Source of the DNA: a phage | Length of the DNA stretch: 64,000 nucleotides | Reading direction: 5' to 3' (one strand) | Assembly: GCA_024613925.1 (NCBI GenBank) | Contig: GCA_024613925.1_4713.1 | In this document: positions 1-64,000 of the stretch, in pieces | How positions within the stretch are numbered: the stretch's first letter is position 1 | How the letters are laid out: every line of letters begins with the position of its first letter | Program-made: the position numbers and the translations under genes | Notes under the pieces: generated by a model | The model's input: only the letters and a program-made list of their open reading frames with translations | Told to the model about the DNA's origin: nothing | The model's database searches: none

Positions 1-41
1 GTAGGGAGGGCATTTATGCCGTCGTTCGATGACTTAATACA

Positions 42-1322
42 TCAGAAACGATTTACAGTACGTCCTGTCCACGCGCTCAGGATGTTGTTACGTTCCATCT
101 CAGCACGACGACGTAAACCGTTTGGCGACTGCGGTGCTTGCGGCATCCCCCATCCAGCCGGTTGCATACCCATGCCCGGCCAAGCAGCGTTATTGAACAT
201 CGTACCGTTACGTTCCGCAACACGGTTCATCAACGCATCAAACGTGCTATTACCTGCCGGTTGGTTACCGCCACTTTCCCACTGATTAGGTTGGACAGGT
301 GCGGTTTTACCTAACAGGTTATCGATCACACTGCTTGTTGCAGCAGGACGCGGTTGCATACCTTCATGTGCGGCTGCTGATGGATTTGGCTTAACCGTCG
401 GCTGTGGACGACTGTTCAGCGTTACACCCATGTTGTATTTCGCTGGCGGAATTTGACCACGATGTTGGTTAATCGGTTCAAAATCCTCGACCCAGGTAAC
501 ATCACAATAACCGTTTTCTTTACCGTCGTACTTATCACCAAACAGTTTGATAAGATTGTTCAGCGGTTCCATCAGCTTCGCGAAGCTGTGGATAAGACAA
601 TCGAAATACGGAGCATGAGGATCGCTTGACCCAGCATTGTACGTTTCGCTTACTTCACCCGCATGCGGGATAACGTACTCGACCAGGTTTCTCAGCATGT
701 TAAGATCTTTCTTGGAAATCTCAACACCACACCAGTACGTTTTCTTATCTTTCGTGCTGATGTGTTCTTCTTCCATGAACGGGAAAGTAACGACCGCAAC
801 GCGAGTCATCTTCTTACCCATGTAGGTTGCACCAGTACGACGAAGATAGATTTTGGACAGCGTATACGGCGTGTCGCGTTTCAGCCAAACAGTGACCAGT
901 TTACCCAGGGTCGTTAATGTTTTATCGCTGGCGTCCGCAAGGATGTTGAAGAACTCTTTTTGCTTCGGTCCGAAACGTTTTGCTTCTTTAGGATTGATTG
1001 CGGTTTCAACCATCCAAATCAGCATGGAGCATAGCGTGGCGTTAAAACGAACAACCATCGCACGACGCAGGAACTGAAGTACTTCCGATTCGCCGTTCAT
1101 CACGTCTTCACTTAGCGGATGGAACAGCACGCGTTCAGCCAGCTGATTTCCGGTACGAACTTCGGAAACCGGCATCAGCAACGGCATGCTTTCCACGGTA
1201 GCGGCAACCGCAACAACTTTACCATCCCCATCCGTAAAACGATATTCTAATTCGTGGGCGTCATTCTCAAAATAGTTAACGCTCTGTAGTGCTTTGCGAT
1301 AAGCTTCGATAAGCTTCGACAT
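42..1322 (-). CDS. hypothetical protein with Gln/Pro/Gly-rich C-terminal region
   Basis: 426-aa ORF; AGGAAA Shine-Dalgarno-like ~7 nt upstream of ATG; TTGACGTAAAG motif and GC hairpin just upstream. Confidence 0.55.
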   Translation of the reverse strand: MSKLIEAYRKALQSVNYFENDAHELEYRFTDGDGKVVAVAATVESMPLLMPVSEVRTGNQLAERVLFHPLSEDVMNGESEVLQFLRRAMVVRFNATLCSMLIWMVETAINPKEAKRFGPKQKEFFNILADASDKTLTTLGKLVTVWLKRDTPYTLSKIYLRRTGATYMGKKMTRVAVVTFPFMEEEHISTKDKKTYWCGVEISKKDLNMLRNLVEYVIPHAGEVSETYNAGSSDPHAPYFDCLIHSFAKLMEPLNNLIKLFGDKYDGKENGYCDVTWVEDFEPINQHRGQIPPAKYNMGVTLNSRPQPTVKPNPSAAAHEGMQPRPAATSSVIDNLLGKTAPVQPNQWESGGNQPAGNSTFDALMNRVAERNGTMFNNAAWPGMGMQPAGWGMPQAPQSPNGLRRRAEMERNNILSAWTGRTVNRF

Positions 1323-1349
1323 ATTGTATTTCCTTTTCTTTACGTCAAC

Positions 1350-1371
1350 GGTCCCCCTACAACAGGGGACC
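1350..1371 (-). terminator. GC-rich hairpin (GGTCCCC..GGGGACC) between consecutive minus-strand genes
   Basis: 7-bp inverted repeat seen in sequence; lies between stop of 1378..2964 and start of 42..1322. Confidence 0.35.
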
Positions 1372-1377
1372 TATGGA

Positions 1378-2964
1378 TTAGAAGTTGCCTTTGGTAGTTA
1401 CCGCATCCACCAGGTTAAACAAATCAACGCTCAGCTTGTACACCTCCTGCTGGCTACGGTTGAGCAGCGGGCTGTATGCAGATGGGTTGATGTTCGGCAT
1501 GGTGTACGGAATCGGTGCAGAACCGTCAACGCTGATCTTGAACTGGCTGTCCAGGAACAGGTTAATCGCGCCGCTCACCATAACCGCATTCGGGTTGTTA
1601 CCCAACATGGAGGGTAGGATATTGGTAATCATGTCAGAACGCATTTGTTCAGCAGCACGGTTACAATCGTATCCTTTAATGAACGGTACAGCGTCGGTAA
1701 CCGCAACAGCCCACTGACCAGGCATGATACCGAGTTCTGGGTGACCGTGGTTGTCAGCAATGAAACGGAACGACTCCAACATGCGATACGTCATCGCAGC
1801 AGGCATCATTGCAGCAAGCGATGAACAGTACAGCGTTGGATAATCGATCACGTCCCAGCTCTGGCTGTCGGTCGGCATCCAACCAAACTCGGTGGTTGCT
1901 GACGTACCGCGACGAGCTTCCACATACGGGAATAACGTTAAGACATCACGGATATGTTCACCAAACATCCGTTTCATGTCAGCCCAACTCAGGCTACCGC
2001 TGAAAGCGAATCCTTCATCACGCATAATCGCACCGAATACCGGATGTGCAACCAGCGGTTCTTCACGAACAGCTTGAGCAGCTTCTACGTAAATATCCTC
2101 GTTCTCTGCGCTACCTGGATGAGACCCGCTTTCGTACGTCTGACGAATAGCTCCAACATTATCGAAGGCTTTTCTTAGATAGATGGTTGGGATGTTCGTA
2201 TCAGCACTAGCTGGTTTGATTTTCTCCGTTGCGAAACACATTGCTGCTTCCACACCACGGAAAACCGGTTCCGGCTGCGGCGGATAGGATGTACGATGAA
2301 CCACGTCAGCGTAGGCGGGATCGAACTGTTGCATCACGTTCTGCATGGCTGGGTCCATGAACTGGTTATCAAAACCACCATTGCCTACCCAACGTGCTGT
2401 TGATGCATAAGTCAGCGTATCCTGAACACGAGTACTGAACTGAACATCACGATTAACAGGGTCGTATGCACCGGTCAACAGGTTCGTTGCATCCATCGGG
2501 GTTGCACGAACGATTTGCTTACCGAACATATCCGTTGTGGTTGTTTCGGTTACCTGGATTACGTTCGTGAAGAAGAACACCAGTTCATTCGGCAGATCGA
2601 TAGCACGCGTTGTAAACGCATCGAGGCTTACAGAATGGTCGGTGTATCCAGAAATGTAATGGACACGCTTGGTTCCTGGTGCGAGGGCCAAGGATTCTTC
2701 TACCGCCATCATGAAATGGAAACGGCGTGTACCCCAACCATTTGCAATCTCCGAAACCCCCTCAGGTTCTGCAGACTGTTGTAACAAACCGGTTGCAAGC
2801 TTGTTGATTGCTGATGGTGTTGTTGCCGTACCGAACCGCGTCGTGTTAATGAAGTCTTCGATGCTACGCATGCTATCTGCGTGGAATCGTAGCGGACGAC
2901 GTTGTACGTTGTTGTACGGTGCGGTTTCAACCATCAGTATTTCACGAACATTCATCGGGATCAT
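1378..2964 (-). CDS. hypothetical protein (possibly virion structural)
   Basis: 528-aa ORF; AGAGGAAAA RBS-like upstream; start abuts stop of upstream gene. Confidence 0.55.
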   Translation of the reverse strand: MIPMNVREILMVETAPYNNVQRRPLRFHADSMRSIEDFINTTRFGTATTPSAINKLATGLLQQSAEPEGVSEIANGWGTRRFHFMMAVEESLALAPGTKRVHYISGYTDHSVSLDAFTTRAIDLPNELVFFFTNVIQVTETTTTDMFGKQIVRATPMDATNLLTGAYDPVNRDVQFSTRVQDTLTYASTARWVGNGGFDNQFMDPAMQNVMQQFDPAYADVVHRTSYPPQPEPVFRGVEAAMCFATEKIKPASADTNIPTIYLRKAFDNVGAIRQTYESGSHPGSAENEDIYVEAAQAVREEPLVAHPVFGAIMRDEGFAFSGSLSWADMKRMFGEHIRDVLTLFPYVEARRGTSATTEFGWMPTDSQSWDVIDYPTLYCSSLAAMMPAAMTYRMLESFRFIADNHGHPELGIMPGQWAVAVTDAVPFIKGYDCNRAAEQMRSDMITNILPSMLGNNPNAVMVSGAINLFLDSQFKISVDGSAPIPYTMPNINPSAYSPLLNRSQQEVYKLSVDLFNLVDAVTTKGNF

Positions 2965-2965
2965 T

Positions 2966-4552
2966 TTATTTTTTTCCTCTTAAATTTACTACGTGTTCAT
3001 TTAATCGAACAACTAATTGCACAAGCTGCTGACGGATATCTGCTGGACAAAGCATCAATCCCTTACGGTCAGCTGGGACTTTCTCAAGGATTTCCGGGCC
3101 TGCTGCTGAAACATCCCAGTCCCATTCACAAAACGCATCGGCCACCATGTTAATACCGACAACCGGTAAAGTTGTACGTTCATCTTCATACATGGCGTGT
3201 GGATACAATTTATTGACAGTAATGATCTCCTGTGGTTTTAATTGGTGGATAATCTGATAAACATCGTCACGTTTAACCTGGATGCCTACGGTCAGCGCTG
3301 CCAGTTGAGGAAAACCCCAATGGTCTAATAAGCAAGCTGCAATCGCTAACGCTTTTGCCTGATGCACGGCTTCAATCGGTGCCAGACTTCTCGCCGGAAG
3401 ATGGCTATCAAGCAACCATTGTGCCAGTGCTCGGCATCCACGGTTGATTGGTTTTAACTCAACGGTGTCATCATGTTTAGCGTACGTGTATCCGTCGTAA
3501 CGTTTTGCGATACGCGCATACATGTCTTCAACTTTACCGTAAGGTGCTGTTTCGTCGACGTCGTGCAACACACGTTCCATCTGGGTAAGATACGCGATAT
3601 CAAGAATGAGTACACGCGGTGAACGTTTATCTTTCACCATCAACGCATCAATCACGCCTTGACTGTCTTCATCTTGCGCGTTCCCTCGTGGGGTTTTCTC
3701 ACGAATCGGTCCACTGAAACGTCGTTCCGTACAAAGGTTATTCACATAGCTAAAGATCAGTGTTACCAGATGCGTACAACTCACCAACACCCCATCTTTA
3801 ACGACAGGCTGTACGGCTTGGTCCAAGTCGCGTACGGCGAGACGACGGACGATGGCTTGTGAACGCAACCAACCGGGCACTTTCTCCGTCGACATGTAAT
3901 CCACGGTCATCGACAGCGTGATCTTTTTATCACCCGTCTGTGCGCGGATATAATCTTCCAGTCGGTCGTAAGCGGCGATATCATGAATGCGTGTTTTATA
4001 CATCAACGACATAGCCACTTCTTCTTTACGGACTGTCCCGTACGTTTTCCCTGCGTCAATCAGAAACTCTGCCCAAATCGGCACCATCAGACGGACGTAG
4101 ATCGCTAACGCCGTTAACTCAACGTAATCATTTCGTAAATAGGTTTTCTCAGGTATGTCATCCTCACCTAATGTTGTTTTCATGTCCGGTGGTAATTTTA
4201 CCCAACCTGGGGTATTACACAACGCCAGAATCTCTTCATACACAACCGGTTTGTAAATTTCACCAACAGCGCGACTCAACTCCTCCATTTGTTGTTGTGG
4301 AGCAATGTAGTTATCCATCGCTTCACGTGCTTTAACGAACCCTTCGAAGATGTCGTCAATTCGACGTGGGTTCTTTTGTTCTATCCAGGCGAGATACTTG
4401 TTAATCTCCCGCATCTGATTACTAGCCATATCCCCATCGATCTTGATATAACCCTGACCTGAAAATTCCACAGTACGTCCATCACGGTGTTTGATGAGGT
4501 AGTGATCCAGCTTTTCTTTTCCTTGCGTCGTAATGACGGGCACTATGTGCAT
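2966..4552 (-). CDS. hypothetical protein
   Basis: Track ORF 2966..4687 shortened to internal ATG (MHIVPV...) preceded by GAGG at ~6 nt; early-promoter motif ~55 nt upstream. Confidence 0.5.
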   Translation of the reverse strand: MHIVPVITTQGKEKLDHYLIKHRDGRTVEFSGQGYIKIDGDMASNQMREINKYLAWIEQKNPRRIDDIFEGFVKAREAMDNYIAPQQQMEELSRAVGEIYKPVVYEEILALCNTPGWVKLPPDMKTTLGEDDIPEKTYLRNDYVELTALAIYVRLMVPIWAEFLIDAGKTYGTVRKEEVAMSLMYKTRIHDIAAYDRLEDYIRAQTGDKKITLSMTVDYMSTEKVPGWLRSQAIVRRLAVRDLDQAVQPVVKDGVLVSCTHLVTLIFSYVNNLCTERRFSGPIREKTPRGNAQDEDSQGVIDALMVKDKRSPRVLILDIAYLTQMERVLHDVDETAPYGKVEDMYARIAKRYDGYTYAKHDDTVELKPINRGCRALAQWLLDSHLPARSLAPIEAVHQAKALAIAACLLDHWGFPQLAALTVGIQVKRDDVYQIIHQLKPQEIITVNKLYPHAMYEDERTTLPVVGINMVADAFCEWDWDVSAAGPEILEKVPADRKGLMLCPADIRQQLVQLVVRLNEHVVNLRGKK

Positions 4553-4599
4553 AACAACCTCTTTTCGCGGTTCCCTGTTAAAACGTCTTCTGTGACGTC

Positions 4600-4625
4600 T
4601 ACCACAAAGGTAATATAAGCGTGAA
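4600..4625 (-). promoter_or_regulatory. early-promoter-like motif (minus-strand TATATTACCTTTGTGG)
   Basis: One of four near-identical copies of ..TATATTACCT(A/T).G..TG preceded by an A/T tract; resembles recalled phiKZ early promoter consensus TATATTAC. Confidence 0.45.
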
Positions 4626-4640
4626 TAATTTTGGATTCCG

Positions 4641-4658
4641 GCTGAGTTATCGCTCAGC
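4641..4658 (-). terminator. hairpin GCTGAG-TTATCG-CTCAGC downstream of gene 4757..5545
   Basis: 6-bp inverted repeat in intergenic region, followed (on minus strand) by the early-promoter motif. Confidence 0.3.
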
Positions 4659-4756
4659 ATGCAAGGCATCCCGCCGAAGCGAGACACCTTGCACTAACGG
4701 AAAATATTCGCGTTACCTTCTGAATCGGAGACTCAGAATGCGATGCTAAAGCATGA

Positions 4757-5545
4757 TTAGAACGCTAAGCCATCAAAGGCTACGGACGGATCATCGTCGT
4801 CATTTGCGCTTGGCGCATCCCAACGGGTATCAGGGGCCGCTGAAGCCGAACTTGATGCGTTAGAGTTACCGTTGTACTGGCCGTTACCAGCATTACGGTT
4901 ACCGCCGCCGTTGTTATTGTTACGGTTATAGCTATTGTTGCCATTACTTACGCTACGGCTTTCACCGTCGAAATTGGTTGCGAGGATGCTCGGCAACACC
5001 GCACGATGAATACGTACAAATTCCAACGCACAGAGCGGAGAAACAACCCCGATCTGTAAAGGTTGACCGGACTCATCAACCAGAGCGTGGAAACGCGGTG
5101 GCTTGAATACGAATTGGATGTTCGGTTTTTGGTACGCGGTTACAGCGATATATACCGAACCATCATCGTTCTTACCAACCCATGTTGTACTTTCGGTAAC
5201 CTGTTTCTTCTTACCTGGGTTATTGCGATCGTCGATAACCTTTTCGTTCTTCATCGCAAAACGTTGGCCTGGTTTACCCTTAGCAACCTGCTCGAGGATC
5301 GCAAGCAGGTTATAGAACGCGTATGAGCTCATGCGTGCCCAAATGCTTTCAGCGCGACCCTGCTGGTCTTTACGACCAGTGTAAACCGTGATACGCGGTT
5401 GATTCTTAGCAACGCTAATTTTCAATGAGGGGATTGAATTACCGCCCTCAACCTTTTCGTCCGCCCACAGTTTCCAGTTGTTGTCGTCATACGCTGTAGG
5501 AATAATGTTTCCTTGTGGTTTACTGCCCGAATTCCAATTGCTCAT
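4757..5545 (-). CDS. hypothetical protein with Asn/Gly-rich low-complexity tail and acidic C-terminus (SSB-like tail?)
   Basis: 262-aa ORF; GAGG RBS 7 nt upstream; C-terminus ...NNNNGGGNRNAGNG...DDDDPSVAFDGLAF reminiscent of SSB linker plus acidic tip, fold not verified. Confidence 0.5.
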   Translation of the reverse strand: MSNWNSGSKPQGNIIPTAYDDNNWKLWADEKVEGGNSIPSLKISVAKNQPRITVYTGRKDQQGRAESIWARMSSYAFYNLLAILEQVAKGKPGQRFAMKNEKVIDDRNNPGKKKQVTESTTWVGKNDDGSVYIAVTAYQKPNIQFVFKPPRFHALVDESGQPLQIGVVSPLCALEFVRIHRAVLPSILATNFDGESRSVSNGNNSYNRNNNNGGGNRNAGNGQYNGNSNASSSASAAPDTRWDAPSANDDDDPSVAFDGLAF

Positions 5546-5618
5546 TTTCAGCCTCGTTACGTAGTGTGAATCAATTTCTGGTTCAGATGATAGTCAATAT
5601 TAGTTAAAAATTACAGCC

Positions 5619-6416
5619 TCAGCGGAACATGTCCAACAGAAAACGTTTTGCGAAGGGGTCACGTAACTGGTTGACACCAAAGCGTGTACGGTCTTCCGTT
5701 GTTAGTGGATTCCATTGACTCTGTTTCGCAAGATCTAATAGCATCCTTTTTATTTTCACCGGCCCACTGTTGAACTGTACGGCTTGGTCACCGAACGTTC
5801 CCAATGTCATCTTTGTAAATGGAAGGTTCGCAACCTCTGGACGATCCCCACCAGTAAGTTTGGTTGACCACTGATGTTTTCGTTTCAAAGTTCCGGTATG
5901 GCTTTCTACCAAAATAAGTTCACCAAAACCGGTTCTTGCCAACAAGTCAGAAACATAGTGCGTGGTGATATACGATGTCTTGGTTATCGCGGGTAATTTA
6001 CAATCCATCGATTCGATATTAGGGAGTCGATCTACAGACGCCATCAACCCACGATAAAGTGTAGCGAGTCCTTTTTGTTTTTCGGTGTGTGGCTCCTTAT
6101 GTATAGCGTGCGGATAAACACGCTTTATTGACGCATAGGTTGGCGCATATATCCGCAAGCGAATATGGGGAACGAGTTCATTCACCAGCTGCCTTAGCTG
6201 TAGTAACTCGTTTTGAAAATCCCCTGTTATCATCGATAATGGTAATTTATGTTGTTCAACGTCTTCAAAGCTTTCAACGAAATTGCGTGCTAAAGTACGC
6301 AGGTTGAACAACCAATCCATCGGTGTTTCTGGCTGTTGCTGTACGGCTGATAATGTTGCAGACGTACCTACCGATAAAGGATAATCACCTAACGTGCGGG
6401 CGTACATATTGCTCAT
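5619..6416 (-). CDS. hypothetical protein
   Basis: Track ORF starts at TTG (6452); internal ATG at 6416 has AAGGAG 9 nt upstream, taken as likely start. Confidence 0.5.
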   Translation of the reverse strand: MSNMYARTLGDYPLSVGTSATLSAVQQQPETPMDWLFNLRTLARNFVESFEDVEQHKLPLSMITGDFQNELLQLRQLVNELVPHIRLRIYAPTYASIKRVYPHAIHKEPHTEKQKGLATLYRGLMASVDRLPNIESMDCKLPAITKTSYITTHYVSDLLARTGFGELILVESHTGTLKRKHQWSTKLTGGDRPEVANLPFTKMTLGTFGDQAVQFNSGPVKIKRMLLDLAKQSQWNPLTTEDRTRFGVNQLRDPFAKRFLLDMFR

Positions 6417-6435
6417 ACCCCACAACTCCTTCTTA

Positions 6436-7578
6436 TCATGGCAACGTATCAAGCCAAGCAGAAACCTTTAAGGCATCAACGTTCGGGTATTTGTTACGAA
6501 TGCGTTCGACCAACAAACGCTTAACGTTGTCCTTTGTCAAGTCTCCACCTTTCTCGATAACGTTATTGACAAAACTGTTCTTTAATAGCGACTGGTTGTT
6601 CTTGGCGTCCGTTTTAATTGACCAGACAAAACCTGGATACAAAGAAGGGATAGAACGAAACGTTTTCGCCGCATCGTCTTCCTTATCACAGCGTATTCGG
6701 ATATGATCACCCTTCTTCAATGGAGCCAATTCCCGTTCCAACACGCGAATGATTTCATCTCCAACAAGACCATGCAGTTTTATCGTCTTGTAGACATCTG
6801 CTTTCTTGTTTTCAACAAATTCCCACTGGTCGTTAAACGTTTCCGTTAACATATAACGGAGGTATCCCTTCGGACCTTCTTCGCCGTGCGCCAAGCGACC
6901 AAATGAACCGCCAACCATGATACGTCCTTTCTGGGATTGTAAGTGGATATGTCCGCTCACAATCCATCCCTGGGTCTTCTCCACCATTGCGTTATACGCA
7001 TCGCTGCTATGAACACATGTTGCTTTTAACGCTTCTGGTGGAAGTTGATATTCAAACGCACCGTGCATCAGAATAAAGTCCGGCGATCCCTTCTCATCAA
7101 TAAGTCGGTTCACGGCCGACAACGTCACATCCGGGTCGTGGCTGTAGTTATCTGGAAGATAAAGTACTTTTAAACCAAAGTCTTCATCAACCATGCAGAG
7201 GTCATCGTAATAACGAACTTTCGCTCCTATCTCCATGACCTCGTTCTGTTCAACGAACCACTGACTTTGCTTCTGGTCGTGTAAATTGGTACCCTCAAGA
7301 AAGATCAATGTAATATCGTGTTTTCTCGCATACCGTAACAACCAGGTACCCCAGGCACGAACAGCAACCACGTCACTCGTCACAAATGTCGTAATACGAT
7401 CGAAGACATCGCCGCTGAACGTAATCACATCAAGCAGCGCAGGATCTTCTTTTGTAATGTAGTAACGTAGCTGACTAATCAGGTTTACTGTCGGCGTTTG
7501 ACGATGGATAAAGTGAATATCCGACAAGTTGATTCCACGTAATACCCCAGGCGTTTTATTTCGACTGAAGTCTCGCAT
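6436..7578 (-). CDS. calcineurin-like metallophosphoesterase (SbcD/Mre11-like nuclease or phosphatase)
   Basis: 380 aa; ordered motifs D-x-H (LSDIHFIH), GDxxD (FSGDVFDR), GxNxHD (EGTNLHD), H (LMHGAF), GHxH (SGHIHLQ) typical of metallophosphatase superfamily. Confidence 0.6.
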   Translation of the reverse strand: MRDFSRNKTPGVLRGINLSDIHFIHRQTPTVNLISQLRYYITKEDPALLDVITFSGDVFDRITTFVTSDVVAVRAWGTWLLRYARKHDITLIFLEGTNLHDQKQSQWFVEQNEVMEIGAKVRYYDDLCMVDEDFGLKVLYLPDNYSHDPDVTLSAVNRLIDEKGSPDFILMHGAFEYQLPPEALKATCVHSSDAYNAMVEKTQGWIVSGHIHLQSQKGRIMVGGSFGRLAHGEEGPKGYLRYMLTETFNDQWEFVENKKADVYKTIKLHGLVGDEIIRVLERELAPLKKGDHIRIRCDKEDDAAKTFRSIPSLYPGFVWSIKTDAKNNQSLLKNSFVNNVIEKGGDLTKDNVKRLLVERIRNKYPNVDALKVSAWLDTLP

Positions 7579-8360
7579 CAGAATTCCTCTAAGTTGCTGC
7601 TGCTAATAGTCCCCGTCGTAGACGGCACGTTTCTACTGCTTGCCGACGCTGTTGTTGAAGAAGTTCTGGCCAGATTCAATCCGTTTAATAACCCACGCTC
7701 TTTTACCGTACGACGTGAACCATCACGAACGTCGTAAAGGGGTACGTTATAATGGTCAAAAATCCGAAGCCATTGCACGTAATCAGCGACAACATGGTCT
7801 TTGCTTTCATTCGGGGCAAAGCGATCAAGCTGGTGGTCGACGTAAGCTTTAGCGCTTTCAGGATTGAAGTTATACTGTCGACGTGCTTTGTCCACCATCG
7901 CGAGGAAACATGTATTGGGGTCACGATTGATGTATGAACGCGTCCTGATAAAGATAGCCGGTACCGTAAACAGAACCTTGTTGTTATTCCCATCAGCAAC
8001 AATGTTAACGGCACGATGCGGTTGACCTGCTATCTTGCACCAATCGTGAACAATGGTACTGTTACTCAGCATCTCCGCGTATTCAGGATCCTGCGAAAAC
8101 ATTCCTGCGAACGGATACAAGAAATGTTTAACAAACAGCGATTCAGGCAGAATGTTGGGACGCGTCATCTCCTGTAAACCTTTTCGTAGAAGCTCGCTGT
8201 TGTCTACCAGCTCCTGCCACATATCCGGTCTTGTTTTCGGGATGGACGGGTCCTGAGCACGACGAATGCGTTCTTCTTCATTTACAACCACTACCCCAGC
8301 CGGATACCCCAATAAATCCGTTCCTTCGCTAACGTTGCTGTTAGTTTGGCGCGCCTTCAT
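7578..8360 (-). CDS. hypothetical protein
   Basis: 260-aa ORF in minus-strand gene array; start not verified. Confidence 0.45.
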   Translation of the reverse strand: MKARQTNSNVSEGTDLLGYPAGVVVVNEEERIRRAQDPSIPKTRPDMWQELVDNSELLRKGLQEMTRPNILPESLFVKHFLYPFAGMFSQDPEYAEMLSNSTIVHDWCKIAGQPHRAVNIVADGNNNKVLFTVPAIFIRTRSYINRDPNTCFLAMVDKARRQYNFNPESAKAYVDHQLDRFAPNESKDHVVADYVQWLRIFDHYNVPLYDVRDGSRRTVKERGLLNGLNLARTSSTTASASSRNVPSTTGTISSSNLEEF

Positions 8361-8748
8361 TTACTTCCTCCTGCCACTTGATAAAATTACCACGCTCGGA
8401 TCGCAGAACACCACCCAGATCGTACGATATACCTTTCTCTGTGACAATCCCACCAATCTGGAGATCGACACGTTCCGTCGTCGGATCGATATACTTGACA
8501 CGGACTTTCAATTCCACGCGATCGTAATAACGCATTAAATAATCATACAGCATCCGGTACGTCGCATCTTCCAATTTGGGTGCGCTATACTGCGATGTTG
8601 CAATGAGGTACGGTAGTGAAACGATAGAGCCTTGATAGCAATACGACTGGGAATAATTCGATATTGCGAAATTGGTCATTAACCCATCCAACTTTTTACC
8701 CGACGCGGTTAAAAAGCTCGACAGCCCAGGTAACGGATTCGATGCCAT
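8341..8748 (-). CDS. hypothetical protein
   Basis: 135-aa ORF; short overlap with upstream gene end. Confidence 0.4.
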   Translation of the reverse strand: MASNPLPGLSSFLTASGKKLDGLMTNFAISNYSQSYCYQGSIVSLPYLIATSQYSAPKLEDATYRMLYDYLMRYYDRVELKVRVKYIDPTTERVDLQIGGIVTEKGISYDLGGVLRSERGNFIKWQEEVNEGAPN

Positions 8749-8761
8749 GAGGAACTCCTCT

Positions 8762-9211
8762 TTAAGCGTAATTCATTCCAACCAATCTATCGTAGTTAGG
8801 CATATGCCCTAACTCCAGTTCGACGGGCATGGATACATTGGTGCGTGGTGCGTAAAATGTTCGCGTATGCATATCGATATACCCACAGTCCAAATAAACA
8901 ATATTGGACAACTCCGCTGGATGTTTAGGTGCGGGAATCTTTAGTCGATTATAACACTCAAGCTGCCACCAGGCATGAAAAAAGTTATTGTAGGCGTACG
9001 ATTTACTGTTGGCAACTTTAAGTCCGTAGATCACCCATAACGCCGCCATGAAGTTGGTTGCGTTAATTCGCATCGGTTGTTCATTATTGAGCATGTACGT
9101 GTAGGTAAACAACGGTGTGTTACCATCACCGAAACGCCCGACTAAGGTATTGTTCGTGTGTTCGACCTCGAAGGAAAAATGCTGGCTGCTATTGCCATCA
9201 AAATGGATCAT
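8762..9211 (-). CDS. hypothetical protein
   Basis: Track ORF 8762..9301 trimmed to ATG (MIHFDG..) preceded by GAGGAG at ~6 nt; track N-terminus overlaps a terminator hairpin. Confidence 0.45.
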   Translation of the reverse strand: MIHFDGNSSQHFSFEVEHTNNTLVGRFGDGNTPLFTYTYMLNNEQPMRINATNFMAALWVIYGLKVANSKSYAYNNFFHAWWQLECYNRLKIPAPKHPAELSNIVYLDCGYIDMHTRTFYAPRTNVSMPVELELGHMPNYDRLVGMNYA

Positions 9212-9288
9212 TCCGTTCTCCTCAAGCTTTTTCATTTCATAGAGTGGTGGAAATTCGTAGAAAGTTACAAAAATAAAAAAGAATGGGC

Positions 9289-9319
9289 AGCCTCTCCCCA
9301 CCCGAAGGTAGGGAGAGGC
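9289..9319 (-). terminator. intrinsic terminator-like hairpin with cUUCGg loop and U-rich tail (minus strand)
   Basis: GCCTCTCCC..GGGAGAGGC inverted repeat; on minus strand loop contains CTTCGG and is followed by TTCTTTTTTATTTTT. Confidence 0.45.
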
Positions 9320-9330
9320 CGCAAATATAT

Positions 9331-9795
9331 TTAAACCAAAGCTGCGATAACGTCGTTAACATTGCGGCCTCGCAACTCTGCCGCTAAACGAATAACTTCA
9401 TCCAGGGAACGGTTTGTACGAATCTTGGCCACTTTCCAATTTTCAGGATACTGTTCGAAGTTAAGCAACCAAGTCATTACCTTTGCTTGTTCCATACCGT
9501 TGAGTTTGATTGTCGTACGCGGATTGGCTTTGAACCACTTCTTGCTCAGCTGTGCCATACGGCGAACAGGGTAAGCGTAAGCGCGAGTCCAGTCTTTAGA
9601 CAGATTGTCGAGTAATTCACAGTAGCTGCTGTCGTAGTCTTTGTTGATACGACGTAATAACCAGTTGGCGGTCATCTGATAAAGTTTATCATCTTCGCGT
9701 AACCGCATACCTGCTACTGCTAAATAAATGATAAGACCTGCGCCCAGGATGAGAGACAGGATAAACAGAATTTGGGTTTCTTGTGCTAAAGTCAT
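9331..9795 (-). CDS. small membrane protein (one hydrophobic helix near N-terminus)
   Basis: ATG with GAGGA 7 nt upstream (MTLAQETQILFILSLILGAGLIIYLAV...); early-promoter motif ~90 nt upstream. Confidence 0.5.
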   Translation of the reverse strand: MTLAQETQILFILSLILGAGLIIYLAVAGMRLREDDKLYQMTANWLLRRINKDYDSSYCELLDNLSKDWTRAYAYPVRRMAQLSKKWFKANPRTTIKLNGMEQAKVMTWLLNFEQYPENWKVAKIRTNRSLDEVIRLAAELRGRNVNDVIAALV

Positions 9796-9879
9796 TTTAC
9801 TATCCTCGGATTTCATTAGGATTTAATTTCCAATATAAGGACTATGTGATATGCCTTATACAGTCGATTGATGTTGTAC

Positions 9880-9905
9880 ATCACCTAAGTAATATAGCCG
9901 TGAAA
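9880..9905 (-). promoter_or_regulatory. early-promoter-like motif (minus-strand GGCTATATTACTTAGGTG)
   Basis: Second copy of conserved TATATTAC-containing ~25-nt motif, upstream of gene 9331..9795. Confidence 0.45.
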
Positions 9906-9914
9906 AATGTTGGA

Positions 9915-10712
9915 TTAACGTGTTCTCCTATCCCGATGCGTATACGACTGAAGACCGATGTCCATATGCGGTAACGTTAGCGTCTGCCAGATCTGTCGTG
10001 CGTAGCGATCAAGCGTATGATCGTCAGTAACACAATCGACGGGTTCGATGAGGTGAGTCGTATACTGGCTTTTCTCAGAGAAAGGTTCGAGGTTAGCTGT
10101 ATCTCCTAATCCGCTTTTCACCGTGAAGACAAGACGTGTGACTATCATCGCTTTATGTTGCTGTTCATTATAACGAAGGCTGCGGTATACTGCATAGCTC
10201 CCTCCTTTTAAGCTTCGGGTATAACGAAGGTCGGAGGTCGTCTCGGAAATCTGATACAGCATCCAATCCAACGTATCTCGCCAGTACGCATCATCCACAT
10301 CAGGAACCGTAATACCGTACCGCGTAGGCAGCAATTCTAAAAGCAATTTATAAAGTCCGCGACGCAAGCCATGCTCTTCTGTTTCCGACAAGCCGTTTCC
10401 AACGTAACGTGAAATACGTGTACGTAAATACGTACGGATGAACATATTCGCCATCAGTGTTTTCACTCTGCTACTGGTATCCTCAAAGCGATCAACGCTG
10501 AAACTCGTTTCAATCAACCGTCCATTAAAATACAATGCGGCAACATACATCGCGTTATTACTATCACGTTCAATGTTTAAACGGCCGCAGATATTGGCTG
10601 CGTCGTTCATGGTAAATTCTAATTTATCGTGTTCGATACGATAGATAATATCCTCTTGGGTTGCTAGGCTCGCAATGCGACGATAGCCCGGAGAAGTACG
10701 TTTTACACTCAT
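9915..10712 (-). CDS. hypothetical protein
   Basis: Track ORF 9915..10751 trimmed to ATG (MSVKRT..) with AGGA 5 nt upstream; the track start ATG lies inside the TTTATGCCG motif. Confidence 0.45.
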   Translation of the reverse strand: MSVKRTSPGYRRIASLATQEDIIYRIEHDKLEFTMNDAANICGRLNIERDSNNAMYVAALYFNGRLIETSFSVDRFEDTSSRVKTLMANMFIRTYLRTRISRYVGNGLSETEEHGLRRGLYKLLLELLPTRYGITVPDVDDAYWRDTLDWMLYQISETTSDLRYTRSLKGGSYAVYRSLRYNEQQHKAMIVTRLVFTVKSGLGDTANLEPFSEKSQYTTHLIEPVDCVTDDHTLDRYARQIWQTLTLPHMDIGLQSYTHRDRRTR

Positions 10713-10754
10713 GATTGTCCTCGTTTTCAATTTTAAGATTGCATGCGGCATAAA

Positions 10755-10779
10755 CCCTCCCCGCCTTATGCAGGGAGGG
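10755..10779 (-). terminator. hairpin CCCTCCC..GGGAGGG followed on minus strand by TTTATGCCG
   Basis: Inverted repeat seen in sequence; member of hairpin+TTTATGCCG family. Confidence 0.4.
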
Positions 10780-10794
10780 TAGCCATTAAATGGA

Positions 10795-11433
10795 TTAACC
10801 TAATTTACCACCGGCGATATTGGTGAAATCTTCGCCATCAGGAACTTGCAGTAGGATACGTGCCATGTCCCAGTTGGTTAGTGTGATTGCTTTATCATCG
10901 ATACTCAGTTCTGGTAGGTCGAGTTCATGATCATCAAACTCGTAGGAAATACTCCACGTTTCGTCTGTTTTAGGATCGGTTATCAACACACCGTCTGTTA
11001 CACGCATGTAGTCCGGATGCAGTTCATTACTGAACGTGCTGAACGGATCGGTGTAACATTCAGCATACCCCTCGATCTGCTGACGTTGTGCCTTCGTACG
11101 TAATTCAGGGCACGCCATGATCAGTTGTCGAGATATACCGTTTGCCGCACGGAAGTCTTCCACGGTGATACATGGCATAACCACATCGTCATGGAAGATG
11201 TTCTCCGATTGTCTCAACAGCGTCTTACGGAGTTCAGCATAGTTTATCTGATTGAACGCATCGAACGTTGCTAACGATTCAGCGTAAAAATGCTTTACGT
11301 GTTCGCTTGCGCCGCCGAGGCTATTCATCAGCTTGTGGCCGTACTCCATAAAGCTTTTATCGAGACCGGAGGACATTTCTCCGAACCTCAGTGCACGATA
11401 ACTGTCTCGTCCACCTGTAAATATTTGCGCCAT
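10795..11433 (-). CDS. hypothetical protein
   Basis: 212-aa ORF with very strong AAAGGAGGA RBS overlapping the stop of the upstream exon/ORF. Confidence 0.55.
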   Translation of the reverse strand: MAQIFTGGRDSYRALRFGEMSSGLDKSFMEYGHKLMNSLGGASEHVKHFYAESLATFDAFNQINYAELRKTLLRQSENIFHDDVVMPCITVEDFRAANGISRQLIMACPELRTKAQRQQIEGYAECYTDPFSTFSNELHPDYMRVTDGVLITDPKTDETWSISYEFDDHELDLPELSIDDKAITLTNWDMARILLQVPDGEDFTNIAGGKLG

Positions 11434-11448
11434 TACAGGCGTCCTCCT

Positions 11449-11685
11449 TTAGCAATGGTTGTTAGTTGCTTCTATTTCGTCAAGATACGGTTCTACGTCA
11501 TCGCCCTCCACGAATTCGTTGAACCAACAGTCAATGGTAGAAATAACCGGCGACTGGTGTTCACATTTCTTAGATACCTTAAAAGGTACGTTATTATCCA
11601 TCATACCGAGTTCGGGTCGAAAACGCCCGAAATGTTTCGCAGTCCAAATATCTGGGACGATATGGTTGTTCATCGTAGTGTTCAG
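11449..11685 (-). CDS. RNA polymerase beta-prime N-terminal fragment (non-virion RNAP candidate), proposed exon 3
   Basis: Translation LNTTMNNHIVP.. resembles beta-prime segment (A)LMMSTNNILSP downstream of NADFDGD; in-frame stop 3 codons upstream of the track ATG and no need for own start if spliced to mini-exon; G of track ATG proposed as intron terminal G. Confidence 0.4.
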   Translation of the reverse strand: MNTTMNNHIVPDIWTAKHFGRFRPELGMMDNNVPFKVSKKCEHQSPVISTIDCWFNEFVEGDDVEPYLDEIEATNNHC

Positions 11686-12028
11686 CATGAGTCGCTACCT
11701 CATACCCGCAGCTTTACCTGCAGCTTCCGGTGTTACCGGAATGACCAGAATACATCTTATCCATATTCCAAATGGAACGTAGGACTTCCGCGCTGGATCT
11801 CGCTTGAGACCACGTATTCGTTGAACGTTCTCCTGAACGGAGCTTCGCTGCTGATCGAACATTGTCACGTACGGTAGGCGTCCCCGAAGGGATTGTCATT
11901 GAAGCCGCGTACATCCGCTACCTTGTTTCTACCTTATCGGTTCCTCTTACGAGGCGTAGCGGCCTTAGCCCTTCCCAGCAATTCACGGAATCCAAGCTCT
12001 TCCTTTCGGAAGGCAGGGCCTATGATTA
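11686..12028 (-). ncRNA. candidate group I intron B (second of tandem pair) in beta-prime gene
   Basis: Minus-strand elements in canonical order: P GAAUUGCUGGGAAGGG (~11966-11990), Q AUCAGCAGCGAAGC (~11846-11859), R GUUCAACGAAUACG (~11811-11827), S AAGAUGUAUUCUGG (~11743-11760); P/Q and R/S complementary (UUGCUG/CAGCAG; GAAUAC/GUAUUC); P9-like hairpin UCCGG-UAACA-CCGGA; 5' splice site pairing (P1) not found. Confidence 0.45.
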
Positions 12029-12041
12029 AGCGTCACCGTCG
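12029..12041 (-). CDS. proposed 13-nt mini-exon encoding (F)DGDA of the beta-prime catalytic NADFDGD motif
   Basis: Minus-strand CGACGGUGACGCU lies immediately after a G that follows the intron A S element; joined to exon 1 (..AAC GCA GAU UU) it reads N-A-D-F-D-G-D-A in frame; followed immediately by UAA. Confidence 0.4.
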
Positions 12042-12419
12042 CTGTTTATCGACTATATCTTCATCCTCGTTGCGAGGAGTCTCCCGTTTTGGTCTGTGTT
12101 TAACAGAGCCTACTCTACTCGACATCGCGTCTTTCGATAGTCTGTGAGCACACATCTTAACGAACATTCGTGGATTCCTAAACAGGTGAATGTTCTTGTT
12201 GAGATGCTTCGCTGCGGATTATTCCCGTCCTACCTCTTTTACCATATCCAGTTCATTACGCTGGCCCTCATCTGTGTCACCACGATGAGTTGGTGTGTAG
12301 TCCGATTACAGAAACTTCCCGTCAATTAGAGAGTTTTAACTATGTTCCTGTTACCAGAAACCAGATCCCGACGGTATCAATAAATCAACGTAAGTTATTG
12401 AATTTATTGAAAAAAACTG
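12042..12419 (-). ncRNA. candidate group I intron A in beta-prime gene, inserted within the NADF/DGD codons
   Basis: Exon ends in U; internal guide-like GAUCUG (~12361-12369) can pair with exon end CAGAUU including U-G wobble; P AAUUGACGGGAAG (~12315-12329), Q AAUCCGCAGCGAAGC (~12207-12223), R GCUCACAGACUAUCG (~12134-12149), S AAGAUAUAGUCGAU (~12049-12066) in order; terminal G at 12042; 3' region after S is unusually short (no obvious P9). Confidence 0.45.
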
Positions 12420-13675
12420 AAATCTGCGTTATAACCTTTGAGGATCATCACGCTTAACCCGATGGTGTTATCCTGCGGATCGCGTTTAACCTTGGTGATT
12501 TCAAGACATTGGTTACTGCTTCGGTCAAGTGATGGGTTTCGAACAAAACCACACACAATCCCATCGAACGGTGTATCAGCAATAAGCTCATCGTGCAGCT
12601 CGCTCATCATCGGATGATAATTACGGACATGTTCCGCAACGAACGCACGTGCTGCTCTCGGTGAATACCCACGATGGAATAGCTTGGATTGGATATGTTC
12701 TTTATTGGTTAAAGTAAATGGTGCGTATGGGAAATGCAGATGATAATAACGATGGTTCGCTGTTATCGAACTGATTACGGTACGCGTGGTGAATGGATGT
12801 AATGTACCTAATATGTTTTTACGTGTGATACCTTTCTTCTTACCGATGAACTCATCGAAAATCGCCGCATGGTATTGCAGCAGCTTCAATTGCACTTTCG
12901 CCATCCAGTTTTCTTTCTTTCTGGCGCTCAAAGGTGTTGTTGGATGATAGATGCTATTCAACGTACCGATAGCATCGATCGCACCTTCCATTTTGCTATC
13001 CGCATAACGACCGGTTGGCGTATTCTCGATAACGAACATCATGGCCGCAGGAAAGCTGATATACTGGCTGAAGAACTTATCACGATGGATACGGATGAAT
13101 TCTCGTAGTGTGTCAACTTTCTCCGTGTTCTTCGGTCCACGTAACGTCGGTCCTTTATACAAGATCTCCATGATGCGATCGAAGTTCTGTATAAAACTAT
13201 TTACGCCACGACGTATCCCGAATACATCGAATTGCTGCTCCAGATAGTTCTTGAGTTCGATGGGTCGTTTTACATTTGGACGGTAACTGGCATCAATGAG
13301 CCACGTCATCGTTTCAAAGCTTTTGATATTCAACTCGCTTGCCAGCACGAGATGGACCAACGGGTTAATGAACGCATCGATTCCTTCAGGAACGCGCGCC
13401 CAAACCGTCGAACGAATCTCTTGTTCTGCTGGGTAGGTTACAACCGTTTTACAGTTTGGACACACCGTGCCGAGCAGCTCACCACGATTGTAGAAACCAC
13501 AACCACATTGTGGTGTGATATCCAACGTATCGCTGGAGTAAACACGGGTGATAAAACTGTTTAATTTCTTCTTCTCTTCGACGACTTTTGTATCGTAATC
13601 GTTCAACAAAATCGGCGTAAAAGGAAGTTCTGCGAGCTGTCTATCGAAACTCACGATATCGAGCATGATGGCCAT
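12420..13675 (-). CDS. RNA polymerase beta-prime N-terminal fragment (non-virion RNAP candidate), exon 1
   Basis: Zn-ribbon CGCG..x13..CPNC like beta-prime N-terminus; GITRKNILGTLHPFTTRTVIS matches beta-prime [21 protein letters not shown]; unspliced ORF ends ...GYNADF-SFFQ-stop, i.e. stops inside the catalytic motif. Confidence 0.6.
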
Positions 13676-13717
13676 GGGGTATCTCCTACAAATGAAAAAG
13701 AACGTTAGGACGTATAA

Positions 13718-13741
13718 GGGAGGGAGGTTGCCCTCCCTCCC
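13718..13741 (-). terminator. hairpin GGGAGGGAGG-TTG-CCCTCCCTCCC downstream of chimallin candidate
   Basis: 10-bp perfect inverted repeat between stop of 13768..15663 and start of 12404..13675. Confidence 0.45.
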
Positions 13742-13767
13742 GTCAGATTACATCGAACGTTCTTCCA

Positions 13768-15663
13768 TTAGAACAGGTTGAATGCCCCACCCATGTTGTT
13801 ACCGCCAACATTCGGACGATCGCTACGTGCGTAGATGTTGCCGGAGATGTTACCCAGACCACGAGCACGTGCTGCCATGTTACCACGAACAGCGGTACCT
13901 GCCAGGTGCTGGATGTTCTCAGGACGGATGGTGAAGCCAGCATCAGCCGCAGCTTCGATCAGCGCCTGCAGTGCTAACGGATCGAAGTCGTAACGCATTG
14001 CCCAGCCGGTTTGTTCCCAGCTACCAGACAGAACACGATCAATGATTTCGTGACGAGCGACAACACGCTGAGACATCGTCATATCGGTACGGTCGAAGCT
14101 GTCTTCCCAAGCTTCTACGGTATCCGGGTTAGTGATGTTCATCATGTACAGATCGTCCATATCACGAATATCGTGACGGTGACCATCCTGGTGGTTGTAG
14201 TAACCCAGCGGGATACGGTTACCGGTAGCGTAGACCAGCGGTTGGCCGTATTGATATTTCTTGCTGAAGCAACCCAGGGTAGTATCATCGAAGGCACGGT
14301 AGAGTGCTTTGTAACCTTCGGAGATTTCTTGAACTTTACCGTCAACGTTGCCCGTAAAGATCTTCTCAGCCGCCGGGATCATACGCAGCAGCCAGCTATA
14401 CTCGCCTTCTTCCGGTACGTCGATAGAAATCAGCAGAGACGGATACAGAACCTGTTGCAGGAACTTGTAAATCTGCTCGTTGGTTTGCGTAGACAGATCC
14501 AGCGGTGCAGTCACTTCAGGATCCAGCACCATCGCCAGAGCACCTGGGTTATGCGGACCAATACCACGAGCCGCGTTGCTGATTAAAGACTGTGCCCATG
14601 CCATGCCGCTGTTCAGCGTAGCGATGGTACCAATCAGACCCAGCACGAAGCTGTTCGGTGTGAACGCATCCAGCTCCAGCGGGTAAACGCTGGTCATCAC
14701 GTAACGCGGCTGGTACTGTACAGTCGGCGGTACCGGATAGCCGTTAACCAGAACAGGGCCTTGGTTGAAGGTCGGGTTCTGCGGGCTGTAGGTCAGGTCA
14801 ATGTAACCGGTGGTGGCGACCAGACGCTGTTGACTATCGTAATCGCTCATCGCTTGACGGATGCGGTTAGAGATAGTTACAGTGATGTCAGAACGCACAG
14901 GGTTACCAACAATATCGCTGTCCTGCATACCGCTGGTGTTGTACTGAACGCTGCTGATTGGCTGATCGCTTGCCATCATGCCCAGGTTGAACTGCGGCAG
15001 ACCCAGTTTATCACCGAGACGGATTTCGATCGCGGTTTGGATTGCGTTATCTGCAGCAGACAGCAGGGTGGTTGCCAGATGCGCAGATTCAGCGGTGATT
15101 TCATTGGTCACCACAGCCAGACCAGCGATACGAACAGTACCGTTAGACTTACCGCCAATAGCTGAATACATTGCCGCCATGACTTCGTTGATGAACGTAC
15201 CGTTCAGGTTATCAACCCAGGTACGCGGTACCAGAATGTTACCATGCGGACCTTGTTCTTCACGACGCGGCAGCGGAGCCAGACCAGCAACCAGCGGCAG
15301 GACGTAACCGAAGAAGTGGTTATGATCACCAACTTTTGCACCGCTCATAACAACCAGGGTCGGATACGGTACGCTGTACTGGTTCGGGTCAACCGCAACA
15401 AAGATGAAGTCGTCTTTGAACTGGGTATCTTCCAGATATTTCTCCATCAGACGACGGAGATTCAGTACCTGCTCGGAGCCGGTATTACGGCTGATACGAC
15501 GGCTCAGTGTACGGTTGATCGTACGCATCGTATGAGTTACTTTAGGACGGTCGGCAAAATCTGCAGCGGTTTCCAGCGCCTCATCAGCACGTTGTGCGGT
15601 GCGGGTTTCAGCTGCACGAATTTCTACATTATCGTTACCGTTATTACGTACGTCTAAGCCCAT
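13768..15663 (-). CDS. chmA: candidate chimallin (phage nuclear shell protein, ChmA-like)
   Basis: 631 aa (the size recalled for chimallins); sits immediately upstream on the same strand of the beta-prime N-terminal gene, as phiKZ gp54-gp55; early-promoter motif and AAGAGGAA RBS upstream; assignment by size and synteny only, no alignment performed. Confidence 0.45.
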   Translation of the reverse strand: MGLDVRNNGNDNVEIRAAETRTAQRADEALETAADFADRPKVTHTMRTINRTLSRRISRNTGSEQVLNLRRLMEKYLEDTQFKDDFIFVAVDPNQYSVPYPTLVVMSGAKVGDHNHFFGYVLPLVAGLAPLPRREEQGPHGNILVPRTWVDNLNGTFINEVMAAMYSAIGGKSNGTVRIAGLAVVTNEITAESAHLATTLLSAADNAIQTAIEIRLGDKLGLPQFNLGMMASDQPISSVQYNTSGMQDSDIVGNPVRSDITVTISNRIRQAMSDYDSQQRLVATTGYIDLTYSPQNPTFNQGPVLVNGYPVPPTVQYQPRYVMTSVYPLELDAFTPNSFVLGLIGTIATLNSGMAWAQSLISNAARGIGPHNPGALAMVLDPEVTAPLDLSTQTNEQIYKFLQQVLYPSLLISIDVPEEGEYSWLLRMIPAAEKIFTGNVDGKVQEISEGYKALYRAFDDTTLGCFSKKYQYGQPLVYATGNRIPLGYYNHQDGHRHDIRDMDDLYMMNITNPDTVEAWEDSFDRTDMTMSQRVVARHEIIDRVLSGSWEQTGWAMRYDFDPLALQALIEAAADAGFTIRPENIQHLAGTAVRGNMAARARGLGNISGNIYARSDRPNVGGNNMGGAFNLF

Positions 15664-15727
15664 TTGGGATTCCTCTTTTCTTAAACTTTATTAAATGACG
15701 TCATTGAATCAGCTTCTACTCGCTCAT

Positions 15728-15752
15728 TCACCTAGGTAATATAACCCTGAAA
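15728..15752 (-). promoter_or_regulatory. early-promoter-like motif (minus-strand GGTTATATTACCTAGGTG) upstream of chimallin candidate
   Basis: Third copy of conserved motif, ~70-90 nt upstream of ATG at 15663; an ATGACGTCAT palindrome lies between motif and start. Confidence 0.45.
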
Positions 15753-15917
15753 TTTTTTTCAATATTGGTGTAACCACATTGAACGATATAAACCCCTAGG
15801 CGAACGCTGCCGAGAAGCAACATTCTTTCTACATATAATCAGGATATGTCTGTAAACTTTTACTTCTCTTATTGAGAGTAATGTCATATCCGTTTATTAC
15901 CTTCTTACGGAGTTCGT

Positions 15918-17012
15918 ATGTTTCGTGTTTTAAATAACCTCCCGCGAACATCATCGGGTGTGCAACCCGTCCCTCAGAAAGACTATCTAATACGCGAAGT
16001 TCAAAGAAACCTACAGACAATCCAGAACCACTATCAAGGTTTTACCTTCGCGGTTCAGAGCGATCACATCCTTGCGTTGCTGCTCGCACAGCTCCCTATG
16101 AGATACGACATCTCAGTACAAACTTACTACGACATGATTCTCGATCTTACCCCAGAATTGGGTAATCGTGTCAAGTTGACAACATCAAGATACGCGGGTA
16201 AGTTATTCGACGGTGCTTTCTATCCGGGATTGCACGAAGCTATTATCGCAACCGGTGAAAGTCGTCTTATTTCACGTGACATTCTTGACAACTGGCGTAA
16301 TTGGTCGCCGGTTAGAATCGTGACGCACCCGTACGCAAATCTTCGTTACATTCCTCTTCACCGAAAGCCGGTTGAAGAAGGACGAGGTTTTGCGGTCATT
16401 ATGGTTGATGTACCTTTATTAGCGCTACAGTATCGAATGTGGTCTTTGGTCATGGGTCATAACGTCGACGGTAAATGGGTGGTTAAAGAACCGGTTACAA
16501 GCTTCCTTGCGAGTTTTCCGTTGGTTAACGCATTATACTCACACAACGATGTTGTTATACGCAATCGTTGTTTATGGGTATCTCCGGCTAAGAATCCACT
16601 CAAATCACCCATTTACGTTAACGACCTTGATAACGTATTCAGCCAAGTCGTTCTGTCCGTACAGCATCATTTATTACGCAGAAGACGAAGCTACACCGAC
16701 ATGCTTAAACAGATACCGAGTTTATACGGGGATCAGTACCAAGCAACCCGAATGGGTTACACCGTCGATCTTCGACAAACACGATGGGCAAGGGATCTGG
16801 GTTGTCTGTCATTATGGCAACAACTCGTCACATTGCAAAACGTATCTGAAAGCGTCGGGTTCAGCAGTCAAGTCGATAATGACCTGTACCGTGCTGCCGA
16901 CCGGAGTCTAAAAGAAGGTAACTGGGAATCCTCTCCGTTACCTGGTGATTTAAGACGTGAAGTTATCGCACAGGTTGCCGACCTCTTAAAAATTCTTCCT
17001 GCTGGTGCATAA
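15918..17012 (+). CDS. hypothetical protein
   Basis: 364-aa ORF, GGAG 5-6 nt upstream of ATG; convergent with 17079..19232. Confidence 0.5.
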   Translation: MFRVLNNLPRTSSGVQPVPQKDYLIREVQRNLQTIQNHYQGFTFAVQSDHILALLLAQLPMRYDISVQTYYDMILDLTPELGNRVKLTTSRYAGKLFDGAFYPGLHEAIIATGESRLISRDILDNWRNWSPVRIVTHPYANLRYIPLHRKPVEEGRGFAVIMVDVPLLALQYRMWSLVMGHNVDGKWVVKEPVTSFLASFPLVNALYSHNDVVIRNRCLWVSPAKNPLKSPIYVNDLDNVFSQVVLSVQHHLLRRRRSYTDMLKQIPSLYGDQYQATRMGYTVDLRQTRWARDLGCLSLWQQLVTLQNVSESVGFSSQVDNDLYRAADRSLKEGNWESSPLPGDLRREVIAQVADLLKILPAGA

Positions 17013-17017
17013 TCACC

Positions 17018-17066
17018 TCCCTCTTCCCTCGCATCCTCCCAACCCGTAAGGGAAGGGAGGATGGGG
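17018..17066. terminator. GC-rich imperfect hairpin between convergent genes (bidirectional terminator candidate)
   Basis: CATCCTCCC..GGGAGGATG plus CTTCCCT/AGGGAAG complementarity seen in sequence. Confidence 0.4.
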
Positions 17067-17078
17067 TGGTGGATTATG

Positions 17079-19232
17079 TTACTCTGCGGTTTCTCGCTTC
17101 GGTAAATAACTTGCTGCGATGTCTTGGGCTAACAATGTATTGTTTTTATTCGAGATGAAAATACCGTAACTTTCCATTAACGCGTAATACGAACGAACGA
17201 GCGTAGAGATCAATCGACGAATATCCATACCTTGAATAAAGATATCAGGAAGCCCGGAGGCTTCGATCACCGGTAATGGTATCGTTAAGTTGCTTATCGT
17301 TTTCTTATCGTTACGTACAATCCAATCACGGAAACGTTGTTGTAACCCTTTATCCTCCCAGGAATCAATCCAATCGTTAAGAAGCGTTTTGTTCTTCGTC
17401 GCCAACGGCACACGAACCCCAACATAGGGTGGTTCCTGGCAATGGCCGTACGATTGAGCAAACACCTCTTCCCACATATCGTAAGACTGTTTCGTTACCG
17501 CAACATGTGGTTTCACTTTAACACGTGTTAAGAAATCAGGATCACCACGTTTCATGGACTCAACGATTTCGTTTTCTAACGAGATAATATCGTCAAGAAC
17601 CAATCGAATGCTGATCTTCTCATTACGTAACAGCTTATCCATGATACCGCACATCATGCGTTCAACACGTTTGACGATCATTTTTGGTGCTGACGCATCA
17701 CGCATAACCGGACCTTTCAATTCCAGCTTCGGTGGATTGATAGGAACCCCTTCACGCATGGTCATGTAACCGTAATAGTTTTTACCCATCGAGGTTAACG
17801 ACAGAATCAAGAACATATATTCGTTCTTCATTTCCATCACGTACATATGCTCTTTCGCTACACCGATATTACCAGAACACATCGCCATCAGATGAACCGT
17901 AATCTGCGTAACCAGATAGATAAGCGTGTTTGCTAAGCGCGTCGAAACTGGATTGATCTCCATATTTCCAAATCGCCACTGAACCCACTCCTGGCAGGTA
18001 AACACCGTCGAGTCGGTATCAGACAACACGCCCACTTCACGGATTGCCGACGGAAAAGCATAAACGCCAGCCGGTTGGTTCTCGGTACGCCAGAACGCCA
18101 TAATCAAGTCAGCATAACTTTGGATGCGTTGCAGCATTAATTTTGTTGTTGCTGCGGTAAGACGATAACCAAGCTCATTTCCTTTTTCTAGCGCTACGTA
18201 AATCGCTTCCCCATTCAAGAACTCCGTGCATTGTGCTGTAATCCAAGCGACCGTGTTGTTATCCATGGAAGCAATAATGGCTTTAGCCTCTTCCATCGTT
18301 TCAACAGGTTCGGATGCCAGCTCACACAACGAGTCAAGAAAATCTCGAACAAATTCAGGATTAAGCTCACGTAACGAGTACAGGTTATTGCTGTACATGT
18401 AGCAGGCGCGTTCCAACGGCGTTAAACCGGTAATTAACTCCCGGATAGTCAGTTCTTTCTCTGGGTCGAAAGTATACCGATGTAAGCATTTCGATACGTT
18501 AGCCCAAACCTCTTCCGGCGTAGGGTAATGCAGTTTGTATTTTACCATTACCTGCTCAATGGCTTTACGATCGCTGTTACGGACGATGCTTACGATGTTT
18601 TCAATTGCGATATCACAATCGTAATAATGGAAATTGCCCGCAAGGAAGCGTTCGTTGTTCGCATTGGCTGAACCTGAAGCACAGCGACATGTTGTCGTTA
18701 GACTCGGATGCGCAATCGGATTATAAAAAGGGTTGAACTTGGACGCCTGGGTTCCTGACAAACTGTTGTTGTCTAACTTGGTGTTGGTTTGTCGTTTATC
18801 GTGTAGCTCCGCTTCGTCTTTACGTCCGTGTGCTTGCGCTATCGACATTTGTTTCTTTTGTTTCTTACGCAACTTACCGTTTTCAACCGCAAAGTCGCTT
18901 AGCACACTGGAACGTGTTTCACGTGGATAACAGTTAGCCCACACCGGCGTGATAATTAAATTATTTTCTTTAATATCGTTGAAGTATTGGCTGAACTTGA
19001 TGACTTCTTTTTCTCGATTTCCTTCGGTACGCTGCGTTAGTACAAGGCAGTCGGGATCAACCATCCCGTATTTTCCACCAGGACGAACCGTTTCAAGAAC
19101 AAACTGCAACGCTTCCTGCTGAGATATCCCACGCATGCGCATTAAGAACAGGGTATAATCCTGTACCGCTTCTTTGGTCATATCCAACGTACGACCATAT
19201 CCGTTTTCATCGTAAAAGAACGGATTTTCCAT
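17079..19232 (-). CDS. hypothetical protein (717 aa)
   Basis: Long ORF; GGAGG 4-5 nt upstream of ATG; function not recognised. Confidence 0.55.
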   Translation of the reverse strand: MENPFFYDENGYGRTLDMTKEAVQDYTLFLMRMRGISQQEALQFVLETVRPGGKYGMVDPDCLVLTQRTEGNREKEVIKFSQYFNDIKENNLIITPVWANCYPRETRSSVLSDFAVENGKLRKKQKKQMSIAQAHGRKDEAELHDKRQTNTKLDNNSLSGTQASKFNPFYNPIAHPSLTTTCRCASGSANANNERFLAGNFHYYDCDIAIENIVSIVRNSDRKAIEQVMVKYKLHYPTPEEVWANVSKCLHRYTFDPEKELTIRELITGLTPLERACYMYSNNLYSLRELNPEFVRDFLDSLCELASEPVETMEEAKAIIASMDNNTVAWITAQCTEFLNGEAIYVALEKGNELGYRLTAATTKLMLQRIQSYADLIMAFWRTENQPAGVYAFPSAIREVGVLSDTDSTVFTCQEWVQWRFGNMEINPVSTRLANTLIYLVTQITVHLMAMCSGNIGVAKEHMYVMEMKNEYMFLILSLTSMGKNYYGYMTMREGVPINPPKLELKGPVMRDASAPKMIVKRVERMMCGIMDKLLRNEKISIRLVLDDIISLENEIVESMKRGDPDFLTRVKVKPHVAVTKQSYDMWEEVFAQSYGHCQEPPYVGVRVPLATKNKTLLNDWIDSWEDKGLQQRFRDWIVRNDKKTISNLTIPLPVIEASGLPDIFIQGMDIRRLISTLVRSYYALMESYGIFISNKNNTLLAQDIAASYLPKRETAE

Positions 19233-19307
19233 AAATCCTCCAAAAGTTATTTAGTCTGTCTACATCATCTCGTATATCTGTTAAAAAAGAAGGACGGCAT
19301 AAAAAAG

Positions 19308-19335
19308 AACCGATCCAGCCGAAGCCAGATCGGTT
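19308..19335 (-). terminator. intrinsic terminator (minus strand): hairpin with CUUCGG loop followed by CTTTTTTATGCCG
   Basis: AACCGATC..GATCGGTT stem; T6 run follows on minus strand; ~200 nt downstream of gene 19533..19946 and ~75 nt upstream of start of 17079..19232. Confidence 0.5.
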
Positions 19336-19532
19336 AAAAAAGGATAATAACTGACAGAAAGATATCGATGATGTTCGTGAAACAAGATCTTCTCTCGTGC
19401 ACAATGATGCTAGATCAGAGGGAGGTTGTAACACGAGAGGCGATTCGCCAAAGAAGGAATAAAAAACACGAATCTATCTTATTTCACTGATGGCACTAAC
19501 CACTCAAAATATATAGTACTGTATGTAAAAGT

Positions 19533-19946
19533 TTACTGATTAATCAAGTCGTTAGCAACAATCTTGGTGTAACCTGCCTGATTAAGAATTTGATTAATTT
19601 TCGTCACGTCGGTCGCATCCTCAATAACGATGCTGGGTTTATAGATCAGCGTCTTGGTAACGACGATTGTACTCTCCTTAATCCAAGGAATCCCTAGAAT
19701 CACATACTCGCCATCAGCTGTGATGACCTCGACGTAATTGTATTTCGTCGGATCGTTCGGTACACTGGACGGGAGCCGGGAATAAATCTGTTGATGAATA
19801 GCGTCTACATCACGGCCGTTGCGCACAGCCGTACGATAGTTGTACACGGCACTAATTTCTACTCCGTTGAAGTTAACCCCAAGTTCTGGGGCGTACACAT
19901 CAAAACTCACAACAGAGCCAATCTTTTCTAAATCAGAAGCTGGCAT
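19533..19946 (-). CDS. hypothetical protein
   Basis: 137-aa ORF; AAGGA 8 nt upstream of ATG. Confidence 0.5.
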   Translation of the reverse strand: MPASDLEKIGSVVSFDVYAPELGVNFNGVEISAVYNYRTAVRNGRDVDAIHQQIYSRLPSSVPNDPTKYNYVEVITADGEYVILGIPWIKESTIVVTKTLIYKPSIVIEDATDVTKINQILNQAGYTKIVANDLINQ

Positions 19947-19957
19947 AATAGCATCCT

Positions 19958-20356
19958 TTATTTAAAAATGTATTCGTATCCGAAGGTCGTCGCCGACCAG
20001 ACCCGGATAGATGATAGTGTTCCGCCACGATAAAACGTTTTTGTGAATTCCATATCCTGGGCAACACGATAATAAACACGTCCGATAATACGCACGATAA
20101 GGTTTCGTGATAACGATCTCTCCTCGCAGTATTCATCGATAAAGTCATCGTCGATATCCGATAAGACAACATCTGCAATTTCTTGCAGTAGATTCCTCAT
20201 CAGCATCTGCCTTCCTTCGGTACCCCACCCAGACAAACAGTAATCGTCTTCTGCCTGACTATAGATGTCGTTAACCGTCTGTTCGAGCAGTTGCTCAAGA
20301 TAGTAGTCATCGCGTTTTATAACGTGGCGACGGCGCTCAGTGGCGTATTTTTCCAT
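19958..20356 (-). CDS. hypothetical small acidic protein
   Basis: Track ORF 19958..20479 trimmed to internal ATG (MEKYATER..) to avoid overlap with 20317..20805; start uncertain. Confidence 0.3.
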   Translation of the reverse strand: MEKYATERRRHVIKRDDYYLEQLLEQTVNDIYSQAEDDYCLSGWGTEGRQMLMRNLLQEIADVVLSDIDDDFIDEYCEERSLSRNLIVRIIGRVYYRVAQDMEFTKTFYRGGTLSSIRVWSATTFGYEYIFK

Positions 20357-20805
20357 CCTGTGTTTCTCTTGTTCGGCGTATGTATTAACGACGCCACAGT
20401 CTTTTCTGGATCGTCCCACAATGCACGACGAAAACTGGATACTACCATAACGGTAGGATAGATTTGTACAACCTCCCATCCGTAACGATGTGCGTTAGTC
20501 GTACGTCCGACATTGAACAGACATAACTGATTTAAGAAACAGAGCTGCATCTTCGTAAACAACACCCTGTCTTCACGTTTAACGTATCCGAGGATATACG
20601 CATTCTCGAACGCCTCGCGTGACAAGACGGGTCGATTAAGATACCGTAACGCTAGTACCAACAACGTTGTTATACGCAACGGATCTTCTGGGTCATTCAT
20701 GGTGCTCAGCTCTGCTTGTAACCAGTCAGGGATAGTAACCGTCAGGCGATAGGTATCTGTTCCACGATCAACCACATTCAATGTTGAAAAAGGCAACATA
20801 TCCAT
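20317..20805 (-). CDS. hypothetical protein
   Basis: 162-aa ORF; C-terminal part overlaps next ORF in another frame. Confidence 0.3.
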   Translation of the reverse strand: MDMLPFSTLNVVDRGTDTYRLTVTIPDWLQAELSTMNDPEDPLRITTLLVLALRYLNRPVLSREAFENAYILGYVKREDRVLFTKMQLCFLNQLCLFNVGRTTNAHRYGWEVVQIYPTVMVVSSFRRALWDDPEKTVASLIHTPNKRNTGWKNTPLSAVATL

Positions 20806-21262
20806 GAATTCCTTCTAGCTCGAGGTTGTTCTCGCCGGTCTTCGGTAATAACCCACTGGCCGTTAACATCTGCGTCATCGAGTAGTCAAAGCACGGAAAT
20901 ATCAGGTTAACGGTTTCCTGGATCGCGTCAACATAACTATAAATGGCTTCATAATACTCACCGTCATGATCTACGCTAACCAGTTCCTGACACAGTTCTT
21001 CGCTTATCATTTCATATACCGGCGGATACCACGATTGAAATGGTCGCTGCATACGTAACGACCAGTACTCATACGTCGTATACTGAAGCACGTCATATGC
21101 CGATACGTTAATGCGGTCGAAGAAAGCATACTTGTCCATATGCTGATACAACATCGCCAGCACGGTTTCCAAGCACACCGATATCCGCACGCCGTCATCT
21201 TTCCCGTTAAGAAAATTAGGTTTCTGCCGATAACGCACAAATGCCGACGGCTTTGATTGCAT
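20768..21262 (-). CDS. hypothetical protein
   Basis: Track ORF 20768..21343 trimmed to ATG overlapping stop of upstream ORF. Confidence 0.35.
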   Translation of the reverse strand: MQSKPSAFVRYRQKPNFLNGKDDGVRISVCLETVLAMLYQHMDKYAFFDRINVSAYDVLQYTTYEYWSLRMQRPFQSWYPPVYEMISEELCQELVSVDHDGEYYEAIYSYVDAIQETVNLIFPCFDYSMTQMLTASGLLPKTGENNLELEGIHGYVAFFNIECG

Positions 21263-21945
21263 TATTCCACCACCAACCATAACGTCATACTCGTATCTAA
21301 CGTAAAATTGAAATGCCACCAATCTTCTACACGTGGAACCCACGTACGAAGGATTTGGTTAACTTCGCTTCGCATCACCGATAAACGACAACGAAAGTCG
21401 AACTTCTCATCATGGCCGTAGTCTTCATGCATGAAAACTTCATCCAGAACGAACTCAAGTTGCATGTCGACATCACGGCCAGAGATATTCCGTTTGTACA
21501 AATACAACTCAATCGTGTCGTAAAGCAACGTATGAATATCATAATTTCCGTTCGGTGAGAAATAAGGTAATCGCTCATCGAGCATCGAAAACAGATATTC
21601 ACTGTAGTTTAATAACGGGATGATGTACCGACGCCCTGTCTGTGGTGTGCGAATATGTATCGAAACCTGACTTGGGCGCGGAATAACCGATGGCTTAGAA
21701 TCGTCTCTCTGAAATTGCTCTAAAGATCGCAACAAAGGTGGCCGCATTGTAACTCTCCAACGCCCAATTGTAAGGCCCTTCCAACATGTGTTCCCATACG
21801 TGAATAAACTCACTACCGAAGACAGGCTCCAGCGCCATGGTGAGATTCGTAAGTTCTGACGCGGCCGCATGGTAAGCATCAACATGTCTTTCCATTGACG
21901 GATCGTCTTCATTGAAAATACGTTCTGTATCGCCAGCCCGTTCAA
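21262..21945 (-). CDS. hypothetical protein (N-terminus probably shorter than track ORF)
   Basis: 227-aa track ORF; first ~65 residues are Arg/Trp-rich and overlap the neighbouring gene, so real start is probably internal. Confidence 0.3.
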   Translation of the reverse strand: MNGLAIQNVFSMKTIRQWKDMLMLTMRPRQNLRISPWRWSLSSVVSLFTYGNTCWKGLTIGRWRVTMRPPLLRSLEQFQRDDSKPSVIPRPSQVSIHIRTPQTGRRYIIPLLNYSEYLFSMLDERLPYFSPNGNYDIHTLLYDTIELYLYKRNISGRDVDMQLEFVLDEVFMHEDYGHDEKFDFRCRLSVMRSEVNQILRTWVPRVEDWWHFNFTLDTSMTLWLVVE

Positions 21946-21988
21946 TAAGTTCGGTAATGAGATCTGTCCATGTCTCGTGACACGTCAT
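21695..21988 (-). CDS. hypothetical small acidic protein
   Basis: Track ORF 21695..22324 trimmed to MMTCHETW.. with AGGA upstream; upstream part of track ORF looks non-coding. Confidence 0.35.
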   Translation of the reverse strand: MTCHETWTDLITELIERAGDTERIFNEDDPSMERHVDAYHAAASELTNLTMALEPVFGSEFIHVWEHMLEGPYNWALESYNAATFVAIFRAISERRF

Positions 21989-22919
21989 CATTTCCTGTTC
22001 TCGACTTAGTATGCCGATGTCTGCGTGGACGCTGGACTCGAACCGGTCTAAAAGGACCCGAAGAACGTGCACCTTGTCGATGTATTTCACCGTTATCCAA
22101 GAAAGCGGTTGCCACCGACTCAGCATCCATCCGGTACTCGGGAACCCCAAACTCATATAGTACGGGTTGCACCGGACCGAAGACGGAGCGGCGTTGTTTA
22201 AATCGCTCCTTAAGGGCAAGGCCTTGTTTAATATAAACGGGTTCATTGGCGAGTTGTTCCGCTTTTCGTTTTGCGTGAGCCAATCGAAGTTCTTCCAATT
22301 GCCCAAGCCATTCAAATTGTTCATCTGTTAGCTCCTGGGGACGTTCAACAATCGCGCCAGACGGGCAGATATTGATCGTAATGTTAATTGACGGCATCGC
22401 CATCACTCGAGGATTACTATTACGTACGCGGACAACGTGTTCGGTTGCTGATTTACGATCGACGCAATACTCTGTTTCTTGGAACTCAAATGCTTTTAAC
22501 GGCGTTGGTTTTGTTTGACGTTTAGGAACGCGGCCAAGATCAACAATATAGGCATAATCGCACACACGTTCTATTCCGTAAATACGGTTATCCGACCAGT
22601 TCTTACCAAACAGCTTATTGTGATGATAAGACAGATATTCGGTTACCATACCCTGGACAACATCGAAGTCTTCTCGAAATTCAGGTTGGTACCAAATCGG
22701 GCCGAGAATATCTGCGAACGATTCATGACGATATCGAGGATCATGTCGAGTCCAGGTCATTCTCTGATTAAGATCGAAATCCACCAACAACTCGGTTAAT
22801 TGCAATTTTTCCTTCGGAGAAAGCTGGCGTTGATGATGCAAACTCAGACAATCGATAAGCGGTAATGAAACCCACGATGCTAATGTGTACAAATCGATCC
22901 TGGCTAATCTCTTGGTCAT
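21942..22919 (-). CDS. hypothetical protein
   Basis: 325-aa ORF; Arg-rich C-terminal tail overlaps next gene, so true C-terminus uncertain. Confidence 0.4.
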   Translation of the reverse strand: MTKRLARIDLYTLASWVSLPLIDCLSLHHQRQLSPKEKLQLTELLVDFDLNQRMTWTRHDPRYRHESFADILGPIWYQPEFREDFDVVQGMVTEYLSYHHNKLFGKNWSDNRIYGIERVCDYAYIVDLGRVPKRQTKPTPLKAFEFQETEYCVDRKSATEHVVRVRNSNPRVMAMPSINITINICPSGAIVERPQELTDEQFEWLGQLEELRLAHAKRKAEQLANEPVYIKQGLALKERFKQRRSVFGPVQPVLYEFGVPEYRMDAESVATAFLDNGEIHRQGARSSGPFRPVRVQRPRRHRHTKSRTGNDDVSRDMDRSHYRTY

Positions 22920-23009
22920 ACTCTTTTCCTAAGTCCCCATTGTTTATACACACGATATCTGGGAATAGTTAAAATATACGGCGTAAACGAAGCAGGAGAG
23001 TTTCTGACG

Positions 23010-23330
23010 TCATTTTCTCCCTCTTCGAATACCACCGATACCTCTTTCGTCTAAGACGTCCCAAGCACGCTTTATTTCATCCTCCGTTGCTCTGGTATCT
23101 GGAGGGACAACCATAACACAGTCGTGGAATGGCCAATGTGCGGGTCTGGGGCTCGCGAACAAATCATCCCATTCAAATGTCCATTCTTTCTTTGAGCGAT
23201 TGTAGTAGAGCGTAAGGTACGTGTTGGTATACGCTGGATAACCACGCATAACTTCAATATCCTTACGATCCCGCCGTTCCTGATCCCAATCGTTAAACCG
23301 CTTTCTTATTTTCTCCCACCACTTTCCCAT
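23010..23330 (-). CDS. hypothetical protein
   Basis: 106-aa ORF; AGGAGAAAGC RBS; hairpin+TTTATGCCG element immediately upstream. Confidence 0.5.
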   Translation of the reverse strand: MGKWWEKIRKRFNDWDQERRDRKDIEVMRGYPAYTNTYLTLYYNRSKKEWTFEWDDLFASPRPAHWPFHDCVMVVPPDTRATEDEIKRAWDVLDERGIGGIRRGRK

Positions 23331-23352
23331 GCTTTCTCCTACGCGGCATAAA

Positions 23353-23374
23353 AGCCTGCCCCGAAGGACAGGCT
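23353..23374 (-). terminator. hairpin AGCCTG..CAGGCT with CUUCGG loop, followed on minus strand by TTTATGCCG
   Basis: Inverted repeat seen in sequence between genes 23384..23584 and 23010..23330. Confidence 0.4.
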
Positions 23375-23383
23375 CGATAGAAC

Positions 23384-23584
23384 TTAACGACCATCCAATT
23401 TCAATGAAGGATGGTTGACGATATGTGCGTGTTTTGCTGGGTCATATAGCTGATATGGAAAATAGCCATGCCATTGACGGCCTTGGCATTTCGTACACAG
23501 AAACTGACCAACACCTTGTCGATTCTCGTAAGCGAGTTCGGTACTATCAACATGTTCGCAACGTTCGCAGATAAACAGCGACAT
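23384..23584 (-). CDS. small zinc-ribbon protein
   Basis: 66 aa with two CxxC pairs (CERCEH ... CTKCQG); GGGGA RBS-like; immediately downstream of PhuZ gene. Confidence 0.45.
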   Translation of the reverse strand: MSLFICERCEHVDSTELAYENRQGVGQFLCTKCQGRQWHGYFPYQLYDPAKHAHIVNHPSLKLDGR

Positions 23585-23621
23585 AGCGCATCCCCATTCA
23601 CTTGAACCTTTTGGTTCGGCA

Positions 23622-24602
23622 TTAGAAAAGCAAGAAACCGCTATTCTTCGCTTCTGCTACAGTTTCGTCACCGACTTTCGGTGCTTGTTGACGTGCGTTA
23701 CGGTGTTCGATGTAACGTTTCGCTTCGTCCGCGATTTGTTTGATAATACCCCCTAAACGATCAGTACTTAAAACAAACGACGTCGCTTCACGAATTGGGC
23801 TGCTTTCAGGCACAAAACCATCGCAGCTGTAAATAGCGCTAACGCCCATGACTTTTGTCGCGTCTTTCGGATAAAGCGTACAGAAAGCAATCGGGCTATC
23901 GTTCTCTTTCGTCCAATCGTATCCCATGAACGTATTCAGTTCGGTGATCGTTGGTTCCAAACCGGTAACACGTGGATGGTTTAAGAAGTTTTCCAGGTCA
24001 GCGCTGTCAAGACGGCGGTTCTCGCCAGAAAACAGAACACAAAGCTGGCTGATAACAACCTGCACGTCCAGGTTGACATCCTGCTCCGATTTCCCATTTT
24101 CGCCATTCATGTGATAGCTAACAATCACTGGACGTTTCAACCCTTCTGCAGCTGCCATCAGTCCTTTGAAGGTGCGATCGGCGTTGATCGTTTGACGCTC
24201 ATCATCGAACGAGGCAACGATGCAACACACCACACGTTCACCGCGTTCCAGCAGGTTAGCAACCAACGCAGGACCGGCAACAGAACCTGAACCACCGCTC
24301 AAACTAAAGACCACGATATTAAATTTACCTGGCGTATGCTTATTGAGAATACCTGGGATTTGTGAACAGATCAGTTCAGCGTTCTCGTCACGCTTCTTAC
24401 CAGAACCGTCTAACTCACGACCGGCTGCATCTTTAAAGATGTAAATATGATCGTCGCCCAGTGTGCTATCGCGTAGGTTAGCGCGGCTGGTATCGACATA
24501 CGTCATGCTGTGTAATCCTTTCGCGACTTCGCCTTCAAATGCCGAGCCGATTTCGCCACCACAACCACCGACAGCCCAAATATGTACTTGGTTCTCTTGC
24601 AT
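23622..24602 (-). CDS. phuZ: PhuZ-like phage tubulin (FtsZ/tubulin superfamily GTPase)
   Basis: 326 aa; segment FSLSGGSGSVAGPALVANLL matches the tubulin/FtsZ GGGTGSG-type signature and the PhuZ pattern YSLGGGSGSV.GP recalled from 201phi2-1; N-terminal IWAVGGCGGEIG glycine-rich loop; AGGAG RBS. Confidence 0.7.
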   Translation of the reverse strand: MQENQVHIWAVGGCGGEIGSAFEGEVAKGLHSMTYVDTSRANLRDSTLGDDHIYIFKDAAGRELDGSGKKRDENAELICSQIPGILNKHTPGKFNIVVFSLSGGSGSVAGPALVANLLERGERVVCCIVASFDDERQTINADRTFKGLMAAAEGLKRPVIVSYHMNGENGKSEQDVNLDVQVVISQLCVLFSGENRRLDSADLENFLNHPRVTGLEPTITELNTFMGYDWTKENDSPIAFCTLYPKDATKVMGVSAIYSCDGFVPESSPIREATSFVLSTDRLGGIIKQIADEAKRYIEHRNARQQAPKVGDETVAEAKNSGFLLF

Positions 24603-24666
24603 GTGAACTCCTAACTTAATATGTATTTAACGCACAATGAATCTTTCTTTGCTAAAGGGGTGACCC

Positions 24667-25509
24667 ATGGGTGCTATTGACTACAGTGTAGATCGTATCT
24701 GTCGTACAATACCGGCAGATATCCTACAGTATTGCTATATCGATCGTTACGACTGGCGTAATCGCTATCCTCGTTCCGTAGAAGACATCATTACCGATTG
24801 GGTAATCCGTAAACGGGTTATCGGCGACATCGATATCTACGGGGGACTACAAACCGTTATCCCCCTTGATGATGCAGGTGTCACTATCGAAGAAGTCACC
24901 ATTAACTGTTATGTTTTCCACATTCCGTTGGAAGCCACGCAAGGACGTTACATCACGTCTGCATTATCCATTATTTCAGGGAGCGTGAACAACTACGGAA
25001 TAAACTATAACGGGCAATGGGGTGCTTTCAACCAAACCCAGTTTCAACGTCAGCTTTGTGGGTGGAACCCCGCAAGCAACACGTTACAGCAAGGGATGAA
25101 CGCATTCGGTCCCATGAACGTTCTTAGTACAGCCAACGTTGATATCATCGCCCCTAACACCATCATGGTGAACAACGTCACGCCTGTACAATTTCCCCTG
25201 AGTCTACGTTGTTTCCTTGCCCACGATCCGGAACTTACCAACCTCAGCATGGAGGTTTGGAACGACTTCTACAAACTCTGTTTATACGCCACACAAAGCG
25301 ACATCTACAACAGAACCGTTATCCGTCTTGACAGAGGTGTTACAGCACAAGGACAAGAAGTCGGTGCATTCAAGGAATACATCGATCGCTTTGCTGATGC
25401 TGAAAACACATATCAGGAATTCCTGAACGAAACGTGGGCTGGCGTTGCTGCCTGGAACGACCCACAAACTAAACGTCGCGCCATTCGATTACAAACCGGT
25501 TACTTCTGA
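24667..25509 (+). CDS. hypothetical protein
   Basis: 280-aa ORF divergent from phuZ; AAAGGGGTGA upstream of ATG. Confidence 0.5.
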   Translation: MGAIDYSVDRICRTIPADILQYCYIDRYDWRNRYPRSVEDIITDWVIRKRVIGDIDIYGGLQTVIPLDDAGVTIEEVTINCYVFHIPLEATQGRYITSALSIISGSVNNYGINYNGQWGAFNQTQFQRQLCGWNPASNTLQQGMNAFGPMNVLSTANVDIIAPNTIMVNNVTPVQFPLSLRCFLAHDPELTNLSMEVWNDFYKLCLYATQSDIYNRTVIRLDRGVTAQGQEVGAFKEYIDRFADAENTYQEFLNETWAGVAAWNDPQTKRRAIRLQTGYF

Positions 25510-26036
25510 TTAACAACAGCTTCCTCCCTCGGTGTTTTCGAGGGAGGTATTTGCCGTTTGAACACTTTCAGCACGTTCGCAAAATCAGCAGCAATAATAC
25601 AGGCCGAGGCTGATAGCTTATTGCTGAAAATGAGATCGTCCGGTAAACAATCGAACTGAATACCATATTGCGTCTTTGTCTCATCAACGATCAGTGACGG
25701 TGTCGATCCTGTCTTCGCGATGTCGGTGATATACAAACGTAAAAATAATTCACCGTCTTCGCTATCCATAAAACGATAGGCGTTACCAGAAAACGCAACA
25801 CTTGGCGTAACGATAAATTGAACACGATCGTCGGTCGGATGGATATTTAACCAACGTTCGATATCACTGCTACTCACATTCCGCATATTTACTACGGTAA
25901 AAGCAAATAGCGTATCGTGATGTTTGGAATAATGCAGCACATACGCCGCACCTTTCTTTTTGTGAATCCCTTCAATGTATTCTATTGTCGTATAGCCGGA
26001 TTTATATAGCTTTACTTGCGGTTTATCACTCATCAT
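25500..26036 (-). CDS. hypothetical protein
   Basis: Track ORF 25500..26117 trimmed to ATG overlapping stop of upstream ORF (ATGATGA coupling). Confidence 0.35.
   Translation of the reverse strand: MMSDKPQVKLYKSGYTTIEYIEGIHKKKGAAYVLHYSKHHDTLFAFTVVNMRNVSSSDIERWLNIHPTDDRVQFIVTPSVAFSGNAYRFMDSEDGELFLRLYITDIAKTGSTPSLIVDETKTQYGIQFDCLPDDLIFSNKLSASACIIAADFANVLKVFKRQIPPSKTPREEAVVNQK
25523..25547. terminator. hairpin CCTCCCTCG..CGAGGGAGG at convergent gene ends
   Basis: 9-bp inverted repeat just after stop of plus gene 24667..25509; lies within 3' end of minus ORF. Confidence 0.35.
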
Positions 26037-26332
26037 AACAACCCTTCCCGTTTCATCGCAGCACGCATACTTGCGTAAAGCGCATTCTTCATTGCACCTG
26101 GACGCAACGGATAACAAATCTCATATCGACGTCCTTGTTTTACAGCAATTTTCCTTCCGTTCAGAAACAACGTACCATTATCCAGCAACAACTCACCTTG
26201 TAGTACCATGAGTCCTGCTTTAACATGACGTCCTTCTTCTTTCGTTAAGACCTTATAGCCGTGTTTATCCAATAACCACAATTCGTAGATACCATGCGCA
26301 GCCTTCGGCATTACTTTCTTCTTCGTCGTCAT
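26033..26332 (-). CDS. hypothetical small basic protein
   Basis: 99-aa ORF in operon-like array. Confidence 0.4.
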   Translation of the reverse strand: MTTKKKVMPKAAHGIYELWLLDKHGYKVLTKEEGRHVKAGLMVLQGELLLDNGTLFLNGRKIAVKQGRRYEICYPLRPGAMKNALYASMRAAMKREGLL

Positions 26333-26344
26333 GGAAGATCCTCC

Positions 26345-26719
26345 TTAAACTCCTTGTCGGATCATCACCAACCGGAGCATGTTGTATTCCAATGTAGCGC
26401 TTTCTAATTCGAATTCATATCGATACCAGAAATTCGGCTCTAATTGACCTACAACACATTTACGAACATCTGTCTGCACCTTCCTCGACAACACCTGTAA
26501 CAGTTGTGTTATCTCCGGCTTGAAGTAATACGCCAAACCTAACTGATCAGAATAAAACAGGCCACAATCAAAGATGGCCTGTAAAATAACATATTCAACC
26601 ATCAGGTGACGCGCATCGGGGTCAGGGAATGGTGAACGTAAAGCGAGATCTAACACATCGACAATTGGGCCGACATAAATGGCGGCACGGTACTCACGAA
26701 TAACACTGATGTTATCCAT
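26345..26719 (-). CDS. hypothetical protein
   Basis: 124-aa ORF. Confidence 0.4.
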   Translation of the reverse strand: MDNISVIREYRAAIYVGPIVDVLDLALRSPFPDPDARHLMVEYVILQAIFDCGLFYSDQLGLAYYFKPEITQLLQVLSRKVQTDVRKCVVGQLEPNFWYRYEFELESATLEYNMLRLVMIRQGV

Positions 26720-26732
26720 GATAACCTATTCG

Positions 26733-27557
26733 TTAACTGTCGCTTTCTGATGTATCAACGTAGTTGAAAATACGATCCCGTAAACACTCATAACGAGGCA
26801 ACGCACTAAGAATGATCATCTTCAACTGCATCGCGATCGATATGCGTTCTTCATCCGATGCATCATCTCCCCATTTACCCGGCTTAACCTGAATAGGTTC
26901 ATGCGGATCCTGCGGGAATATAAAACTTAACAACAGATAATCCGTACGGAACTCCCACACTTCTCGACCGTCGTTATCGGTTTCCTTACGCAACGTGAAG
27001 AGTTGACGTTCGGTGGTTGGATCCAGCATCAGCGGTCGACCACGAACAATCTCCAGTTTACGTGGGCTGACGAACGTTGTACGTTCCGGAAGGTATTTTT
27101 CAACATCATCCGTATCCAGCAAGAACAAAATGATGTCGTCGAAATACTTCGGTGCGTACGTGTGTATCGGTTCACCATCGCTATACGAAGAGATCTCTTG
27201 GAGTATTGGTGTCTTACACGAAAAGTTCTGGCATGAACCACGGGTGATCGGTAAGGTGGCCCATTGGTGTTCTGTAGACAACTCAACTGGCACCAACGGA
27301 TAATCATCGATGAAGACCACGCACGTTGTGCTAATGGGTATTCTTCCATCATTACCTGGTTCAAAAACCAAACGTATCTTACCGGTAATCAGCGCCATCT
27401 CGTCCGGCATTAAATGGCTTGCTGAACGGGCAAGCCTGAAACCGGCCGCCTGTTTATAAGGTTCAGGTTTATAGCCACGGACAATAAGAGAGACATCCGC
27501 AAGTTCAACGCTCACGAATACATCTTTGGTGTCTTCATTGTTCGTCGTTAACGTCAT
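26733..27557 (-). CDS. hypothetical protein
   Basis: 274-aa ORF. Confidence 0.45.
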   Translation of the reverse strand: MTLTTNNEDTKDVFVSVELADVSLIVRGYKPEPYKQAAGFRLARSASHLMPDEMALITGKIRLVFEPGNDGRIPISTTCVVFIDDYPLVPVELSTEHQWATLPITRGSCQNFSCKTPILQEISSYSDGEPIHTYAPKYFDDIILFLLDTDDVEKYLPERTTFVSPRKLEIVRGRPLMLDPTTERQLFTLRKETDNDGREVWEFRTDYLLLSFIFPQDPHEPIQVKPGKWGDDASDEERISIAMQLKMIILSALPRYECLRDRIFNYVDTSESDS

Positions 27558-28572
27558 TGTTCATTTTCTCCATTGCAACGAATCGTTCAAGCTCGCGTAA
27601 TAAACGCTCTTTTAACGCAGGATCAACTTCCGGAGCATGTTTATCGCGATACCATTCGGTCCCGTTGTATTGCAGGCTAACATGCCATGTTCCTAACGGG
27701 CTTTCCTCTGCAGCGGCGATGAAATTCTTAACGCCGGTTTTGGTAGGATACTCCATGATAGGAACGGCCTGCTTCAGATCCATTACGGTAAGATCCTGGA
27801 AGTTATAATCCAGAAGCGTTAATGCGCGTTTGTCGCGTAGCAGTAGCCCGCAATCTAAGATGGTGAAATCGATACCCCAGAAACGTAACTTGCCTCCAAC
27901 CCCAACAGGGGTATGGCCACGATAAACCGCGAGATAAATCTCACCTTTATCGGTTTCTTTGTTGTACCCAGCAATAAAAGCAGCTGTGATTAATGGTTGG
28001 TGTCCTTTCGCTAAGAAGGCAGGGTGGTTATGATACAACCAGTCACTACGAATCAGATCGGTAACCTGACCTAAACGTGCTGTTGGTACCATCACCGATC
28101 CCAGAGTTTCATCAACAGGAACCTGGTAATATTCAAACAGAACACCATCAATTTCTTCGGTAGCGTAAGGCGTACGTGTGGGATCGTTAAGGAGTTTACG
28201 GAGTTTTGTGTCGATTTCGTTAACACGGCTACCCTGTTCTTTCTCGCGGCTTCCGATAACAAAAGCAACAAGATTGCGTACGCTAACAAAAACATCATCT
28301 TTCTCGGTGTCGCTAAGATCAGCTTCATCAGGCATTGTTGTCCAATGTAGTGGACCTTCAACAACCTTAAGCCATTTATCTTCGCGTTCAGGATAAACAA
28401 AAGGCTTATGCACAGGAACACTGGTGTGCTGAACACGTAATAACAGATTGCATAACGATGGTAATGTTTTCTCTAGAGGCGGCACTATACCACTCGTGAC
28501 AGCGATGACGTGACGATTAAGAACAAGAGAAGCTGAATAGGTGATGTTATCTAATCCTGGTAATTGATCCAT
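27535..28572 (-). CDS. hypothetical protein (first gene after long AT-rich leader)
   Basis: 345-aa ORF preceded by ~350-bp AT-rich non-coding region. Confidence 0.5.
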   Translation of the reverse strand: MDQLPGLDNITYSASLVLNRHVIAVTSGIVPPLEKTLPSLCNLLLRVQHTSVPVHKPFVYPEREDKWLKVVEGPLHWTTMPDEADLSDTEKDDVFVSVRNLVAFVIGSREKEQGSRVNEIDTKLRKLLNDPTRTPYATEEIDGVLFEYYQVPVDETLGSVMVPTARLGQVTDLIRSDWLYHNHPAFLAKGHQPLITAAFIAGYNKETDKGEIYLAVYRGHTPVGVGGKLRFWGIDFTILDCGLLLRDKRALTLLDYNFQDLTVMDLKQAVPIMEYPTKTGVKNFIAAAEESPLGTWHVSLQYNGTEWYRDKHAPEVDPALKERLLRELERFVAMEKMNNDVNDEQ

Positions 28573-28873
28573 GATAGAAATCCTTATTGGTTGCGATTAA
28601 CATATTAAGTTTAAAAGAGGTTATGTTTTACGTCATATTCGATGTATGTATTAATGAATTAGAATACTTGTATTTTTAAGTGAGTATAATAATAGTAATA
28701 AACCTAAATTAATCTCTATTGCTTATTGTTCTATCTAAAGATAGTAAACAGATATAATGCTCCCCACCTCCCCATTCTCCCAAGTAATACTGGCCTACCG
28801 GCCCTCTCCTTTTTAAGGGAGAGAGTAAGCATTCAGTATTGCTCAAATGAATAAGCAAAACAGTATAAACTTA

Positions 28874-28897
28874 CCGTCTCGAGATAACTCGAGACGG
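28874..28897 (-). terminator. perfect palindrome CCGTCTCGAG-ATAA-CTCGAGACGG downstream of gene 28927..29280
   Basis: 10-bp stem, 4-nt loop; start of long AT-rich intergenic region. Confidence 0.4.
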
Positions 28898-28926
28898 CGT
28901 AGTAGTATCTGTTTATCTCTTTTATG

Positions 28927-29280
28927 CTAACAGCCTATTTCTGCATGAACCTTTAACGATTCGAATACATCTTCCTTCTTTATCATCGTCTTGTATAAAC
29001 GTGATTGAGCAATGATCTTTATCCATTGTTGCGGATCGCGTAAATTCACATTTTCAAAACGGGGTGGGGTATTAGCTCCGTCGAGTCGGATATACCCTAA
29101 GAGCAATCCTTCATGGTCTCCTCGACGGATTTCGATATGCGGTTTGAGGAAGACACGATTGTCTGGTGGATACCAGCTTACGGTGTAGTAATGGTTTCCT
29201 GAAACAACGAATTCGTGAACGGTTTTTGTCTCGTCATCAATGACCGCATTTACGCTGGGAATCATTAATTTTTGAAGCAT
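28927..29280 (-). CDS. hypothetical protein
   Basis: 117-aa ORF. Confidence 0.4.
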   Translation of the reverse strand: MLQKLMIPSVNAVIDDETKTVHEFVVSGNHYYTVSWYPPDNRVFLKPHIEIRRGDHEGLLLGYIRLDGANTPPRFENVNLRDPQQWIKIIAQSRLYKTMIKKEDVFESLKVHAEIGC

Positions 29281-29864
29281 GGGACATAAACCTCCATCAA
29301 CATCGCATAAAGCGCACCAAGCCCATGCAGGACTTGGTTAGGTGCAAAGGTCGGAGTGTAACATACTTGTTCGGTCGGTGCTTGTTGACGTAAGTCTAAC
29401 GGATCTCCGTTAATAAGCATCTGCAGGAGATCAGCATCATCTTGCAATGTGTCTTCATCGATATACGCATCAACACAAAGCAGTCGGTGTAACTGTTCTG
29501 GTTTAATTGAAATACCGACAACCATGCAGTTGTTGTAAGTGGCGTTGTCCAGAAAGAAGTGAATGACGCCCGCTTGAGGATCGCCACCGTAGTGAAGCCA
29601 ACGCGTAAAACCGGCCGACATCATCCATAGCGGGTTGTGTTGTAACGCGCTGACGACGCGGGTCTCGAAATCCAAACCAAACTTCTGGAAGATTGCACCC
29701 ATCTGGAAACGATCTTCATCGAGACGGTAGCGGAATATACAGGCATCCGAACCGGTTGAATTATCATACACCGAAAGATACCCACGATGGATTTCCACGG
29801 TAACATTGTTGTCGTCAAGCGTAGCGCTCGCAACGCCGTTAGAAAAGGTTGGAACAAAGCTCAT
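29265..29864 (-). CDS. hypothetical protein
   Basis: 199-aa ORF. Confidence 0.45.
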   Translation of the reverse strand: MSFVPTFSNGVASATLDDNNVTVEIHRGYLSVYDNSTGSDACIFRYRLDEDRFQMGAIFQKFGLDFETRVVSALQHNPLWMMSAGFTRWLHYGGDPQAGVIHFFLDNATYNNCMVVGISIKPEQLHRLLCVDAYIDEDTLQDDADLLQMLINGDPLDLRQQAPTEQVCYTPTFAPNQVLHGLGALYAMLMEVYVPCFKN

Positions 29865-30412
29865 CTTGTAATCCTTAATTTACCTGAATGAATTATCGTT
29901 GATGGGTCCACGACGCGACCGTATTTCGCGTTACGTAATACACGATGCCCAAAGAAGTCAGCGGTTTCCAAAACAACCGTATAACAACCCAGCTGGTGTT
30001 GGTGTCCCCAAAACCGTTCAATGGGGATCCAGCAGGGCGACATACCTTTGTGTCGCCAATCCGTAACACAGCCGAATTCAGCAAACTGTTCAGTAAACCA
30101 CTCGTCAATGTCGGTATCCGTAAAGAGAAACACGTGGTTTTTAACCAGATAAGCGAACCCAGGATAAAAAAGCTGAGGGTCATCCGGGTCACGTAGATAA
30201 ATACGAAGTTTGTCTAGCGTACCCTCGACAACGATTGTATCGGGTAATCCTGGCGGCGTGAACCGAAGTTGGAAGTTATCCTCGTTTGCCGAGGCGTTAA
30301 CCAAATACCCCAGTTGAAGGGGTCGATGCAGTTCGAAAAGGTTAAACGTTAATGCATATTCGATATACTCTAATCCTATATTCATGTCTGGCCTATGTGG
30401 TATGGTCGGCAC
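29861..30412 (-). CDS. hypothetical protein
   Basis: 183-aa ORF; ATGA-type overlap with next gene. Confidence 0.45.
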   Translation of the reverse strand: MPTIPHRPDMNIGLEYIEYALTFNLFELHRPLQLGYLVNASANEDNFQLRFTPPGLPDTIVVEGTLDKLRIYLRDPDDPQLFYPGFAYLVKNHVFLFTDTDIDEWFTEQFAEFGCVTDWRHKGMSPCWIPIERFWGHQHQLGCYTVVLETADFFGHRVLRNAKYGRVVDPSTIIHSGKLRITR

Positions 30413-30523
30413 TGCATTGCCTTCCGCGAGTGTAATCAGGAAGGTAATGTAGGTTTATTTTAATCTCCATTTCGCGATGATATGACAGTCTTTATTACGT
30501 TTACCATCTGAGGGAGCATGCTC

Positions 30524-31762
30524 ATGTCTTCTATTTTACAGGTGTTTAATGCGCATGCGGAAGGCATTGACATCGACGAGTATTTTGTTAATCAGGTTAT
30601 CCGTTACGCGACGCGCTTCCGTACGCAAGACCAAGAACATATGCGTTTTTTCGGTGGGGTTCTGTTAGGTGTACAAAAAATCCGATTCACAACAAGACAT
30701 AACGATATGTGGTTTTCCGACGTCTTGATGATGGATGAAGAAAGCTTACGGCGCGATTTGAGTAAACTGCCCTTTTACAATACGCAGACCAACCGTGTCG
30801 CCTCAAACGCCTTTAACCTAAGTTGCTGTTGGTTGCTTTATGCGATCTTCCACAGCAAACAAATCAAAAAAGAAAAGGTTCGTGAAGCCGGGATGCTTGC
30901 AGCAATGCAAGTCCTCCATTATAAATTTATTTGTGGTCTGGTAGCACGACGTTATCCTTATAACGCCGATCCGGCTATCGCCATTAAGGCGTACGATGAG
31001 TTAACACTCAAATCAGGCATCAAGCGCATGAATAGCTGGAATGAGTACATCGACGAACGCTGTAATGCCATCATTGCGCGTAATAGTACACATTTCAGTC
31101 GTTGGTCAACCCTGGAACCTGATAGCGTCGCCGAACGTTTTGTACGTGATGTGAATACCGGAATCCGTAAGGTTATCAACCGTATCACCGATACGTACTA
31201 TGCGATGTATGAAGAGGGTAAGAAGATAGGCACGTCCTCTCAAACTGTAGAGTTAGACGATGGTCTCGCTGTCCGCGATATTAAACGCAACGAAACCACT
31301 TATCGTCAATATCTGTTCGAAATCGCTTATGACCGAACAAGTTTCGTTAAACGTGAACTCATGGTCGTCATACTCGACGTGCATCATACGACCAATCTTT
31401 TATCCCTTGAGCGAGCGTTAAGCTATATCAGCGCTAACGTAGAACGACCGACAAGAGACGGAAAACAGGTCTCTCAGATGTTGCGGCTTGTAATGGAGCA
31501 TGCTATCGAGTATATCATCTTGAATAAGGTCGATATGCGCGATCTTACGTTCTTATTCTACATGCGTAACGTGTACACGTCTAACCGTACCAGCAACCCG
31601 AAACTGTTGGAACTGCGTAAAATTGGCTCTGAAGTCATTAAGAAAGCAACCAACGCGAGAAACGACGCTGAAGCTGCGGCGACGCGCACCGGTGTCTTTC
31701 TGTATATCCTGCTTCGTGTGTTTAGCCGTAACTATTACGTTCGACGTGCGATGTCACGTTAA
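30524..31762 (+). CDS. hypothetical protein
   Basis: Track start 30518; second ATG at 30524 has GAGGGAG at better spacing. Confidence 0.5.
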   Translation: MSSILQVFNAHAEGIDIDEYFVNQVIRYATRFRTQDQEHMRFFGGVLLGVQKIRFTTRHNDMWFSDVLMMDEESLRRDLSKLPFYNTQTNRVASNAFNLSCCWLLYAIFHSKQIKKEKVREAGMLAAMQVLHYKFICGLVARRYPYNADPAIAIKAYDELTLKSGIKRMNSWNEYIDERCNAIIARNSTHFSRWSTLEPDSVAERFVRDVNTGIRKVINRITDTYYAMYEEGKKIGTSSQTVELDDGLAVRDIKRNETTYRQYLFEIAYDRTSFVKRELMVVILDVHHTTNLLSLERALSYISANVERPTRDGKQVSQMLRLVMEHAIEYIILNKVDMRDLTFLFYMRNVYTSNRTSNPKLLELRKIGSEVIKKATNARNDAEAAATRTGVFLYILLRVFSRNYYVRRAMSR

Positions 31763-31914
31763 CAATGTAACGGTAAAACTTTACTGACGTTGGTTATTAT
31801 TTGAAGCATAGGGCTTCACCCAGGAGTACCATCCCTTTAAGTCGTTTGTCCTCTCCTGGTTAACTGTCGTTCTCTCACAGTGCTCGACAGACCAAAAATG
31901 CTCAGGCCTCATAG

Positions 31915-31943
31915 CCTCCTCTGGGAATGGAACCCAGAGGAGG
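31915..31943. terminator. strong hairpin CCTCCTCTGGG-AATGGAA-CCCAGAGGAGG between convergent genes
   Basis: 11-bp perfect inverted repeat. Confidence 0.45.
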
Positions 31944-31955
31944 ACTATGTTTGCC

Positions 31956-32264
31956 TTAAAATTCAATGCGACCTTTTGTCGTAAACAATACACCTCTTTG
32001 CCAACAGAAAAGATCCTCCGATTGAGCGCAAACACGAATACCCGCATCGAATAGATGTTTTGTTCTAGCGCTTAAACAATCAGGATCTTCTACATACAAC
32101 AGAAGACGTTGGCATTTATTTTGAATGCGTTCGACAAGGATATTCTTATCGCTTAAAATAAAGTGCGCGTTATCTGTTAAGTTATCGTCGGTTTCCAGCT
32201 GCTTGACGAGTTTGATTAAAATACGTAATTGCTCAAGTGTGTCATGATCAAGTGAATCACCCAT
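31956..32264 (-). CDS. hypothetical protein
   Basis: Track ORF 31956..32276 trimmed to ATG with GAGG 6 nt upstream. Confidence 0.35.
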   Translation of the reverse strand: MGDSLDHDTLEQLRILIKLVKQLETDDNLTDNAHFILSDKNILVERIQNKCQRLLLYVEDPDCLSARTKHLFDAGIRVCAQSEDLFCWQRGVLFTTKGRIEF

Positions 32265-32349
32265 GGCGTACCTCAACGTTATACGTCGTTTGTATTATAA
32301 TACGCTATCGTCTCCCCGCCTGTATTAACGGGGAGTCTGCAGACTACTC

Positions 32350-34581
32350 TTAGAAAAAACCGCCCGGACGGTATTGACCCATCGTCATCCACGCATTACG
32401 AGAAATATTCCGTTCATTCGAAGAGCGGCTTATTTGACGATAAGTATTCGCTCGTTCCTCCCTTGCTTTCGTGATCATCGCATCAATAGAAACAGCCGCT
32501 GAATCCTCCCCACGTATTTTTCCTTTATACGTAAGAAGCTCTGCCTCCAATCGATCCAAGATAAGGCCGTTGGTTTCGGTCTTAAGCAACTCATAGATTT
32601 CAGCAACGCGTTGACGTAGCTTCGCTTGCTGTTGGTTAAGATACGCTTCATACGGATCGATTTCACCCGTCACAGATGCTGGTAAACGACTCATGACTTT
32701 AAGCGGATCGATACCGTAATGAATCTGTTTCTTAGCACGCTTGATGAACCACATCGCTAACATCCATGCGAACGTCATGTCGTCGTGCATTCCATCCTGG
32801 TGGTCAACACGCCCATCTTTAATAACCAACCCAAGAATCTCTGAACACAACATCTTGTCGCGTAACTGCCCGCGGGTTTCTACAATACCTTCCATCAAGA
32901 TGTCGGAATACAACTCCATACGTTTGCGTGCATCCGTTGTGAAGCCCAAATGCCGTTTACGTTGAGCGTACCAACTTTCATCACGCATGCTCAATGGCAG
33001 TTTCAGGTCTTCGAACATCGCTGGGTTATCAGCATGTCTGTCCACAATCGTGTTGTATACACGTTTGAACACGTCGATGCCCGCTTGTCTCAGGAACTCT
33101 TCGATCGCGTCTAACAACATGATCGCACTGCTTTTACGTTCAGGAATCAACGTAACGTTCTTAAAACGCATCATGAAGTTGGCCATCCAACGAGCAAAAG
33201 AAAGCAGGCTCAGTTTATTAAAACGTCCTGTCGCGACAACTTCTGCTGTTTCCACATCCACCATCACCAAACCGATAGCGTCACGACCTATTGCGTCGCT
33301 GGTGTCTAGACCAGCAACCACCTTATTGTTCTGCATGTATGTCTCGATTTTACCTCGGGGTATATACCAGTTAATGCAGTAGCCTTCAGGTGAGATCTCG
33401 ATATGGTCGATTTCACGTTGTCCTGCCATGATCATCTCAACCATCTCAGCGGTTAACGGGCTTTCTGCTGAACCGTTGGTCCAGATGTTCATGTAGTCAC
33501 GGTCTTTCTGAAGTTTATCACCTTCCGTTTCGTTCATGGTTTTTGCTAACCATTCATCACTGAAGCCCAGCTGAGCATGGTTCCATTGTGCCCCGATCCT
33601 GACGGTCGCTTTGCTGAGCTCGCACGGTACGTTGTTCAATACCGTCTGATGCAGATGCTTTTCGTTACGGCAGTCAAAGAAACTTTCAGAGAACGGCGCT
33701 GAACGCATGAAAACTTCATAAGCCCATTTGCCTTCGCGTTTATCCAATTCACCTGCTGTTGTCGTATAGATGATACTTGTCAGGTCGCCGTTGCTTAATG
33801 CTTCATCGCGTGCCGCACCCATTGCACCGATACCAGCAGGAACAATGATTTCGATGTATTTCGTAAACGCGGTTTCGTCGCTATGGAATAGCGGGGTTGT
33901 TAGACCACGACCGATGTTTGTTGCTTGTTTCTTATCCGAACGTGGAATCTTTACCGATAACTTGTTCTTAAACCGCGTGTAGGTCACGTTCTCTTTGTTC
34001 GATGAATCCCGGCTATCCAGCGTCCAGAGATACGCAGGCAACAGATCGCGTATACTACGCACGTCTTCTACCGTTTTCGTACGGGCGTCACCGTCTTTTG
34101 TTAATTGAATAACCTCGGTGTTTCGACTACGAACATAGGTTAGATAACAGAACAACCCTAACATGGTCATGGATTTACCCGTCTGACGTATCTGTATCTG
34201 ATACCAGTTCGTTCGGGTAAATATCCCCCAGAGCATCGGAATGTTACCGCGGTTAGCACGGAATGAAATTTTGTTATCACCCGCTTTAGCCGGAACACGC
34301 ATCACTTCACGGAAGAAGTACCACGGATTAAGATAGCATTCCGCACTGATCATCTGAATCTGTTCTGACGTCAAATTCGGTGCGTGGGGATCGACACCAA
34401 TCAATCTTGGGTTTAATAACGCCATGAAAAACGCAGAGTTCCGGACACCGAATTCACGACGATACAAGATCGCTAAATCACGCCAACTTGTGTTTGTTGT
34501 TTCCCAATGTGGAACAGCCTGAGGAAAATAATCCCAATCTTCCTCAAACAGGATGATTTTCTTCGGATCGACAATCGACAT
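32350..34581 (-). CDS. terL: terminase large subunit (candidate)
   Basis: 743 aa; Walker A-like IRQTGKS and Walker B-like FHSDETAF resembling T4 gp17 SRQLGKT / YIDECAF (recalled); Asp-rich C-terminal half consistent with a nuclease domain. Confidence 0.55.
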   Translation of the reverse strand: MSIVDPKKIILFEEDWDYFPQAVPHWETTNTSWRDLAILYRREFGVRNSAFFMALLNPRLIGVDPHAPNLTSEQIQMISAECYLNPWYFFREVMRVPAKAGDNKISFRANRGNIPMLWGIFTRTNWYQIQIRQTGKSMTMLGLFCYLTYVRSRNTEVIQLTKDGDARTKTVEDVRSIRDLLPAYLWTLDSRDSSNKENVTYTRFKNKLSVKIPRSDKKQATNIGRGLTTPLFHSDETAFTKYIEIIVPAGIGAMGAARDEALSNGDLTSIIYTTTAGELDKREGKWAYEVFMRSAPFSESFFDCRNEKHLHQTVLNNVPCELSKATVRIGAQWNHAQLGFSDEWLAKTMNETEGDKLQKDRDYMNIWTNGSAESPLTAEMVEMIMAGQREIDHIEISPEGYCINWYIPRGKIETYMQNNKVVAGLDTSDAIGRDAIGLVMVDVETAEVVATGRFNKLSLLSFARWMANFMMRFKNVTLIPERKSSAIMLLDAIEEFLRQAGIDVFKRVYNTIVDRHADNPAMFEDLKLPLSMRDESWYAQRKRHLGFTTDARKRMELYSDILMEGIVETRGQLRDKMLCSEILGLVIKDGRVDHQDGMHDDMTFAWMLAMWFIKRAKKQIHYGIDPLKVMSRLPASVTGEIDPYEAYLNQQQAKLRQRVAEIYELLKTETNGLILDRLEAELLTYKGKIRGEDSAAVSIDAMITKAREERANTYRQISRSSNERNISRNAWMTMGQYRPGGFF

Positions 34582-34631
34582 ATAAACTCCTCCGATGGAG
34601 GGTGCTCGGCACCCTCCATCGTTGTATTACC

Positions 34632-36371
34632 TTATGCGACTTTACTAATAACGACTGCTGTGATACCGAGATGTAGGTCGACGCCATTCTGTACTTTAAC
34701 CCAGCGGATATACAGGTTAGCGTTATCCTGTCCCGTACCACCTGGGACGTTATTGTTCCTATTCCACTGCGAGATTTCGAAACGTTTCTGCACGTTAGGA
34801 CCAACCATGATTTCAAAGTGGGTCGGTTCTGGTGCTTTCGATTCCGTTTTCTCAAGATAGAGCGGATGTATCGGGTAGTAAAGCTGCTTCAACCATTCAC
34901 CCAGATCTGAGTGTTTGTTCGTCAAGTCAACATACGCGTTACCAGCAACATCGTAAGTAAACAACGCTTTCGTGTTACGACCGTACACATCCGTTGTCGT
35001 CGGCGTTGTTTGCGAGCTGAACGTTACTGTCCAGTAGTCACCGGATGTTGCCGAACCTGCTTGCAGTAGCGTCATTCGAATAGTCTGCGTATGACGTACG
35101 CGTTTGTAAACAGTAGGATCGACTTCATCTAACCAGATGTTGTACGCAAATTCCTGAGGTTGTCCGTATTTCTTCGGATTAAACTCAGGGCTGTTCAGCG
35201 CTAATTGTACTTTATCGGTTACGTTGTAGTATCGTTCACGGTCAACGTTATACAACCAGAACACCAGCTCGTATCCCACTGCATCAGATACCCATTGTGG
35301 ATAGCAGAACAGTTTAACACTGTAAGCCCCTTTCGCTTCTTTAGAAACGACGGTATAAGGTACGCTGATGTGTTTCACTGCGCCAGGTAACGCGTAGGAT
35401 GTGTCCTCATCATCATCCAGGTAGTAGTGTAACGCCAGCGGATGTTTGCTGTTGATGACCTGGGACGTGAAGACGTTAAGGCCGTCCAACACAACCTTGT
35501 TGCCAGTAACCGGCCAATGTTTAATGGAGCCGTCGCTGTAGGTGACTTCAGCCTGAAGGTCAACGGAATCCAGGTTGACGTTAATCGGCAACTCAAGCAG
35601 TTTGGTATCGCTGCTGCTCAGCCACGTTGATTTCAGTCGTACCCCGTCTTCCAGAATATATTTAATACCCTGATCTGGTGTGCGTACATAGTCGGTGATA
35701 CGAACAATCATACGTTTCATGGATAGCGGCTGTGGACCATCGCCATAACCTACTACCATCACCTGCTCAAAATCTTCGACGGGCTTAATGCAGTAACCTT
35801 CACGGGGTGCCCAGATGGCTTTATTTGTTCCGTCTTTGTAAGCGATAAGCTGACACGGAATGAAATCGCTGATCTTATTCCCGCTGTTATCATACATCGC
35901 ACTGATGATTTCGCCTTTAGCGCTGATGTCGGAACCGCGGAACACTGCGATACGTCGAATATCCGAGCCATGCAGATGGAAACGACGATCGATATTCATC
36001 GTAGCTGGGATCGTGTTCGTATTAATCAATACGCGCCACGTATCGTACGACCATGTCGGATCAATACCTTCGAAGGTTGTCGTCCCATCGTCCTGACCAT
36101 CGAACGGAGCAGAAAGCTGACCGATAAGTTTAAGGGTACTTAGTTTAGTGCGATCGTCTACGGCGATAACACGGTATACTGCGTTGGTATCCCAGTCTTC
36201 AACTTTATCGTCCACGTTGGGGACGTAAAGTTTCCAGTCTTCTTCAACGCCATTATAGATCTCTTTATACGCATAGGTGGTATAGCGTCTGTCGAGATCC
36301 TGAATAGCGAGTTTATCCGGATGCTGTTGTGCATAAAGCACCGGATTGGTAATCTCTCTTCCCATTATCAC
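34632..36371 (-). CDS. hypothetical protein (probable virion/morphogenesis protein)
   Basis: 579-aa ORF immediately upstream of terminase candidate. Confidence 0.5.
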   Translation of the reverse strand: MIMGREITNPVLYAQQHPDKLAIQDLDRRYTTYAYKEIYNGVEEDWKLYVPNVDDKVEDWDTNAVYRVIAVDDRTKLSTLKLIGQLSAPFDGQDDGTTTFEGIDPTWSYDTWRVLINTNTIPATMNIDRRFHLHGSDIRRIAVFRGSDISAKGEIISAMYDNSGNKISDFIPCQLIAYKDGTNKAIWAPREGYCIKPVEDFEQVMVVGYGDGPQPLSMKRMIVRITDYVRTPDQGIKYILEDGVRLKSTWLSSSDTKLLELPINVNLDSVDLQAEVTYSDGSIKHWPVTGNKVVLDGLNVFTSQVINSKHPLALHYYLDDDEDTSYALPGAVKHISVPYTVVSKEAKGAYSVKLFCYPQWVSDAVGYELVFWLYNVDRERYYNVTDKVQLALNSPEFNPKKYGQPQEFAYNIWLDEVDPTVYKRVRHTQTIRMTLLQAGSATSGDYWTVTFSSQTTPTTTDVYGRNTKALFTYDVAGNAYVDLTNKHSDLGEWLKQLYYPIHPLYLEKTESKAPEPTHFEIMVGPNVQKRFEISQWNRNNNVPGGTGQDNANLYIRWVKVQNGVDLHLGITAVVISKVA

Positions 36372-38962
36372 TCACCTTTGATTGTGTAAAACTTCGTGAA
36401 GTCCACGCGATCTTTCAAGAACTCACGACTGACGCGTTCTAAGAACCGCAGTTGTTTAACCGTAACTTCAAGCGGCGTCCAACTGTCGTGTGGATGAATA
36501 GAGACCATCCGCCAATCGTAATTACGTAACGCAGGATCGTAGTCATAGAACCATTTATACGGCTCCATGAAATCCATCAGTTTAACGTCCTGCATATCGG
36601 GATCGGGATCGATAACACCGTTGATAAGATCGTACGTTACCGCCATCAACGTTGGGCTGATAAGCTGGTATTTGTTTTCAATCGTTACCGGCGTATCATA
36701 CTTCACACGAGGGAAATACAAGGACATATAGTCTTCAACGCGTTTATCGGTTTCAAGACTTTTGTCGCGTAGATAATACGTGTCTGTGTTCACGAGACCA
36801 CGGATAGGGGCAATAACATGGTAAATCGCATAAGGCACCCCATCGTTGACTTTGATGTCGGCAGGGTATTGCGTGTCCTCTGCGGTAACCACTTCGCTAC
36901 GATCGTAAATACGTCCACCAACCACAATACGAACAACATGGTCATCACGAACATTGAACACGTCGTCGTAAGAAAGCTGATTATGCATCGTCCAACCGGT
37001 ATCGTAAACGGTTTCGCCGGTTAAGTCCGTACGTGGAAAACCGGTGCATCTCACGGTAACCGTGTGTGTGTTCCCTTCACTGAAATACCGTTTCGCGTTG
37101 ATTACGATCGTTGGCCATTTTACGATATAATCAATATCGCGTACCAAGCTGTAGCTTTTGGTTGCTCGCTCGTCACCTAACCATACTTCGATTTGACCGG
37201 GTTCGAAAGGCAGCGGATATTCAACATCAATACCCGTCGTAACATCCAACCATACGGTATGGTTACGATGTTGTATTGTGGTCTTATACGCTAAGAAGTA
37301 GGTGTCGAACAATACTAAACCGGTTTGCTTTCTTCCATCCAACGACCATTTTATTACCCCGTTCTCTTCCGTTACCACAGAAGCATCGTCGGTAACATCC
37401 TTCCATGTGTTCGCAACAGGTTGTCCGTTACGAAGGTTTACGCTATAACAGCGGTAACTCGCCCATTCACGGATTGGGACGTCGGCAACACCCATCACGT
37501 AATCAAGCGTTCTTCCACCAACACCCGATCGACCCTCAACATAGGACGTGGTTTCATATTGCGGATAAAAATGCCGACCTGCCGGATGTTGCGTGATACC
37601 CAATAATAGACCATCACTGTCGTACTCGAAGAACGTCGCATTTGCACGCAAACCCCATGGTACTTCAGCGGTAGGTGTACCCATATCGTCAGTAACGCGT
37701 TGTGGACTATCTGCAACCAGTTTTGCCATCGCGTTATACCCGTAAGCGGAGGTCACCATGTCGATCGTGATATTGCTTTCCTTATTACGCATGATGCGCG
37801 TATAATCACTGGCTTCAAGGGTACGTGCAAAGAACTCAGGTATATTAGCGTTCTGTTCTAACATCGCACCGACGATGACGTCGTCTGGAAGTTTATACAA
37901 CTCGTGGATGCGGTTATGTTCAAAGGTTAACTGCGTTTTCAAACCGCTATCACGGACAACCACTTCCAGGGTTAAATCACGAAGCGATTCTGCCCCATCA
38001 ACCCGTTCAACGAAGTAGCTGACATAATCAACAGGAATCCCGTAATCACGATGTGTGAGCATGCGGATACTATTTTCCTGGTTGGTATGGTAATAACGTC
38101 CTTTTCCGTTAGGCCCTTTCACGTAGATATCAACGTCATCACGATACCGGATCTTGGTATCCACTTCATCTTTCGGTGGATGAATAAGGTACTTGACTTT
38201 TTTGTCCAGATCGCTGTTGTACGTTTTAAGATCTTCTACACGGAAGCTGTACCGATGAACAACCGTACCGTCATAGACGACCTGAATGCTATCGCCGATC
38301 TTAAAACTTGACGGTGGGATGTCTTCAACCGCCTCGCCGTTGATACTGCAGTGCGTCCAGCCGATACCGGTTTCCTGGATCTTTTTACGCCAGGCGTATA
38401 GCTGACGCTGCCACTGTAGAACCTGCGTTGAACTGGTTACAATCCCCCCAAGGACATGCACTTCACGCCCCGTCGGTTTCGTGTATGATGGATAGCCTTC
38501 TGCGAAGTCAGCATTGAGATAAGTGCGCCAGTAATAATCACCAACGCCAAGGTCAGCGATATTCGGCTGGTCTAGCACACAGACCAGCATCGTTTCGTTT
38601 TCCAGATTACCCGTCCACGTTAATGTCAACGGGAATTCTTTACCGTCCTCGGTATAGATGTTGTAATACGATCCCTTCACCTCACAGAACTTGCTGAGTT
38701 CTCGCCACCACAACCGCCCAGCCCCGACATTAAAATCCTCTCCCATATGTCGTCCAATAACAAACACATGGAACGTATTCGTATCGTCAGGAAGATTGAA
38801 TGTACGATGCCAAGCCGTAAAGTTTTTTACTGCGCCGGTCTTTCCGGTAATACGACGCATCTTGATACGATGCTGGTTGTCCATTAATGGACGGCAGTTC
38901 ACATTCAGCGCAGCATGATTTATCAAGTATTGCGCTGTAGGATTAGAAGCGTTCAACACCAC
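36368..38962 (-). CDS. hypothetical large protein (possible portal or other structural protein)
   Basis: 864-aa ORF in terminase-proximal block; no motif recognised. Confidence 0.5.
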   Translation of the reverse strand: MVLNASNPTAQYLINHAALNVNCRPLMDNQHRIKMRRITGKTGAVKNFTAWHRTFNLPDDTNTFHVFVIGRHMGEDFNVGAGRLWWRELSKFCEVKGSYYNIYTEDGKEFPLTLTWTGNLENETMLVCVLDQPNIADLGVGDYYWRTYLNADFAEGYPSYTKPTGREVHVLGGIVTSSTQVLQWQRQLYAWRKKIQETGIGWTHCSINGEAVEDIPPSSFKIGDSIQVVYDGTVVHRYSFRVEDLKTYNSDLDKKVKYLIHPPKDEVDTKIRYRDDVDIYVKGPNGKGRYYHTNQENSIRMLTHRDYGIPVDYVSYFVERVDGAESLRDLTLEVVVRDSGLKTQLTFEHNRIHELYKLPDDVIVGAMLEQNANIPEFFARTLEASDYTRIMRNKESNITIDMVTSAYGYNAMAKLVADSPQRVTDDMGTPTAEVPWGLRANATFFEYDSDGLLLGITQHPAGRHFYPQYETTSYVEGRSGVGGRTLDYVMGVADVPIREWASYRCYSVNLRNGQPVANTWKDVTDDASVVTEENGVIKWSLDGRKQTGLVLFDTYFLAYKTTIQHRNHTVWLDVTTGIDVEYPLPFEPGQIEVWLGDERATKSYSLVRDIDYIVKWPTIVINAKRYFSEGNTHTVTVRCTGFPRTDLTGETVYDTGWTMHNQLSYDDVFNVRDDHVVRIVVGGRIYDRSEVVTAEDTQYPADIKVNDGVPYAIYHVIAPIRGLVNTDTYYLRDKSLETDKRVEDYMSLYFPRVKYDTPVTIENKYQLISPTLMAVTYDLINGVIDPDPDMQDVKLMDFMEPYKWFYDYDPALRNYDWRMVSIHPHDSWTPLEVTVKQLRFLERVSREFLKDRVDFTKFYTIKGE

Positions 38963-39890
38963 GGCATGCCTCCAGGAGGTATTTCATGTTGGCTTGGAAA
39001 TCATTGACGTCACGCGCCATACGACGCTGATCCGCCATGAGACGAGCCAACACGGTATCACGGTAACCACGATCGTGGTCGGCAGCAGAGCATAAAAGAA
39101 TAAATGTTGGTGGATGCTCTAAAGCAATCCCAGCAACTTCTTTACTATAACCCCCAACCCAACTGTAAGCGGTGATTTCAAACAACAACGCCTGGGTTAA
39201 CGTGTTCAAACGGGGACTAATATTACTTTCTTTTAATGCTGTTACGAAAGCTGCCATGTTAGGGATATAACCCAGGTTTTCGGTTACGATACCGATGCTC
39301 GCAAAATCGTAACGAAGCGTTGTCTGGATGGTGCGCACCATAGTTAGTCTTTCATTATTTGTAAGGCTATCTTTAAACAAGCAAAGATAATACCATGCTG
39401 TTATGATGGCAACATCACGACGTTGTTGAAGGTCCAGCCCTAAACGTTGTGTGATTTGTCCGCTAATCCAATCACAAAAGACACGCATCGGGATAGGGCC
39501 AAGACGTTCAAAAGGACGTGTGCCCAAGGATTCCCATCCTACCTGAAGATACGCACGTGATTGAAGAAAGTTATATTCACGTTCGTTAACAACGGTAGTA
39601 CGCGATCCTGGGCGTGAAGTATCTGTTGGGGTGCGTGCGTAAGCGCGTTGGTCGATAACAACGCGCTGTCCGTCCATCACTGTTTTAATGACCAACGGAT
39701 GGCCGAAAGAAGGGATATCGTCCAACGTATTTTTGTTGCCGATGACTTCGAGAACGGGAGTGTTTACGCCACTTTCTTCACCGGGTGCACTTAACAATCC
39801 GCCGACGTAAGCAACTTCGATAGCGGTTCGGATACGGTCAATGCCTTTTAGTTTTGTTCCAACAGTTGTGTCGTAAGGAGAGATGAACAT
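38943..39890 (-). CDS. hypothetical protein
   Basis: 315-aa ORF; TTATATGCCG ~20 nt upstream of ATG. Confidence 0.45.
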   Translation of the reverse strand: MFISPYDTTVGTKLKGIDRIRTAIEVAYVGGLLSAPGEESGVNTPVLEVIGNKNTLDDIPSFGHPLVIKTVMDGQRVVIDQRAYARTPTDTSRPGSRTTVVNEREYNFLQSRAYLQVGWESLGTRPFERLGPIPMRVFCDWISGQITQRLGLDLQQRRDVAIITAWYYLCLFKDSLTNNERLTMVRTIQTTLRYDFASIGIVTENLGYIPNMAAFVTALKESNISPRLNTLTQALLFEITAYSWVGGYSKEVAGIALEHPPTFILLCSAADHDRGYRDTVLARLMADQRRMARDVNDFQANMKYLLEACRGVERF

Positions 39891-40033
39891 ATGTAATTCC
39901 TTTATTACGGCATATAAGAAAACGGGTTAAGCACACAGATTTACGCATAATTGTAATATTTTACGTTATGCCTATGACATTGTGTCACGTGTGCAATTAT
40001 GTCATACAATTTCCTTAAATTAAGGAGAGTTCC

Positions 40034-42106
40034 ATGAGGCTTAAGAATAGCACGCCTCGCGCGATTTTTACGGGCTTTAAAGAGGGTCTTACCACGGATC
40101 CGGTTACAGCCCCAGAGATCACGCCCATTCACCTCCCGTATGTTTTCATTCAGGGTGGTCGTGGTAAAGAGGACACCTTGCTGTTAACAGGGGACGCCCT
40201 GTCTACAGTCTACGGTGAAGATATGCTGAACTACCGCAGTAAGTACGCTTCTCCAGCAACACTGATTGCTCGCCAGGCTGCTTCTACAGGTAGCGCGATC
40301 TTCACAAAACGTTTGGTTGCACCGGATGCAACGGCAGCACGCATCCGTATCGGTGTTGAAGTGGTCGCCGATAAACTGGTCGTTTACCAGCGTAACGCTG
40401 ACGGGTCTTTCAAAAAGGACACCGGCGGCAACAAAATCCCTGACGGCGATAAAACCGTTGACGGGTTGAAAATGCGTTGGGTTGTTAACCACGACAAAGA
40501 TGCCGAAACACCGAATGCTTTCGGTAAAGATGAAGTGGTTCTCGGACAACTGACTGCAACAGGTGGTGCCCAGAGCAACTACTATCCTATTCTGGATGGA
40601 TTGGTGAGCTGGCGTGGTGCTGACGGGGACAACATCGGCTTACGTCTGGAAGCACCGACCGCGCTGAGCAGTAACCCTACCCGTACCGATATTATCGAAC
40701 GCATCGGTGCTTTCCTGTACCGCATTCAGTTCGTGGAACGCAAGTCTTCACGAACTGCGCCGACGGTCATTCGTACGATCGGCGGTATGGAACAAGAAAC
40801 CTTCGCGTTGCAGGAAGGTGTTATCCAGCCTGATGACGAAACCGATCTGTCCTTCGGTAAAGTGGTCGTTGATGCCTACGAGTATAATGAAACGGGTAAC
40901 ACCCCAATCTTTGCTCCAATGGATCAGATGCATCTTTATCAGAAGAACATCGATGACGTCGTCAAGATGCTGTACGAATCTGAAAGCAAAGTTAACAACG
41001 ATCTGTTAACCGACGTCGAATTCGTCGAAGGTCAGATGAACATCTTCACCGGTGTCGATTACAACGGCATTCCGTATCAAACCATCGAAGTTCTCGATGC
41101 GGATCAGGGCGGTGCTATCTTCGACGGTACCAGCACCTTCTACGCGATCGATGGTAGCGACGGCGACGTCAGCTGGGATACCTTCGATGCGTTAGCGAAG
41201 CAGCAGTTCGAATCGTTCGGCAACATGGGCGAAGATCTGGAAGACATGGCTTTCTATCCGTTCTCTATCGTGTATGACATTGGTTACAAAGTCGACACGA
41301 AGAAAGCGATGGCAAACGTCTTGTCTCTGCGTCCGGATGTCATGATCATTGCGTCAACCCATACCTGGAAGGGTGTGGAACTGAATGTCGATGAAGAAAG
41401 CTCCATGGGCGCAATGCTGCGTAACTACTATCGTCTGCATCCAGAAAGCGTGCTTTACAATACCCCAGCCTGTCGTGCTGCCGTATTCATGCAATACGGG
41501 GAGAGCATCGAAGCGCCAAGCCTGGGTAAAGTTCCGTTGACGCTGGAAGTTGCGAATAAACTGGCAACTTACATGGGTGCTTCGGATGGTGTTATCCGTG
41601 GTACTCGCATCGATAACAACCCTGGTAACGTTGTCACAACGATGCGTAAAATCAACAAGACGTATCGTAACGCAACGGTCCGTGATCGTGATTGGGAAAA
41701 CGGCTTGAACTATGTTCAGACCTACAACCGTAATTCCAACTTCTTCCCGGCTTGGGGCACGATCTACAATAACGACCGTTCGGTATGGCGTTCGTTGATC
41801 AACGTGATCATCGGTTGCGATCTGACTCGTGTCTGCTATCGTCTCTGGGCAGAAACCACCGGTACCACAGGAATGGATGAAGCGCTGTTCCTGAAACTGA
41901 TGGGCGAACGTTTCCTGGAATACACCACGGGCCGTTACAACGACCACGTGACTGTTAAGGGGCGTTTCTACCTGGATAAAGAAGACGGCTATAACGGCTT
42001 CAGCTATCACGGCGATATCAGCCTGATCGGCGATCCAGGCATGACCGTGGGTACGTTTACCATCACCGGGCTGCGTCGTAACACCGAAGCAGCAGAAGCG
42101 GCGTAA
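40034..42106 (+). CDS. tail sheath protein (candidate)
   Basis: 690 aa, close to recalled phiKZ sheath gp29 size; strong AAGGAGAG RBS; codon usage dominated by CGT/CTG/GGT suggesting high expression; followed by ~296-aa gene as in sheath-tube pairs; no alignment done. Confidence 0.45.
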   Translation: MRLKNSTPRAIFTGFKEGLTTDPVTAPEITPIHLPYVFIQGGRGKEDTLLLTGDALSTVYGEDMLNYRSKYASPATLIARQAASTGSAIFTKRLVAPDATAARIRIGVEVVADKLVVYQRNADGSFKKDTGGNKIPDGDKTVDGLKMRWVVNHDKDAETPNAFGKDEVVLGQLTATGGAQSNYYPILDGLVSWRGADGDNIGLRLEAPTALSSNPTRTDIIERIGAFLYRIQFVERKSSRTAPTVIRTIGGMEQETFALQEGVIQPDDETDLSFGKVVVDAYEYNETGNTPIFAPMDQMHLYQKNIDDVVKMLYESESKVNNDLLTDVEFVEGQMNIFTGVDYNGIPYQTIEVLDADQGGAIFDGTSTFYAIDGSDGDVSWDTFDALAKQQFESFGNMGEDLEDMAFYPFSIVYDIGYKVDTKKAMANVLSLRPDVMIIASTHTWKGVELNVDEESSMGAMLRNYYRLHPESVLYNTPACRAAVFMQYGESIEAPSLGKVPLTLEVANKLATYMGASDGVIRGTRIDNNPGNVVTTMRKINKTYRNATVRDRDWENGLNYVQTYNRNSNFFPAWGTIYNNDRSVWRSLINVIIGCDLTRVCYRLWAETTGTTGMDEALFLKLMGERFLEYTTGRYNDHVTVKGRFYLDKEDGYNGFSYHGDISLIGDPGMTVGTFTITGLRRNTEAAEAA

Positions 42107-42121
42107 TGAGAGGAGTCCATA

Positions 42122-43012
42122 ATGCGTCCTGATAATACCCTACTCGGTGAACAGGGTGTTGGTGCTCTTAGCAACGCGGCTATGGTCGATATTCGTGCGG
42201 GTGCCCAAAACGGGTACATCAGCAATATCGGTACGTACGTTGCTAACGCCAACTACATTCCGAACCAAATGTTCTGTCTCCTGCTGGAGGCACCACGTGG
42301 TTTCAACTATCTACCTAACCCGGATGTACAGATTGGTTATCTGAAGGCGCTGGTAGAAGAGGTTGCGCATTCGATTACCGGTCTGCAACGCGGACTGGAA
42401 GTTGAATTCGTTAGCGTCCCGGTTTCTGGTTCCGGTGAAATCCAGGAAGAAGTCTCTGACGTTAAACGTCCTCGCTCTAACCCGACTTTCGGGATCTATG
42501 AGAAAGAAGGTCGTTCCGTTAGTTACTTCCTGGAACAATGGATCACGTATCTGTTGATGGATCCGGATGCCAAATATCCGATGTTGTCGTCTATCGTATC
42601 CACCGGTGGTCCAACCGACCTGCTGGCGGATTATCGTAGCGCAACAATGCTGTTCGTTGAGCCAGACCGTCAACACAAGAAAGTGGTTAACGCCTGGCTG
42701 TGCACGAACATGATGCCTCACGGTACCGGTGACTGGACATCACGTCGTAACAAGAACGATGCGCCAAACGTGGTAGAATTGAGCATTCAGTTCACTGCGT
42801 TAACACAGACCAACTATGGCGTGCGTGCTTTTGCACAACGTCTGCTGGATAAGATGAACCTGCTTAAAGTGAACCCGGATTTCCGTCCGGCTTATCTGAG
42901 TGACATCGATCCGGCTGTGGCAGCGCAGAAGGTTGGCTATACCTTCGACTTTGATAACAACGATACCTTTGAGGTACCGAATACTTATCAAAACGTAACA
43001 CCTCGCGTGTAA
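42122..43012 (+). CDS. tail tube protein (candidate)
   Basis: 296-aa ORF 15 nt downstream of sheath candidate, GAGGAG RBS, followed by strong terminator. Confidence 0.4.
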   Translation: MRPDNTLLGEQGVGALSNAAMVDIRAGAQNGYISNIGTYVANANYIPNQMFCLLLEAPRGFNYLPNPDVQIGYLKALVEEVAHSITGLQRGLEVEFVSVPVSGSGEIQEEVSDVKRPRSNPTFGIYEKEGRSVSYFLEQWITYLLMDPDAKYPMLSSIVSTGGPTDLLADYRSATMLFVEPDRQHKKVVNAWLCTNMMPHGTGDWTSRRNKNDAPNVVELSIQFTALTQTNYGVRAFAQRLLDKMNLLKVNPDFRPAYLSDIDPAVAAQKVGYTFDFDNNDTFEVPNTYQNVTPRV

Positions 43013-43039
43013 CGTAAAAAAAAAAAGCATATTAACCTC

Positions 43040-43076
43040 CCTTCCTTCCCTAGCCGTCAAGGCCGGGGAAGGAAGG
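43040..43076. terminator. bidirectional terminator: A11 tract, hairpin CCTTCCTTCCC..GGGAAGGAAGG, TTTATGGTTTATTT
   Basis: 10-bp stem flanked by A-run (5') and T-rich run (3') between convergent genes. Confidence 0.55.
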
Positions 43077-43088
43077 TTTATGGTTTAT

Positions 43089-43628
43089 TTACTGTGTGTT
43101 CTTAGCTTCACGAATGAAAATGACATCAGGATATTCTTGGGATTCAATGAATTCAGGATTACGATAACGACGAATATGACGCATCGTTGTACAAGCAAGT
43201 TTGTAAAGATGTTCCTCCTCACGTTGTGTTAATAACATCAGTTGCGCGTCTGGAATCACGAACGGGAGTCTTTCACGCACATATTCCTGAAGGTCATCGA
43301 GATCATCGTGATGAATGCCCTCTGAGAGCTTATATAACGCTTCCAGCAATTCTAATCCACCGAACTGGTAACTTCCTATTGTTGTCTTAAACAGTGCGCC
43401 AGAACGCGTGGTGGATGCTCTATCGGCGACATCGTATTGTTCTAACATATATCCGTAGACCATGCTACGTCGATCCAGTGTATCCGTAACGAGATTACGC
43501 CACCGTTCCAATCTTTCGAGCGCTTTGTCGATAGAGTAAACGATCATGCCATGTTCATCCAACTCTTCCGCAATACCCAATAGTTCGTTGTTGTTAGGTT
43601 TTGCTGCACCGATAAGAAAAACACTCAT
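43089..43628 (-). CDS. hypothetical protein
   Basis: 179-aa ORF; ATGA overlap with upstream ORF. Confidence 0.45.
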   Translation of the reverse strand: MSVFLIGAAKPNNNELLGIAEELDEHGMIVYSIDKALERLERWRNLVTDTLDRRSMVYGYMLEQYDVADRASTTRSGALFKTTIGSYQFGGLELLEALYKLSEGIHHDDLDDLQEYVRERLPFVIPDAQLMLLTQREEEHLYKLACTTMRHIRRYRNPEFIESQEYPDVIFIREAKNTQ

Positions 43629-44041
43629 TACTCAAACTCCTTATTCCAAAACTCGATTAATGAATCGAGCTGTTCCTTACTGGTTATCTCACCTCCCCTA
43701 ACAAAATGAAATCGTTCTTGAATGGCGATCTTTTCCAGGATATCGGTAAGCAAATGACGGTGACAGAAATTTCCTGCAGGACAATAACACCCTAACACCA
43801 CAACCGGATGGGAGAATAAAGCCAGCCACTCCGATGTATGATCAACAAAGCTTTTGCGCATAAGCGTGTAATAGCCTGAGGTATATTCATCCTCGGTTAA
43901 CGTTTTTGATTTGATTCCTGTAACAAGTTCCCACGATGGTGCGAAGAGTGGGTTACCTGTTTTCACCGTCGTGTCCAGTAGGAACGCTCGTGTGTCTGAA
44001 AGCCAACGATATTTGGCTAATTGAAGGGTGTATAAAAACAC
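43628..44041 (-). CDS. hypothetical protein (Cys/His cluster CYCPAGNFCHRH)
   Basis: 137-aa track ORF begins at GTG; true start uncertain. Confidence 0.35.
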   Translation of the reverse strand: MFLYTLQLAKYRWLSDTRAFLLDTTVKTGNPLFAPSWELVTGIKSKTLTEDEYTSGYYTLMRKSFVDHTSEWLALFSHPVVVLGCYCPAGNFCHRHLLTDILEKIAIQERFHFVRGGEITSKEQLDSLIEFWNKEFE

Positions 44042-44144
44042 AGCGCTAACCCCAAAGGATAAAAATAAAACCTTGACATAACCACCACCGCAACCCCATA
44101 CAGGGCTACGGTGGGGTCATACAGAGAGACGTGTTAGGTTACAA

Positions 44145-44624
44145 TCAGTCTTTCAGCAGCTCAGCCGCATACGCACTGATGTTGTCGCGAATATGCTTAA
44201 CCTGAGTTGTCGGGAAAGATTTCTTATACGCGGTGGTCAGGCGTCCGTAAACCTGTTTCTTCTCGTTAGAGCCGAAACCAACTTCAGCGCTACGTTGAAC
44301 CGTTGCGGACACAACGTCTTTGCCCAGCGGCAGGGTTACAGAAACAACGTCAACCTGTTTGTTATCCGCCATGAACTGCGCGCCAACGCGGCCAACCGCC
44401 AGACCGTGAGCCAGACCGATATCGGTGGTCAGTTTCTGTGCTTTTTCCAGGATTTCTTTTTCTTCCGGCGTTACCAGAGTACCCAGGAAATCACTACCTA
44501 ACTTCTGGCTACCAGATTCGTCCAGTTTAATACCAGCGGCGATTTTATCAGAAAGAGCCTGAACTTCCGGACGTACGTTAGAAGTGGTTTCAGTCGCTAC
44601 GGTGGTTTCTACAGCTTCAGACAT
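44145..44624 (-). CDS. hypothetical abundant early protein
   Basis: 159 aa; GGAG 7 nt upstream; early-promoter motif ~125 nt upstream; codon usage looks highly optimised. Confidence 0.5.
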   Translation of the reverse strand: MSEAVETTVATETTSNVRPEVQALSDKIAAGIKLDESGSQKLGSDFLGTLVTPEEKEILEKAQKLTTDIGLAHGLAVGRVGAQFMADNKQVDVVSVTLPLGKDVVSATVQRSAEVGFGSNEKKQVYGRLTTAYKKSFPTTQVKHIRDNISAYAAELLKD

Positions 44625-44739
44625 GTTAATACTCCAATTAGTTTTTTCGATCGATCAAAAGGATAAAATCAGAAGATTCTTTCTTCATAGGGAAAACACA
44701 AGTCGGTTAAGGTTTACTTCTTAAACTCCTTGCGTTCTA

Positions 44740-44762
44740 TCAGTTAGGTAATATAGACCTCA
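44740..44762 (-). promoter_or_regulatory. early-promoter-like motif (minus-strand GTCTATATTACCTAACTG)
   Basis: Fourth copy of conserved motif; overlaps stop codon of upstream gene 44760..45560. Confidence 0.45.
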
Positions 44763-45560
44763 ACTTTTTTCCAATAATGCCGCAACGTTCCGCGCGAAAC
44801 GAATTACCTTGTAATTGCGGGTCTGTTTGATATCTTCTTCCCCATCACTGTCACCTTCTGACGGATCTTCCCACATGAAGTCTTGTTCGTCCGCTTTCTG
44901 TAAGTAGCGGTATAACTGCACCATGCTGCGTGCGGTCGGAGAGATAGCGCGAAGCTCATCCAATTCTTCATCCGTCAACAGAACGTGCGATGAACGCAGC
45001 GGCTCCATTGTCGTATTACACAACAGACGAATCAGCAGATCGACGCACGGAATAACAGAACCTGGCGATGCGATTTCTGGATGTAACGTATAACCCCAAT
45101 ATACGGTGTTAAAATACGTCAAAACAGCAGGTAGTGACGGATGTTCCATCGCACGGCCAATTTGTTGTCTTACGATAGATGCACGATCGTTCAACACATC
45201 GAAAGTAATCTGCTGCGGTTCCATAACCGCAAGTGAAATACCGTACGCGTCAGCCACGCCCAGGATTTCATGAAGGGTCGAACGTTCTTCTTCGGCGGAT
45301 ATTGTCCCGATTGCTTTACGCCCTGCAAGGTCAATCAGCATCGGTGAAACAGCTTCTTTAACCGCATTAAAAGAAGCCTGGTAAGCGTGTTTGTGAATAT
45401 ACAGTGTCCACGCTAATGCGCGCTCAGCCGCATGAAGCAGATCGACATAAGACAGTTCTTGATGGCATGGGCCATACACACTCACAGCAAGCTTGGTGGC
45501 TTTCTCAGAGGCTTGCATAATAACATCTGGTGATTTAGGCATATCGCGTTCTTCTTGCAT
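44760..45560 (-). CDS. hypothetical protein
   Basis: 266-aa ORF; hairpin+TTTATGCCG element ~100 nt upstream. Confidence 0.5.
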   Translation of the reverse strand: MQEERDMPKSPDVIMQASEKATKLAVSVYGPCHQELSYVDLLHAAERALAWTLYIHKHAYQASFNAVKEAVSPMLIDLAGRKAIGTISAEEERSTLHEILGVADAYGISLAVMEPQQITFDVLNDRASIVRQQIGRAMEHPSLPAVLTYFNTVYWGYTLHPEIASPGSVIPCVDLLIRLLCNTTMEPLRSSHVLLTDEELDELRAISPTARSMVQLYRYLQKADEQDFMWEDPSEGDSDGEEDIKQTRNYKVIRFARNVAALLEKS

Positions 45561-45663
45561 CTTTTTAAATTCCTACTTAACAATAAAGTTCATATACGGC
45601 GTATGTATCCGTAGAATAATGGGTTCTGGTAAGATCTTACATCAAAATGACGGCATAAAAAGT

Positions 45664-45691
45664 ACCTCCTTACCCACATGGGTAAGGAGGT
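45664..45691 (-). terminator. hairpin ACCTCCTTACCC..GGGTAAGGAGGT followed on minus strand by ACTTTTTATGCCG
   Basis: 12-bp stem; T5 run on minus strand. Confidence 0.5.
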
Positions 45692-45842
45692 TCGTCCATC
45701 ACGACGAAAGGACGTTATGTGACGCGGTGTCCATAACGGCCCTGGTAGCAGGCATTAAAGATAACAAAAAGGATGTAAGTTGAGCTAAACCACCTAAATA
45801 CGGTAACGATTACTTCCGTACACAATATAACGCAACATCTTT

Positions 45843-46652
45843 TTACCAATGATTAAAGCTGCCCGCTTTAACGACGTCGCAACGCAGATGGTTACGTAAC
45901 TGATCCAGGAAGACAACCGGACTGTCGCCAGACAACATAGCCAGCGCGTGTTGACCGCCTGAACGAACAACAAGCTCATCAACCATTGGTGCTGTAATCG
46001 GGAGATCATACGCATCCATGATTGCTTTAGCTTGTTGTTCTACGTCTTTCTGGAACCCTTCCATCGTCGGAGAGTCATATTTGGTTGCAAACTCGATCCC
46101 TGGCAAGTTAACGTAATCATAAGTCATGACGCGGGTCATAACACGACGGCGCTCACGTTGCCAGATCTGAGGATCGGTTAACGCGCGAACCGAAAAACAC
46201 ACGTTCACCAGCGGCGTTTCAAAATCTTTACGTAATGGATCGCCGTACGGCCCGCAAGGAATAACATCCCCCATCACCATCACGACAGGACGCCCACGAC
46301 GATCACGTCCAGCTTCTTCTAACCAAATCTTAGAAAAACAGTGGCTCACCTTCGTTTCTTCGATTCGTAATGCTCGCTGCAAAAAGCTGGTTGCATCCTG
46401 ACCGATCTCTGGTTTAGGGTGACCGTATTCCCCTTTCAACGAACGATTGCGTGCGTTTGTTTGCAATAAGCTGTTTTCCAGGAACAACGGTTTCGAACGC
46501 TCAAGTTCGTAATACTCTTCGGTATTGTTAAAACAGTTAAATCCGCCTATAACACAGGTGTAGGCACCGTCAGCATTAGGACGGATAATACCTTTCTTAT
46601 TCACACCAAGATAACTGGTGCAAACAAGATTACTAATTGGTGGTTGCATCAT
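45843..46652 (-). CDS. hypothetical protein
   Basis: 269-aa ORF; AAAGGGG upstream; TTGACGTAAAAG motif ~45 nt upstream. Confidence 0.5.
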   Translation of the reverse strand: MMQPPISNLVCTSYLGVNKKGIIRPNADGAYTCVIGGFNCFNNTEEYYELERSKPLFLENSLLQTNARNRSLKGEYGHPKPEIGQDATSFLQRALRIEETKVSHCFSKIWLEEAGRDRRGRPVVMVMGDVIPCGPYGDPLRKDFETPLVNVCFSVRALTDPQIWQRERRRVMTRVMTYDYVNLPGIEFATKYDSPTMEGFQKDVEQQAKAIMDAYDLPITAPMVDELVVRSGGQHALAMLSGDSPVVFLDQLRNHLRCDVVKAGSFNHW

Positions 46653-46731
46653 AACCCCTTTATAAGCAACTGAGTGAAAAAAGCGTTACATTCCCGCTTT
46701 TACGTCAAGAAGGTGACGCGTAAGCGTTATA

Positions 46732-47463
46732 TCACCATTCATACGATCCGGCGCACTGATGCCCCAATAGTACCAACGCGTCGTCTTTGGCCGCCAGATA
46801 TTTTTCTAACGTTATCCGTGAAACAGACACATTAGAGAAATCCATCACCCCTAAGCGATGATCGTAATGGTTAATTTGCATCCGGTAATAACCTTTCTTT
46901 ACCACCAGAAACTCACCTTGACGCAACCATAGCGGAACGTTATCAACCTCCGCATGGATATAAAACACCGGACATTCTGTCGTAACGGAGTTTTCCTTCC
47001 CATCGCTATCTGTAATCTTCCCTTTGGGAACAGCCGCGATAAAACATTCTCCGATACGCTCGGTTTGGTACCCGTTTGGATAGCGCGGATCGTGAAATAA
47101 CCAATGTTCGTCGCTAATATCAACATCGGATAATAACGTACGATGCGGACGTAGGGCGATATCAAACGGAACACGATAGATAACGTACCCACCTAACCAA
47201 TGGGCTAAATGACCACCAGAATAGTACTGCTTGATTGCGGTACTGTATCCGTATATACAACCCATCAAACTGCTAGATACACAGATCCTTGGAAACGACC
47301 CGTCTTCCATACGCAAGGTACGTTGTGGGATACGCGGCATCATCGTTTTCAGTTCGGTATCGGTGCTAATATGCAATAAACCGAAAGGAAGCGTTTTACT
47401 CGGCACCCACGCGCAACGTTCCATAATCGCTCTTGGGACAATAGTCTCGATAGACGATAACAT
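46732..47463 (-). CDS. hypothetical protein
   Basis: 243-aa ORF. Confidence 0.45.
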   Translation of the reverse strand: MLSSIETIVPRAIMERCAWVPSKTLPFGLLHISTDTELKTMMPRIPQRTLRMEDGSFPRICVSSSLMGCIYGYSTAIKQYYSGGHLAHWLGGYVIYRVPFDIALRPHRTLLSDVDISDEHWLFHDPRYPNGYQTERIGECFIAAVPKGKITDSDGKENSVTTECPVFYIHAEVDNVPLWLRQGEFLVVKKGYYRMQINHYDHRLGVMDFSNVSVSRITLEKYLAAKDDALVLLGHQCAGSYEW

Positions 47464-47464
47464 A

Positions 47465-48175
47465 TCACCCCCTCAGAATCGCTTCTGTTTCGCTGATCGT
47501 ATCCGCAGGATAAACCAAACTACTATCGATTGCGTTATTCACGTAACCACCCATTAAGTTGGTGATGGTGTTTGTACCACTATCGATAATGTTTCGTAAT
47601 CCGATATCGATGGCTTTTAAGGTGCTGCGTTCCTCATCCGAAAGCAGACGCCACGCTCGACGACGATCGTTGGGGTCACGTGTGGTGATAGACGCCAGAA
47701 CAGAATAGATGCTGCTGTCTGCGTTCAATTTAACGCCCGCCAATTTCGCTGACGTATAGAGCAGCTGATATTTTTCTTTTTCGGTGTACCACCATGGCAC
47801 CTTACCGAGCGTATAGATCTCGTTATACATCAGCCATGGGAAAGAGTTTCGCATCACGACATCGGTTGACACCAACACCGTGTCGCCGGGAAGAAACACA
47901 AATTCATAAAACGGCTGACCATCCATGGTAATCTCACGGATGTCAGACGGGTCGATATGGAGCTGGGTCAATGCGTGGCTGACACCATACTGACCATCGG
48001 GAAGAATAATCGGGCAGCACGCACAAACCCGGTTCTCACTCCCGATGATAGATAAACCCAATCCCTCGTAACGGACGGGTGTCAGAATCGAACACCCGCC
48101 ACGAGTAACAACAGATTTATCTTCTTGTATGTCCCAGTCCGCAAGCACCGCAGCACCGTTGCGGACAAGCGCCAT
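47465..48175 (-). CDS. hypothetical protein
   Basis: 236-aa ORF, 1-nt gap to neighbours (operon-like). Confidence 0.45.
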   Translation of the reverse strand: MALVRNGAAVLADWDIQEDKSVVTRGGCSILTPVRYEGLGLSIIGSENRVCACCPIILPDGQYGVSHALTQLHIDPSDIREITMDGQPFYEFVFLPGDTVLVSTDVVMRNSFPWLMYNEIYTLGKVPWWYTEKEKYQLLYTSAKLAGVKLNADSSIYSVLASITTRDPNDRRRAWRLLSDEERSTLKAIDIGLRNIIDSGTNTITNLMGGYVNNAIDSSLVYPADTISETEAILRG

Positions 48176-49699
48176 TTACACCTCGCTAACCTGGATAACG
48201 TAAAGCTGTTGGGCCACGTAATCGGTGGTCAGATGCATTGTTGCGATGGTCGCAGCTTCGAATACCGTGAGTTCAGGACGTTCACGCATAATCAAATCGA
48301 TCTCGTCGATGAGACGGTTAACGCCTTGAGCGTCTTCGTGATGCATGGTTTTCACGTACAGCGTACGGAAATACTGCTGGAAGTTAGCTACGTCGGTATC
48401 GGTAAGGGTAGCAACTTCACCACGTACGATTTCCATAACCTTCTTACGGGTATCTTCATCGAGGTCCACTGTAATCAGGTCAGCAAATACGCCCTGCAAT
48501 GCCAACGCGTATGCACGTAAACGGTTTGCAGCTTGCTGGCTGGCTTTCATGTTGATGTAGTTACGGTAATGTTGCATGAAACCAGCACCGTTAGCCAACA
48601 GTTCGTCTTTACTGATGAGTTCGCGTTCTAACAGGACAGCTGCGGTCAGTGCTTCCGGCGAACCACCTTCTTGCAGATAACCCATGTAGACATCTGCGTT
48701 AACGAAAATCGTCATCGCTGACGCGTCTTCAGCACGTTGAATCTGAGAAGCTGACGGTGCAGAAAGAATCAGTTCACCACGCTCCATACGCAGGATACGA
48801 TCACGACCGACGCGGGCCATCCCGTTGATCGCCGCAGCACGAGCTTGTTGCATTTTAGCGCGGTAGTTTTCAAGCATCATGTCGTTGCCGTCCTGGATAT
48901 CTTCCAGCAGGTTAACGGCCCACATATAGCAGAGGAATGCAGGAGTTGCCGCAGCGCGGGAACCGTGGAATGCAACATTATCGCTATCCGGATATGTAAT
49001 CAGATAAGCGGTGTTGTTTGAAGAAGGAGCAGAACCACGGAAGAAATAGTTGTAGATGTCTTCCAGTGCCTGATCGCTCATCCCTTCCGTCGCTTGCTGC
49101 ACAAAACGATCCAGGTTTTCATTACCGGTATACAGCAACGTACGCAGCTTATCACCGGTGATAAACGCAAGCTTTCCGGTTGGGGTGAAATCGTTATTAA
49201 TCGAAATCAAGCCGTTGAGGTCGTAATCGCTAACTAAGGTCTGGTACTCTTCGGAGTTATAAAACTCAGGATAGTAACTCAGACTTACTGTCGGGATCAG
49301 TTTCGGTGCCAGGATGATCGAATCGATACGTTTTTCCAGTTCCGGGTACAGCGCACGGCATTTCGGCAGGATGGTATTACGCGCCAACTCTTTGGCATAC
49401 ACCACTTTTTCCACCACGTCTTGAACTGCGGTCTGTAAAACTTCATCGTGGATATAAACCTCGCGTTCGCTGGCAGGTGCTACAGCGCCATCTTCGGTTT
49501 CATCAAGTGTTTCAGCAACAACCATACGTTCAGCACTAAGCTGCACCAACGCATCCGCGTCTTCCGGTGGCTGGTTCCAATGCATGGTTTCACAAACCGC
49601 GGCTAACGGCGTACCTGGAATGGCTGCGACGATTTGGTTACGTTTGATAAACCCTTCGACAATGGGTTCAACGGCATAAACGGTTTTATTGGTGATCAT
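48176..49699 (-). CDS. hypothetical protein
   Basis: 507-aa ORF. Confidence 0.5.
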   Translation of the reverse strand: MITNKTVYAVEPIVEGFIKRNQIVAAIPGTPLAAVCETMHWNQPPEDADALVQLSAERMVVAETLDETEDGAVAPASEREVYIHDEVLQTAVQDVVEKVVYAKELARNTILPKCRALYPELEKRIDSIILAPKLIPTVSLSYYPEFYNSEEYQTLVSDYDLNGLISINNDFTPTGKLAFITGDKLRTLLYTGNENLDRFVQQATEGMSDQALEDIYNYFFRGSAPSSNNTAYLITYPDSDNVAFHGSRAAATPAFLCYMWAVNLLEDIQDGNDMMLENYRAKMQQARAAAINGMARVGRDRILRMERGELILSAPSASQIQRAEDASAMTIFVNADVYMGYLQEGGSPEALTAAVLLERELISKDELLANGAGFMQHYRNYINMKASQQAANRLRAYALALQGVFADLITVDLDEDTRKKVMEIVRGEVATLTDTDVANFQQYFRTLYVKTMHHEDAQGVNRLIDEIDLIMRERPELTVFEAATIATMHLTTDYVAQQLYVIQVSEV

Positions 49700-49932
49700 T
49701 ACTGCGCTCCCTCCAACGCATTACTACCTACGGGTTCTTTGGTTTCCAGACGGCTGTTTAAGCGCGCAGCAACCGCATCTTCCAATCCCAACGGCATAAC
49801 CTTTTTGTTCACGTCAGGATCGGCGGCATCATTACCAACGGTTTGACGTACGACCTCAGCAACCAACGTTACCGCGTTCGTCAGCGCAACAAAGCTCGCT
49901 GCCCGAGCTGTGTTAAGTTGTTCTTGGTTCAT
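49699..49932 (-). CDS. hypothetical small protein
   Basis: 77-aa ORF with AGGAAAAG upstream and the palindrome CTTGACGTACGTCAAG ~35 nt upstream. Confidence 0.35.
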   Translation of the reverse strand: MNQEQLNTARAASFVALTNAVTLVAEVVRQTVGNDAADPDVNKKVMPLGLEDAVAARLNSRLETKEPVGSNALEGAQ

Positions 49933-50007
49933 TCACTTTTCCTTTTAATGTCAGAGCATCGCATTCTTGACGTACGTCAAGAAGGTATTGCGTTCAGCGA
50001 AATAAAC

Positions 50008-50033
50008 GAGCAGGGGCATGAAGCCCCTTGCTC
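50008..50033 (-). terminator. hairpin immediately downstream of beta-subunit stop codon
   Basis: GAGCAGGGGC..GCCCCTTGCTC inverted repeat. Confidence 0.4.
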
Positions 50034-51143
50034 TTATTTAGCGTCGTTAAAGTAAATATCAACAGCTCGTTCCGTTGCGTAGAGGAGACCAAGATTCACA
50101 GTCCCAACCACTTCCGGTGAACCGATGATACGGTTAGCGATACTGGTGCCACTGAAGATAGCATCAAGGGTGTGCCCGTCTTCGGTTTTGTTCACACCAT
50201 GACCCACGGAAGAGACAACGGATTTCGCTTGTGCTGCGAAGGTACCTTTATCACCCATCCCCGCACCAAGGTCGTAACGCATGAAAATACGGATAGCGAT
50301 CTGGTTCTCGCCTAACGGATTGCCGTCTATTCTCACGTTACTATTGTTGATACGCCCTGTTGCTGCCTCGTTGAGTTTCAGTTCCTTAACGCGTTTAGCT
50401 CGCGCTTTATCCGCTTCACCGACGAGCGCCGCCATGGTTTCACTCATATCCTCAATCTGAGCACGGTACAGTACATCGATCTGTACAACTTCACCATGAA
50501 CGTCAGCACGTGGGTTATACTGACTCATACGACGTAATGCTTCAACGGCTTCCTGACTCTCATCACTCAGATCGGTTGCAATCGGTTCTTCCAGTGTTGC
50601 AAGAATCGTTCGTGGTTCAACGTGATCACCGATTTTCACAAGACCACGAATATTGAGATGGGCGTCAACGATGAGCGTACGGCTCTTAATCGATGGTGTT
50701 ACGAGACGATCGGCAAGATTGTCGAAGATATACGAACTGTCCTCGTGCGTCTCTGGAATATCCAGAATACCGACAAGAGACAGCACACCTGCGCGCCAAA
50801 CAACCTGGCCTGGGTTCCACCAATCGCGTTTGAAATAAAGACGATGGAAAACCACCACATCCTGATCCTTAACGCGATCCCCGACTTTATAATCGGTAAT
50901 GAGATCGTGAGGATAATACTTACCTGGCCCTTTCCCGATTATCGTACCGAGCTGGAAAACCTCTTCCCCTAACTCTGGATCGTCGTATTGTATCGTAAGC
51001 GCAGTTTTGGTGACCTTCTTAACAACACCATCGCCTTGGGCGGCGGCCGCGAAGAGTTTACCAACACGATGCGCGATAACAGTCTCACCGCCGGTGCGCC
51101 ACGGTTGTACATCGTAACCCTCAGCGGCAATCATGCGGTTGTG
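50034..51143 (-). CDS. RNA polymerase beta subunit (virion RNAP candidate), proposed exon 2
   Basis: Track ORF 50034..51164 starts at TTG with no RBS; from HNRMIAAEG it resembles beta ANRALMGANMQRQ, then TGGETVIAHRVGKLFAAAAQGDGVVKKV vs [26 protein letters not shown], and GDKGTFAAQAKSVVS vs GDKMAGRHGNKGVIS (E. coli beta recalled). Confidence 0.5.
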   Translation of the reverse strand, partial: HNRMIAAEGYDVQPWRTGGETVIAHRVGKLFAAAAQGDGVVKKVTKTALTIQYDDPELGEEVFQLGTIIGKGPGKYYPHDLITDYKVGDRVKDQDVVVFHRLYFKRDWWNPGQVVWRAGVLSLVGILDIPETHEDSSYIFDNLADRLVTPSIKSRTLIVDAHLNIRGLVKIGDHVEPRTILATLEEPIATDLSDESQEAVEALRRMSQYNPRADVHGEVVQIDVLYRAQIEDMSETMAALVGEADKARAKRVKELKLNEAATGRINNSNVRIDGNPLGENQIAIRIFMRYDLGAGMGDKGTFAAQAKSVVSSVGHGVNKTEDGHTLDAIFSGTSIANRIIGSPEVVGTVNLGLLYATERAVDIYFNDAK

Positions 51144-51656
51144 CTGTATACCTATAAATACCAATCTCTTGGGCGAATTTAGTTCTTATTCAACATAATC
51201 GTACTATTACCAGAATAAGACTGAGATTAGATTGTTCAGATAAGGTCGTTAATCTTATCCCGGAGGCGACGATAGGCACATCACCTCCCGCTTGCGCTCT
51301 CACGCAAGAGCAGACTATATCACATCTCGTTTCAAACGGTGCTTCTTCAGCACCTCAACGAGAGTTCACTTCTTCCCAGCGCATCCAGCGCCATTCTCTT
51401 ATCCAAGGAGAATGCCTCACTCGAGGGGTACAGGGGGATGAATCCCTTAGTCGTTGAACCTTTACCTTAGAACGCTTCACAGCGATCCTTAGGTACTTGG
51501 CTGCGGATTGTCCTTAAGCTATTATCTGTTTTTATAACCATACCGTCTTTCTTTTCAGAATCCGTTTTGGTCGATAACAGCGATGGATGTCTTCGCAATT
51601 CAGTGAATCTCATCTACATGTCGCCACATAGACGGACCCTGCTATTAAAAGCGTTA
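51144..51656 (-). ncRNA. candidate group I intron in RNAP beta gene, inserted at conserved HDD/ANR motif
   Basis: 513 nt with no ORF; minus-strand P AAUUGCGAAGACAUCC (~51583-51602), Q AAUCCGCAGCC (~51495-51513), R GUUCAACGACUAAGG (~51436-51466), S GUGAUAUAGUCUG (~51305-51326) in order; UUGCG/CGCAG and GACUA/UAGUC complementary; exon 1 ends in U followed by UAA; G precedes exon 2; splice keeps frame (..DRDD-HNRM..); P1 pairing not identified. Confidence 0.5.
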
Positions 51657-54600
51657 ATCATCTCTATCAGCAGCAGGTACTGCAAGCGCCGACGTACTCA
51701 TTATTGACGAGCTACCATCCGTTTTCTCGTCGTAAGGTTTCGTTTCACCGTATACAGACACAATGTTTGCGTTAGGTGCGAGGTAAGCAGAAATACCTAC
51801 GTCCCCACTATCCTTCGTACCTTCGGATACAACACCAATGTCCGACTTGTCGTATTCACGATCGCGTGCGCGTCGAAGCGATGTCTTTGAACGACCCCCG
51901 ATACCGGTCATCGTCGCTTCTTCACCCTGCTTGATATCCAGCATCGGGTTGGTTTCATCGATTACGATGGAAGCGCTGTCGTCGAGAATCTGGTTCCAGA
52001 CGCTTACCGGACTGATTGAGATTTTCTGGCGGTTTCCTTGACTGCTGTTCTCATTCTGACGAATAGCGCCAACCAGATCCTTATACACCAACTCAGCGAA
52101 CTTATCGTACGTTTTAAAACGTTGGTAGTTCACATCGTTCGTGTTAGGTGCCCAATCATCCAGAAGCAGTTCGACGGCACGCAGTAACAACATGGCGAAA
52201 TCGGTAGGTTCTCCCATGTTCTGCAGCAACGTACGGCTTACCGGATCAACGAAAAGACGCTCCATGAGTTCAAGTTCGCGTAAATGGCGAACCTTAAGTC
52301 CAGCCCCATCGACAACGTTAAAATAGATATCTCGATTGTCAAAAGCGCCGCGAGCGTAACCAATGTAGTTACGGTATTCGTTAAACCCACCCAGCAACAA
52401 CGTCGTCATGCGATCGTCTTTACTGAAGATCAGACTTTCGTCGTCAAAGCTCACCGCGAATTCATCGGGTGCTAACCCCATACGAGAGCCGCGAGGTACC
52501 GTACGATAGTTCGCTTTAAGATGTTCTAATAACGGGGTAAGCCCACCCAGATAACTTAGAACAACACCGACCGGAATACGTACACCCATGAATTCAAGAT
52601 CGGCGGCTTCGATCGGCATCTTAGCCGCATTGATACCGAAGAAATCAGGGAACGTCCCTACAGGTGTTGGTGTTTGTCCTGACTGACAGATATAGAGCTG
52701 ATTGCGTTTATCGATTGCTAAGAATTCACCCAGCGTGTTACGCGCAAACGTCAGGAGTCCTTCGGCTAACTGTTCGTTGAACCGATCTTCCCCAATGAAC
52801 TCCGGCAATGTCTTTGTATCGAGACGTATATCCCAATCAGCAAATTGGATTTGGGTATAGTTGCGTGCAAGCACAGCGAAGTAATACGGAACTTTGACAG
52901 CTGGATCAAAGACGTTACCACGTTTCAACGTGGTTAAGGGTGAGGACTTATCGTAATACATCGCCGTAAGTTGACGTGTTAGCCAACGACCCGCATTATT
53001 AACGACACGCTCTGAACGTTTAACAAACACCTTACCGTAGGCGGTACTCAACGCAACTTCAGATGACGATACCTTTCTAATAGGTTTATCAACACGTTGT
53101 TTACGCATCCGGTATTTGATGCCGTTAACGACATAAATGCCGTCCTTACGAACCTTCGGCAACATCACCGGGAACGTGGTCGGGACACCGCCTACAGGAG
53201 CCAGTTTAATCGTGATGACTTGATAATCCCCCATCACGTCAACAACATCTTCAACTTTATATCCCGTGACAGGGTAACCTGCCTGCTGTACCGCAACGAC
53301 GGCAGCTGCGATGTCCTTTTGCATTACGTGTTCAACGTAATGTTTATCCCACACCGCAAGCGTCGATTTACACAGGCTCTTATCGACGATAACATCCGCT
53401 TCCGGCATAACCTTTGCAGGCGCTAATTTTGCGGCTTTTGGTTTAACTTCAACATACTCAGCAAGTGTTAATCCAGAACCGTCGGGTGCTTCGATTTCAT
53501 GGATGGCGTCAGCATTACGCATCGCTGCTTTATATTGGACACCGCTTAACTGACCCGCATCCGCCAGATCGCTCGCGCGTACCAACACCGCATCCGATAA
53601 CGACTGAATATATTCGCCATGCGTTTTCGGTAACGTTGCCGCGTCAAAGACATCAACCTTTTCTTCTTCGGTATCGTCGGTAACGACTTCGAAGAGATCG
53701 TCGGTAATGTCCTGATCTTCATCGGGCTGGAAATCTGGTTGTACTTCTACCCCGGGTACTTCACGGACATCTTCGAACGAGCGTTCTACAATGGCGTTCC
53801 ACGCATCGGCATCATCGTCTTCATCCGACCCACCGACCAACTCCGCTTCTAACTCGTCGGGATCAAGAACGGTAGCGAGATCCTCACCGTTAGGAAGCAC
53901 GACGTCGCGATCATCATACTCCGCATCCGGGCTGTCCGCAAGAATATCTCGCTCTTGACGAAGAACCTGTTCCTCTTCTTGTTTCTGTTCTTCTTCATTC
54001 GCGCTCTGCGACCACAGACGTGTTACCGCCATCATCCAACGACGTTGGAAGGTTTCAAGTGTCGTTTTATCGAGTTCTTCCCCTTCCTTCACAAGTCCGG
54101 TACGCCATTCTTCCAGCAGGCCGAGATTCAGCGTAAAGAAGTACACACCGTCTGTAAATACGATGTTAAGCTTATCCAGCGTGGCTCTGTCTAACGAAGC
54201 CATCGTGCTGTTCTCACGATCGGTTCCCAACCAGCGGAAGAAGTCAAAGAACGACAGCTCCTCCGGTGTGGCGAAATTCATGAGGTTATTACGGGTCGGT
54301 GCCTGTTGCGTGGTACGCATCAACGAAATCTTCGGCAATGTTGACGGTATACGGAACAACAAAAAGTGTTGGCGATCGCTTTGCTGTGCGATTTCGTTGG
54401 CTTTCGACCAAATTGTTTTACGTACGTTGAACCATTCATCATACCAACGGGTGAGCGTTGGACGATAAATGTACATGTGGTTAAGATGCGCGTAGTTAGC
54501 AACGATCTGAGCGTTGATGTTTTTCTCCACCGTGCTTAGATCGGTAACCAAACGAAAACGACGATGTGATGCACGATAATCCAATTTCGCTCGTGGGAGT

Positions 54601-54863
54601 TGGAATCGTTGATCACGTCGAGGTGCACCCTGTTTGGTTGCGAGATCATCAGCAAACGAAATCCATAGTTGAGCACTTTCTTTACTCAGCATGTATTCGT
54701 TTTCTGGAGGACCTATCAATGAAGGATCCGTTGCGGTGTAATGATAGACAGCATAACGCGGCAGCTGCAATAGCTGCACTAAACGTAATCTTGGTGATAG
54801 TAACTCTTGGTAGCGTCTGACACCAAACTGTCGGTAGTAATCAAGGTATTTAAGTTTTGCCAT
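51657..54863 (-). CDS. RNA polymerase beta subunit (virion RNAP candidate), exon 1
   Basis: 1069 aa; C-terminal DETNPMLDIKQGEEATMTGIGGRS resembles beta Rif-region [24 protein letters not shown]; ends ..SALAVPAADRDD like ..ASLIPFLEHDD; AGLKVRHLRELELMERL resembles VGLVRVERAVKERL; GGAG RBS; long acidic insert. Confidence 0.5.
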
Positions 54864-54866
54864 GGG

Positions 54867-56513
54867 TTAGGCTCCACGAGGTCCCGTTAAGTTGCGTAAT
54901 AGGAACGCAACCGTATCGTAACCAATATCAATGTTGAATTTATTTTTACCACTTACCCAGAAAGCTCGCTTCTTGTGCGAGTTGGTAATTTCGTCAATAG
55001 CTTCCATGGAATAAAGAACGTTAACCGAGACCGTATCACCGTCGAAGTCCGCCCCGAGGCCAGCTAGAAACACCTGGCCGACTTGGGTCGTTTCTACAAA
55101 TGACGCTTTCAATGACCAATCTGGGTATTCCCATGCCATATACCGATCGCCTTCTAACGGTTGCCAATCGACACCGAGTTCTCTTCTTGGCTTCGTGTTA
55201 ACTGTCGTCCGCACATAGCAGGTTAACGGTATAACTGATTGCATTCCCGATACTGGATAACGTGTCACCATCGCACCGAGTTTATTCCAAAGATGATAAC
55301 CGCTCAGATAAACCAATTCGCAGTATGTAACCGGATGAACATTAGCGCCAGGTTTGTTCAGCATCTCTGGGGGTATTTCACTCATGCCACGGAATAACCG
55401 AAACGAATCGTTGTTCACATAGACGAGGCAAAGATAACGCCCATTAACCATGATAGGTTCGTTACGCACACCAGGATCGCTTAGCGTGTTCAGTAAACGT
55501 TCGATACCGTCCCACGTTGTAAAGTCATCGATGGTATCTGGGTCTAACGTGACGCGTTCACGTTCCATCGTTTCGGTATCGATAAGCTCAGCTTCAGTAA
55601 CATCACGAACAAATATTTCCTGCAAAATCCCCGTACGTAATGCGTGCTGTGTGATAGGAAGAGCAGCCTTGCTCATCTGATATAGACCAAGTTGTACTGA
55701 TGTACACGAAGTCTGGTTCGGTGAGCCGAGAACCTCTGTAGTTGGGATGACAGCCGAAATAACGTTACGGGTTGAGTTCCAAACGCGACGTGAACCGAAC
55801 TTCCCTTGGAAGATCCCTTTCTTACCTTGGAACATATCCAACAACAAAGCGTAGATATCGTTGAATGTTCTCTGTAAGCTCCAGCGCTGGCCGTCGTAAA
55901 CGGGATCGGAATAATCTTTTAATCCATCAGGGACGGTGTTAGAAATTGCAAGGAAACGACGATACAACTCCGTGATTTCTTGCTCGCTTTCATACCCGCC
56001 TTCTTTTACTTCTATTTCACGTAAGCCTGCAGGTAATACCAGTAAGTGACGGGTCATCGCTTTGAACATGTTCTCTTCGACAACTTTAATTCGTAGCTCT
56101 CGTTGAGCTGAACCCGTTGAAACGAACTTGATATCCGCGACGTGTTGTGCAAAGAACCCGTATCCTGTTTGTCCTGTTAACGCATCAGACGCAACGAAGT
56201 CGCGTTGTTCAGGATCCCAACGAGCATACGCCTTTCCCGACATGATATCACCATAGAGGTGTTTTAGTCGAATGAGGCGGTCGTAAATGACAGGGTGCAG
56301 GATTTCAACCTTGCATTCAATCACCGCAAATCGACGGTCTCGATCTTCACTACCTGCACTACCAAAGATGGTGTAAGAATAGAAACCATCATCGTGGAAA
56401 TTACCGGTGCTTGGGTCACGAATGCTCATGCTCGTGATCTTGGGGAGAAAACGTAACTGCTGTTTATCGAGGTGTAAAATACTAATGTTAAACGGCTCTC
56501 TGACTTTAGCCAT
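54867..56513 (-). CDS. RNA polymerase beta-prime N-terminal fragment (virion RNAP candidate)
   Basis: Contains intact catalytic motif GADFDGDTVSV (NADFDGD family) and GKKGIFQGKFGSRRVWNSTRNVISAVIP matching [24 protein letters not shown]; track ORF trimmed to ATG (MAKVRE..) with GGAG 8 nt upstream; adjacent and divergent to giant lysozyme-domain gene as phiKZ gp180/gp181. Confidence 0.6.
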   Translation of the reverse strand: MAKVREPFNISILHLDKQQLRFLPKITSMSIRDPSTGNFHDDGFYSYTIFGSAGSEDRDRRFAVIECKVEILHPVIYDRLIRLKHLYGDIMSGKAYARWDPEQRDFVASDALTGQTGYGFFAQHVADIKFVSTGSAQRELRIKVVEENMFKAMTRHLLVLPAGLREIEVKEGGYESEQEITELYRRFLAISNTVPDGLKDYSDPVYDGQRWSLQRTFNDIYALLLDMFQGKKGIFQGKFGSRRVWNSTRNVISAVIPTTEVLGSPNQTSCTSVQLGLYQMSKAALPITQHALRTGILQEIFVRDVTEAELIDTETMERERVTLDPDTIDDFTTWDGIERLLNTLSDPGVRNEPIMVNGRYLCLVYVNNDSFRLFRGMSEIPPEMLNKPGANVHPVTYCELVYLSGYHLWNKLGAMVTRYPVSGMQSVIPLTCYVRTTVNTKPRRELGVDWQPLEGDRYMAWEYPDWSLKASFVETTQVGQVFLAGLGADFDGDTVSVNVLYSMEAIDEITNSHKKRAFWVSGKNKFNIDIGYDTVAFLLRNLTGPRGA

Positions 56514-56758
56514 GGAGACACTCCTCTTTACCACCACCGGCTGCGGCGGTATCATCTGAACACACGAGAGACGTAATGGGTGATGGCGTCACCCATCGCT
56601 TCCTTGCCTGATGCCAGGAAGTTATTAGGTTACGTGCCTGCTTGATAAAATCAAGCAGGCGATGTGTGAAGTTACGCTTCAACATTATCAATGCCGAAGG
56701 TAAGCTTCGTGCATCACGTTCCAACGTAACATGGGAACGTATCGAACTGGAGGTATAC

Positions 56759-59700
56759 ATGGTAGATAAAACCCGTGTTGAGGGTGATGATAATTGGGAT
56801 AACTGGGATGATGACTTCTCCCTGGATCTCGATTTTGATGAGCCTAAAGACGATCGTAAGCCAATAACACGCTTTGCGGTAGGGGCGGTTAAAGGTGCTG
56901 CTGAGGATCTTACTTCCTACGAAAGAATGAAGGAGATCGCCAGAAACGCATTGCCTAAGGGCTACAGCGACGGTATGGATCTTATTGATTCCGCCGTCGG
57001 ATCCACGAAGGAACTATACAATGAAGCCGTTCGTGACGTTCTTCCTAAGGTCCAAAGCTCAAAACGGTTAGCAGCACAACTAACCAAGAAATACCGTGCG
57101 AGCATGCCCGATTTCTCGAAGAAAATTCTCGAGCAATGGGAGCGAGAAGCCAAGGAAGAAGACGAACGTAAACAGGCTGAAGCAGAACTCAAGCAACGCA
57201 TGGCGAGCGCGGGAGATAATGAAATCGCCCGTAAGGTTGCCGAAGCGTTAGGCGAATCAGCAAACCAAAGCGCGGATCAGTTTGCCGAACAGCAAGCAAA
57301 AGAAAGTATCCGTGACGATATCGCTGACAAACGGTACGCTGTAACCAACAAACAAATGAGTGCGATGCAAGAAGGCGTCGCCAAGATGGTTGGTTTCAAC
57401 AATGAATTCGCTGCGCGCTACATGCGTAAAAGCCTGGAACTGAAATATCGTTCCTTAGCGATTCAACGTGCAAGTTTTGATCAGCATAAAAAGTTAGCCG
57501 AAGTCTATATCGGTTTATTACAAAACATCCAGAAGAACACGGCTTTACCTGATGCGGCTAAAGCGAAAATGTCGGAAGAATTCCGTCGTAGTGCATACCA
57601 ACGTTTCTTTGGTAATACGTTAGATGCGATGAGTTCTTTCGAGAACCGTTTCTTTGCCGATGTTAAGAAAAACCTATCCAGGAACATCGTCGGAGCTTTA
57701 TCGGGATTCGCTGAAAGCAGTCGAGACGCACTGTCTGGCCTCGCCGAAGTGAAAGACGGTATGTCCATGATGGATGGAATTGGTTCGGAAGGCGATATAA
57801 AGGAGATGAAGGGGAGAATGCTGGGCCAGCTTATCGGCACGGCAGTAACCCCATGGCTTGCCGAGAAAGGATCGACAGCACTACGTGATTTTGCAAAACG
57901 CCATCCTAACTCAAAAATCGCATCCGCAATAAAAACCATTGATGCTGGTGGCGATGCGGCCGCATTTACCAGTCGTAACATCGGTAAAATTCTTCAAGAG
58001 GACATTCGGAAAAACCAGTTTAATCTCAGCGATCCGTGGTATAAACGTTTCTTACGGGATACCGGAAGCATGATGTTCAACATGGACACCGGACGTAACT
58101 TCCGTGTGATGAACGACACCGCTGAAACACTGGCGGAGCAAACGTCTTTCGACGGTTTAACTTACCGCAGCATCAATGAAGTTATTCCTGGTTTTCTTGC
58201 ACGCATTCTGAAAAGCAGTGAAGGCATCCGTACGGGAAACAGCGATCCTGACTACGAGGTCTATGACAGCATCAGCGGGCAATTCGTGGCTCAGCGCACG
58301 CGTGAACAAAGCGTCAATGACACGCTGTTTAACAAACGTACATTTGGTTATTACGCCAGCCGTTTCAACGAGGTTATCTCGGTCATCGATCCCGATAAGA
58401 AATTATCGGATAACGCAAGAAAAGGATTAGCAAAACAGCTAGCTCGTGACAGCGACGCAAACATTGCATTCGACCCGGCTCGTTTTACGGATGAAAGCAA
58501 CTTCGATCGTAGTATCGACCGTGACGCTATTAAGGAACTTTCTAATTACTTCCGTAACCGTTACGGTATCGACTACGTACCCGATGAAAAAGGACAACGC
58601 CATCAGGTCATTGGAAACCGCGGGCAATATTACACGGAACGTAACCGAGCTGACCTTCGCTACGGTAATTTGAAATCGTTACAACCGGATATCCAGCGTA
58701 ACCTTAACCTACTGAAACGTACTGGTGACGTCCAATATCTGGAACGGATTGGGATTGTAACGAGAAATAGCGACGGAAGCTACTCGGTTAATCACGATCG
58801 GTATTTCTCTGAAATCGATCGATACATCGACCGACCGGAGTACGCTGAACGCAGTGATGTTAATACGCGATTAACCGCTCAGGAAACAAGAGCGCTGGCG
58901 CTGGGTTATCGTGACGCAAAACCATCAGTTGATGACGTGCAAAATGCGGGTCGGCCACACATCGATCGTAAGGCTGTTGGAACAGTAACCGTTGATGAAA
59001 ACATCGGTTACGATAAATGGTGGAACGACACAGGTGTTATCACCACATCGCTTGAAGAACAGAATCGAGCGTGGCAAGAGCTTTATCTCGAAGCGTTATC
59101 TGAAGCATCCGAACAACGTACTGAAATGCTTGCGTTGCTGAAAGCCATTTCTGAGAAAGACTGGTCTAATAACGTTTCGTTGGATGGCGAAGATGTACCT
59201 GAAGGTGCGGCACCCATTTCATTTATCGATCGCGCCAAACAAAAACTCGGTGCACGCAACCTCTTTAAAGGCGGTCGTAATCTCCTCTGGAAAGGAATTA
59301 AAAATACCGCACGTCTGGGTGTTAAAGGCGCACGCTGGGGTGCAGAACGCACGTTGGGCAGTTTGGTAAATTCTGGCCGACGCATTATCAATTTCAACCG
59401 TTTTGTGTTCGGTGCATTATCCAAGGTTGATCAGGTTCCGTTTGACATTTACGTTAAAGGGGAATCCCAGCCACGCATATTGGCTGCCAAACTTCGTCAG
59501 GGGTTATACTTCGACGAAGCGACAGGAAAAGCTGTAAAACGGATGAAGGATATCAAAGGTCCACTCGTTGATGCGGATGGAAATATCGTAATCAGTAACG
59601 AGGATATCGAGAAAGGGTTGGTCACTCGCGCTGGTCGTGCCTTTGAGAATTCAGGACTTAAGGCGTGGGCACGTGAAGGTCTTAATGGAATCACAACGGT

Positions 59701-62700
59701 ATTAAGTCTGCCACGGATGTTAAAACGCGGTGCGGTCGAGATCTACAAACAGCTTGACAAAACACCCGACGTTTACGTCAAGGGAGAATCAACGCCTCGT
59801 CTGTTGTCCACGGTGTTAGCAGCGGGTGGGTATTTCCGTCGGTCGGATGGACAAGTCATCAAAAATCTTGAAGACATCGATGGTGATGTTGTTGATGCAC
59901 AAGGTAACGTCGTACTTACGCTTGCCGATATGCAGAAAGGACTTGTCGATAAATACGGTAAAGCGGTTCGTCGCTTAAAAGAAAAGCTCATCAACTTCGG
60001 TGTAAAAGCTTTTACGTTACCGTTAACGCTGCTGCGTAAGACGAAGGACATCCTTAAAGCCCTTCCAGGTAAAACCGTTAACGGTCTACGACGGATGGGA
60101 TTAAATTTCCAATCACCTGACGCATTACTGGTGGGAACAACGTCGAGCATGGTAGATCGTCTCGATGCGATTTATAAGCTCCTCGACCAGCGTATGCCGG
60201 GAGGCGATAAGGATTACCGCGATTGGAATGGCGATGGTGTTCGAGAAGGATCGTTGGAAGACCTGAAACGTAAGCGCGCGGCCAAGGAAAACGGTAAGGA
60301 TGACACCGGCAAAGATTCCGGTAAAGGAGAAGAAAAGGAGAAGAAACGAGGATTACTCGGAAGCCTTTTCGATATGCTTGGCGATACCGCATTAGGTAAA
60401 CGACTCATGGCGAGTCCGCTTGGAAAAATTCTAGGTGGTCTTGGGGCGGTGTTAAGCGGCGGAGCATCGTTAACCGGATTGTTGGGTAAGGGTCTCATTA
60501 GTGGAACCGGCGCGCTAGTCAAGGGAGGACTAAGTGTGGCAGGATGGTTAGGACGTGGTGCGTTAATGGCGGGCGGGGCCGCATTGAACGCCGTTGGTGG
60601 GTTATCGGGATTAGGTGCATTCCTCATCTCACCTGTTGGGCTTGCTATTGCAGGTGGTGCATTGGCTGCTTATGCTGGATGGAAGATCTATCAGCATTTC
60701 GCCGAGAAGCCTGACCCGATGCAGAAGCTCCGTCTTATTGCATACGGTGCAAAAGGGGACGATAAAGACTTCAATAAGAAGCTGCTTGCGACAGAAACAT
60801 ACCTCACCGACCATGTGGTTATGACCGGGGATACCATCGGATTCGATCCGAAAGCCGATTCTGAAAAGATTCTCGAAATCTGGGAATTGTCCCTGGAAGA
60901 TTCCGACCGAATGAACGAATGGAAACGCTGGTATCTGCATCGTTTTATTCCTGTTTTCGCTCGCGCGTACAAACTCTGGAAAGAGCATATGCCGGACGAG
61001 AAGAAATACATGGAAATGGATAAATATCCAAACGGTGAGAACAAAGTGAAATGGTCGGAAGCGTTTATCTGGCCTTCCGATAGTCCTGACGGTCCGTATT
61101 ACGTCGAAGCTAACCCGTTGGGTTCTTCTGGTGCGACGCGTTATATTGCTGGTCAAGACGTCAAAACCTTGATGCTGAAACAACTCGAAGCCATCAAGAA
61201 AGAGTACCAGAATCAGATCAAACAATACACTCATGATGAGGCTATTGCTGATTGGTCACGGATGTCTGACACACAACGTAAATCCGTTGCGCCTAACGCA
61301 TTACGCGGTCAGAAAGCGTCGTTACGTTTTAACGATAAGCGTTACAACAGCGCTGGCGCTAAAGGACGACAGAAGCTTGACGCAACCGCCGTTATTGAAA
61401 GCGTAGACCGCCGTGGTAGGAAATGGGTTGCTGGTGGATACATCGATGAACTCACCAGTCTCCGTGTTCGCGCGTACGGTATCAAGGTTCCGTTGTTAAG
61501 TCAGATAAAAGTGCTGATGGAACTTGAAGACGCCGTAGAACCCGGCGTTGTCGCTGAAGGTAAAGGTGTTAAATACGGTGGCGATCTTGTTGCGCTCTAC
61601 AAGAAATTCGCGACGAAGTTCGGAAGAGACGTTAACAGCAAGCGGGATCAGGATATCTGGTTTGCTTGGATGAATAACCGTTTCCTACCCGTCTTTTTAA
61701 CCTACTACCAACAAGTTAGCGAAATGGGCGGTCAAGGTCTTCTGTCCGACGTGGTACAGAACCTGAAAGACAGCCAACGTTGGGAAATCGGTGAAGCACT
61801 TGTCGCAACGCAATACCGTGATGAGAAAGGTACACTGCAGCCTGTATGGTCCTGGAATAGTTGTGGTTTCTCCGGTACTGAAGCTAACACCATCAGCAGT
61901 TCAACAAAGAGCCAACTCGATCTGTTAAAAGAATATGCGGATAAAGAGAAGGTTCGTGAGAAGAACGCGGAAGCATCGCAAGAGGATACCGATAAATTAT
62001 CGAAGATCCAAGAGCTGATGATGAAGCAGGCTGGGTACGAGAAGAAAGACGGTGTCTGGCAGAAGAAATCTCGCATTACCGGCGGGATGAGTAACTCCGA
62101 AGCGAATTACAACCCCAGTGGGAATAGGGTGGGTGAAAGCAGCTTTACGGCTTCGGCTACCTCCAATGCGGGATTAGGGTCAACCGGCGATGTTACTGGA
62201 TTGCCTAACATGGGCTTACAGAAACCTGCAACGGGACCAGGTCCTGAAGCTGGACGTCGTGCGCTTGTTAAATCCGCTGTAAAACGCGGCATTACCGATC
62301 CAATGGAAATGGCGATGTTCCTTGCGAATATCGAACATGAATCGGGGAACTACACTCACGTACGTGAGGGGAACTATAAGACACCAGAGCGTCTTAAACA
62401 GGTCTTCCCTTACAAATTCCGTGATGTGCAGGATGCCGCACAGACGATCAGCATGGGGCCGGAAGCGGTATTCGAACGTGTGTACGGTAATCGTAAAGAT
62501 CTCGGAAACACACAGAAAGGGGACGGGGCGAAGTATTTAGGGCGTGGCTTCATTCAGGTTACCGGTAAAGCTAACTACGCTCGTTTGTCTAAGACCTTGA
62601 ATAAGGATCTTGTCAGCGATCCGACCTACCTGGAAACGCCGGAAGGTGCAGCGGAAGGTAGTGTTGCATGGTGGCTCAACCGAGGTAACGTATTACGCGA

Positions 62701-63424
62701 TCCCGCAAAACGGGGTGACGTACGCCAAGTTCGTTATCTGGTTAACGGCGGCTATAACGGATTACGTGATGTTGAACAACGTTCTGCTTATTGGATTCAG
62801 GCGGCTAAGAACGGCACCCTGAAGAAAATGATGGACGAGTTATCAGGGTCAACATCGGACGATCAAGCTGAAGGACCGACCACTGCCGAACAGGTGAAGA
62901 ACGAAGCAGCACAAGAGGCAAACGGAACACCTGCTGTAAGCAACGATCCGCAAGCTCCAGCGCCTTCTACCACCCCTGAAGCTAAACCGTCTGCGGCTGC
63001 CGGGACGGCTCCAGCGCCAGGAGAAGCATCGCCGACACCTGGAAGTTTCGAAACAGCAAAAGCCGCGGCAGGACAACCGACATCAACTCCAGCACCTAGC
63101 GATTTGCCGTCAAACCCGGGCGCAAATCGAGGGATATCGGTTCCGAATACGCCTGCACAGGTTGCGCAGTCTGCGACACAAACATCGGTTGCAAGTGAGA
63201 ACTTCTACGGCAGCGCAGGTGAAATTCTCCGACAGCAGCTGACCACACAGCAGAACATCGAGAAGAACACCGGTAGAACCAATGAACTTATTTCGGAATT
63301 AATCCAAGCCGTTAAAGGTTCTTCTATCGGTAAGGGTTCTGCAGGTCCTTCTCAACAACAGACGATGTCGCTACCTAATCGTCCGCAAGGAATCTCTCCA
63401 ACACGGACAAGGTACGCACAGTAG
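56759..63424 (+). CDS. giant virion-associated protein with glycine-rich membrane-like segment and GH19-type lysozyme domain (phiKZ gp181-like; tape-measure/cell-puncturing candidate)
   Basis: Track ORF begins at TTG (56642); ATG at 56759 has GGAGG 6 nt upstream; ~2221 aa; lysozyme motifs FLANIEHESGNY ... GDGAKYLGRGFIQVTGKANY; Gly/Ala-rich hydrophobic stretch ~100 aa; internal ~106-aa tandem repeat (YVKGES.PR.L...); Pro/Thr/Ala-rich linker near C-terminus. Confidence 0.6.
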   Translation: MVDKTRVEGDDNWDNWDDDFSLDLDFDEPKDDRKPITRFAVGAVKGAAEDLTSYERMKEIARNALPKGYSDGMDLIDSAVGSTKELYNEAVRDVLPKVQSSKRLAAQLTKKYRASMPDFSKKILEQWEREAKEEDERKQAEAELKQRMASAGDNEIARKVAEALGESANQSADQFAEQQAKESIRDDIADKRYAVTNKQMSAMQEGVAKMVGFNNEFAARYMRKSLELKYRSLAIQRASFDQHKKLAEVYIGLLQNIQKNTALPDAAKAKMSEEFRRSAYQRFFGNTLDAMSSFENRFFADVKKNLSRNIVGALSGFAESSRDALSGLAEVKDGMSMMDGIGSEGDIKEMKGRMLGQLIGTAVTPWLAEKGSTALRDFAKRHPNSKIASAIKTIDAGGDAAAFTSRNIGKILQEDIRKNQFNLSDPWYKRFLRDTGSMMFNMDTGRNFRVMNDTAETLAEQTSFDGLTYRSINEVIPGFLARILKSSEGIRTGNSDPDYEVYDSISGQFVAQRTREQSVNDTLFNKRTFGYYASRFNEVISVIDPDKKLSDNARKGLAKQLARDSDANIAFDPARFTDESNFDRSIDRDAIKELSNYFRNRYGIDYVPDEKGQRHQVIGNRGQYYTERNRADLRYGNLKSLQPDIQRNLNLLKRTGDVQYLERIGIVTRNSDGSYSVNHDRYFSEIDRYIDRPEYAERSDVNTRLTAQETRALALGYRDAKPSVDDVQNAGRPHIDRKAVGTVTVDENIGYDKWWNDTGVITTSLEEQNRAWQELYLEALSEASEQRTEMLALLKAISEKDWSNNVSLDGEDVPEGAAPISFIDRAKQKLGARNLFKGGRNLLWKGIKNTARLGVKGARWGAERTLGSLVNSGRRIINFNRFVFGALSKVDQVPFDIYVKGESQPRILAAKLRQGLYFDEATGKAVKRMKDIKGPLVDADGNIVISNEDIEKGLVTRAGRAFENSGLKAWAREGLNGITTVLSLPRMLKRGAVEIYKQLDKTPDVYVKGESTPRLLSTVLAAGGYFRRSDGQVIKNLEDIDGDVVDAQGNVVLTLADMQKGLVDKYGKAVRRLKEKLINFGVKAFTLPLTLLRKTKDILKALPGKTVNGLRRMGLNFQSPDALLVGTTSSMVDRLDAIYKLLDQRMPGGDKDYRDWNGDGVREGSLEDLKRKRAAKENGKDDTGKDSGKGEEKEKKRGLLGSLFDMLGDTALGKRLMASPLGKILGGLGAVLSGGASLTGLLGKGLISGTGALVKGGLSVAGWLGRGALMAGGAALNAVGGLSGLGAFLISPVGLAIAGGALAAYAGWKIYQHFAEKPDPMQKLRLIAYGAKGDDKDFNKKLLATETYLTDHVVMTGDTIGFDPKADSEKILEIWELSLEDSDRMNEWKRWYLHRFIPVFARAYKLWKEHMPDEKKYMEMDKYPNGENKVKWSEAFIWPSDSPDGPYYVEANPLGSSGATRYIAGQDVKTLMLKQLEAIKKEYQNQIKQYTHDEAIADWSRMSDTQRKSVAPNALRGQKASLRFNDKRYNSAGAKGRQKLDATAVIESVDRRGRKWVAGGYIDELTSLRVRAYGIKVPLLSQIKVLMELEDAVEPGVVAEGKGVKYGGDLVALYKKFATKFGRDVNSKRDQDIWFAWMNNRFLPVFLTYYQQVSEMGGQGLLSDVVQNLKDSQRWEIGEALVATQYRDEKGTLQPVWSWNSCGFSGTEANTISSSTKSQLDLLKEYADKEKVREKNAEASQEDTDKLSKIQELMMKQAGYEKKDGVWQKKSRITGGMSNSEANYNPSGNRVGESSFTASATSNAGLGSTGDVTGLPNMGLQKPATGPGPEAGRRALVKSAVKRGITDPMEMAMFLANIEHESGNYTHVREGNYKTPERLKQVFPYKFRDVQDAAQTISMGPEAVFERVYGNRKDLGNTQKGDGAKYLGRGFIQVTGKANYARLSKTLNKDLVSDPTYLETPEGAAEGSVAWWLNRGNVLRDPAKRGDVRQVRYLVNGGYNGLRDVEQRSAYWIQAAKNGTLKKMMDELSGSTSDDQAEGPTTAEQVKNEAAQEANGTPAVSNDPQAPAPSTTPEAKPSAAAGTAPAPGEASPTPGSFETAKAAAGQPTSTPAPSDLPSNPGANRGISVPNTPAQVAQSATQTSVASENFYGSAGEILRQQLTTQQNIEKNTGRTNELISELIQAVKGSSIGKGSAGPSQQQTMSLPNRPQGISPTRTRYAQ

Positions 63425-63435
63425 TCATTAGTTAA

Positions 63436-63454
63436 GGGCGGGAGATTCCCGCCC
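63436..63454 (+). terminator. hairpin GGGCGGGA-GATT-CCCGCCC after giant gene
   Basis: 7-bp GC stem followed by TCTTCTTG. Confidence 0.4.
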
Positions 63455-63473
63455 TCTTCTTGAGGAATGTTAC

Positions 63474-64000
63474 ATGGGTATTCTTGTTCAAAACGCCCTA
63501 ATAACCAAACAAGCGTTTTTATTACCTGGCGATAGCAGCACGCTTAGTGCTGACATGATTAAAGCGAGACATACACCGTATTCCTACGATAACGTCGATG
63601 ATACCACCTTAGGTGGGAACTGGGTGCTTAACCCGCCACCGCAATACACCAAATTTGCCGACATCAAAGAACGCCGACGTGCGGTTATGCCGGGATCAAC
63701 AGGCATGGGTCGAGGCTACAGTGAAAGCATTAACAGCTTTAAAGAAGTCGTTACGTTACGATTCGGTAAACCTCGCTTTACAGGCGCAAGTATCTTCTTT
63801 ACTGATTTCTACGATGCGGATGTTGCCGTAACGGTTAAAACCGGTCGCGATCCCGGTATTCTTTATTACGCAGCCAAAGCGTATACCACCGTTCTTTCTT
63901 ACCTCACGCCTCTACCTTACCTGTATATGGTTGGACGTATTGGTCGATATTTCCTGGGTAAACCTACCAGTCAATATTACTATCAAGTACCAACCATGCA
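63474..64000 (+). CDS. hypothetical protein, 3' end truncated by window edge
   Basis: ATG at 63474 with GAGGAA upstream; open frame (MGILVQNALITKQAF..) runs to end of window without stop; absent from ORF track because incomplete. Confidence 0.45.
   Translation, partial: MGILVQNALITKQAFLLPGDSSTLSADMIKARHTPYSYDNVDDTTLGGNWVLNPPPQYTKFADIKERRRAVMPGSTGMGRGYSESINSFKEVVTLRFGKPRFTGASIFFTDFYDADVAVTVKTGRDPGILYYAAKAYTTVLSYLTPLPYLYMVGRIGRYFLGKPTSQYYYQVPTM

Follow-up and report, generated by a model that had tools for sequence, protein, structure and literature searches.

Two predicted group I introns around a 13-nt mini-exon interrupt the active-site codons of a non-virion RNA polymerase gene in a Goslar-like phage

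Introduction

Among the closest described systems is the gp210 intron of phage PhiPA3, which lies in the virion RNA polymerase (RNAP) beta gene (gp211/gp209), after two conserved aspartates, and has a role in phage competition (Birkholz et al. 2024, PMC11620839). The non-virion RNAP (nvRNAP) gene gp65-66 of PhiPA3 has also been described as split by a self-splicing intron. Presumably, gp71/gp73 of phiKZ is split in the same way. A gene of phage Twort reportedly contains three group I introns and undergoes exon skipping. Subgroup IA includes the T4 introns td, nrdB, and sunY, among other phage introns. DNA polymerase and terminase genes of Bastillevirinae carry two or three group I introns (PMC11878797). 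In fungal and placozoan mitochondria, 3-nt and even 1-nt exons between group I introns are routinely missed by gene finders (PMC8971849, citing Cummings 1990, Osigus 2017). In the searchable literature, which is incomplete, we found no description of a double intron in the Goslar beta' gene, of introns in NADFDGD codons, or of mini-exons in phages or bacteria.

Here, we analyze an interrupted gene in a 64,000-nucleotide stretch of phage DNA (hereafter, the window). A preliminary description, made from the sequence alone, had proposed that two tandem group I introns flank a 13-nt mini-exon. Our analysis makes it highly probable that the gene at 13675-11449 (minus strand) encodes the beta'-N subunit of nvRNAP, that two independent group I ribozymes lie 13 nt apart inside its NADFDGD codons, and that double splicing yields a protein of 497 aa.

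Results

We identified the phage and the gene by homology. The 2.5 kb around the feature shares 98.1% identity with the nucleus-forming jumbo phage vB_EcoM_Goslar of Escherichia; the window belongs to a giant E. coli phage that is a close relative of Goslar. The interrupted gene adjoins an ORF for chimallin (15663-13768, minus strand; Pfam PF25677), which is just upstream, and encodes nvRNAP beta'-N, the homologue of phiKZ gp55. As the preliminary description had it, a 423-aa ORF (13675-12404, minus strand) stops within the catalytic motif, ending in ...GYNADF-SFFQ*; residues 1-419, from exon 1, are 100% identical to Goslar (tblastn). When the exons in Table 1 are joined, the product aligns with phiKZ gp55 (PDB 7OGP_A; E = 1.6e-73) over residues 21-480, straight through NADFDGD, a motif that is present only after splicing, and exon 3 is colinear with gp55 residues of about 443-495. 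Pfam domain RNA_pol_Rpb1_2 (PF00623) spans both junctions (residues 371-428, 36.9 bits versus a cutoff of 25.3). Both alignments run through an intact motif, as had been predicted for the spliced product. The PF00623 call is absent from interrupted database ORFs and present in most uninterrupted ones, and 251 phage records contain an uninterrupted, one-piece match to the spliced product. Homology to gp55, Rpb1 domain 2, the NADFDGD motif after splicing, and linkage to chmA place the product in the beta'-N (phiKZ gp55) family. The GenBank and RefSeq records divide the Goslar locus into a 423-aa product named "RNA polymerase beta subunit," a single ncRNA of the type Intron_gpI (our intron A), a protein with HNH/NUMOD1 domains, and, as a gene of its own, a hypothetical protein of 79 aa, which corresponds to exon 3.

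Table 1. Coordinates of exons, predicted introns, and their elements in the window
Feature	Position	Strand	Details or basis
Exon 1, nvRNAP beta'-N	12420..13675	-	ends AAC GCA GAU UU (N A D F-); ORF list, 7OGP_A alignment
Intron A, group I, 378 nt	12042..12419	-	no endonuclease gene; omega-G at 12042
Intron A internal guide ACCGUCG-GGAUCUG	12362..12375	-	3' half, P1; 5' half, P10
Point of 1065-nt insertion in Goslar (no insertion in the window)	12043..12046	-	blastn breakpoints, sequence
Mini-exon, 13 nt, CGACGGUGACGCU	12029..12041	-	(UU)C GAC GGU GAC GCU, F D G D A
Intron B, group I, 355 nt	11674..12028	-	no endonuclease gene; omega-G at 11674
Intron B P1	12031-12027/12022-18	-	hand-drawn structure
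Intron B P3	11990-84/11792-86	-	hand-drawn structure
Intron B P4	11980-75/11854-49	-	hand-drawn structure
Intron B P7	11819-14/11753-48	-	hand-drawn structure
Intron B P9.2	11704-11686	-	hand-drawn structure
Intron B 3' tail CUGAACACUACG ("LNTT")	11674..11685	-	conserved tail, no insert in homologues, haplotype convergence
Exon 3	11449..11673	-	AUG AAC AAC CAU, M N N H I V P D I W to stop codon

The comparative intron sequences were IMG/VR contigs reached through the protein, as blastn searches of the phage collection with either intron returned only Goslar and short core matches. Four Goslar-like haplotypes were compared: introns A and B (the window), A with an HNH gene and B (Goslar), C, A, and B (contig L005), and B' and B (contig L004). 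Introns B' and C are absent from the window. L004 lacks intron A and reads GAC TTT GAC GGT GAT GCC unbroken (..AACGCTGACTTTGACGGTGATGCC..), with the mini-exon bases inside an uninterrupted 18-nt exon, and this unbroken reading fixes the insertion point of intron A. Its intron B is 85% identical to the window copy; its paralogue B' (74% identical) sits 18 nt upstream, between AAC GCT and GAC TTT. B and B' each come directly after a GCY codon for Ala, and the 3-nt guide that this codon matches, GGC, is common to both. In L005, the extra intron C follows AAA GGG T and leaves a second 13-nt mini-exon, ATAATGCAGATTT, which is followed by A, the first mini-exon, and B, amounting to three introns within 12 codons.

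Covariance model RF00028 aligns full-length to intron A (model positions 1-253, comprising P3, P4-P6, P7, and P8, to 12367-12042), with a score of 44.6 bits and an E-value of 9e-10 in an E-value search over 1.4 kb; the Rfam gathering score is 50 bits. Two extra hairpins lie between P7 and P3' (P7.1/P7.2-like), and P9 is almost missing. The P1 with a U-G pair in the preliminary description proved real: GGAUCUG of the guide and the exon 1 end CAGAUUU form 7 canonical pairs, with U.G at the splice site, and the helix continues into a 7-bp P10, in which ACCGUCG pairs with CGACGGU of the mini-exon (7 canonical pairs). Goslar has synonymous changes in the exon (GCA GAU to GCC GAC), and its guide has changed in step, from GGAUCUG to GAGUCGG; two P1 pairs are thereby compensatory (CCGACUU with GAGUCGG). 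Single-sequence minimum free energy folds of introns A and B, dominated by long-range pairs, only marginally beat shuffles (z of -1.95 and -2.16) and were of use solely for intron A P1. According to the ORF list, neither intron of the window contains an endonuclease ORF of the HNH, GIY-YIG, or LAGLIDADG type. In Goslar, the insertion into intron A is a 336-aa HNH_3/NUMOD1 endonuclease ORF (Pfam HNH_3 1.9e-7, NUMOD1 4.4e-5) within a 14-bp stem, UUACGUGCACCGAC/GUCGGUGCACGUAA, just before the terminal G.

The mini-exon, CGACGGTGACGCT at 12041-12029, reads F-D-G-D-A when joined to the exon 1 end GAUUU (12420), which agrees with the proposed reading. Its first 7 nt form P10 of intron A and its last 3 nt (GCU) form P1 of intron B, with a 3-nt spacer between them. 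An in-frame stop comes after each exon end, in agreement with the preliminary description; the frame reads GCU-UAA at the very start of intron B, and in intron A the UAA is five codons in. Taken together, the features named in that description go well past what chance would produce.

Intron B is matched by RF00028 in part only (11990-11786, 16.7 bits, E = 0.2). The covariance scan that had been suggested thus aligned both segments and left both below 50 bits. The relatives are below the gathering score too (L005 A, 46.5 bits; L005 C, 30.3 bits; L004 B and B', 28 and 26.4 bits, both in full-length alignments). We note that the gathering score is a database threshold and no biological criterion. 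A gathering-score scan of the whole window listed neither A nor B, only a third intron at 51658-51291. This intron, which comes after ...RDD, looks to be at the same kind of site as the PhiPA3 gp210 intron.

We therefore examined intron B by means of a hand-drawn structure. In addition to the helices in Table 1, it has P2, P5 with a five-helix extension, P6, P7.1, P8, P9, and P9.1. In a five-sequence alignment of the B family, 98% of cells are paired and 31 of 99 pairs show compensatory changes, where only three sequences are really divergent (85% and 74% identity) and the structure was drawn from one of these. Slid alignments gave 1-2 compensatory pairs, and none of 500 shuffles reached the observed value. 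The P7 pseudoknot contributes three of the compensatory pairs (GAAUAC/GUAUUC to GAUCAU/AUGAUC); RNAalifold, run blind on the B family, recovered every nested helix but not this pseudoknot. P1 consists of three exon base pairs (GCU/GGC) and two intron pairs, and two of the five covary; in the L004 copy, the canonical U.G at the 5' splice site is replaced by C-G. P10 is weak, with 4 bp (AUGA/UCAU) in the window and CAU/AUG in L004. Retention in all four haplotypes, together with the abundant compensatory substitutions, indicates on comparative grounds that the intron B fold is under selection.

Both introns have the core P3-P8 order with the P3/P7 pseudoknot, a P1 in which U of the 5' exon pairs with G of the guide, and an omega-G with a P10 (G12042 in A; G11674 in B, where P10 is weak), and their excision restores a frame colinear with uninterrupted homologues. 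The earlier identification of two tandem group I introns from their core elements is upheld by the RF00028 score for A and by the compensatory pairs for B.

The left end of intron B (12028) was placed correctly in the preliminary description. Its right end was set at 11686, such that exon 3 would begin CUG AAC ACU ACG and the product would have about 501 aa, with LNTT after DGDA. These 12 nt are in frame and stop-free, G11686 could act as a terminal G, and HMMER tolerates the insert as a 4-residue gap. Nevertheless, we regard this junction as very unlikely. G11686 is in the closing pair of the P9.2 stem, both in the hand-drawn structure and in the RNAalifold prediction, and the guide UCAU-A-GGC pairs with GCU^ and ^AUGA (^, splice site), not with ^CUGA. 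The five B-family introns end in a hairpin with the loop GUAGCGA, followed by a 12-13-nt tail closing in G (CUGAACACUACG, UUGAAGAUAUUG, CUGAAGAUACGUG, CUGAAGAUUUAG; consensus YUGRAMAYNNNG^). At 13 nt, the tail of L004 B' cannot be coding, and when the tail of L005 C is read as exon, the conserved Y is replaced by five unrelated residues and colinearity is broken. Since these two tails are non-coding, the B-family tail is probably intronic and so, by homology, is that of the window. About 50 uninterrupted homologues, the comparison that had been called for, are all colinear with the 497-aa product, and none has the 4-residue insert; the closest are P0002 (65%, NADFDGDA-MNHH) and P0003 (62%, NADFDGDE-MNNH). 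Junctions at 12029/11673 give the same 497-aa protein from four haplotypes (497/497 residues for L004 and L005, 496/497 for Goslar), and 11674/11673 is the only junction at which all four converge on one protein; with 11686/11685, the L004 product would contain LKIL in place of the LNTT of the window. Sequence comparison thus places the end of intron B at 11674 and the AUGAAC start of exon 3 at 11673, with a predicted product of 497 aa, and the LNTT codons belong to the intron tail. The product reads ...NADFDGDAMNNH... (longer stretch, ...GYNADFDGDAMNNHIVPD...), which resembles the universal beta' motif, NADFDGDQMAVH, better than the LNTT version does. The ligated RNA would read GCAGAUUU^CGACGGUGACGCU^AUGAACAACC, and a tryptic peptide of the spliced protein would be GYNADFDGDAMNNHIVPDIWTAK, as against ...DGDALNTTMNNH... 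for the longer version.

Other readings concern the gene as a whole. That the 423-aa and 79-aa ORFs are separate polypeptides, and the RNA between them non-coding or decayed intron remnants, would match the Goslar GenBank and RefSeq annotation and the natural splitting of jumbo-phage RNAP subunits. However, the 423-aa product lacks the three catalytic aspartates and we found no other DGD-containing piece, the protein is in one piece in the 251 phage records, the intron structure is conserved by compensatory change, and the guide pairing with exon 1 follows synonymous changes; we consider this reading extremely improbable. A further reading, in which 12419-11674 forms one composite element (a twintron or a single large intron) that is excised whole, with loss of the 13 nt, is hardly credible. 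Exon skipping by phage group I introns has reportedly been seen in Twort, and exon-skipped RNA may be a minor by-product here, but GAUUU joined to AUGAAC gives GAU UUA UGA, a stop, and the DGD triad is lost. Moreover, the P10 guide of intron A fits the mini-exon perfectly, not exon 3, and L004 has the same 13 nt inside an ordinary exon. Finally, one intron, most likely B, might depend on a protein cofactor rather than self-splice, or the gene might be defective in this phage. The low Rfam score of intron B and its short P1 and P10 point in this direction; its presence in all four haplotypes with abundant compensatory substitutions, and the place of nvRNAP in the conserved chimallivirus core, argue against it and make it unlikely. 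Dependence on a cofactor would leave the gene model of two introns and 497 aa unchanged. Ribosomal bypassing and an intein were also considered and rejected, as no ORF resembles an intein and the RNA between the exons has ribozyme folds.

We surveyed the motif in other chimalliviruses, where many metagenomic homologue ORFs stop inside NADFDGD. Single RF00028 introns, often with HNH ORFs, are found at N^A (KpGz_1), D^F (L015), D^G (L009), and G^D (pEa_SNUABM_54, L012, and L013), and further sites are GGGU^AU, GCU^GAC, UU^C, and GCY^AUG. From colinearity with uninterrupted homologues, in a sample of interrupted ORFs, we infer eight nucleotide-level insertion sites within about 30 nt of the motif. 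Contigs L008, L009, and L011 end before the downstream exon and are silent on tandem arrangement. A distant chimallivirus contig, L014, has two tandem introns (54.8 and 68.3 bits, above the gathering score) with a 12-nt mini-exon, GAT TTC GAC GGT, between them; its best-matching homologue is about 45% identical over exon 1. This tandem pair is independent of the one in the window, and the arrangement thus recurs and is not unique. The word "unusual" in the preliminary description was therefore too strong, as chimalliviruses commonly have introns in this motif, and more than once in tandem pairs.

Discussion

The sequence anatomy, homology, covariation, and colinearity of this locus were established computationally, and they lead us to propose the following mechanism. 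The guide of intron A would hold the exon 1 end next to the first 7 nt of the mini-exon, and intron B would hold GCU of the mini-exon by GGC, in a short P1, and the exon 3 start AUGA by UCAU. Because the guides use different parts of the mini-exon, both ribozymes could fold and splice in either order. Each intron would remove itself by guanosine-initiated two-step transesterification, and double splicing would produce GCA GAU UU^C GAC GGU GAC GCU^AUG AAC AAC and, from it, the 497-aa protein with its motif intact. Failed splicing would yield harmless stubs: unspliced RNA would stop at SFFQ*, RNA that has lost A and retained B would encode DGDA and then UAA, and exon-skipped RNA would read GAU-UUA-UGA. 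The earlier suggestion that the arrangement ties RNAP activity to splicing holds for this locus as it would for any essential gene with an intron, and there is nothing special to it here.

We propose that two introns are found together because, in nucleus-forming jumbo phages, this ultra-conserved stretch of DNA would be a favored target of homing endonucleases and mobile introns. An origin by homing is thus likely for both introns, although the copies in the window are without an endonuclease and their own mobility is putative. The mechanism is ordinary, namely mobile introns accumulating in conserved active-site sequence; what is notable is the architecture. The eight sites, the varying sets of introns, and the presence of B and B' 18 nt apart with the same guide suggest hopping. 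On a more speculative view, the cluster is an active battleground in which endonuclease-less introns hop to neighboring sites by reverse splicing or ectopic homing, and stacked introns serve as an immunity array, where, in co-infected cells, each occupied site would abolish the target for the homing nuclease of a competing phage. We put this forward tentatively and think it rather doubtful; if true, it would extend the interference-competition principle of PhiPA3 gp210.

The gene model of Goslar changes accordingly. A 423-aa protein without catalytic aspartates and an unrelated 79-aa hypothetical protein would become one 497-aa protein from three exons, and the HNH gene, which looks free-standing in the records, lies in intron A. 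The corrected model bears on proteomics, structure prediction, and genetics of Goslar-like phages. Two predicted ribozymes (three in one haplotype) that are 13 nt apart, with guides sharing a mini-exon, set limits for tandem ribozymes and offer a natural system for the study of folding interference and splice-site choice between adjacent ribozymes. More broadly, the Mg-binding motif of chimallivirus RNAP would be a dense and polymorphic landing pad for mobile introns, which ties in with recent work in which the outcome of competition among nucleus-forming phages was decided by intron endonucleases. Because covariance-model thresholds miss introns such as B, with its 16.7 bits, mini-exons in phages are probably under-annotated.

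Comparison with known systems puts these features in context. As at the locus described here, the PhiPA3 gp210 intron is of group I and interrupts, at conserved aspartate codons, a multisubunit RNAP gene of a chimallivirus (PMC11620839). It encodes an HNH nicking homing endonuclease, to which the HNH protein in Goslar intron A is comparable and which has no counterpart in the window copies. It differs in that it is a single intron in the beta gene of the virion enzyme, with no mini-exon, and in that its splicing and homing were tested, whereas those of the present introns are predicted (PMC11620839). PhiPA3 gp65-66 likewise encodes an nvRNAP subunit in the chmA-linked block of a nucleus-forming phage, but the subunit is a different one and the single intron lies outside NADFDGD. 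Bastillevirinae likewise have essential genes with several independent group I introns each, and exon-skipped RNA arises there as a by-product; exons this short are unmentioned in the text consulted (PMC11878797), while here introns are 12-18 nt apart, with up to three within 12 codons. The mitochondrial mini-exons belong to organellar genomes in which splicing is often protein-assisted (PMC8971849), in contrast to the phage genome here. Relative to RF00028 and subgroup IA, introns A and B have the P1-P9 core, the P3/P7 pseudoknot, one or more extra hairpins between P7 and P3', U.G at the 5' splice site, and a terminal G. They depart from it in that both are below the gathering threshold, the window copy of A is virtually without P9, and B has a five-helix P5 extension and an unexplained single-stranded 3' tail of 12 nt. 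The elements themselves are members of a known family; what is new here is their stacking at 12-18 nt inside an active-site motif, the polymorphism of this arrangement, and the paralogy of B and B'.

Tandem introns in Goslar-like contigs

In L005, a Goslar-like IMG/VR contig, three introns and two mini-exons of 13 nt each (ATAATGCAGATTT and CGACGGTGACGCT) are packed into 12 codons. This haplotype appears to be common in public assemblies, because its read-through ORF (P0001, 449 aa) represents 159 member sequences. The additional intron, C, looks like a chimera. When we compared it (L005 5244-5608) with B', the L004 paralogue of intron B (5252-5601), its final ~30 nt were identical to the end of B'; its core is unrelated to B, with ~60% identity, close to the shuffled baseline of 52%. 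Two adjacent introns may have recombined to give it.

L004, a second Goslar-like contig, lacks intron A and carries two B-family introns that are 74% identical and separated by 18 nt. Both lie directly 3' of an Ala GCY codon, which pairs with the same GGC guide, and their placement at adjacent GCY sites hints that an intron may have transposed to a neighbouring site. Identity between L004 and the window is 97.6% in exon 1 and 91% 3' of the introns, a drop that may reflect recombination or a co-conversion tract.

All B-family introns share a conserved single-stranded tail of 12-13 nt, YUGRAMAYNNNG, running from the last hairpin to the 3' splice site and resembling the group I J8/7 consensus UGAAGAUAU. 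Its partner could be GUUCAG in the loop of P6, a conserved CUUCA within the P5 extension or GGUG of the mini-exon, the last being the pairing proposed by RNAalifold.

Coordinates of introns, intron tails and mobile-element ORFs
Feature	Sequence	Position	Strand	Remarks
Tandem introns C, A, B	L005 (IMGVR_UViG_3300045988_173921)	5244-6365		Goslar-like haplotype
Paralogous B-family introns (B', B)	L004 (IMGVR_UViG_3300011560_000001)	5252-5976
B-family tail	window	11674-11685
B-family tails	L004	5965-5976; 5589-5601
B-family tail	L005	5597-5608
B-family tail	L014	5585-5596
Third group I intron	window	51291-51658	-	extent of the RF00028 match, 56.2 bits, above gathering score
TnpB/IS605-type ORF	L014 (ena ERZ27249479 k141_82391)	7019-8251		OrfB_IS605, Cas12f1-like_TNB
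NUMOD1-like ORF	L015	5406-6413
Ribozyme core	L015	6378-6699		Rfam-detected

Mobile-element ORFs and an intron in the RNAP beta gene

In L014, a distant chimallivirus contig, a TnpB/IS605-type ORF lies two genes downstream of the beta' gene with tandem introns. In L015, which has a single intron in the NADFDGD motif, the NUMOD1-like ORF lies upstream of the ribozyme core with a small overlap, the two together spanning 5406-6699; the endonuclease gene therefore occupies the intron's 5' portion, whereas Goslar's intron A carries it in the 3' tail.

An RNAP beta subunit gene is interrupted by the third predicted intron of the window, situated between ORFs 54863-51654 and 51164-50034. The 1069-aa ORF corresponds to positions 2-1050 of PHROG 3148, and the 376-aa ORF to positions 1055-1420. 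This intron contains no endonuclease ORF. The upstream ORF terminates in ...AADRDD, which looks like the same type of site as that of the PhiPA3 gp210 intron, located after two conserved aspartates (PMC11620839).

Follow-up and report, generated by a model that had tools for sequence, protein, structure and literature searches.

A Goslar-like chimallin gene and its neighbour, an RNA polymerase beta' gene predicted to lose two group I introns

The 631-aa ORF examined here is, by its profile and solved-structure matches, the chimallin (ChmA) of a Goslar-like Escherichia coli jumbo phage, a well-studied and already known protein. We hold with high confidence the composite reading that chmA lies in a Goslar-like phage, has an early promoter, and adjoins a gene for the N-terminal part of the beta' subunit (beta'-N) of the non-virion RNA polymerase (nvRNAP), whose mRNA must lose two group I introns. 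The window is the whole 64,000-nt stretch that was analysed; its ChmA, gene order, promoter motif, intron anatomy and splice junctions are given in Table 1.

Calling the chimallin from raw sequence by gene order and size is a clean positive control and brings no new chimallin biology. Hundreds of assemblies still list ChmA under 'hypothetical protein [Escherichia coli]' or under Salmonella entries, so the practical value of the call is annotation; the ChmA cluster has 249 members. The correction to beta'-N outweighs it, since the catalytic aspartates are missing from the GenBank model of Goslar (gp247 plus gp185), and work that expresses or models the Goslar nvRNAP beta' requires the 497-aa spliced product.

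Table 1. Features of the chmA locus and its surroundings in the window
Feature	Position	Strand	Evidence
beta'-N exon 3, MNNHIVPDIW... to stop codon	11449..11673	-	spliced product aligned to phiKZ gp55
79-aa ORF (Goslar gp185)	11449..11688	-	begins 5 codons upstream of exon 3, in intron d
Group I intron, site d, 355 nt, no ORF, P7.1 hairpin	11674..12028	-	Rfam RF00028 17.6 bits, E 0.03
Mini-exon, 13 nt, C GAC GGT GAC GCT	12029..12041	-	direct reading; intron-free alleles
Group I intron, site c, 378 nt, no ORF	12042..12419	-	Rfam RF00028 44.6 bits, E 9e-10
beta'-N exon 1 (phiKZ gp55 homologue), ends ...AAC GCA GAT TT	12420..13675	-	PHROG 2987; PDB 7OGP
Long hairpin with U-rich tail in the 92-nt chmA-beta' spacer	13696..13766	-	MFE -40.7 kcal/mol
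chmA, chimallin, major phage-nucleus shell protein (incl. stop codon)	13768..15663	-	profile and solved-structure matches
chmA ribosome-binding site AAGAGGA	15671..15677	-	direct reading, 7 nt upstream of ATG
Early-promoter-like motif AAAAAATTTCAGGGTTATATTACCTAGGTG, presumed virion RNA polymerase target	15729..15758	-	matches published consensus
Divergent family B DNA polymerase, jumbo-phage hallmark	17079..19232	-	Pfam PF20286 681.6 bits
PhuZ tubulin	23622..24602	-	PHROG 4733 E 3e-68; PDB 9PM9 733 bits; phiKZ gp39 3ZBP E 8e-29

The interrupted beta'-N gene

An earlier note on this DNA placed a beta'-N gene next to the 631-aa ORF. Its gp55 homology, position and strand hold, since the 423-aa ORF at 12404..13675 matches PHROG 2987 (E 2e-117) and PDB 7OGP (E 4e-62); the end at 12404 is wrong, and the ORF represents only exon 1 of the gene. 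Its stop codon (12404-12406) falls inside the site c intron, its last four codons are likewise intronic, and the unspliced reading ends in NADFSFFQ before the stop. The mini-exon completes the F codon and then encodes D-G-D-A, which holds the Mg-binding aspartates, and in alleles lacking the introns its bases join directly to the exon on either side.

Splice sites were placed from P1/IGS pairing together with the intron-free alleles. The predicted ligated exons read ...AACGCAGATTT^CGACGGTGACGCT^ATGAACAACCAT, where ^ marks a junction, giving the junction sequence ...GATTTCGACGGTGACGCTATGAACAAC... and the predicted junction-spanning peptide GYNADFDGDAMNNHIVPDIWTAK. The predicted product has 497 aa, with NADFDGD restored; aligned to phiKZ gp55 (7OGP) it scores 255 bits, where exon 1 by itself reaches 214, and runs ungapped through the junction and NADFDGD. 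Homology of the gp55 type and an intact catalytic NADFDGD are found together only in this spliced product. We infer that the beta'-N gene consists of exon 1, mini-exon and exon 3, joined by removal of two group I introns.

Three other gene models were tried and rejected. Splicing onto the ATG of the 79-aa ORF (DGD^MLNTTM...) needs a four-residue gap relative to phiKZ gp55 and an intron that ends in a base other than G. A 3' splice site after UAG (DGD^RLMLN) was initially plausible against the DGDQLM of Erwinia phage Huxley, but CUCAUG/UAUGAG covaries as an intron stem and intron-free alleles read DGDA^MNNH. With a single intron, DGD could not be encoded.

Group I intron evidence

Both beta' introns have the splice features of group I, namely a U.G pair in P1, pairing of the IGS and P10, and a terminal G. 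At site c, P1 is CAGAUUU/GGAUCUG, with the U.G at the splice site, and P10 is CGACGG/CCGUCG; at site d, P1 is GCU^UA/UAGGC and P10 is AUGA/UCAU. Synonymous changes in the exon at site c are matched by covarying changes in the IGS (CAGAUUU/GGAUCUG in the window versus CCGACUU/GAGUCGG in Goslar). The splice-site pair at site d of one related locus (L010) is C-G rather than U.G. In the multi-locus parsing the terminal G was preset by the parser and hence is no test there; elsewhere it was read directly from the sequence.

Against Rfam RF00028 both introns score below the gathering threshold of 50 bits (Table 1), and relatives score 26-47 bits; the site d match spans the full length of the model. 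A five-member alignment of the family found at sites b and d has 103 pairs with 98% of cells paired, and compensatory changes occur at 33 pairs, versus 8.2 +/- 2.3 in shuffled alignments and 1-2 in slid controls, with the P3/P7 pseudoknot included. For the core helices at site c, support comes from the Rfam alignment only.

Introns were also seen in virion RNA polymerase (vRNAP) genes, at the DFDGD loop of virion beta' in Goslar and at the DD site of virion beta in the window. The latter, the third intron of the window (51174-51656), scores 56.2 bits against RF00028 and passes the threshold.

Intron occupancy among Goslar-like loci

Across 22 Goslar-like loci, introns use four sites that all fall in a 26-nt stretch of coding sequence, and ten different combinations of occupied sites occur. 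Each of these beta'-N loci carries one to three introns, with 13-nt mini-exons between them, and no locus in the set lacks introns altogether. Site c is empty in L012-14, L018, L021 and L026, and site d in L012-14, L018 and L020-23; at these empty sites the sequence, ...GATTTCGACGGGGACGCGATGAAC..., is exactly that predicted for the ligated exons. When parsed, the exon series was identical in 22/22 loci. Explicit splicing of six loci, representing four arrangements, gave 497 aa each time and the same ...GYNADFDGDAMNNHIVPDIW segment. HNH endonuclease cassettes are variably present and of three kinds, two of them found in intron c and the third in intron a.

These comparisons bear on the alternative that beta'-N truly ends at 12404, as GenBank annotates it for Goslar gp247, and that the 79-aa gp185 is a separate piece of a further-split, unspliced enzyme. 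RNA polymerase genes of jumbo phages are indeed naturally split (PMC7598289), GenBank lists gp247 and gp185 as separate ORFs, and the ATG of the 79-aa ORF is preceded at 9 nt by GAGG. The DGD triad is nevertheless in neither ORF and occurs only in the mini-exon; the first five codons of the 79-aa ORF are variable and belong to a covarying intron stem; the intervening sequences are group I introns by their U.G splice site, terminal G, P10 and strong covariation; loci with different intron sets yield the same segment of the 497-aa protein; and the coding sequence is contiguous in intron-free alleles. We consider an unspliced gene very unlikely and retain the three-exon gene.

Two sites, which have nothing in common but the GCU exon triplet of P1, are occupied by one ORF-less intron family, a pattern suggestive of ectopic spread through reverse splicing. 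Whether mobile group I introns have a hot spot in the Mg-binding loop GYNADFDGDA of nvRNAP beta'-N is, in our judgement, an evenly balanced proposition. If it is, Goslar-like phages would offer a natural system for intron-mediated competition between co-infecting nucleus-forming phages. The intron polymorphism gives a route to asking if interference competition of the PhiPA3 gp210 type is general among such phages. In the literature that was searched, nothing on the beta'-N intron cluster turned up beyond general reviews and the studies of PhiPA3 gp210.

Source genome and gene neighbourhood

The window has about 96.5% nucleotide identity to Goslar and is colinear with it across all 64 kb, with 97.3% identity in the chmA/beta' region; the loci closest to that of the window are 98.5% identical. 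By this comparison, its source is a Goslar-like Escherichia/Salmonella phage. The hallmark of Chimalliviridae is the possession of two multisubunit RNA polymerases, with PhuZ in most members, and the window contains nvRNAP beta'-N, vRNAP subunits and PhuZ. The PhuZ ORF lies 7.96 kb from the chmA ATG, in agreement with the 8 kb given in the earlier note, and is near-identical to the solved chain 9PM9. The suggestion made there of a nucleus-forming phage is supported by the Goslar colinearity, the chimallin, PhuZ, and the nvRNAP and vRNAP genes.

Databases already contain the exact ChmA sequence, labelled 'hypothetical protein [Escherichia coli]' and listed in Salmonella entries, which could mean that the window is a prophage or other chromosomal region of a cell with a chimallin-like gene instead of a lytic jumbo-phage genome. 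The contigs carrying the exact ChmA, however, span about 235-240 kb, as a phage genome would, and no match was found among 5,426 complete E. coli genomes or the GTDB species-representative genomes. Published work interprets such contigs as virulent phages that came along when bacteria were isolated, and describes chimallin as conserved in Goslar-like contigs from bacterial assemblies (bioRxiv 2024.12.31.630880). Given also the colinearity with Goslar, we rate a cellular origin as less probable still than an unspliced beta'-N, and treat the window as phage genome.

Identity of the chmA product

The chmA ORF starts with ATG. Its product matches Pfam PF25677 Chimallin_Phikzvirus with 98.3 bits (cut-off 27) over residues 19-596, PHROG 4795 'nuclear shell protein' with E 2e-54 over residues 20-629, and PDB 7SQT, the Goslar chimallin, with 1400 bits, residues 1-631 aligning gap-free to 4-634. 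Matches to more distant chimallins were found at E 2e-22 (PhiPA3) and E 2e-11 (201phi2-1/phiKZ type). The earlier note had proposed a chimallin from size and gene order, holding that a lack of detectable similarity to chimallins would refute it. Similarity is instead evident in Pfam, PHROG and 7SQT alike, over essentially the full length; what had been missed is that the ORF is essentially Goslar's own protein. The gene order likewise proved right: the beta'-N ORF, a confirmed gp55 homologue, starts 92 nt downstream of chmA on the same strand, in the phiKZ gp54-gp55-like arrangement.

Nothing contrary to the chimallin assignment was found, and the null left open in the earlier note, that some other large jumbo-phage protein occupies chimallin's phiKZ position by coincidence of size and place, gained no support and is refuted by the full-length profile matches and the 97.5% identity to Goslar chimallin, making it the least probable of the alternatives considered here.

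With 16 of 631 residues changed relative to Goslar, the gene has 45 synonymous and 16 non-synonymous codon differences. Five of the substitutions are grouped at residues 436-445, and in the putative tail segments there are only G38D and Q39R (N-terminal) and V621G (near the C-terminus). No change in function is expected.

Signals around chmA

The early-promoter-like motif reported in the earlier note stands 66 nt upstream of the chmA ATG and contains TATATTAC at 15736-15743 on the minus strand. This 8-mer by itself is not enriched in the window (4 matches versus 1.9 expected, not significant), and its count was dropped as a promoter statistic. Also dropped was a 25-nt motif common to four sites, each on the minus strand upstream of a gene, because a 25-mer built from the same four sites makes a circular test. 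We therefore used the early-promoter consensus published for phiKZ and 201phi2-1, which is AT-rich with a TATATTAC core, TTTYARR upstream and GTG downstream (PMC7058600; early promoters are described generally in PMC7598289). Scanning the window with the 201phi2-1 consensus at up to 3 mismatches gave 3 matches versus 0.06 expected, one of them at 15729-15753, which bears out the motif as a presumed phiKZ-type early (vRNAP) promoter.

The spacer hairpin is far more stable than expected (z -5.3; 0 of 200 shuffles as stable) and may be a terminator, an attenuator or an RNA-stabilising element. Scans for sigma-70 promoters and simple terminators gave nothing above chance; the terminator scan missed this long hairpin.

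Proposed course of expression and assembly

Chimallin builds itself into a lattice that surrounds the replicating DNA of nucleus-forming (Chimalliviridae) jumbo phages. Expression timing and shell assembly of the window's ChmA would follow those of the Goslar protein. By that analogy, chmA would be transcribed early by the virion-packaged RNA polymerase from the TATATTAC-type promoter, and ChmA would be translated in the cytoplasm, as expected for a protein near-identical to Goslar's. Protomers would form tetramers through the N-terminal segment, and two C-terminal segments would link the tetramers into a flexible sheet. The sheet would become the phage nucleus around replicating DNA, keeping out host nucleases and ribosomes, with PhuZ placing and rotating it. 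The beta'-N subunit of the non-virion polymerase would function inside this nucleus, once removal from its mRNA of the two group I introns flanking the mini-exon had restored the catalytic NADFDGD.

Comparison with known systems

The nearest known system is Goslar itself, whose ChmA (YP_009820873, HOV27_gp246; 7SQT/7SQU/7SQV), annotated as nuclear shell protein, likewise has 631 aa, is 97.5% identical and differs by 16 substitutions. The flanking genes, the 92-nt spacer to beta'-N and the upstream promoter motif are all as in the window. For Goslar chimallin, cryo-EM structures, self-assembly, the role in the shell formed around phage DNA during infection and that of the tail segments have been published (PMC9365700).

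The chimallins of the Pseudomonas phages phiKZ, PhiPA3 and 201phi2-1 have low identity to that of the window (E 2e-22 to 2e-11). In these phages we take chimallin to precede beta'-N on the same strand, going by gene numbering (phiKZ gp54-gp55, PhiPA3 gp53-gp54, 201phi2-1 gp105/gp107), and 201phi2-1 gp107 and PhiPA3 gene 054 were compared here as homologues of the window's beta'-N. The early-promoter consensus with TATATTAC is common to the Pseudomonas phages and the window (PMC7058600). The beta'-N genes differ, being uninterrupted across DFDGD in the Pseudomonas phages, whereas 22/22 Goslar-like loci have 1-3 introns there.

The PhiPA3 gp210 intron, a mobile group I element, interrupts the gene for vRNAP beta, and interference competition has been shown for gp210 (Birkholz et al. 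2024, PMC11620839). The introns described here resemble it in being group I, whether or not they carry an HNH homing endonuclease, and in lying beside acidic residues at the catalytic centre of an RNA polymerase encoded by a chimallivirus, and the window's vRNAP beta intron, after ...DRDD (residue about 1069), apparently occupies the same site. In contrast to it, the introns adjoining chmA are in the non-virion beta', tandem and, in the window, ORF-less, with 13-nt mini-exons, and the beta'-N introns of Goslar-like loci use four alternative sites.

Self-splicing group I introns are present in the T4 genes td, nrdB and sunY. The nrdE gene of Staphylococcus phage Twort is a multi-intron phage gene (PMC113830). 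Shared with the Twort nrdE and T4 types are P7.1-type extensions, location at conserved catalytic codons of essential genes, and HNH endonucleases in some introns; unlike those, the Goslar-like loci carry up to three introns within 26 nt, in ten patterns among near-identical genomes.

Identity of the shell protein gene

The earlier note had proposed, from size and gene order, that the 631-aa ORF encodes a chimallin (ChmA), the phage-nucleus shell protein, and this call is correct. The protein scores 98.3 bits against Pfam Chimallin_Phikzvirus (PF25677) over residues 19-596 (curated cut-off, 27 bits) and matches PHROG 4795 'nuclear shell protein' over residues 20-629 (E 2e-54). A search of solved structures aligned it end to end with the chimallin of Escherichia phage vB_EcoM_Goslar (NC_048170; structures 7SQT/7SQU/7SQV; 1400 bits), with weaker matches to the PhiPA3 shell protein (E 2e-22) and to chimallin chains 8IGG and 7SQQ (E 2e-11). 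The Goslar record lists its homologue, YP_009820873, as a nuclear shell protein.

The window is colinear with Goslar over its full length at ~96.5% identity, and the DNA of the chmA-beta' locus is 97.3% identical; the closest retrieved locus reaches 98.5% nucleotide identity to the window. The two ChmA proteins differ at 16 of 631 residues, and since the codon differences comprise 45 synonymous and 16 non-synonymous, the comparison indicates purifying selection on chmA. Five substitutions (Y436F, K439N, E441D, E443K, R445Q) fall within residues 436-445 (14335-14364, minus strand), a cluster common to the related locus L010; this segment may be a variable surface loop. Elsewhere, a small indel against Goslar (roughly 78 nt against 20 nt) lies at ~28.6-28.7 kb (28633-28712), and identity falls to 93.5% at 55200-64000, over a large tail-fibre/lysozyme-domain gene region (56642..63424, plus strand).

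The exact ChmA sequence is public as 'hypothetical protein' [Escherichia coli], and also from assemblies of Salmonella isolates; the contigs measure about 235-240 kb. It falls in a 249-member cluster at 90% identity. This fits the reported persistence of Goslar-like virulent phages in bacterial isolates: ~60 such phages were described, nearly all out of bacterial assemblies, with chimallin in 59 of 60 (preprint, bioRxiv 2024.12.31.630880).

Gene layout and early-promoter motif

The layout around chmA (see the feature table) is accurate as first described, and the PhuZ gene placed ~8 kb away is borne out by PHROG 4733 (E 3e-68), phiKZ gp39 (E 8e-29) and a near-identical solved chain (9PM9). Upstream of chmA, 254 nt of intergenic sequence precede a divergently oriented ORF. 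The 92-nt spacer downstream holds a very stable long hairpin (13696-13766, minus strand; -40.7 kcal/mol, z -5.3) with a U-rich tail after it. This element may act as a terminator or attenuator downstream of chmA, which is highly expressed, or it may stabilise the mRNA.

Coordinates of features in the window
Feature	Coordinates	Strand	Remarks
chmA	13768..15663	-	631 aa, ATG start
Ribosome-binding site		-	AAGAGGA, 7 nt 5' of chmA ATG
423-aa ORF	12404..13675	-	begins 92 nt downstream of chmA
beta'-N exon 1	13675..12420	-	1256 nt
Intron c	12419..12042	-	378 nt, without ORF
Mini-exon (DGDA)	12041..12029	-	13 nt
Intron d	12028..11674	-	355 nt, without ORF
beta'-N exon 3	11673..11449	-	225 nt
364-aa ORF	15918..17012	+	divergent neighbour upstream of chmA
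Divergent family B DNA polymerase	17079..19232	-	PF20286, 681.6 bits; beyond 364-aa ORF
PhuZ	23622..24602	-	7.96 kb from chmA start
Other extended motif copies, AAMAWWNTTSASGNYTATATTACYT	4608-4632, 9882-9911, 44741-44770	-	intergenic, 5' of minus-strand genes
vRNAP beta intron	51656..51174	-	483 nt; Rfam group I, 56.2 bits, above gathering threshold

The early-promoter-like motif reported upstream of chmA holds by a different measure. Its core, TATATTAC, which the 201phi2-1 early-promoter consensus has in common with phiKZ (PMC7058600 Table 2), occurs four times in the window versus 1.9 expected, which alone is not significant. All four copies are on the minus strand, 5' of genes, and have in common a 25-nt extended motif that is circular as a test because it was built from these sites. 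The published 201phi2-1 consensus is an independent test, and with up to three mismatches it gives three matches versus 0.06 expected, among them 15729-15753. Reviews describe AT-rich motifs of this kind as the early promoters from which the virion RNA polymerase (vRNAP) transcribes (PMC7598289). From the consensus match and this role it is reasonable to infer that chmA would be transcribed early.

The beta'-N gene model

The adjacent same-strand gene is, as proposed, a clear homologue of phiKZ gp55, the N-terminal beta' subunit (beta'-N) of the non-virion RNA polymerase (nvRNAP) (PHROG 2987, E 2e-117; PDB 7OGP, E 4e-62), but it is intron-split: the 423-aa ORF ends in GYNADFSFFQ, breaking off within the universal catalytic motif NADFDGD. 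An Rfam group I intron follows directly (12042-12367, 44.6 bits, E 9e-10), then a weaker, full-length match (11725-12039, 17.6 bits, E 0.03), both scoring lower than the Rfam gathering score of 50 bits. Between them lies C GAC GGT GAC GCT, the only place encoding DGD. The true beta'-N product is predicted to be 497 aa long, with two ORF-less group I introns around a DGDA mini-exon. The Goslar GenBank annotation (gp247, 423 aa, and gp185, 79 aa) lacks the catalytic aspartates, as does the ORF first read here.

Relatives with sites c and d empty read GAT TTC GAC GGG GAC GCG ATG AAC AAC CAT, the very sequence predicted for the ligated exons, and the spliced protein aligns with phiKZ gp55 ungapped across NADFDGD-AMNNHIVPD, the score increasing from 214 to 255 bits. 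The guide sequence of intron c, 5'-CCGUCG-GGAUCUG, pairs with the 3' exon CGACGG (P10) and the 5' exon CAGAUUU (P1), where a U.G wobble marks the point of cleavage. Synonymous changes in the Goslar exon (CCGACUU) are matched by its guide sequence GAGUCGG, giving two fully compensatory exon-intron changes. Intron d forms P1 (GCU-UA/UAGGC) and P10 (AUGA/UCAU). In an alignment of five family members, 78-97% identical, 98% of cells pair and 33 of 103 pairs show compensatory changes (8.2 +/- 2.3 in shuffles, 1-2 in slid controls); the covarying structure takes in the P3/P7 pseudoknot and the P7.1 hairpin.

Intron occupancy and endonuclease cassettes

We compared 22 loci, not necessarily independent isolates: the window and 21 relatives (Goslar, IMG/VR contigs, metagenome contigs and contigs encoding identical ChmA). 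The same exon parse applies to all 22, and explicit splicing of six, representing four arrangements, yields a 497-aa protein with an identical junction segment. Four intron sites lie within 26 nt of coding sequence (GYNADFDGDA codons; 12029-12435 in the window), in ten occupancy combinations; intron-free beta'-N was found in 0 of 22 loci.

Intron sites in beta'-N and their occupancy (L numbers, related loci; brackets, endonuclease gene)
Site or combination	Position or loci
Site a	after GGG T, G/Y boundary
Site b	after AAY GCN, between NA and DF
Site c	after GAY TT, between DF and DGD
Site d	after GAY GCN, between DGDA and MNNH
c+d	window, L028, L029
c[HNH]+d	Goslar, L024
b+d	L010
a+c+d	L011, L015, L016, L017, L019, L027
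b	L012-L014
a[HEG]	L018
a+c	L020
a	L021, L026
c	L022, L025
a+c[second HNH]	L023

A U precedes every 5' splice site except site d of L010, where it is C. Sites b and d hold the same ORF-less intron family, and the only exon part they have in common is the triplet GCU used in P1; the sequences suggest ectopic spread of this family, possibly by reverse splicing.

Some intron copies carry an HNH/I-HmuI-like endonuclease cassette, of which there are three distinct kinds. The Goslar gp186 HNH gene (HNH_3 and NUMOD1 domains) sits in a 1065-nt cassette that a 14-bp stem closes off, immediately 5' of the intron c terminal G, whereas intron c of the window is the ORF-less form (cassette spot, 12043-12046). 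At this position L023 has a different HNH ORF, enclosed in a 12-bp stem, and in L018 the P1 loop of intron a holds an I-HmuI-like ORF.

Comparison with known systems

The ChmA allele here is nearly identical to a protein whose structures have been solved and is therefore already known; for Goslar chimallin the structure, the in situ lattice and self-assembly through the tails are published (PMC9365700). The chimallin finding as posed is of low interest; the beta'-N introns are moderately interesting and directly testable. The Goslar record annotates one Intron_gpI feature beside gp247; open-access papers and bioRxiv yielded no account of the second intron, DGD mini-exon, 497-aa product or four-site polymorphism.

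HNH-endonuclease introns in chimallivirus RNA polymerase genes are already known from PhiPA3 gp210 (PMC11620839). In the window, vRNAP beta is split after ADRDD into ORFs 51654..54863 and 50034..51164, whereas no intron interrupts Goslar gp207 at this point. Judged by residue number and sequence context, the window's intron appears to share its site with the PhiPA3 gp210 intron. Conversely, Goslar vRNAP beta'-N is split between GGD and FDGD by an intron carrying gp206 (NC_048170 211577-215306), while that of the window (54867..56555, minus strand, 562 aa) is uninterrupted, reading GADFDGDTVSV. Exon sequence near the Goslar insertion site is more diverged. Introns thus target the catalytic loop in both of the phage RNA polymerases, nvRNAP and vRNAP. 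In other chimalliviruses beta'-N runs uninterrupted across the NADFDGD motif, whereas all 22 Goslar-like loci compared here carry one to three introns there.

Follow-up and report, generated by a model that had tools for sequence, protein, structure and literature searches.

Does the minus strand of this phage DNA carry early promoters that are read by an RNA polymerase packaged in the virion? The question comes from an A/T-rich octamer, TATATTAC, which an earlier note on the same 64,000-nt stretch (the window, as we call the whole of the DNA analysed) had placed in four minus-strand copies, one of them ahead of a candidate gene for chimallin. The note took the octamer to be the early promoter consensus of phage phiKZ and proposed that the genes behind it depend on the virion RNA polymerase (vRNAP). 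Our analyses favor this reading strongly. At a probability of roughly 0.88, the elements of the window are early promoters of a virion-packaged multisubunit RNA polymerase, present as four strong copies and one weak copy.

The window aligned over its full length with Escherichia phage vB_EcoM_Goslar (Goslar 156175-222751); identity was 93-97%, and the two differ by four indels. A megablast search with 13700-17100 likewise returned vB_EcoM_Goslar, at 97.2% identity. Performing PHROG searches, we found that chimallin and subunits of both the vRNAP and the non-virion RNA polymerase (nvRNAP) are encoded in the window. Because of the Goslar identity and the PHROG matches to the nuclear shell protein and to RNAP beta-like subunits, we assign the source, on sequence grounds, to a Goslar-like nucleus-forming jumbo phage of E. 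coli (Chimalliviridae). The chimallin candidate (13768..15663, minus strand) proved correct: it matches phrog_4795, 'nuclear shell protein', with E=1.8e-54 and is 97.5% identical to Goslar gp246. Directly downstream of this gene (chmA) lies the first exon of a gp247-like nvRNAP beta'-like subunit gene (12404..13675, minus strand; phrog_2987, E=2.3e-117, profile 1-419 of 478). A group I intron follows the exon at 12042-12367 (minus strand), with a score of 44.6 bits, below the Rfam threshold.

We also checked whether the polymerase in question is encoded here. The vRNAP genes occupy 50034..56555 on the minus strand, with a gp205-like gene at 54867-56555 and a gp207-like gene in two exons (51654-54863 and 50034-51164); their PHROG matches are phrog_2986 (E=8e-178) and phrog_3148 (positions 2-1050 and 1055-1420). 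A gp210-like gene at 47465..48175 (minus strand) matches phrog_2926, 'virion structural protein' (E=3.7e-56). The Goslar vRNAP has five subunits in the virion, gp78, gp196, gp205, gp207 and gp210, and gp205, gp207 and gp210 were detected in virions by mass spectrometry (10.64898/2026.04.21.720040). Homologues of these last three are encoded in the window. The PHROG matches in the window and the Goslar homologues in virions together point to a virion-packaged multisubunit RNAP. The content of introns and homing endonucleases differs from Goslar at 51291-51658 (minus strand), 12042-12367 (minus strand), 12043/12046 and 55046-55200. The group I intron at 51291-51658 (56.2 bits) splits the gp207-like vRNAP gene of the window, and Goslar has no intron there. 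A Goslar intron with its HNH gene gp206 is absent from the window, as is the HNH gene gp186, while the intron of the nvRNAP beta' gene that hosts gp186 in Goslar is still there.

Searching the window for the octamer, we found exactly four copies of TATATTAC, all on the minus strand, at 4610-4617, 9889-9896, 15736-15743 and 44748-44755, which are the places given in the earlier note. The octamer alone is not significant, since shuffled windows held 1.9 copies on average and 12 of 100 shuffles reached at least four. The aligned copies, however, share an element of about 40 nt, in which an A/T tract is followed by a TTTCAC(G)G-like block, the core TA(T/C)ATTAC and a CYT..GTGA block. The A/T-rich tract that the note had described precedes the core at all four sites, and the conservation extends over ~30-40 nt. 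We built a 40-nt matrix from the sites of the assembled full Goslar genome (~33 bits of information). It scored the four window sites at 41-52 bits, with the next best match at 17.4 bits and a maximum of 16.3 bits in 20 shuffled windows. The extended motif is significant, unlike the bare octamer. The shorter patterns proposed before describe it in part. A degenerate consensus fits two copies exactly (9882-9898 and 15729-15745) and misses one position in each of the other two, and a 15-mer put forward as the common element is exact at 15729-15743 and differs at 1-2 positions in the other copies.

Each of the four strong sites is followed by a minus-strand gene with a Shine-Dalgarno-like sequence ahead of its ATG. 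The chmA element (15726..15765, core 15743-15736; ATATTGAAAAAAATTTCAGGGT-TATATTAC-CTAGGTGAAT) is identical in Goslar and stands 72 nt from the ATG at 15663, and chmA is the first gene of its unit. The element of the gp182-like gene (9331-9795) lies at 9879..9918 (core 9896-9889; TTAATCCAACATTTTTCACGGC-TATATTAC-TTAGGTGATG), 93 nt from the ATG. It is the best-scoring of the window sites (52 bits) and departs from Goslar by a single G/C exchange, at a position that is not conserved in the motif. At 4600..4639 (core 4617-4610) the element precedes a gp175-like gene (2966-4552), followed by gp174- and gp173-like genes, with a gap of 57 nt, and at 44738..44777 (core 44755-44748) it precedes a gp214-like gene (44145-44624) with a gap of 123 nt. 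Because the measured gaps are 57, 93, 72 and 123 nt, the earlier claim of sites 55-130 nt upstream of start codons is upheld. All four copies listed in the note are real; a fifth, diverged copy at 30444-30451 (element 30434..30473, minus strand; GAAATGGAGATTAAAATAAACC-TACATTAC-CTTCCTGATT) was overlooked. This copy reads TACATTAC-CTTCCTGA, has an A/T-rich upstream region without the TTTCACGG block, and lies 58 nt from the ATG (30385) of a gp225-like gene, whose start codon was checked. It is the match that scored 17.4 bits against the shuffle maximum of 16.3, and it corresponds to Goslar 187632. Although borderline on sequence alone, it is probably the promoter of the gp225-to-gp243 early block. 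Thus, the A/T-rich core is present in the window as four exact copies and one TACATTAC copy. In Pfam searches with the genes downstream of the promoters, the one match was DUF488-N3a on 43628-44041.

Two other candidate elements in the window were also considered. The sequence TTTATTAC, found ahead of plus-strand genes (15893, 30491, 39901), was dropped as a second promoter class because its copies across Goslar lie mostly inside coding sequence and have no common context. The spacer between the gp227- and gp228-like genes (28633-28712, minus strand) is A/T-rich and replaced with respect to Goslar, at 78 nt vs 20 nt. It comes after two terminator-like hairpins and carries aatagagattaa..TTTATTAC, resembling the aatggagattaa..TACATTAC of the fifth site. 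The spacer may be a degenerate internal promoter, since the Goslar read density does not fall across it.

A genome-wide motif search, proposed earlier as a check, was run on Goslar. It returned 12 strong sites and one weak site. Every one of them is on the minus strand, with a start codon of that strand 31-211 nt farther downstream. The 12 strong sites score 41-52 bits; TATATTAC is the core of eight and TACATTAC that of four, and everything else remains at or below 18 bits. The promoter-bearing intergenic regions differ between Goslar and the window by 1-3 substitutions each (four regions) and are otherwise identical; across the four sites, the sole substitution within a motif is that of the 9889 site, at the variable position of TTA[G/C]GTG. 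Searching IMG/VR for diverged Goslar relatives, for phylogenetic footprinting, we recovered only genomes 97-99% identical. Two further IMG/VR contigs that matched the extended pattern were chance matches without homology. In the literature that we searched, early and late gene sets of Goslar are described and no description of its early promoters was found, and a full-text search for TATATTAC alone returned unrelated papers only.

We then asked whether the genes behind the sites are expressed early, using published expression data from Goslar infection. Knockdown of ChmA arrests the infection at the early (EPI) vesicle, where tagged vRNAP colocalises with the DNA, and the transcriptome of the arrested cells matches 5-20 min of wild-type infection (Armbruster et al., 10.1101/2023.09.20.558163). 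Since the arrest comes before nucleus formation, only the virion RNA polymerase is together with the DNA. We took per-gene read counts and log2 fold changes from Sup. Table 2 of that study; these data come from Goslar rather than from the window phage and are apparently gene-level and possibly unstranded. The knockdown log2 fold changes are bimodal: no retained gene is below -1.3, and no lost gene is above -2.4. Read in the order of minus-strand transcription, the retained genes fall into nine blocks, and a motif site lies directly ahead of the first gene in nine of nine. The blocks are gp004 to gp001 (Goslar site 2560), gp021 to gp014 (15060), gp040 to gp037 (43259), gp047 to gp044 (49725), gp075 to gp070 (86698), gp159 to gp094 (142793), gp225 through gp243, gp244-247 and on to gp162 (187632), gp214 to gp216 (201937) and gp200 to gp201 (226688). 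Eight of the heads are strong sites and one, 187632, is the weak site. For randomly placed sites, nine such coincidences have a probability of about 8e-14. The four remaining strong sites lie inside blocks, at rises in relative expression (gp105, gp246, gp182, gp175). The proposal that these are virion-RNAP-dependent early genes is thus supported indirectly, in that every retained Goslar block starts at a motif site.

The Goslar data also show a step up in knockdown read density across each of the five sites of the window, from 1.4-fold to more than 40-fold. At the 44748 site the density rises about 40-fold, from 0.04 reads/nt in the late gene gp213 to 1.60 in gp214. The 30444 site marks another late-to-early boundary, with 0.01 in gp224 and 0.82 in gp225. 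At the 15736 site the values are 0.20 (gp244/245) and 1.36 (gp246), at the 4610 site 0.49 (gp176) and 1.03 (gp175), and at the 9889 site there is a small step from 0.72 to 1.00 (gp182). Goslar gp182 has the highest knockdown/control ratio of its region. Its one-gene early unit is closed in the window by an intrinsic terminator with a 16-bp stem and a T run (9277..9322, minus strand), across which the Goslar density falls 5.6-fold, from 1.00 to 0.18 reads/nt. The motif leaves part of the profile unexplained, because relative expression also rises at Goslar gp183 and gp236, both after terminators and without a motif.

Three details of the Goslar annotation and data touch these sites. The 'TSS sequence' given for chmA has its first nucleotide 91 nt upstream of the ATG (10.1101/2023.09.20.558163, Extended Data Fig. 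4). This is 11 nt upstream of the chmA octamer, which would fall inside the transcript if -91 were the true 5′ end. The figure of 91 may be a display window only, because the next gene is given the same number, and the word 'promoter' has zero occurrences in that paper. Secondly, the 49725 site lies inside an annotated 62-aa ORF, gp047 (49584-49772). The annotation may be wrong, as the ORF starts upstream of the predicted transcript start. Finally, a gp245-like gene (15918-17012) and a gp233-like gene (24667-25509) lie on the plus strand, embedded in minus-strand early blocks, and Goslar gp245 and gp233 have 'early' read counts resembling those of their minus-strand neighbors. If the library was unstranded, these counts could be antisense read-through.

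The same data bear on whether the non-virion polymerase could use the sites. That they are middle-class promoters of the nvRNAP, or are read by both polymerases, we hold to be improbable. It is true that phiKZ gp054 has early and middle start sites and that the genes after the sites are still expressed at 30 min in control cells. However, the downstream units stay near normal when the nucleus cannot form and the nvRNAP-dependent program is lost. The element is unlike the phiKZ motifs of the middle class (TACT and, near -22, an A-repeat) and of the late class (TATG at the start), and it is absent from the late blocks of Goslar.

Comparison with other phages of the family again points to early promoters of the vRNAP. 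The octamer is indeed the phiKZ early promoter consensus, as the earlier note had proposed: the phiKZ promoter is given as TATATTAC, and that of 201phi2-1 as TTAWTAVAA_HYWTTTRARR_BTATATTACDWHDGTG (PMC7058600 Table 2). In this family, early promoters consist of an AT-rich element around position -10 and a T-rich tract that lies beyond -19 on the upstream side (PMC8244752, PMC11512511), and reviews and transcript-mapping papers hold that those of phiKZ-like phages are read by the virion RNAP. For phiKZ gp054 (chimallin), the early motif is reported at the primary start site. We compared the regions upstream of chmA in eight distant relatives, whose ChmA is only ~24% identical. An octamer with a preceding A/T tract is present in seven of the eight, as exact TATATTAC in phiKZ, Eowyn, RAY and pEa_SNUABM_37 and as a one-mismatch variant in PhiPA3, Noxifer and RP12; RTH11 has only TATATTAT, farther upstream. 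The chmA site of Klebsiella phage Eowyn, TATATTACTTAGGTGATG, is the same as the 9889 site of the window along a stretch of 18 nt. Between the octamer and the start codon of chimallin lie exactly 72 nt in phiKZ and likewise in the window phage (15664-15735 in the window), although the two leaders have no sequence similarity. In each of the eight relatives that we inspected, as in the window, a gene for an RNAP beta' subunit comes after chmA.

We further asked whether the early transcripts begin with a structured leader. Among the 12 predicted Goslar early transcripts, seven have a hairpin starting in or just after the conserved GTGA, and the early leaders of Goslar have a mean MFE of -8.4 kcal/mol against -6.0 kcal/mol for random 40-mers (P ~0.01). 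In the window itself the idea of a 5′ hairpin is weakly supported. Against dinucleotide shuffles of the minus-strand leaders (4565-4609, 15691-15735 and 30399-30443 among them), one of five sites has a z value below -2 (4610, z -2.5), and the chmA leader has -1.7.

These hairpins, together with the long identical flanks at some sites (the same 30 nt flank Goslar 2560 and 166062), could also suit a conserved site at operon starts that is not a promoter, such as a binding site for an injected protein, a signal for RNA processing or stability, or the remnant of a duplicated cassette. Such a site is less probable still than use by the nvRNAP: at most sites the flanks have nothing in common beyond ~40 nt, early promoters that were defined by experiment in relatives match the motif, and it is at the sites that read density sets in or rises stepwise. 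Least probable of all is that E. coli RNA polymerase reads the elements as host sigma-70 promoters, for although TATATT as a -10 hexamer is one position off TATAAT and the upstream A/T tract could resemble an UP element, no -35-like hexamer stands at 16-18 nt and a sigma-70 consensus scan reported none of the five window sites, the conserved AC after TATATT and the downstream GTGA are not read by sigma-70, the same element occurs in relatives that infect Pseudomonas, Erwinia and Klebsiella, infection of the phiKZ type is independent of host RNAP according to the literature, the injected DNA is shut in a vesicle together with the vRNAP, and sigma-70-like matches are depleted (20 vs 32.4 expected from shuffled sequence in 1-20000 and 6 vs 16.2 in 40000-52000). 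This depletion fits a genome that does not rely on the host RNA polymerase.

Returning to promoters of the virion polymerase, we propose the following mechanism. The vRNAP would be injected with the DNA and would recognise the element of about 40 bp, in which TA(T/C)ATTAC may act as an extended -10-like element and CYT..GTGA would surround the start point. If phiKZ and 201phi2-1 are a guide, the first transcribed nucleotide would lie ~6-8 nt past the C that ends the octamer, in GTGA or close to it, and transcription would run leftward on the minus strand into the first-expressed genes. The 15736 unit would thereby deliver chimallin and one subunit of the non-virion RNAP. The 9889 unit would yield a single small gp182-like protein and end at the strong terminator, while the 4610 unit would cover the gp175-173-like genes and continue toward further non-virion RNAP genes outside the window. 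From the 44748 unit, gp214-216-like proteins would be made, and from the 30444 unit the gp225-243-like block, PhuZ included. In this mechanism, the start site, the recognition by the vRNAP rather than by another factor and the subunit that reads the DNA are inferred.

A wider scheme can be drawn from the same sites, and we regard it as doubtful. In it, 13 promoters alone would drive the vesicle-stage program of the Goslar type (58% of the genome, or ~145 genes, transcribed leftward in units of up to ~30-40 kb), the 5′ hairpin would label early mRNAs, for instance to stabilise them or to let them out of the early infection vesicle, and the choice between TATATTAC and TACATTAC or weak variants would set strength or timing.

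Goslar is the E. coli model for nucleus-forming phages, and the early promoter of ~40 nt with its list of sites accounts for every early block and marks the probable transcription starts of the vesicle stage. With the element, a ready cassette is at hand to express transgenes or anti-defence markers early in phages of the Goslar type; the phiKZ consensus has already been used to express a reporter early from the phage genome. The promoter specificity of the vRNAP appears to have survived changes of host and a very deep divergence of the proteins. These results leave the accepted view of the phage family as it is; they are useful for work on Goslar and will not surprise a specialist.

How does the element compare with known systems? 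Coliphage N4 (PMC4496689) follows the same logic, in that an injected polymerase reads a few dedicated early promoters. The N4 promoters, however, are DNA hairpins read by a single-subunit enzyme, whereas the enzyme here is of the multisubunit beta/beta' type. We looked for an N4-type hairpin (5-7 bp with a 3-nt loop) and rejected it: only a 4-bp TCAC/GTGA dyad spans the core, with no covariation across 12 sites. With the sigma-70 -10 hexamer (TATAAT) the core shares its A/T-rich composition and, probably, a place ~10 nt upstream of the start point, but the present element has no -35 partner and is conserved at other flanking positions. The vRNAP has no known sigma homologue.

Within the family, the 201phi2-1 pattern WTTTRARR_BTATATTACDWHDGTG aligns nearly position for position with aaaTTTCAGGGT-TATATTAC-CTAGGTG of the window. 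In that phage, only six early starts were recovered by experiment. 201phi2-1, OBP, EL and N1M2, for which early promoters have been predicted or mapped (PMC7058600 Table 2; PMC11512511), have no DNA similarity to the window, and ChmA is at ~24% identity. Sites are scarcer in the Goslar type than in phiKZ, with 13 over 237 kb vs 28-32 over 280 kb; the phiKZ sites also carry a T-rich tract upstream (Ceyssens 2014 via PMC7598289; Wicke 2021, PMC8244752). Five of the 13 Goslar-type sites have TACATTAC, unlike the phiKZ consensus TATATTAC, and the extra blocks of the Goslar type (TTTCACGG upstream and CYT..GTGA downstream) are absent from the bare phiKZ consensus. The element is more distinct from its background than in phiKZ, because the Goslar-type genome has 47% G+C. 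The two phages have in common the octamer itself, the A/T tract ahead of it, its orientation toward early operons and its place before the chimallin gene, and both package a multisubunit RNAP in the virion. The element is therefore not of a new kind; it is most probably a phiKZ-type early promoter, as expected for this phage family.

Follow-up and report, generated by a model that had tools for sequence, protein, structure and literature searches.

A conserved zinc-ribbon gene downstream of phuZ in a Goslar-like phage: a candidate accessory gene that may act independently of PhuZ

The DNA analyzed here, referred to as the window, is a phage-derived stretch of 64,000 nucleotides (GenBank assembly GCA_024613925.1, contig GCA_024613925.1_4713.1). 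At the locus under study, a phuZ gene is followed on the same strand by a small gene, here called zn, and its other side is bordered by a divergently oriented gene (Table 1). The DNA of this region is 97.7% identical to positions 180133 to 182834 of Escherichia phage vB_EcoM_Goslar, and because of this degree of identity the window is regarded as belonging to a close relative of Goslar and not to the reference isolate. The product of zn is called gp200 throughout, after its GenBank designation in Goslar.

Table 1. Features of the phuZ-zn locus, in window positions
Feature	Positions	Strand	Description
DUF7484 gene (Goslar gp233)	24667-25509	plus	portal adaptor (neck); divergent from phuZ; PF24302, E 1.4e-87
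Shine-Dalgarno-like AGGAG	24608-24612	minus	5 nt from the phuZ ATG; read from sequence
phuZ	23622-24602	minus	326-aa phage tubulin; ORF, profile and PDB matches
phuZ-zn spacer	23585-23621	minus	37 nt; GGGGA ribosome-binding site at 23591-23595
zn	23384-23584	minus	66-aa Cys4 zinc-ribbon protein; Goslar gp200 (GenBank) / gp235 (RefSeq)
Intrinsic terminator	23347-23375	minus	directly 3' of zn; 10-bp GC-rich stem AGCCUGUCC(UUCG)GGGCAGGCU, then UUUAU

The large ORF, whose minus-strand translation contains NIVVFSLSGGSGSVAGPALV and NIVVFSLSGGSGSVAGP, had been predicted to encode a PhuZ-like tubulin with a GTP-binding signature. Its product matched the PHROG profile phrog_4733 ("tubulin PhuZ") along its full length (E 2.9e-68, residues 1 to 323) and PDB chain 9pm9_C with a single substitution (E 4e-220; D229 in the window protein versus E in the chain). 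The PhuZ proteins of phiKZ (PDB 3zbp; E 8e-29) and 201phi2-1 (3r4v; E 6e-15) were also matched. With Pfam PF00091 (Tubulin), the window protein scored 29.9 bits, slightly below the gathering cut-off of 33 bits; a score below this cut-off is usual among divergent PhuZ proteins. Residues G12, G13, G103, G106, N140, D199, and D202 are invariant across an alignment of 15 PhuZ sequences whose members are 25 to 56% identical to the window protein. Window PhuZ contains the T1 loop G-G-x-G (V11-G12-G13-C14-G15-G16), the GGGTGSG-like T4 GTP-binding signature (S102-G-G-S-G-S-V108), and the T7-loop acidic residues D199 and D202; residues G103 to V108 are invariant within an 8-sequence PhuZ subset. Its C-terminal end, GDETVAEAKNSGFLLF, lines up with the D-D-G-hydrophobic tails found in other PhuZ proteins. 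In 201phi2-1, the C-terminal tail of PhuZ, an acidic stretch with a hydrophobic end, reportedly makes longitudinal filament contacts. On the basis of these matches and motifs, the large ORF is identified as a PhuZ of the tubulin/FtsZ superfamily, and the profile, structure, and signature evidence agrees with the original prediction.

Goslar PhuZ (gp201 in GenBank, gp234 in RefSeq; PDB 9pm9 and 9pmk) shares 325 of its 326 residues with window PhuZ, differing only by E in place of window D229, and is encoded in the same genomic context. PhuZ is a GTP-dependent tubulin, and filament formation has been published for this protein, which is one residue away from that of the window. Filaments of GFP-tagged Goslar PhuZ assemble into a vortex by which the phage nucleus is rotated. 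The D202A variant forms hyper-stable filaments and is dominant negative. Once its expression exceeds a threshold, wild-type Goslar PhuZ self-polymerizes in uninfected E. coli. The phuZ gene of the window adds nothing new, being near-identical to one whose product has a solved structure and has been studied in published work on infected cells. The PhuZ proteins of phiKZ (gp39; 3zbp) and 201phi2-1 (gp59; 3r4v and 3j5v) belong to the same family and have the G-box, the T7 aspartates, and the C-terminal tail in common with window PhuZ, but they are only about 26 to 31% identical to it. They build a bipolar spindle, whereas Goslar PhuZ builds a vortex, and PhuZ assemblies also vary among phages between three- and five-stranded filaments.

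A 66-aa protein with a CxxC...CxxC pattern had been reported 37 nt downstream of phuZ on the same strand, and this arrangement was confirmed. The protein reads MSLFICERCEHVDS...FLCTKCQGRQWHG..., with the knuckles C6xxC9 and C30xxC33 (whole sequence, MSLFICERCEHVDSTELAYENRQGVGQFLCTKCQGRQWHGYFPYQLYDPAKHAHIVNHPSLKLDGR). By tblastn, homologs at 32 to 43% identity were found in Xanthomonas phages RTH11, LucasX, and Xoo-sp14, Erwinia phage pEa_SNUABM_54, and Pseudomonas phage pPa_SNUABM_DT01. With the 66-aa sequence alone as query, a word-indexed search recovered just one close cluster, and a profile built from the tblastn matches was needed. This profile retrieved 70 protein clusters, all of 61 to 77 aa and many from contigs of 220 to 270 kb, and 101 matches at E <= 1e-3 came from an exhaustive comparison by phmmer with 1.84 billion representatives. 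The family comprises more than 100 cluster representatives (clusters at 50% identity), with proteins of 60 to 80 aa. Every one of the 165 aligned members has C6, C30, and C33; C9, W38, and H39 are present in 164, and F4, D13, G36, F42, Y47, and N57 each occur in 126 to 153. Residues W38, H39, F42, and Y47 make up a conserved aromatic cluster. An AlphaFold2 model computed with the family alignment (pLDDT 84.3) places the first knuckle on a beta-hairpin; besides the zinc knuckle, it shows a C-terminal segment that is extended and well packed. The matches to both the phuZ and the zn ORF are far beyond chance. By its conservation, zn is judged to be a real gene under purifying selection, and it is predicted from the cysteine pattern to encode a single, zinc-binding Cys4 zinc ribbon.

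The family has no established name. None of the named Pfam zinc-ribbon families (Elf1, Gin, TFIIB, DNL, PHD) reached its gathering threshold with gp200; the matches to Zn_ribbon_Elf1 (E 0.001; 19.5 bits against a cut-off of 29.8), Gin (E 0.003), and Zn_Ribbon_TF (E 0.2) covered the CxxC knuckles only. A search of NCBIfam gave no match, a PDB profile search returned generic zinc fingers only, a BFVD search returned only unannotated members of the same family, and Pfam searches with longer or fused family members were uninformative. A match to a "transposase" profile (phrog_1191, E 5.6e-4) was rejected as a generic knuckle match. The ORF is unannotated in at least one relative, RTH11. No paper on Goslar gp200/gp235 or on a PhuZ-linked zinc ribbon was found in the literature search, which agrees with the original view that a partner of this kind had not been described for PhuZ; the literature matches to "gp200" concern PhiPA3 gp200, an unrelated protein. 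The zn family thus appears to be new, unannotated, and widespread, falling within the generic Cys4 zinc-ribbon class but within no named family. The value of the small gene is modest and lies in defining this phage family.

In the 37-nt spacer of the window, no hairpin or terminator with a U-tract was found between phuZ and zn. The 61-nt stretch around the terminator that follows zn folds with an energy of -22.6 kcal/mol (z -2.1), and the Goslar annotation places a terminator at the same site; the automated terminator scan missed this element, which is supported by sequence reading, folding, and the Goslar annotation. With a strong terminator after zn and none in the spacer, phuZ and zn look like one bicistronic unit in Goslar-type phages, and we infer that they are co-transcribed there. 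In such phages, gp200 would be made from the same transcript as PhuZ. Strong hairpins were found between phuZ and zn in RTH11 and in loci L024 and L052; therefore, co-transcription is not universal. On the other side of phuZ, the product of the divergent gene has been described in Goslar (gp233) as the virion portal adaptor (10.64898/2026.04.21.720040).

The frequency with which zn follows phuZ was examined from both sides. The PhuZ-side sample consisted of 65 IMG/VR loci, of which 62 were informative and 3 had no downstream DNA; it was drawn with the 8-sequence subset and is biased to PhuZ proteins carrying [FY][ST]x[SG]GGSGSV. A zn family member was present in 30 of the 65 loci and adjacent to phuZ in 29 of the 62 informative ones. 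Its start lay about 8 to 90 nt past the phuZ stop in 29 of the 30 zn-positive loci and 632 nt past it in one. When PhuZ lineages were made nonredundant at 70%, zn was adjacent in 22, separated in 1, and absent from 29. Co-occurrence of the two genes in related phages, which the original prediction had raised, therefore held in part: zn lies directly downstream in about half of the PhuZ lineages, and the 29 others do without it. On a neighbor-joining tree of PhuZ, lineages with zn fall in several deep clades, interleaved with zn-less lineages. This scattered distribution would fit an old association followed by repeated loss.

The zn-side sample was collected with a degenerate DNA pattern and contained 53 true matches; the pattern requires G36, F42, and Y47, so divergent members are undersampled. 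PhuZ was also encoded in 36 of the zn-side loci, in every case upstream of zn, in the same orientation, and no more than 3 kb away. The two genes are adjacent in 17 of these loci (gap of -1 to 93 nt) and separated by 0.5 to 3 kb in 19; the 36 loci include repeats of the same sequence and are not 36 independent events. Individual metagenomic contigs carry the adaptor gene (minus strand), phuZ, and then zn. The genes past zn are mostly singletons (BLAST, E 1e-5) up to the SH3DP, DNA polymerase, and chimallin genes, so zn stands out as the single conserved gene where this hypervariable stretch borders phuZ. In chimalliviruses, zn nearly always sits 3' of phuZ in the same orientation and is its most persistent downstream neighbor. 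In several lineages, phuZ and zn overlap or lie 8 to 13 nt apart, a spacing that suggests possible translational coupling.

One explanation for this arrangement is that gp200 is co-made with PhuZ, binds its monomers or filaments, and serves as a PhuZ accessory factor. Whether it nucleated or capped filaments, anchored them to a membrane or to the shell, or linked them to cargo, gp200 would tune filament dynamics or architecture in roughly half of the PhuZ lineages and be dispensable elsewhere. The tight, same-strand adjacency of the two genes, kept while PhuZ diverges to 25 to 30% identity, argues for such a role. It is joined by the intergenic distances, which in several clades are as short as -1 to 13 nt and are compatible with translational coupling, by the placement of the only strong terminator of the pair after zn in the window, and by the persistence of zn while its downstream neighbors turn over. 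Small acidic proteins whose C-terminal tail is conserved may also be of the type that docks on cytoskeletal proteins, and the differences among PhuZ assemblies, in spindle versus vortex and in strand number, leave room for lineage-specific factors.

Much of the comparative evidence weighs against PhuZ being the target of gp200. A six-frame HMM scan found no zn within 12 to 20 kb of phuZ in phiKZ, PhiEaH1, RP12, SA002, Aphrodite1, and PCH45 (phiKZ was scanned to 20 kb), and no nonhomologous small CxxC ORF was found downstream of phuZ in the zn-less IMG/VR loci. Other phages possess zn and no phuZ. With Goslar and LucasX PhuZ as tblastn queries, PhuZ was detected in only two Xanthomonas records, LucasX and RTH11, and none was found in the Xoo-sp14 genome, which carries an intact zn beside an adaptor-like gene. 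Within the Xoo-sp14 clade, dN/dS of zn is 0.04 to 0.39, and for this reason zn is considered to be maintained there without PhuZ. Xoo-sp14-type phages lost phuZ and kept zn.

The two genes have also come apart where both are present. The adaptor gene has stayed with phuZ in pEa_SNUABM_54 and in related metagenomic contigs, and zn lies 69 kb off, still ahead of the SH3DP, DNA polymerase, and chimallin block. In the DT01-type clade, phuZ and zn are 0.5 to 3 kb apart, with 1 to 3 kb of inserted genes that include one for an I-TevI-like homing endonuclease. Distant but clear homologs of the zn core occur in PhuZ-less phages, namely, the Vibrio phages GR11A (195 kb) and 1.191.O (48 kb) and viral contigs of about 57 to 60 kb, where they sit among early or recombination genes such as those for RusA, NUDIX, DUF5131, and SNF2 proteins.

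Protein-level comparisons pointed in the same direction. In a mirror-tree analysis of pairwise distances, whose power is low for a protein of only 66 aa, the correlation between PhuZ and the zinc ribbon was 0.54, versus 0.77 between PhuZ and the adaptor. With the adaptor controlled for, the partial correlation between PhuZ and the zinc ribbon was 0.12, versus 0.66 between PhuZ and the adaptor with the zinc ribbon controlled for. No PhuZ alignment column cleanly tracked the presence of zn, a comparison that is confounded by phylogeny. Co-evolution of PhuZ and gp200 beyond genome history was thus not detected, which counts against an accessory factor, as do the strong phuZ-zn hairpins of RTH11, L024, and L052 and the filaments formed by Goslar GFP-PhuZ in uninfected E. 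coli, where gp200 is not present.

Co-occurrence, taken as a test of an obligatory PhuZ partner, was negative, since zn is missing in many PhuZ lineages and present in PhuZ-less phages. The comparative evidence appears to point away from an obligatory PhuZ role of zn. The earlier suggestion that the zinc-ribbon protein is a regulator or cofactor of PhuZ is likewise weakened: the gene is absent from many PhuZ phages, is kept without PhuZ in others, and is unlinked from phuZ in pEa_SNUABM_54, no co-evolution signal was seen, and Goslar PhuZ polymerizes alone in uninfected cells. A PhuZ accessory factor that some lineages can dispense with is possible, and we hold it to be a good deal less probable than action on another target. 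A more specific version is unlikely. In it, gp200 would be the first known PhuZ-associated protein, a small zinc-ribbon factor translated from the phuZ message and docking via its aromatic patch or its C-terminal tail, setting nucleation, capping, or anchoring, and helping to decide between the vortex of Goslar-type phages, where zn is present, and the bipolar spindle of phiKZ-type phages, where it is absent. If gp200 does dock on PhuZ, the zn genes of PhuZ-less lineages would reflect a second function.

The adaptor gene adjoins phuZ, in divergent orientation, in 45 of 51 loci and is a steadier neighbor of phuZ than zn is. Because the adaptor is functionally unrelated to PhuZ, conserved adjacency here does not imply shared function; in chimallivirus genomes it reflects a conserved order of gene blocks, which has been described in the literature.

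The explanation we prefer, to which we assign about an even chance, is that gp200 is a small, single-zinc, mostly acidic protein-binding module that acts on a target other than PhuZ. In this explanation, zn would be a small accessory gene that has trailed phuZ since early chimallivirus evolution. The phuZ-zn order would be inherited gene order, with zn bordering a hypervariable run of small early genes that may be bounded by the adaptor/phuZ pair on one side and the SH3DP, DNA polymerase, and chimallin block on the other. Although probably translated from the PhuZ message in Goslar-type phages, gp200 would act independently of PhuZ, most plausibly by binding a host or phage protein, and not nucleic acid, as an accessory or host-takeover factor.

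Members of the family are mostly acidic (median pI 5.35, median net charge -4; pI below 6 in 73%), and about 60% of them end in SFS, GLG, SLG, GLS, or SFG, a tripeptide of the S/G-F/L-S/G type that Goslar-type members do not have. Because the family is mostly acidic and about 60% of it carries the conserved C-terminal tripeptide, gp200 is expected to be a small protein-binding module. We infer a protein-binding accessory role from composition and size only; structure and profile searches for the function of gp200 gave no lead.

The same features bear on whether gp200 is instead a nucleic-acid-binding or transcription regulator that acts on DNA, RNA, or RNA polymerase in the manner of Elf1, TFIIB, or Gin/CsfB-type ribbons. 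The weak Pfam similarities to Elf1, Gin, and Zn_Ribbon_TF and the position of zn in an early, replication-type gene block are what would be expected of such a regulator. However, those similarities are below the curated thresholds and confined to the CxxC knuckles, no conserved basic residue was found among the invariant columns of the acidic, 165-member alignment, and no structural match to nucleic-acid-binding ribbons was found. We consider this reading improbable. The Bacillus subtilis anti-sigma factor Gin/CsfB (PF10764) is likewise tiny (about 50 to 70 aa), has two CxxC knuckles, and acts by binding a protein. Its Pfam model matched gp200 over one knuckle only (residues 3 to 11; E 0.003, 18 bits against a cut-off of 27), and neither the W-H/F/Y core nor the C-terminal tail seen in gp200-family proteins is present in Gin. 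Anti-sigma or RNA polymerase binding of the Gin kind would in any case be protein binding and would belong with the preferred explanation of gp200 as a protein-binding module.

The shortness of zn and its missing annotation in RTH11 could suggest an ORF that occurs by chance in the 3' untranslated stretch after phuZ. This reading is refuted by the conservation data, with more than 100 homologous clusters that share an invariant Cys4 pattern and near-invariant W38-H39; low dN/dS, a confident predicted structure, and a ribosome-binding site also speak against it, and we regard it as next to impossible.

Small genes that accompany a tubulin gene are known from TubZ systems of Bacillus plasmids and Clostridium phage c-st, in which the tubulin-family gene shares an operon with small accessory genes for the adaptor TubR and the modulator TubY. 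TubR and TubY are helix-turn-helix proteins and not zinc ribbons, and no similarity of either to gp200 was found in sequence or fold. The likeness is that of a tubulin gene with small genes in the same operon, whereas the data on the independence of zn from PhuZ oppose an equivalent obligatory partnership for gp200.

A PhuZ-binding accessory protein was not found in the literature searched, and gp200 is for that reason a cheap candidate for a test in the Goslar/E. coli system, for which GFP fusions and CRISPRi-ART exist. As a counterpoint to the preferred reading of gp200 as a protein with another target, zn alone is conserved from clade to clade within the otherwise hypervariable stretch, and it lies on the phuZ side.

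The zinc-ribbon gene also occurs in phages in which phuZ is missing or lies far away. The locus of Xanthomonas phage Xoo-sp14 is of the former kind, and its PhuZ-less arrangement recurs in at least five relatives in IMG/VR. The 132-aa protein encoded there showed no likeness to PhuZ or to the LucasX gene at the same position. In Erwinia phage pEa_SNUABM_54, the breakpoint of the 69-kb separation falls exactly between phuZ and the zinc-ribbon gene. In Xanthomonas phage RTH11, an annotated CDS (5111..5671) overlaps part of the zinc-ribbon gene, which itself is missing from the annotation. On the metagenomic contig encoding P0035, a representative of the zinc-ribbon family, the gene lies directly downstream of a homing-endonuclease-type gene, with a 4-nt overlap, and PhuZ is found 3.7 kb upstream.

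Coordinates of the features described (a dash in the strand column denotes the minus strand)
Feature	Record	Position	Strand	Remarks
RTH11 zinc-ribbon gene, 66 aa (MNDLFVCDTCNNIDALDF...)	OQ790161 (locus L002)	~4995-5192	+	Without annotation in the GenBank record
Xoo-sp14 locus	MT939492 (locus L003)	3717-5195		Adaptor-like gene (-), 132-aa gene, then zinc-ribbon gene; phuZ missing
pEa_SNUABM_54 adaptor gene and phuZ; zinc-ribbon gene	MW879341 (loci L005, L153)	146-148 kb; 216.6 kb
Gene for 252-aa protein with I-TevI DNA-binding domain (homing-endonuclease type)	P0035 contig, JGI 3300059473	9246-10004
106-aa gene, next after the terminator	Window	23010-23330	-	Goslar gp199 (GenBank) / gp236 (RefSeq)
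Group I intron	Window	51291-51658	-	Rfam RF00028; flanked by ORFs 51654..54863 (-) and 50034..51164 (-)

Where the two genes are adjacent, their spacers differ in predicted structure. Those of RTH11 and two further loci (L024 and L052), 55 to 72 nt long, contain hairpins of very high stability (folding energies between -23.6 and -26 kcal/mol); the Goslar-type spacer is without such hairpins. The hairpins may be attenuators that reduce expression of the zinc-ribbon gene relative to phuZ.

In the family alignment (n = 212), a conserved tripeptide forms the C terminus of about 60% of the zinc-ribbon proteins, most often SFS (52/212), followed by GLG (26/212), SLG (17/212), GLS (16/212), and SFG (13/212). 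This tail may serve as a docking or degradation motif. The Goslar-type protein (window 23384-23584, minus strand) ends in ...LKLDGR instead. In the 226-aa metagenomic representative P0105, the zinc-ribbon domain occupies residues ~155 to 215 and follows a 150-aa N-terminal region for which Pfam returned no match; P0105 is either a true fusion of the two parts or a joint mis-call.

The protein encoded beyond the terminator matches phrog_5903, a family of unknown function (E = 2.8e-18), and 120 nt of its gene are 78% identical to Escherichia phage KookSpook (112 kb).

Elsewhere in the window, a group I intron was detected by Rfam (56.2 bits, E = 1.4e-11). Inside the gene at Goslar 207490-209407, annotated by RefSeq as "RNA polymerase beta subunit", the window carries ~480 bases more than Goslar does; the window phage thus has the intron, and the reference lacks it. 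Next to the intron, a 32-nt stretch (window ~51233-51264) is 100% identical to ~40 phage records, whose hosts are Escherichia, Shigella, Klebsiella, or Salmonella. The three phages among these matches that were listed have genomes of 167 to 170 kb, the size of T4-like phages. The 32-nt stretch may represent a common intron or homing-endonuclease-associated element.
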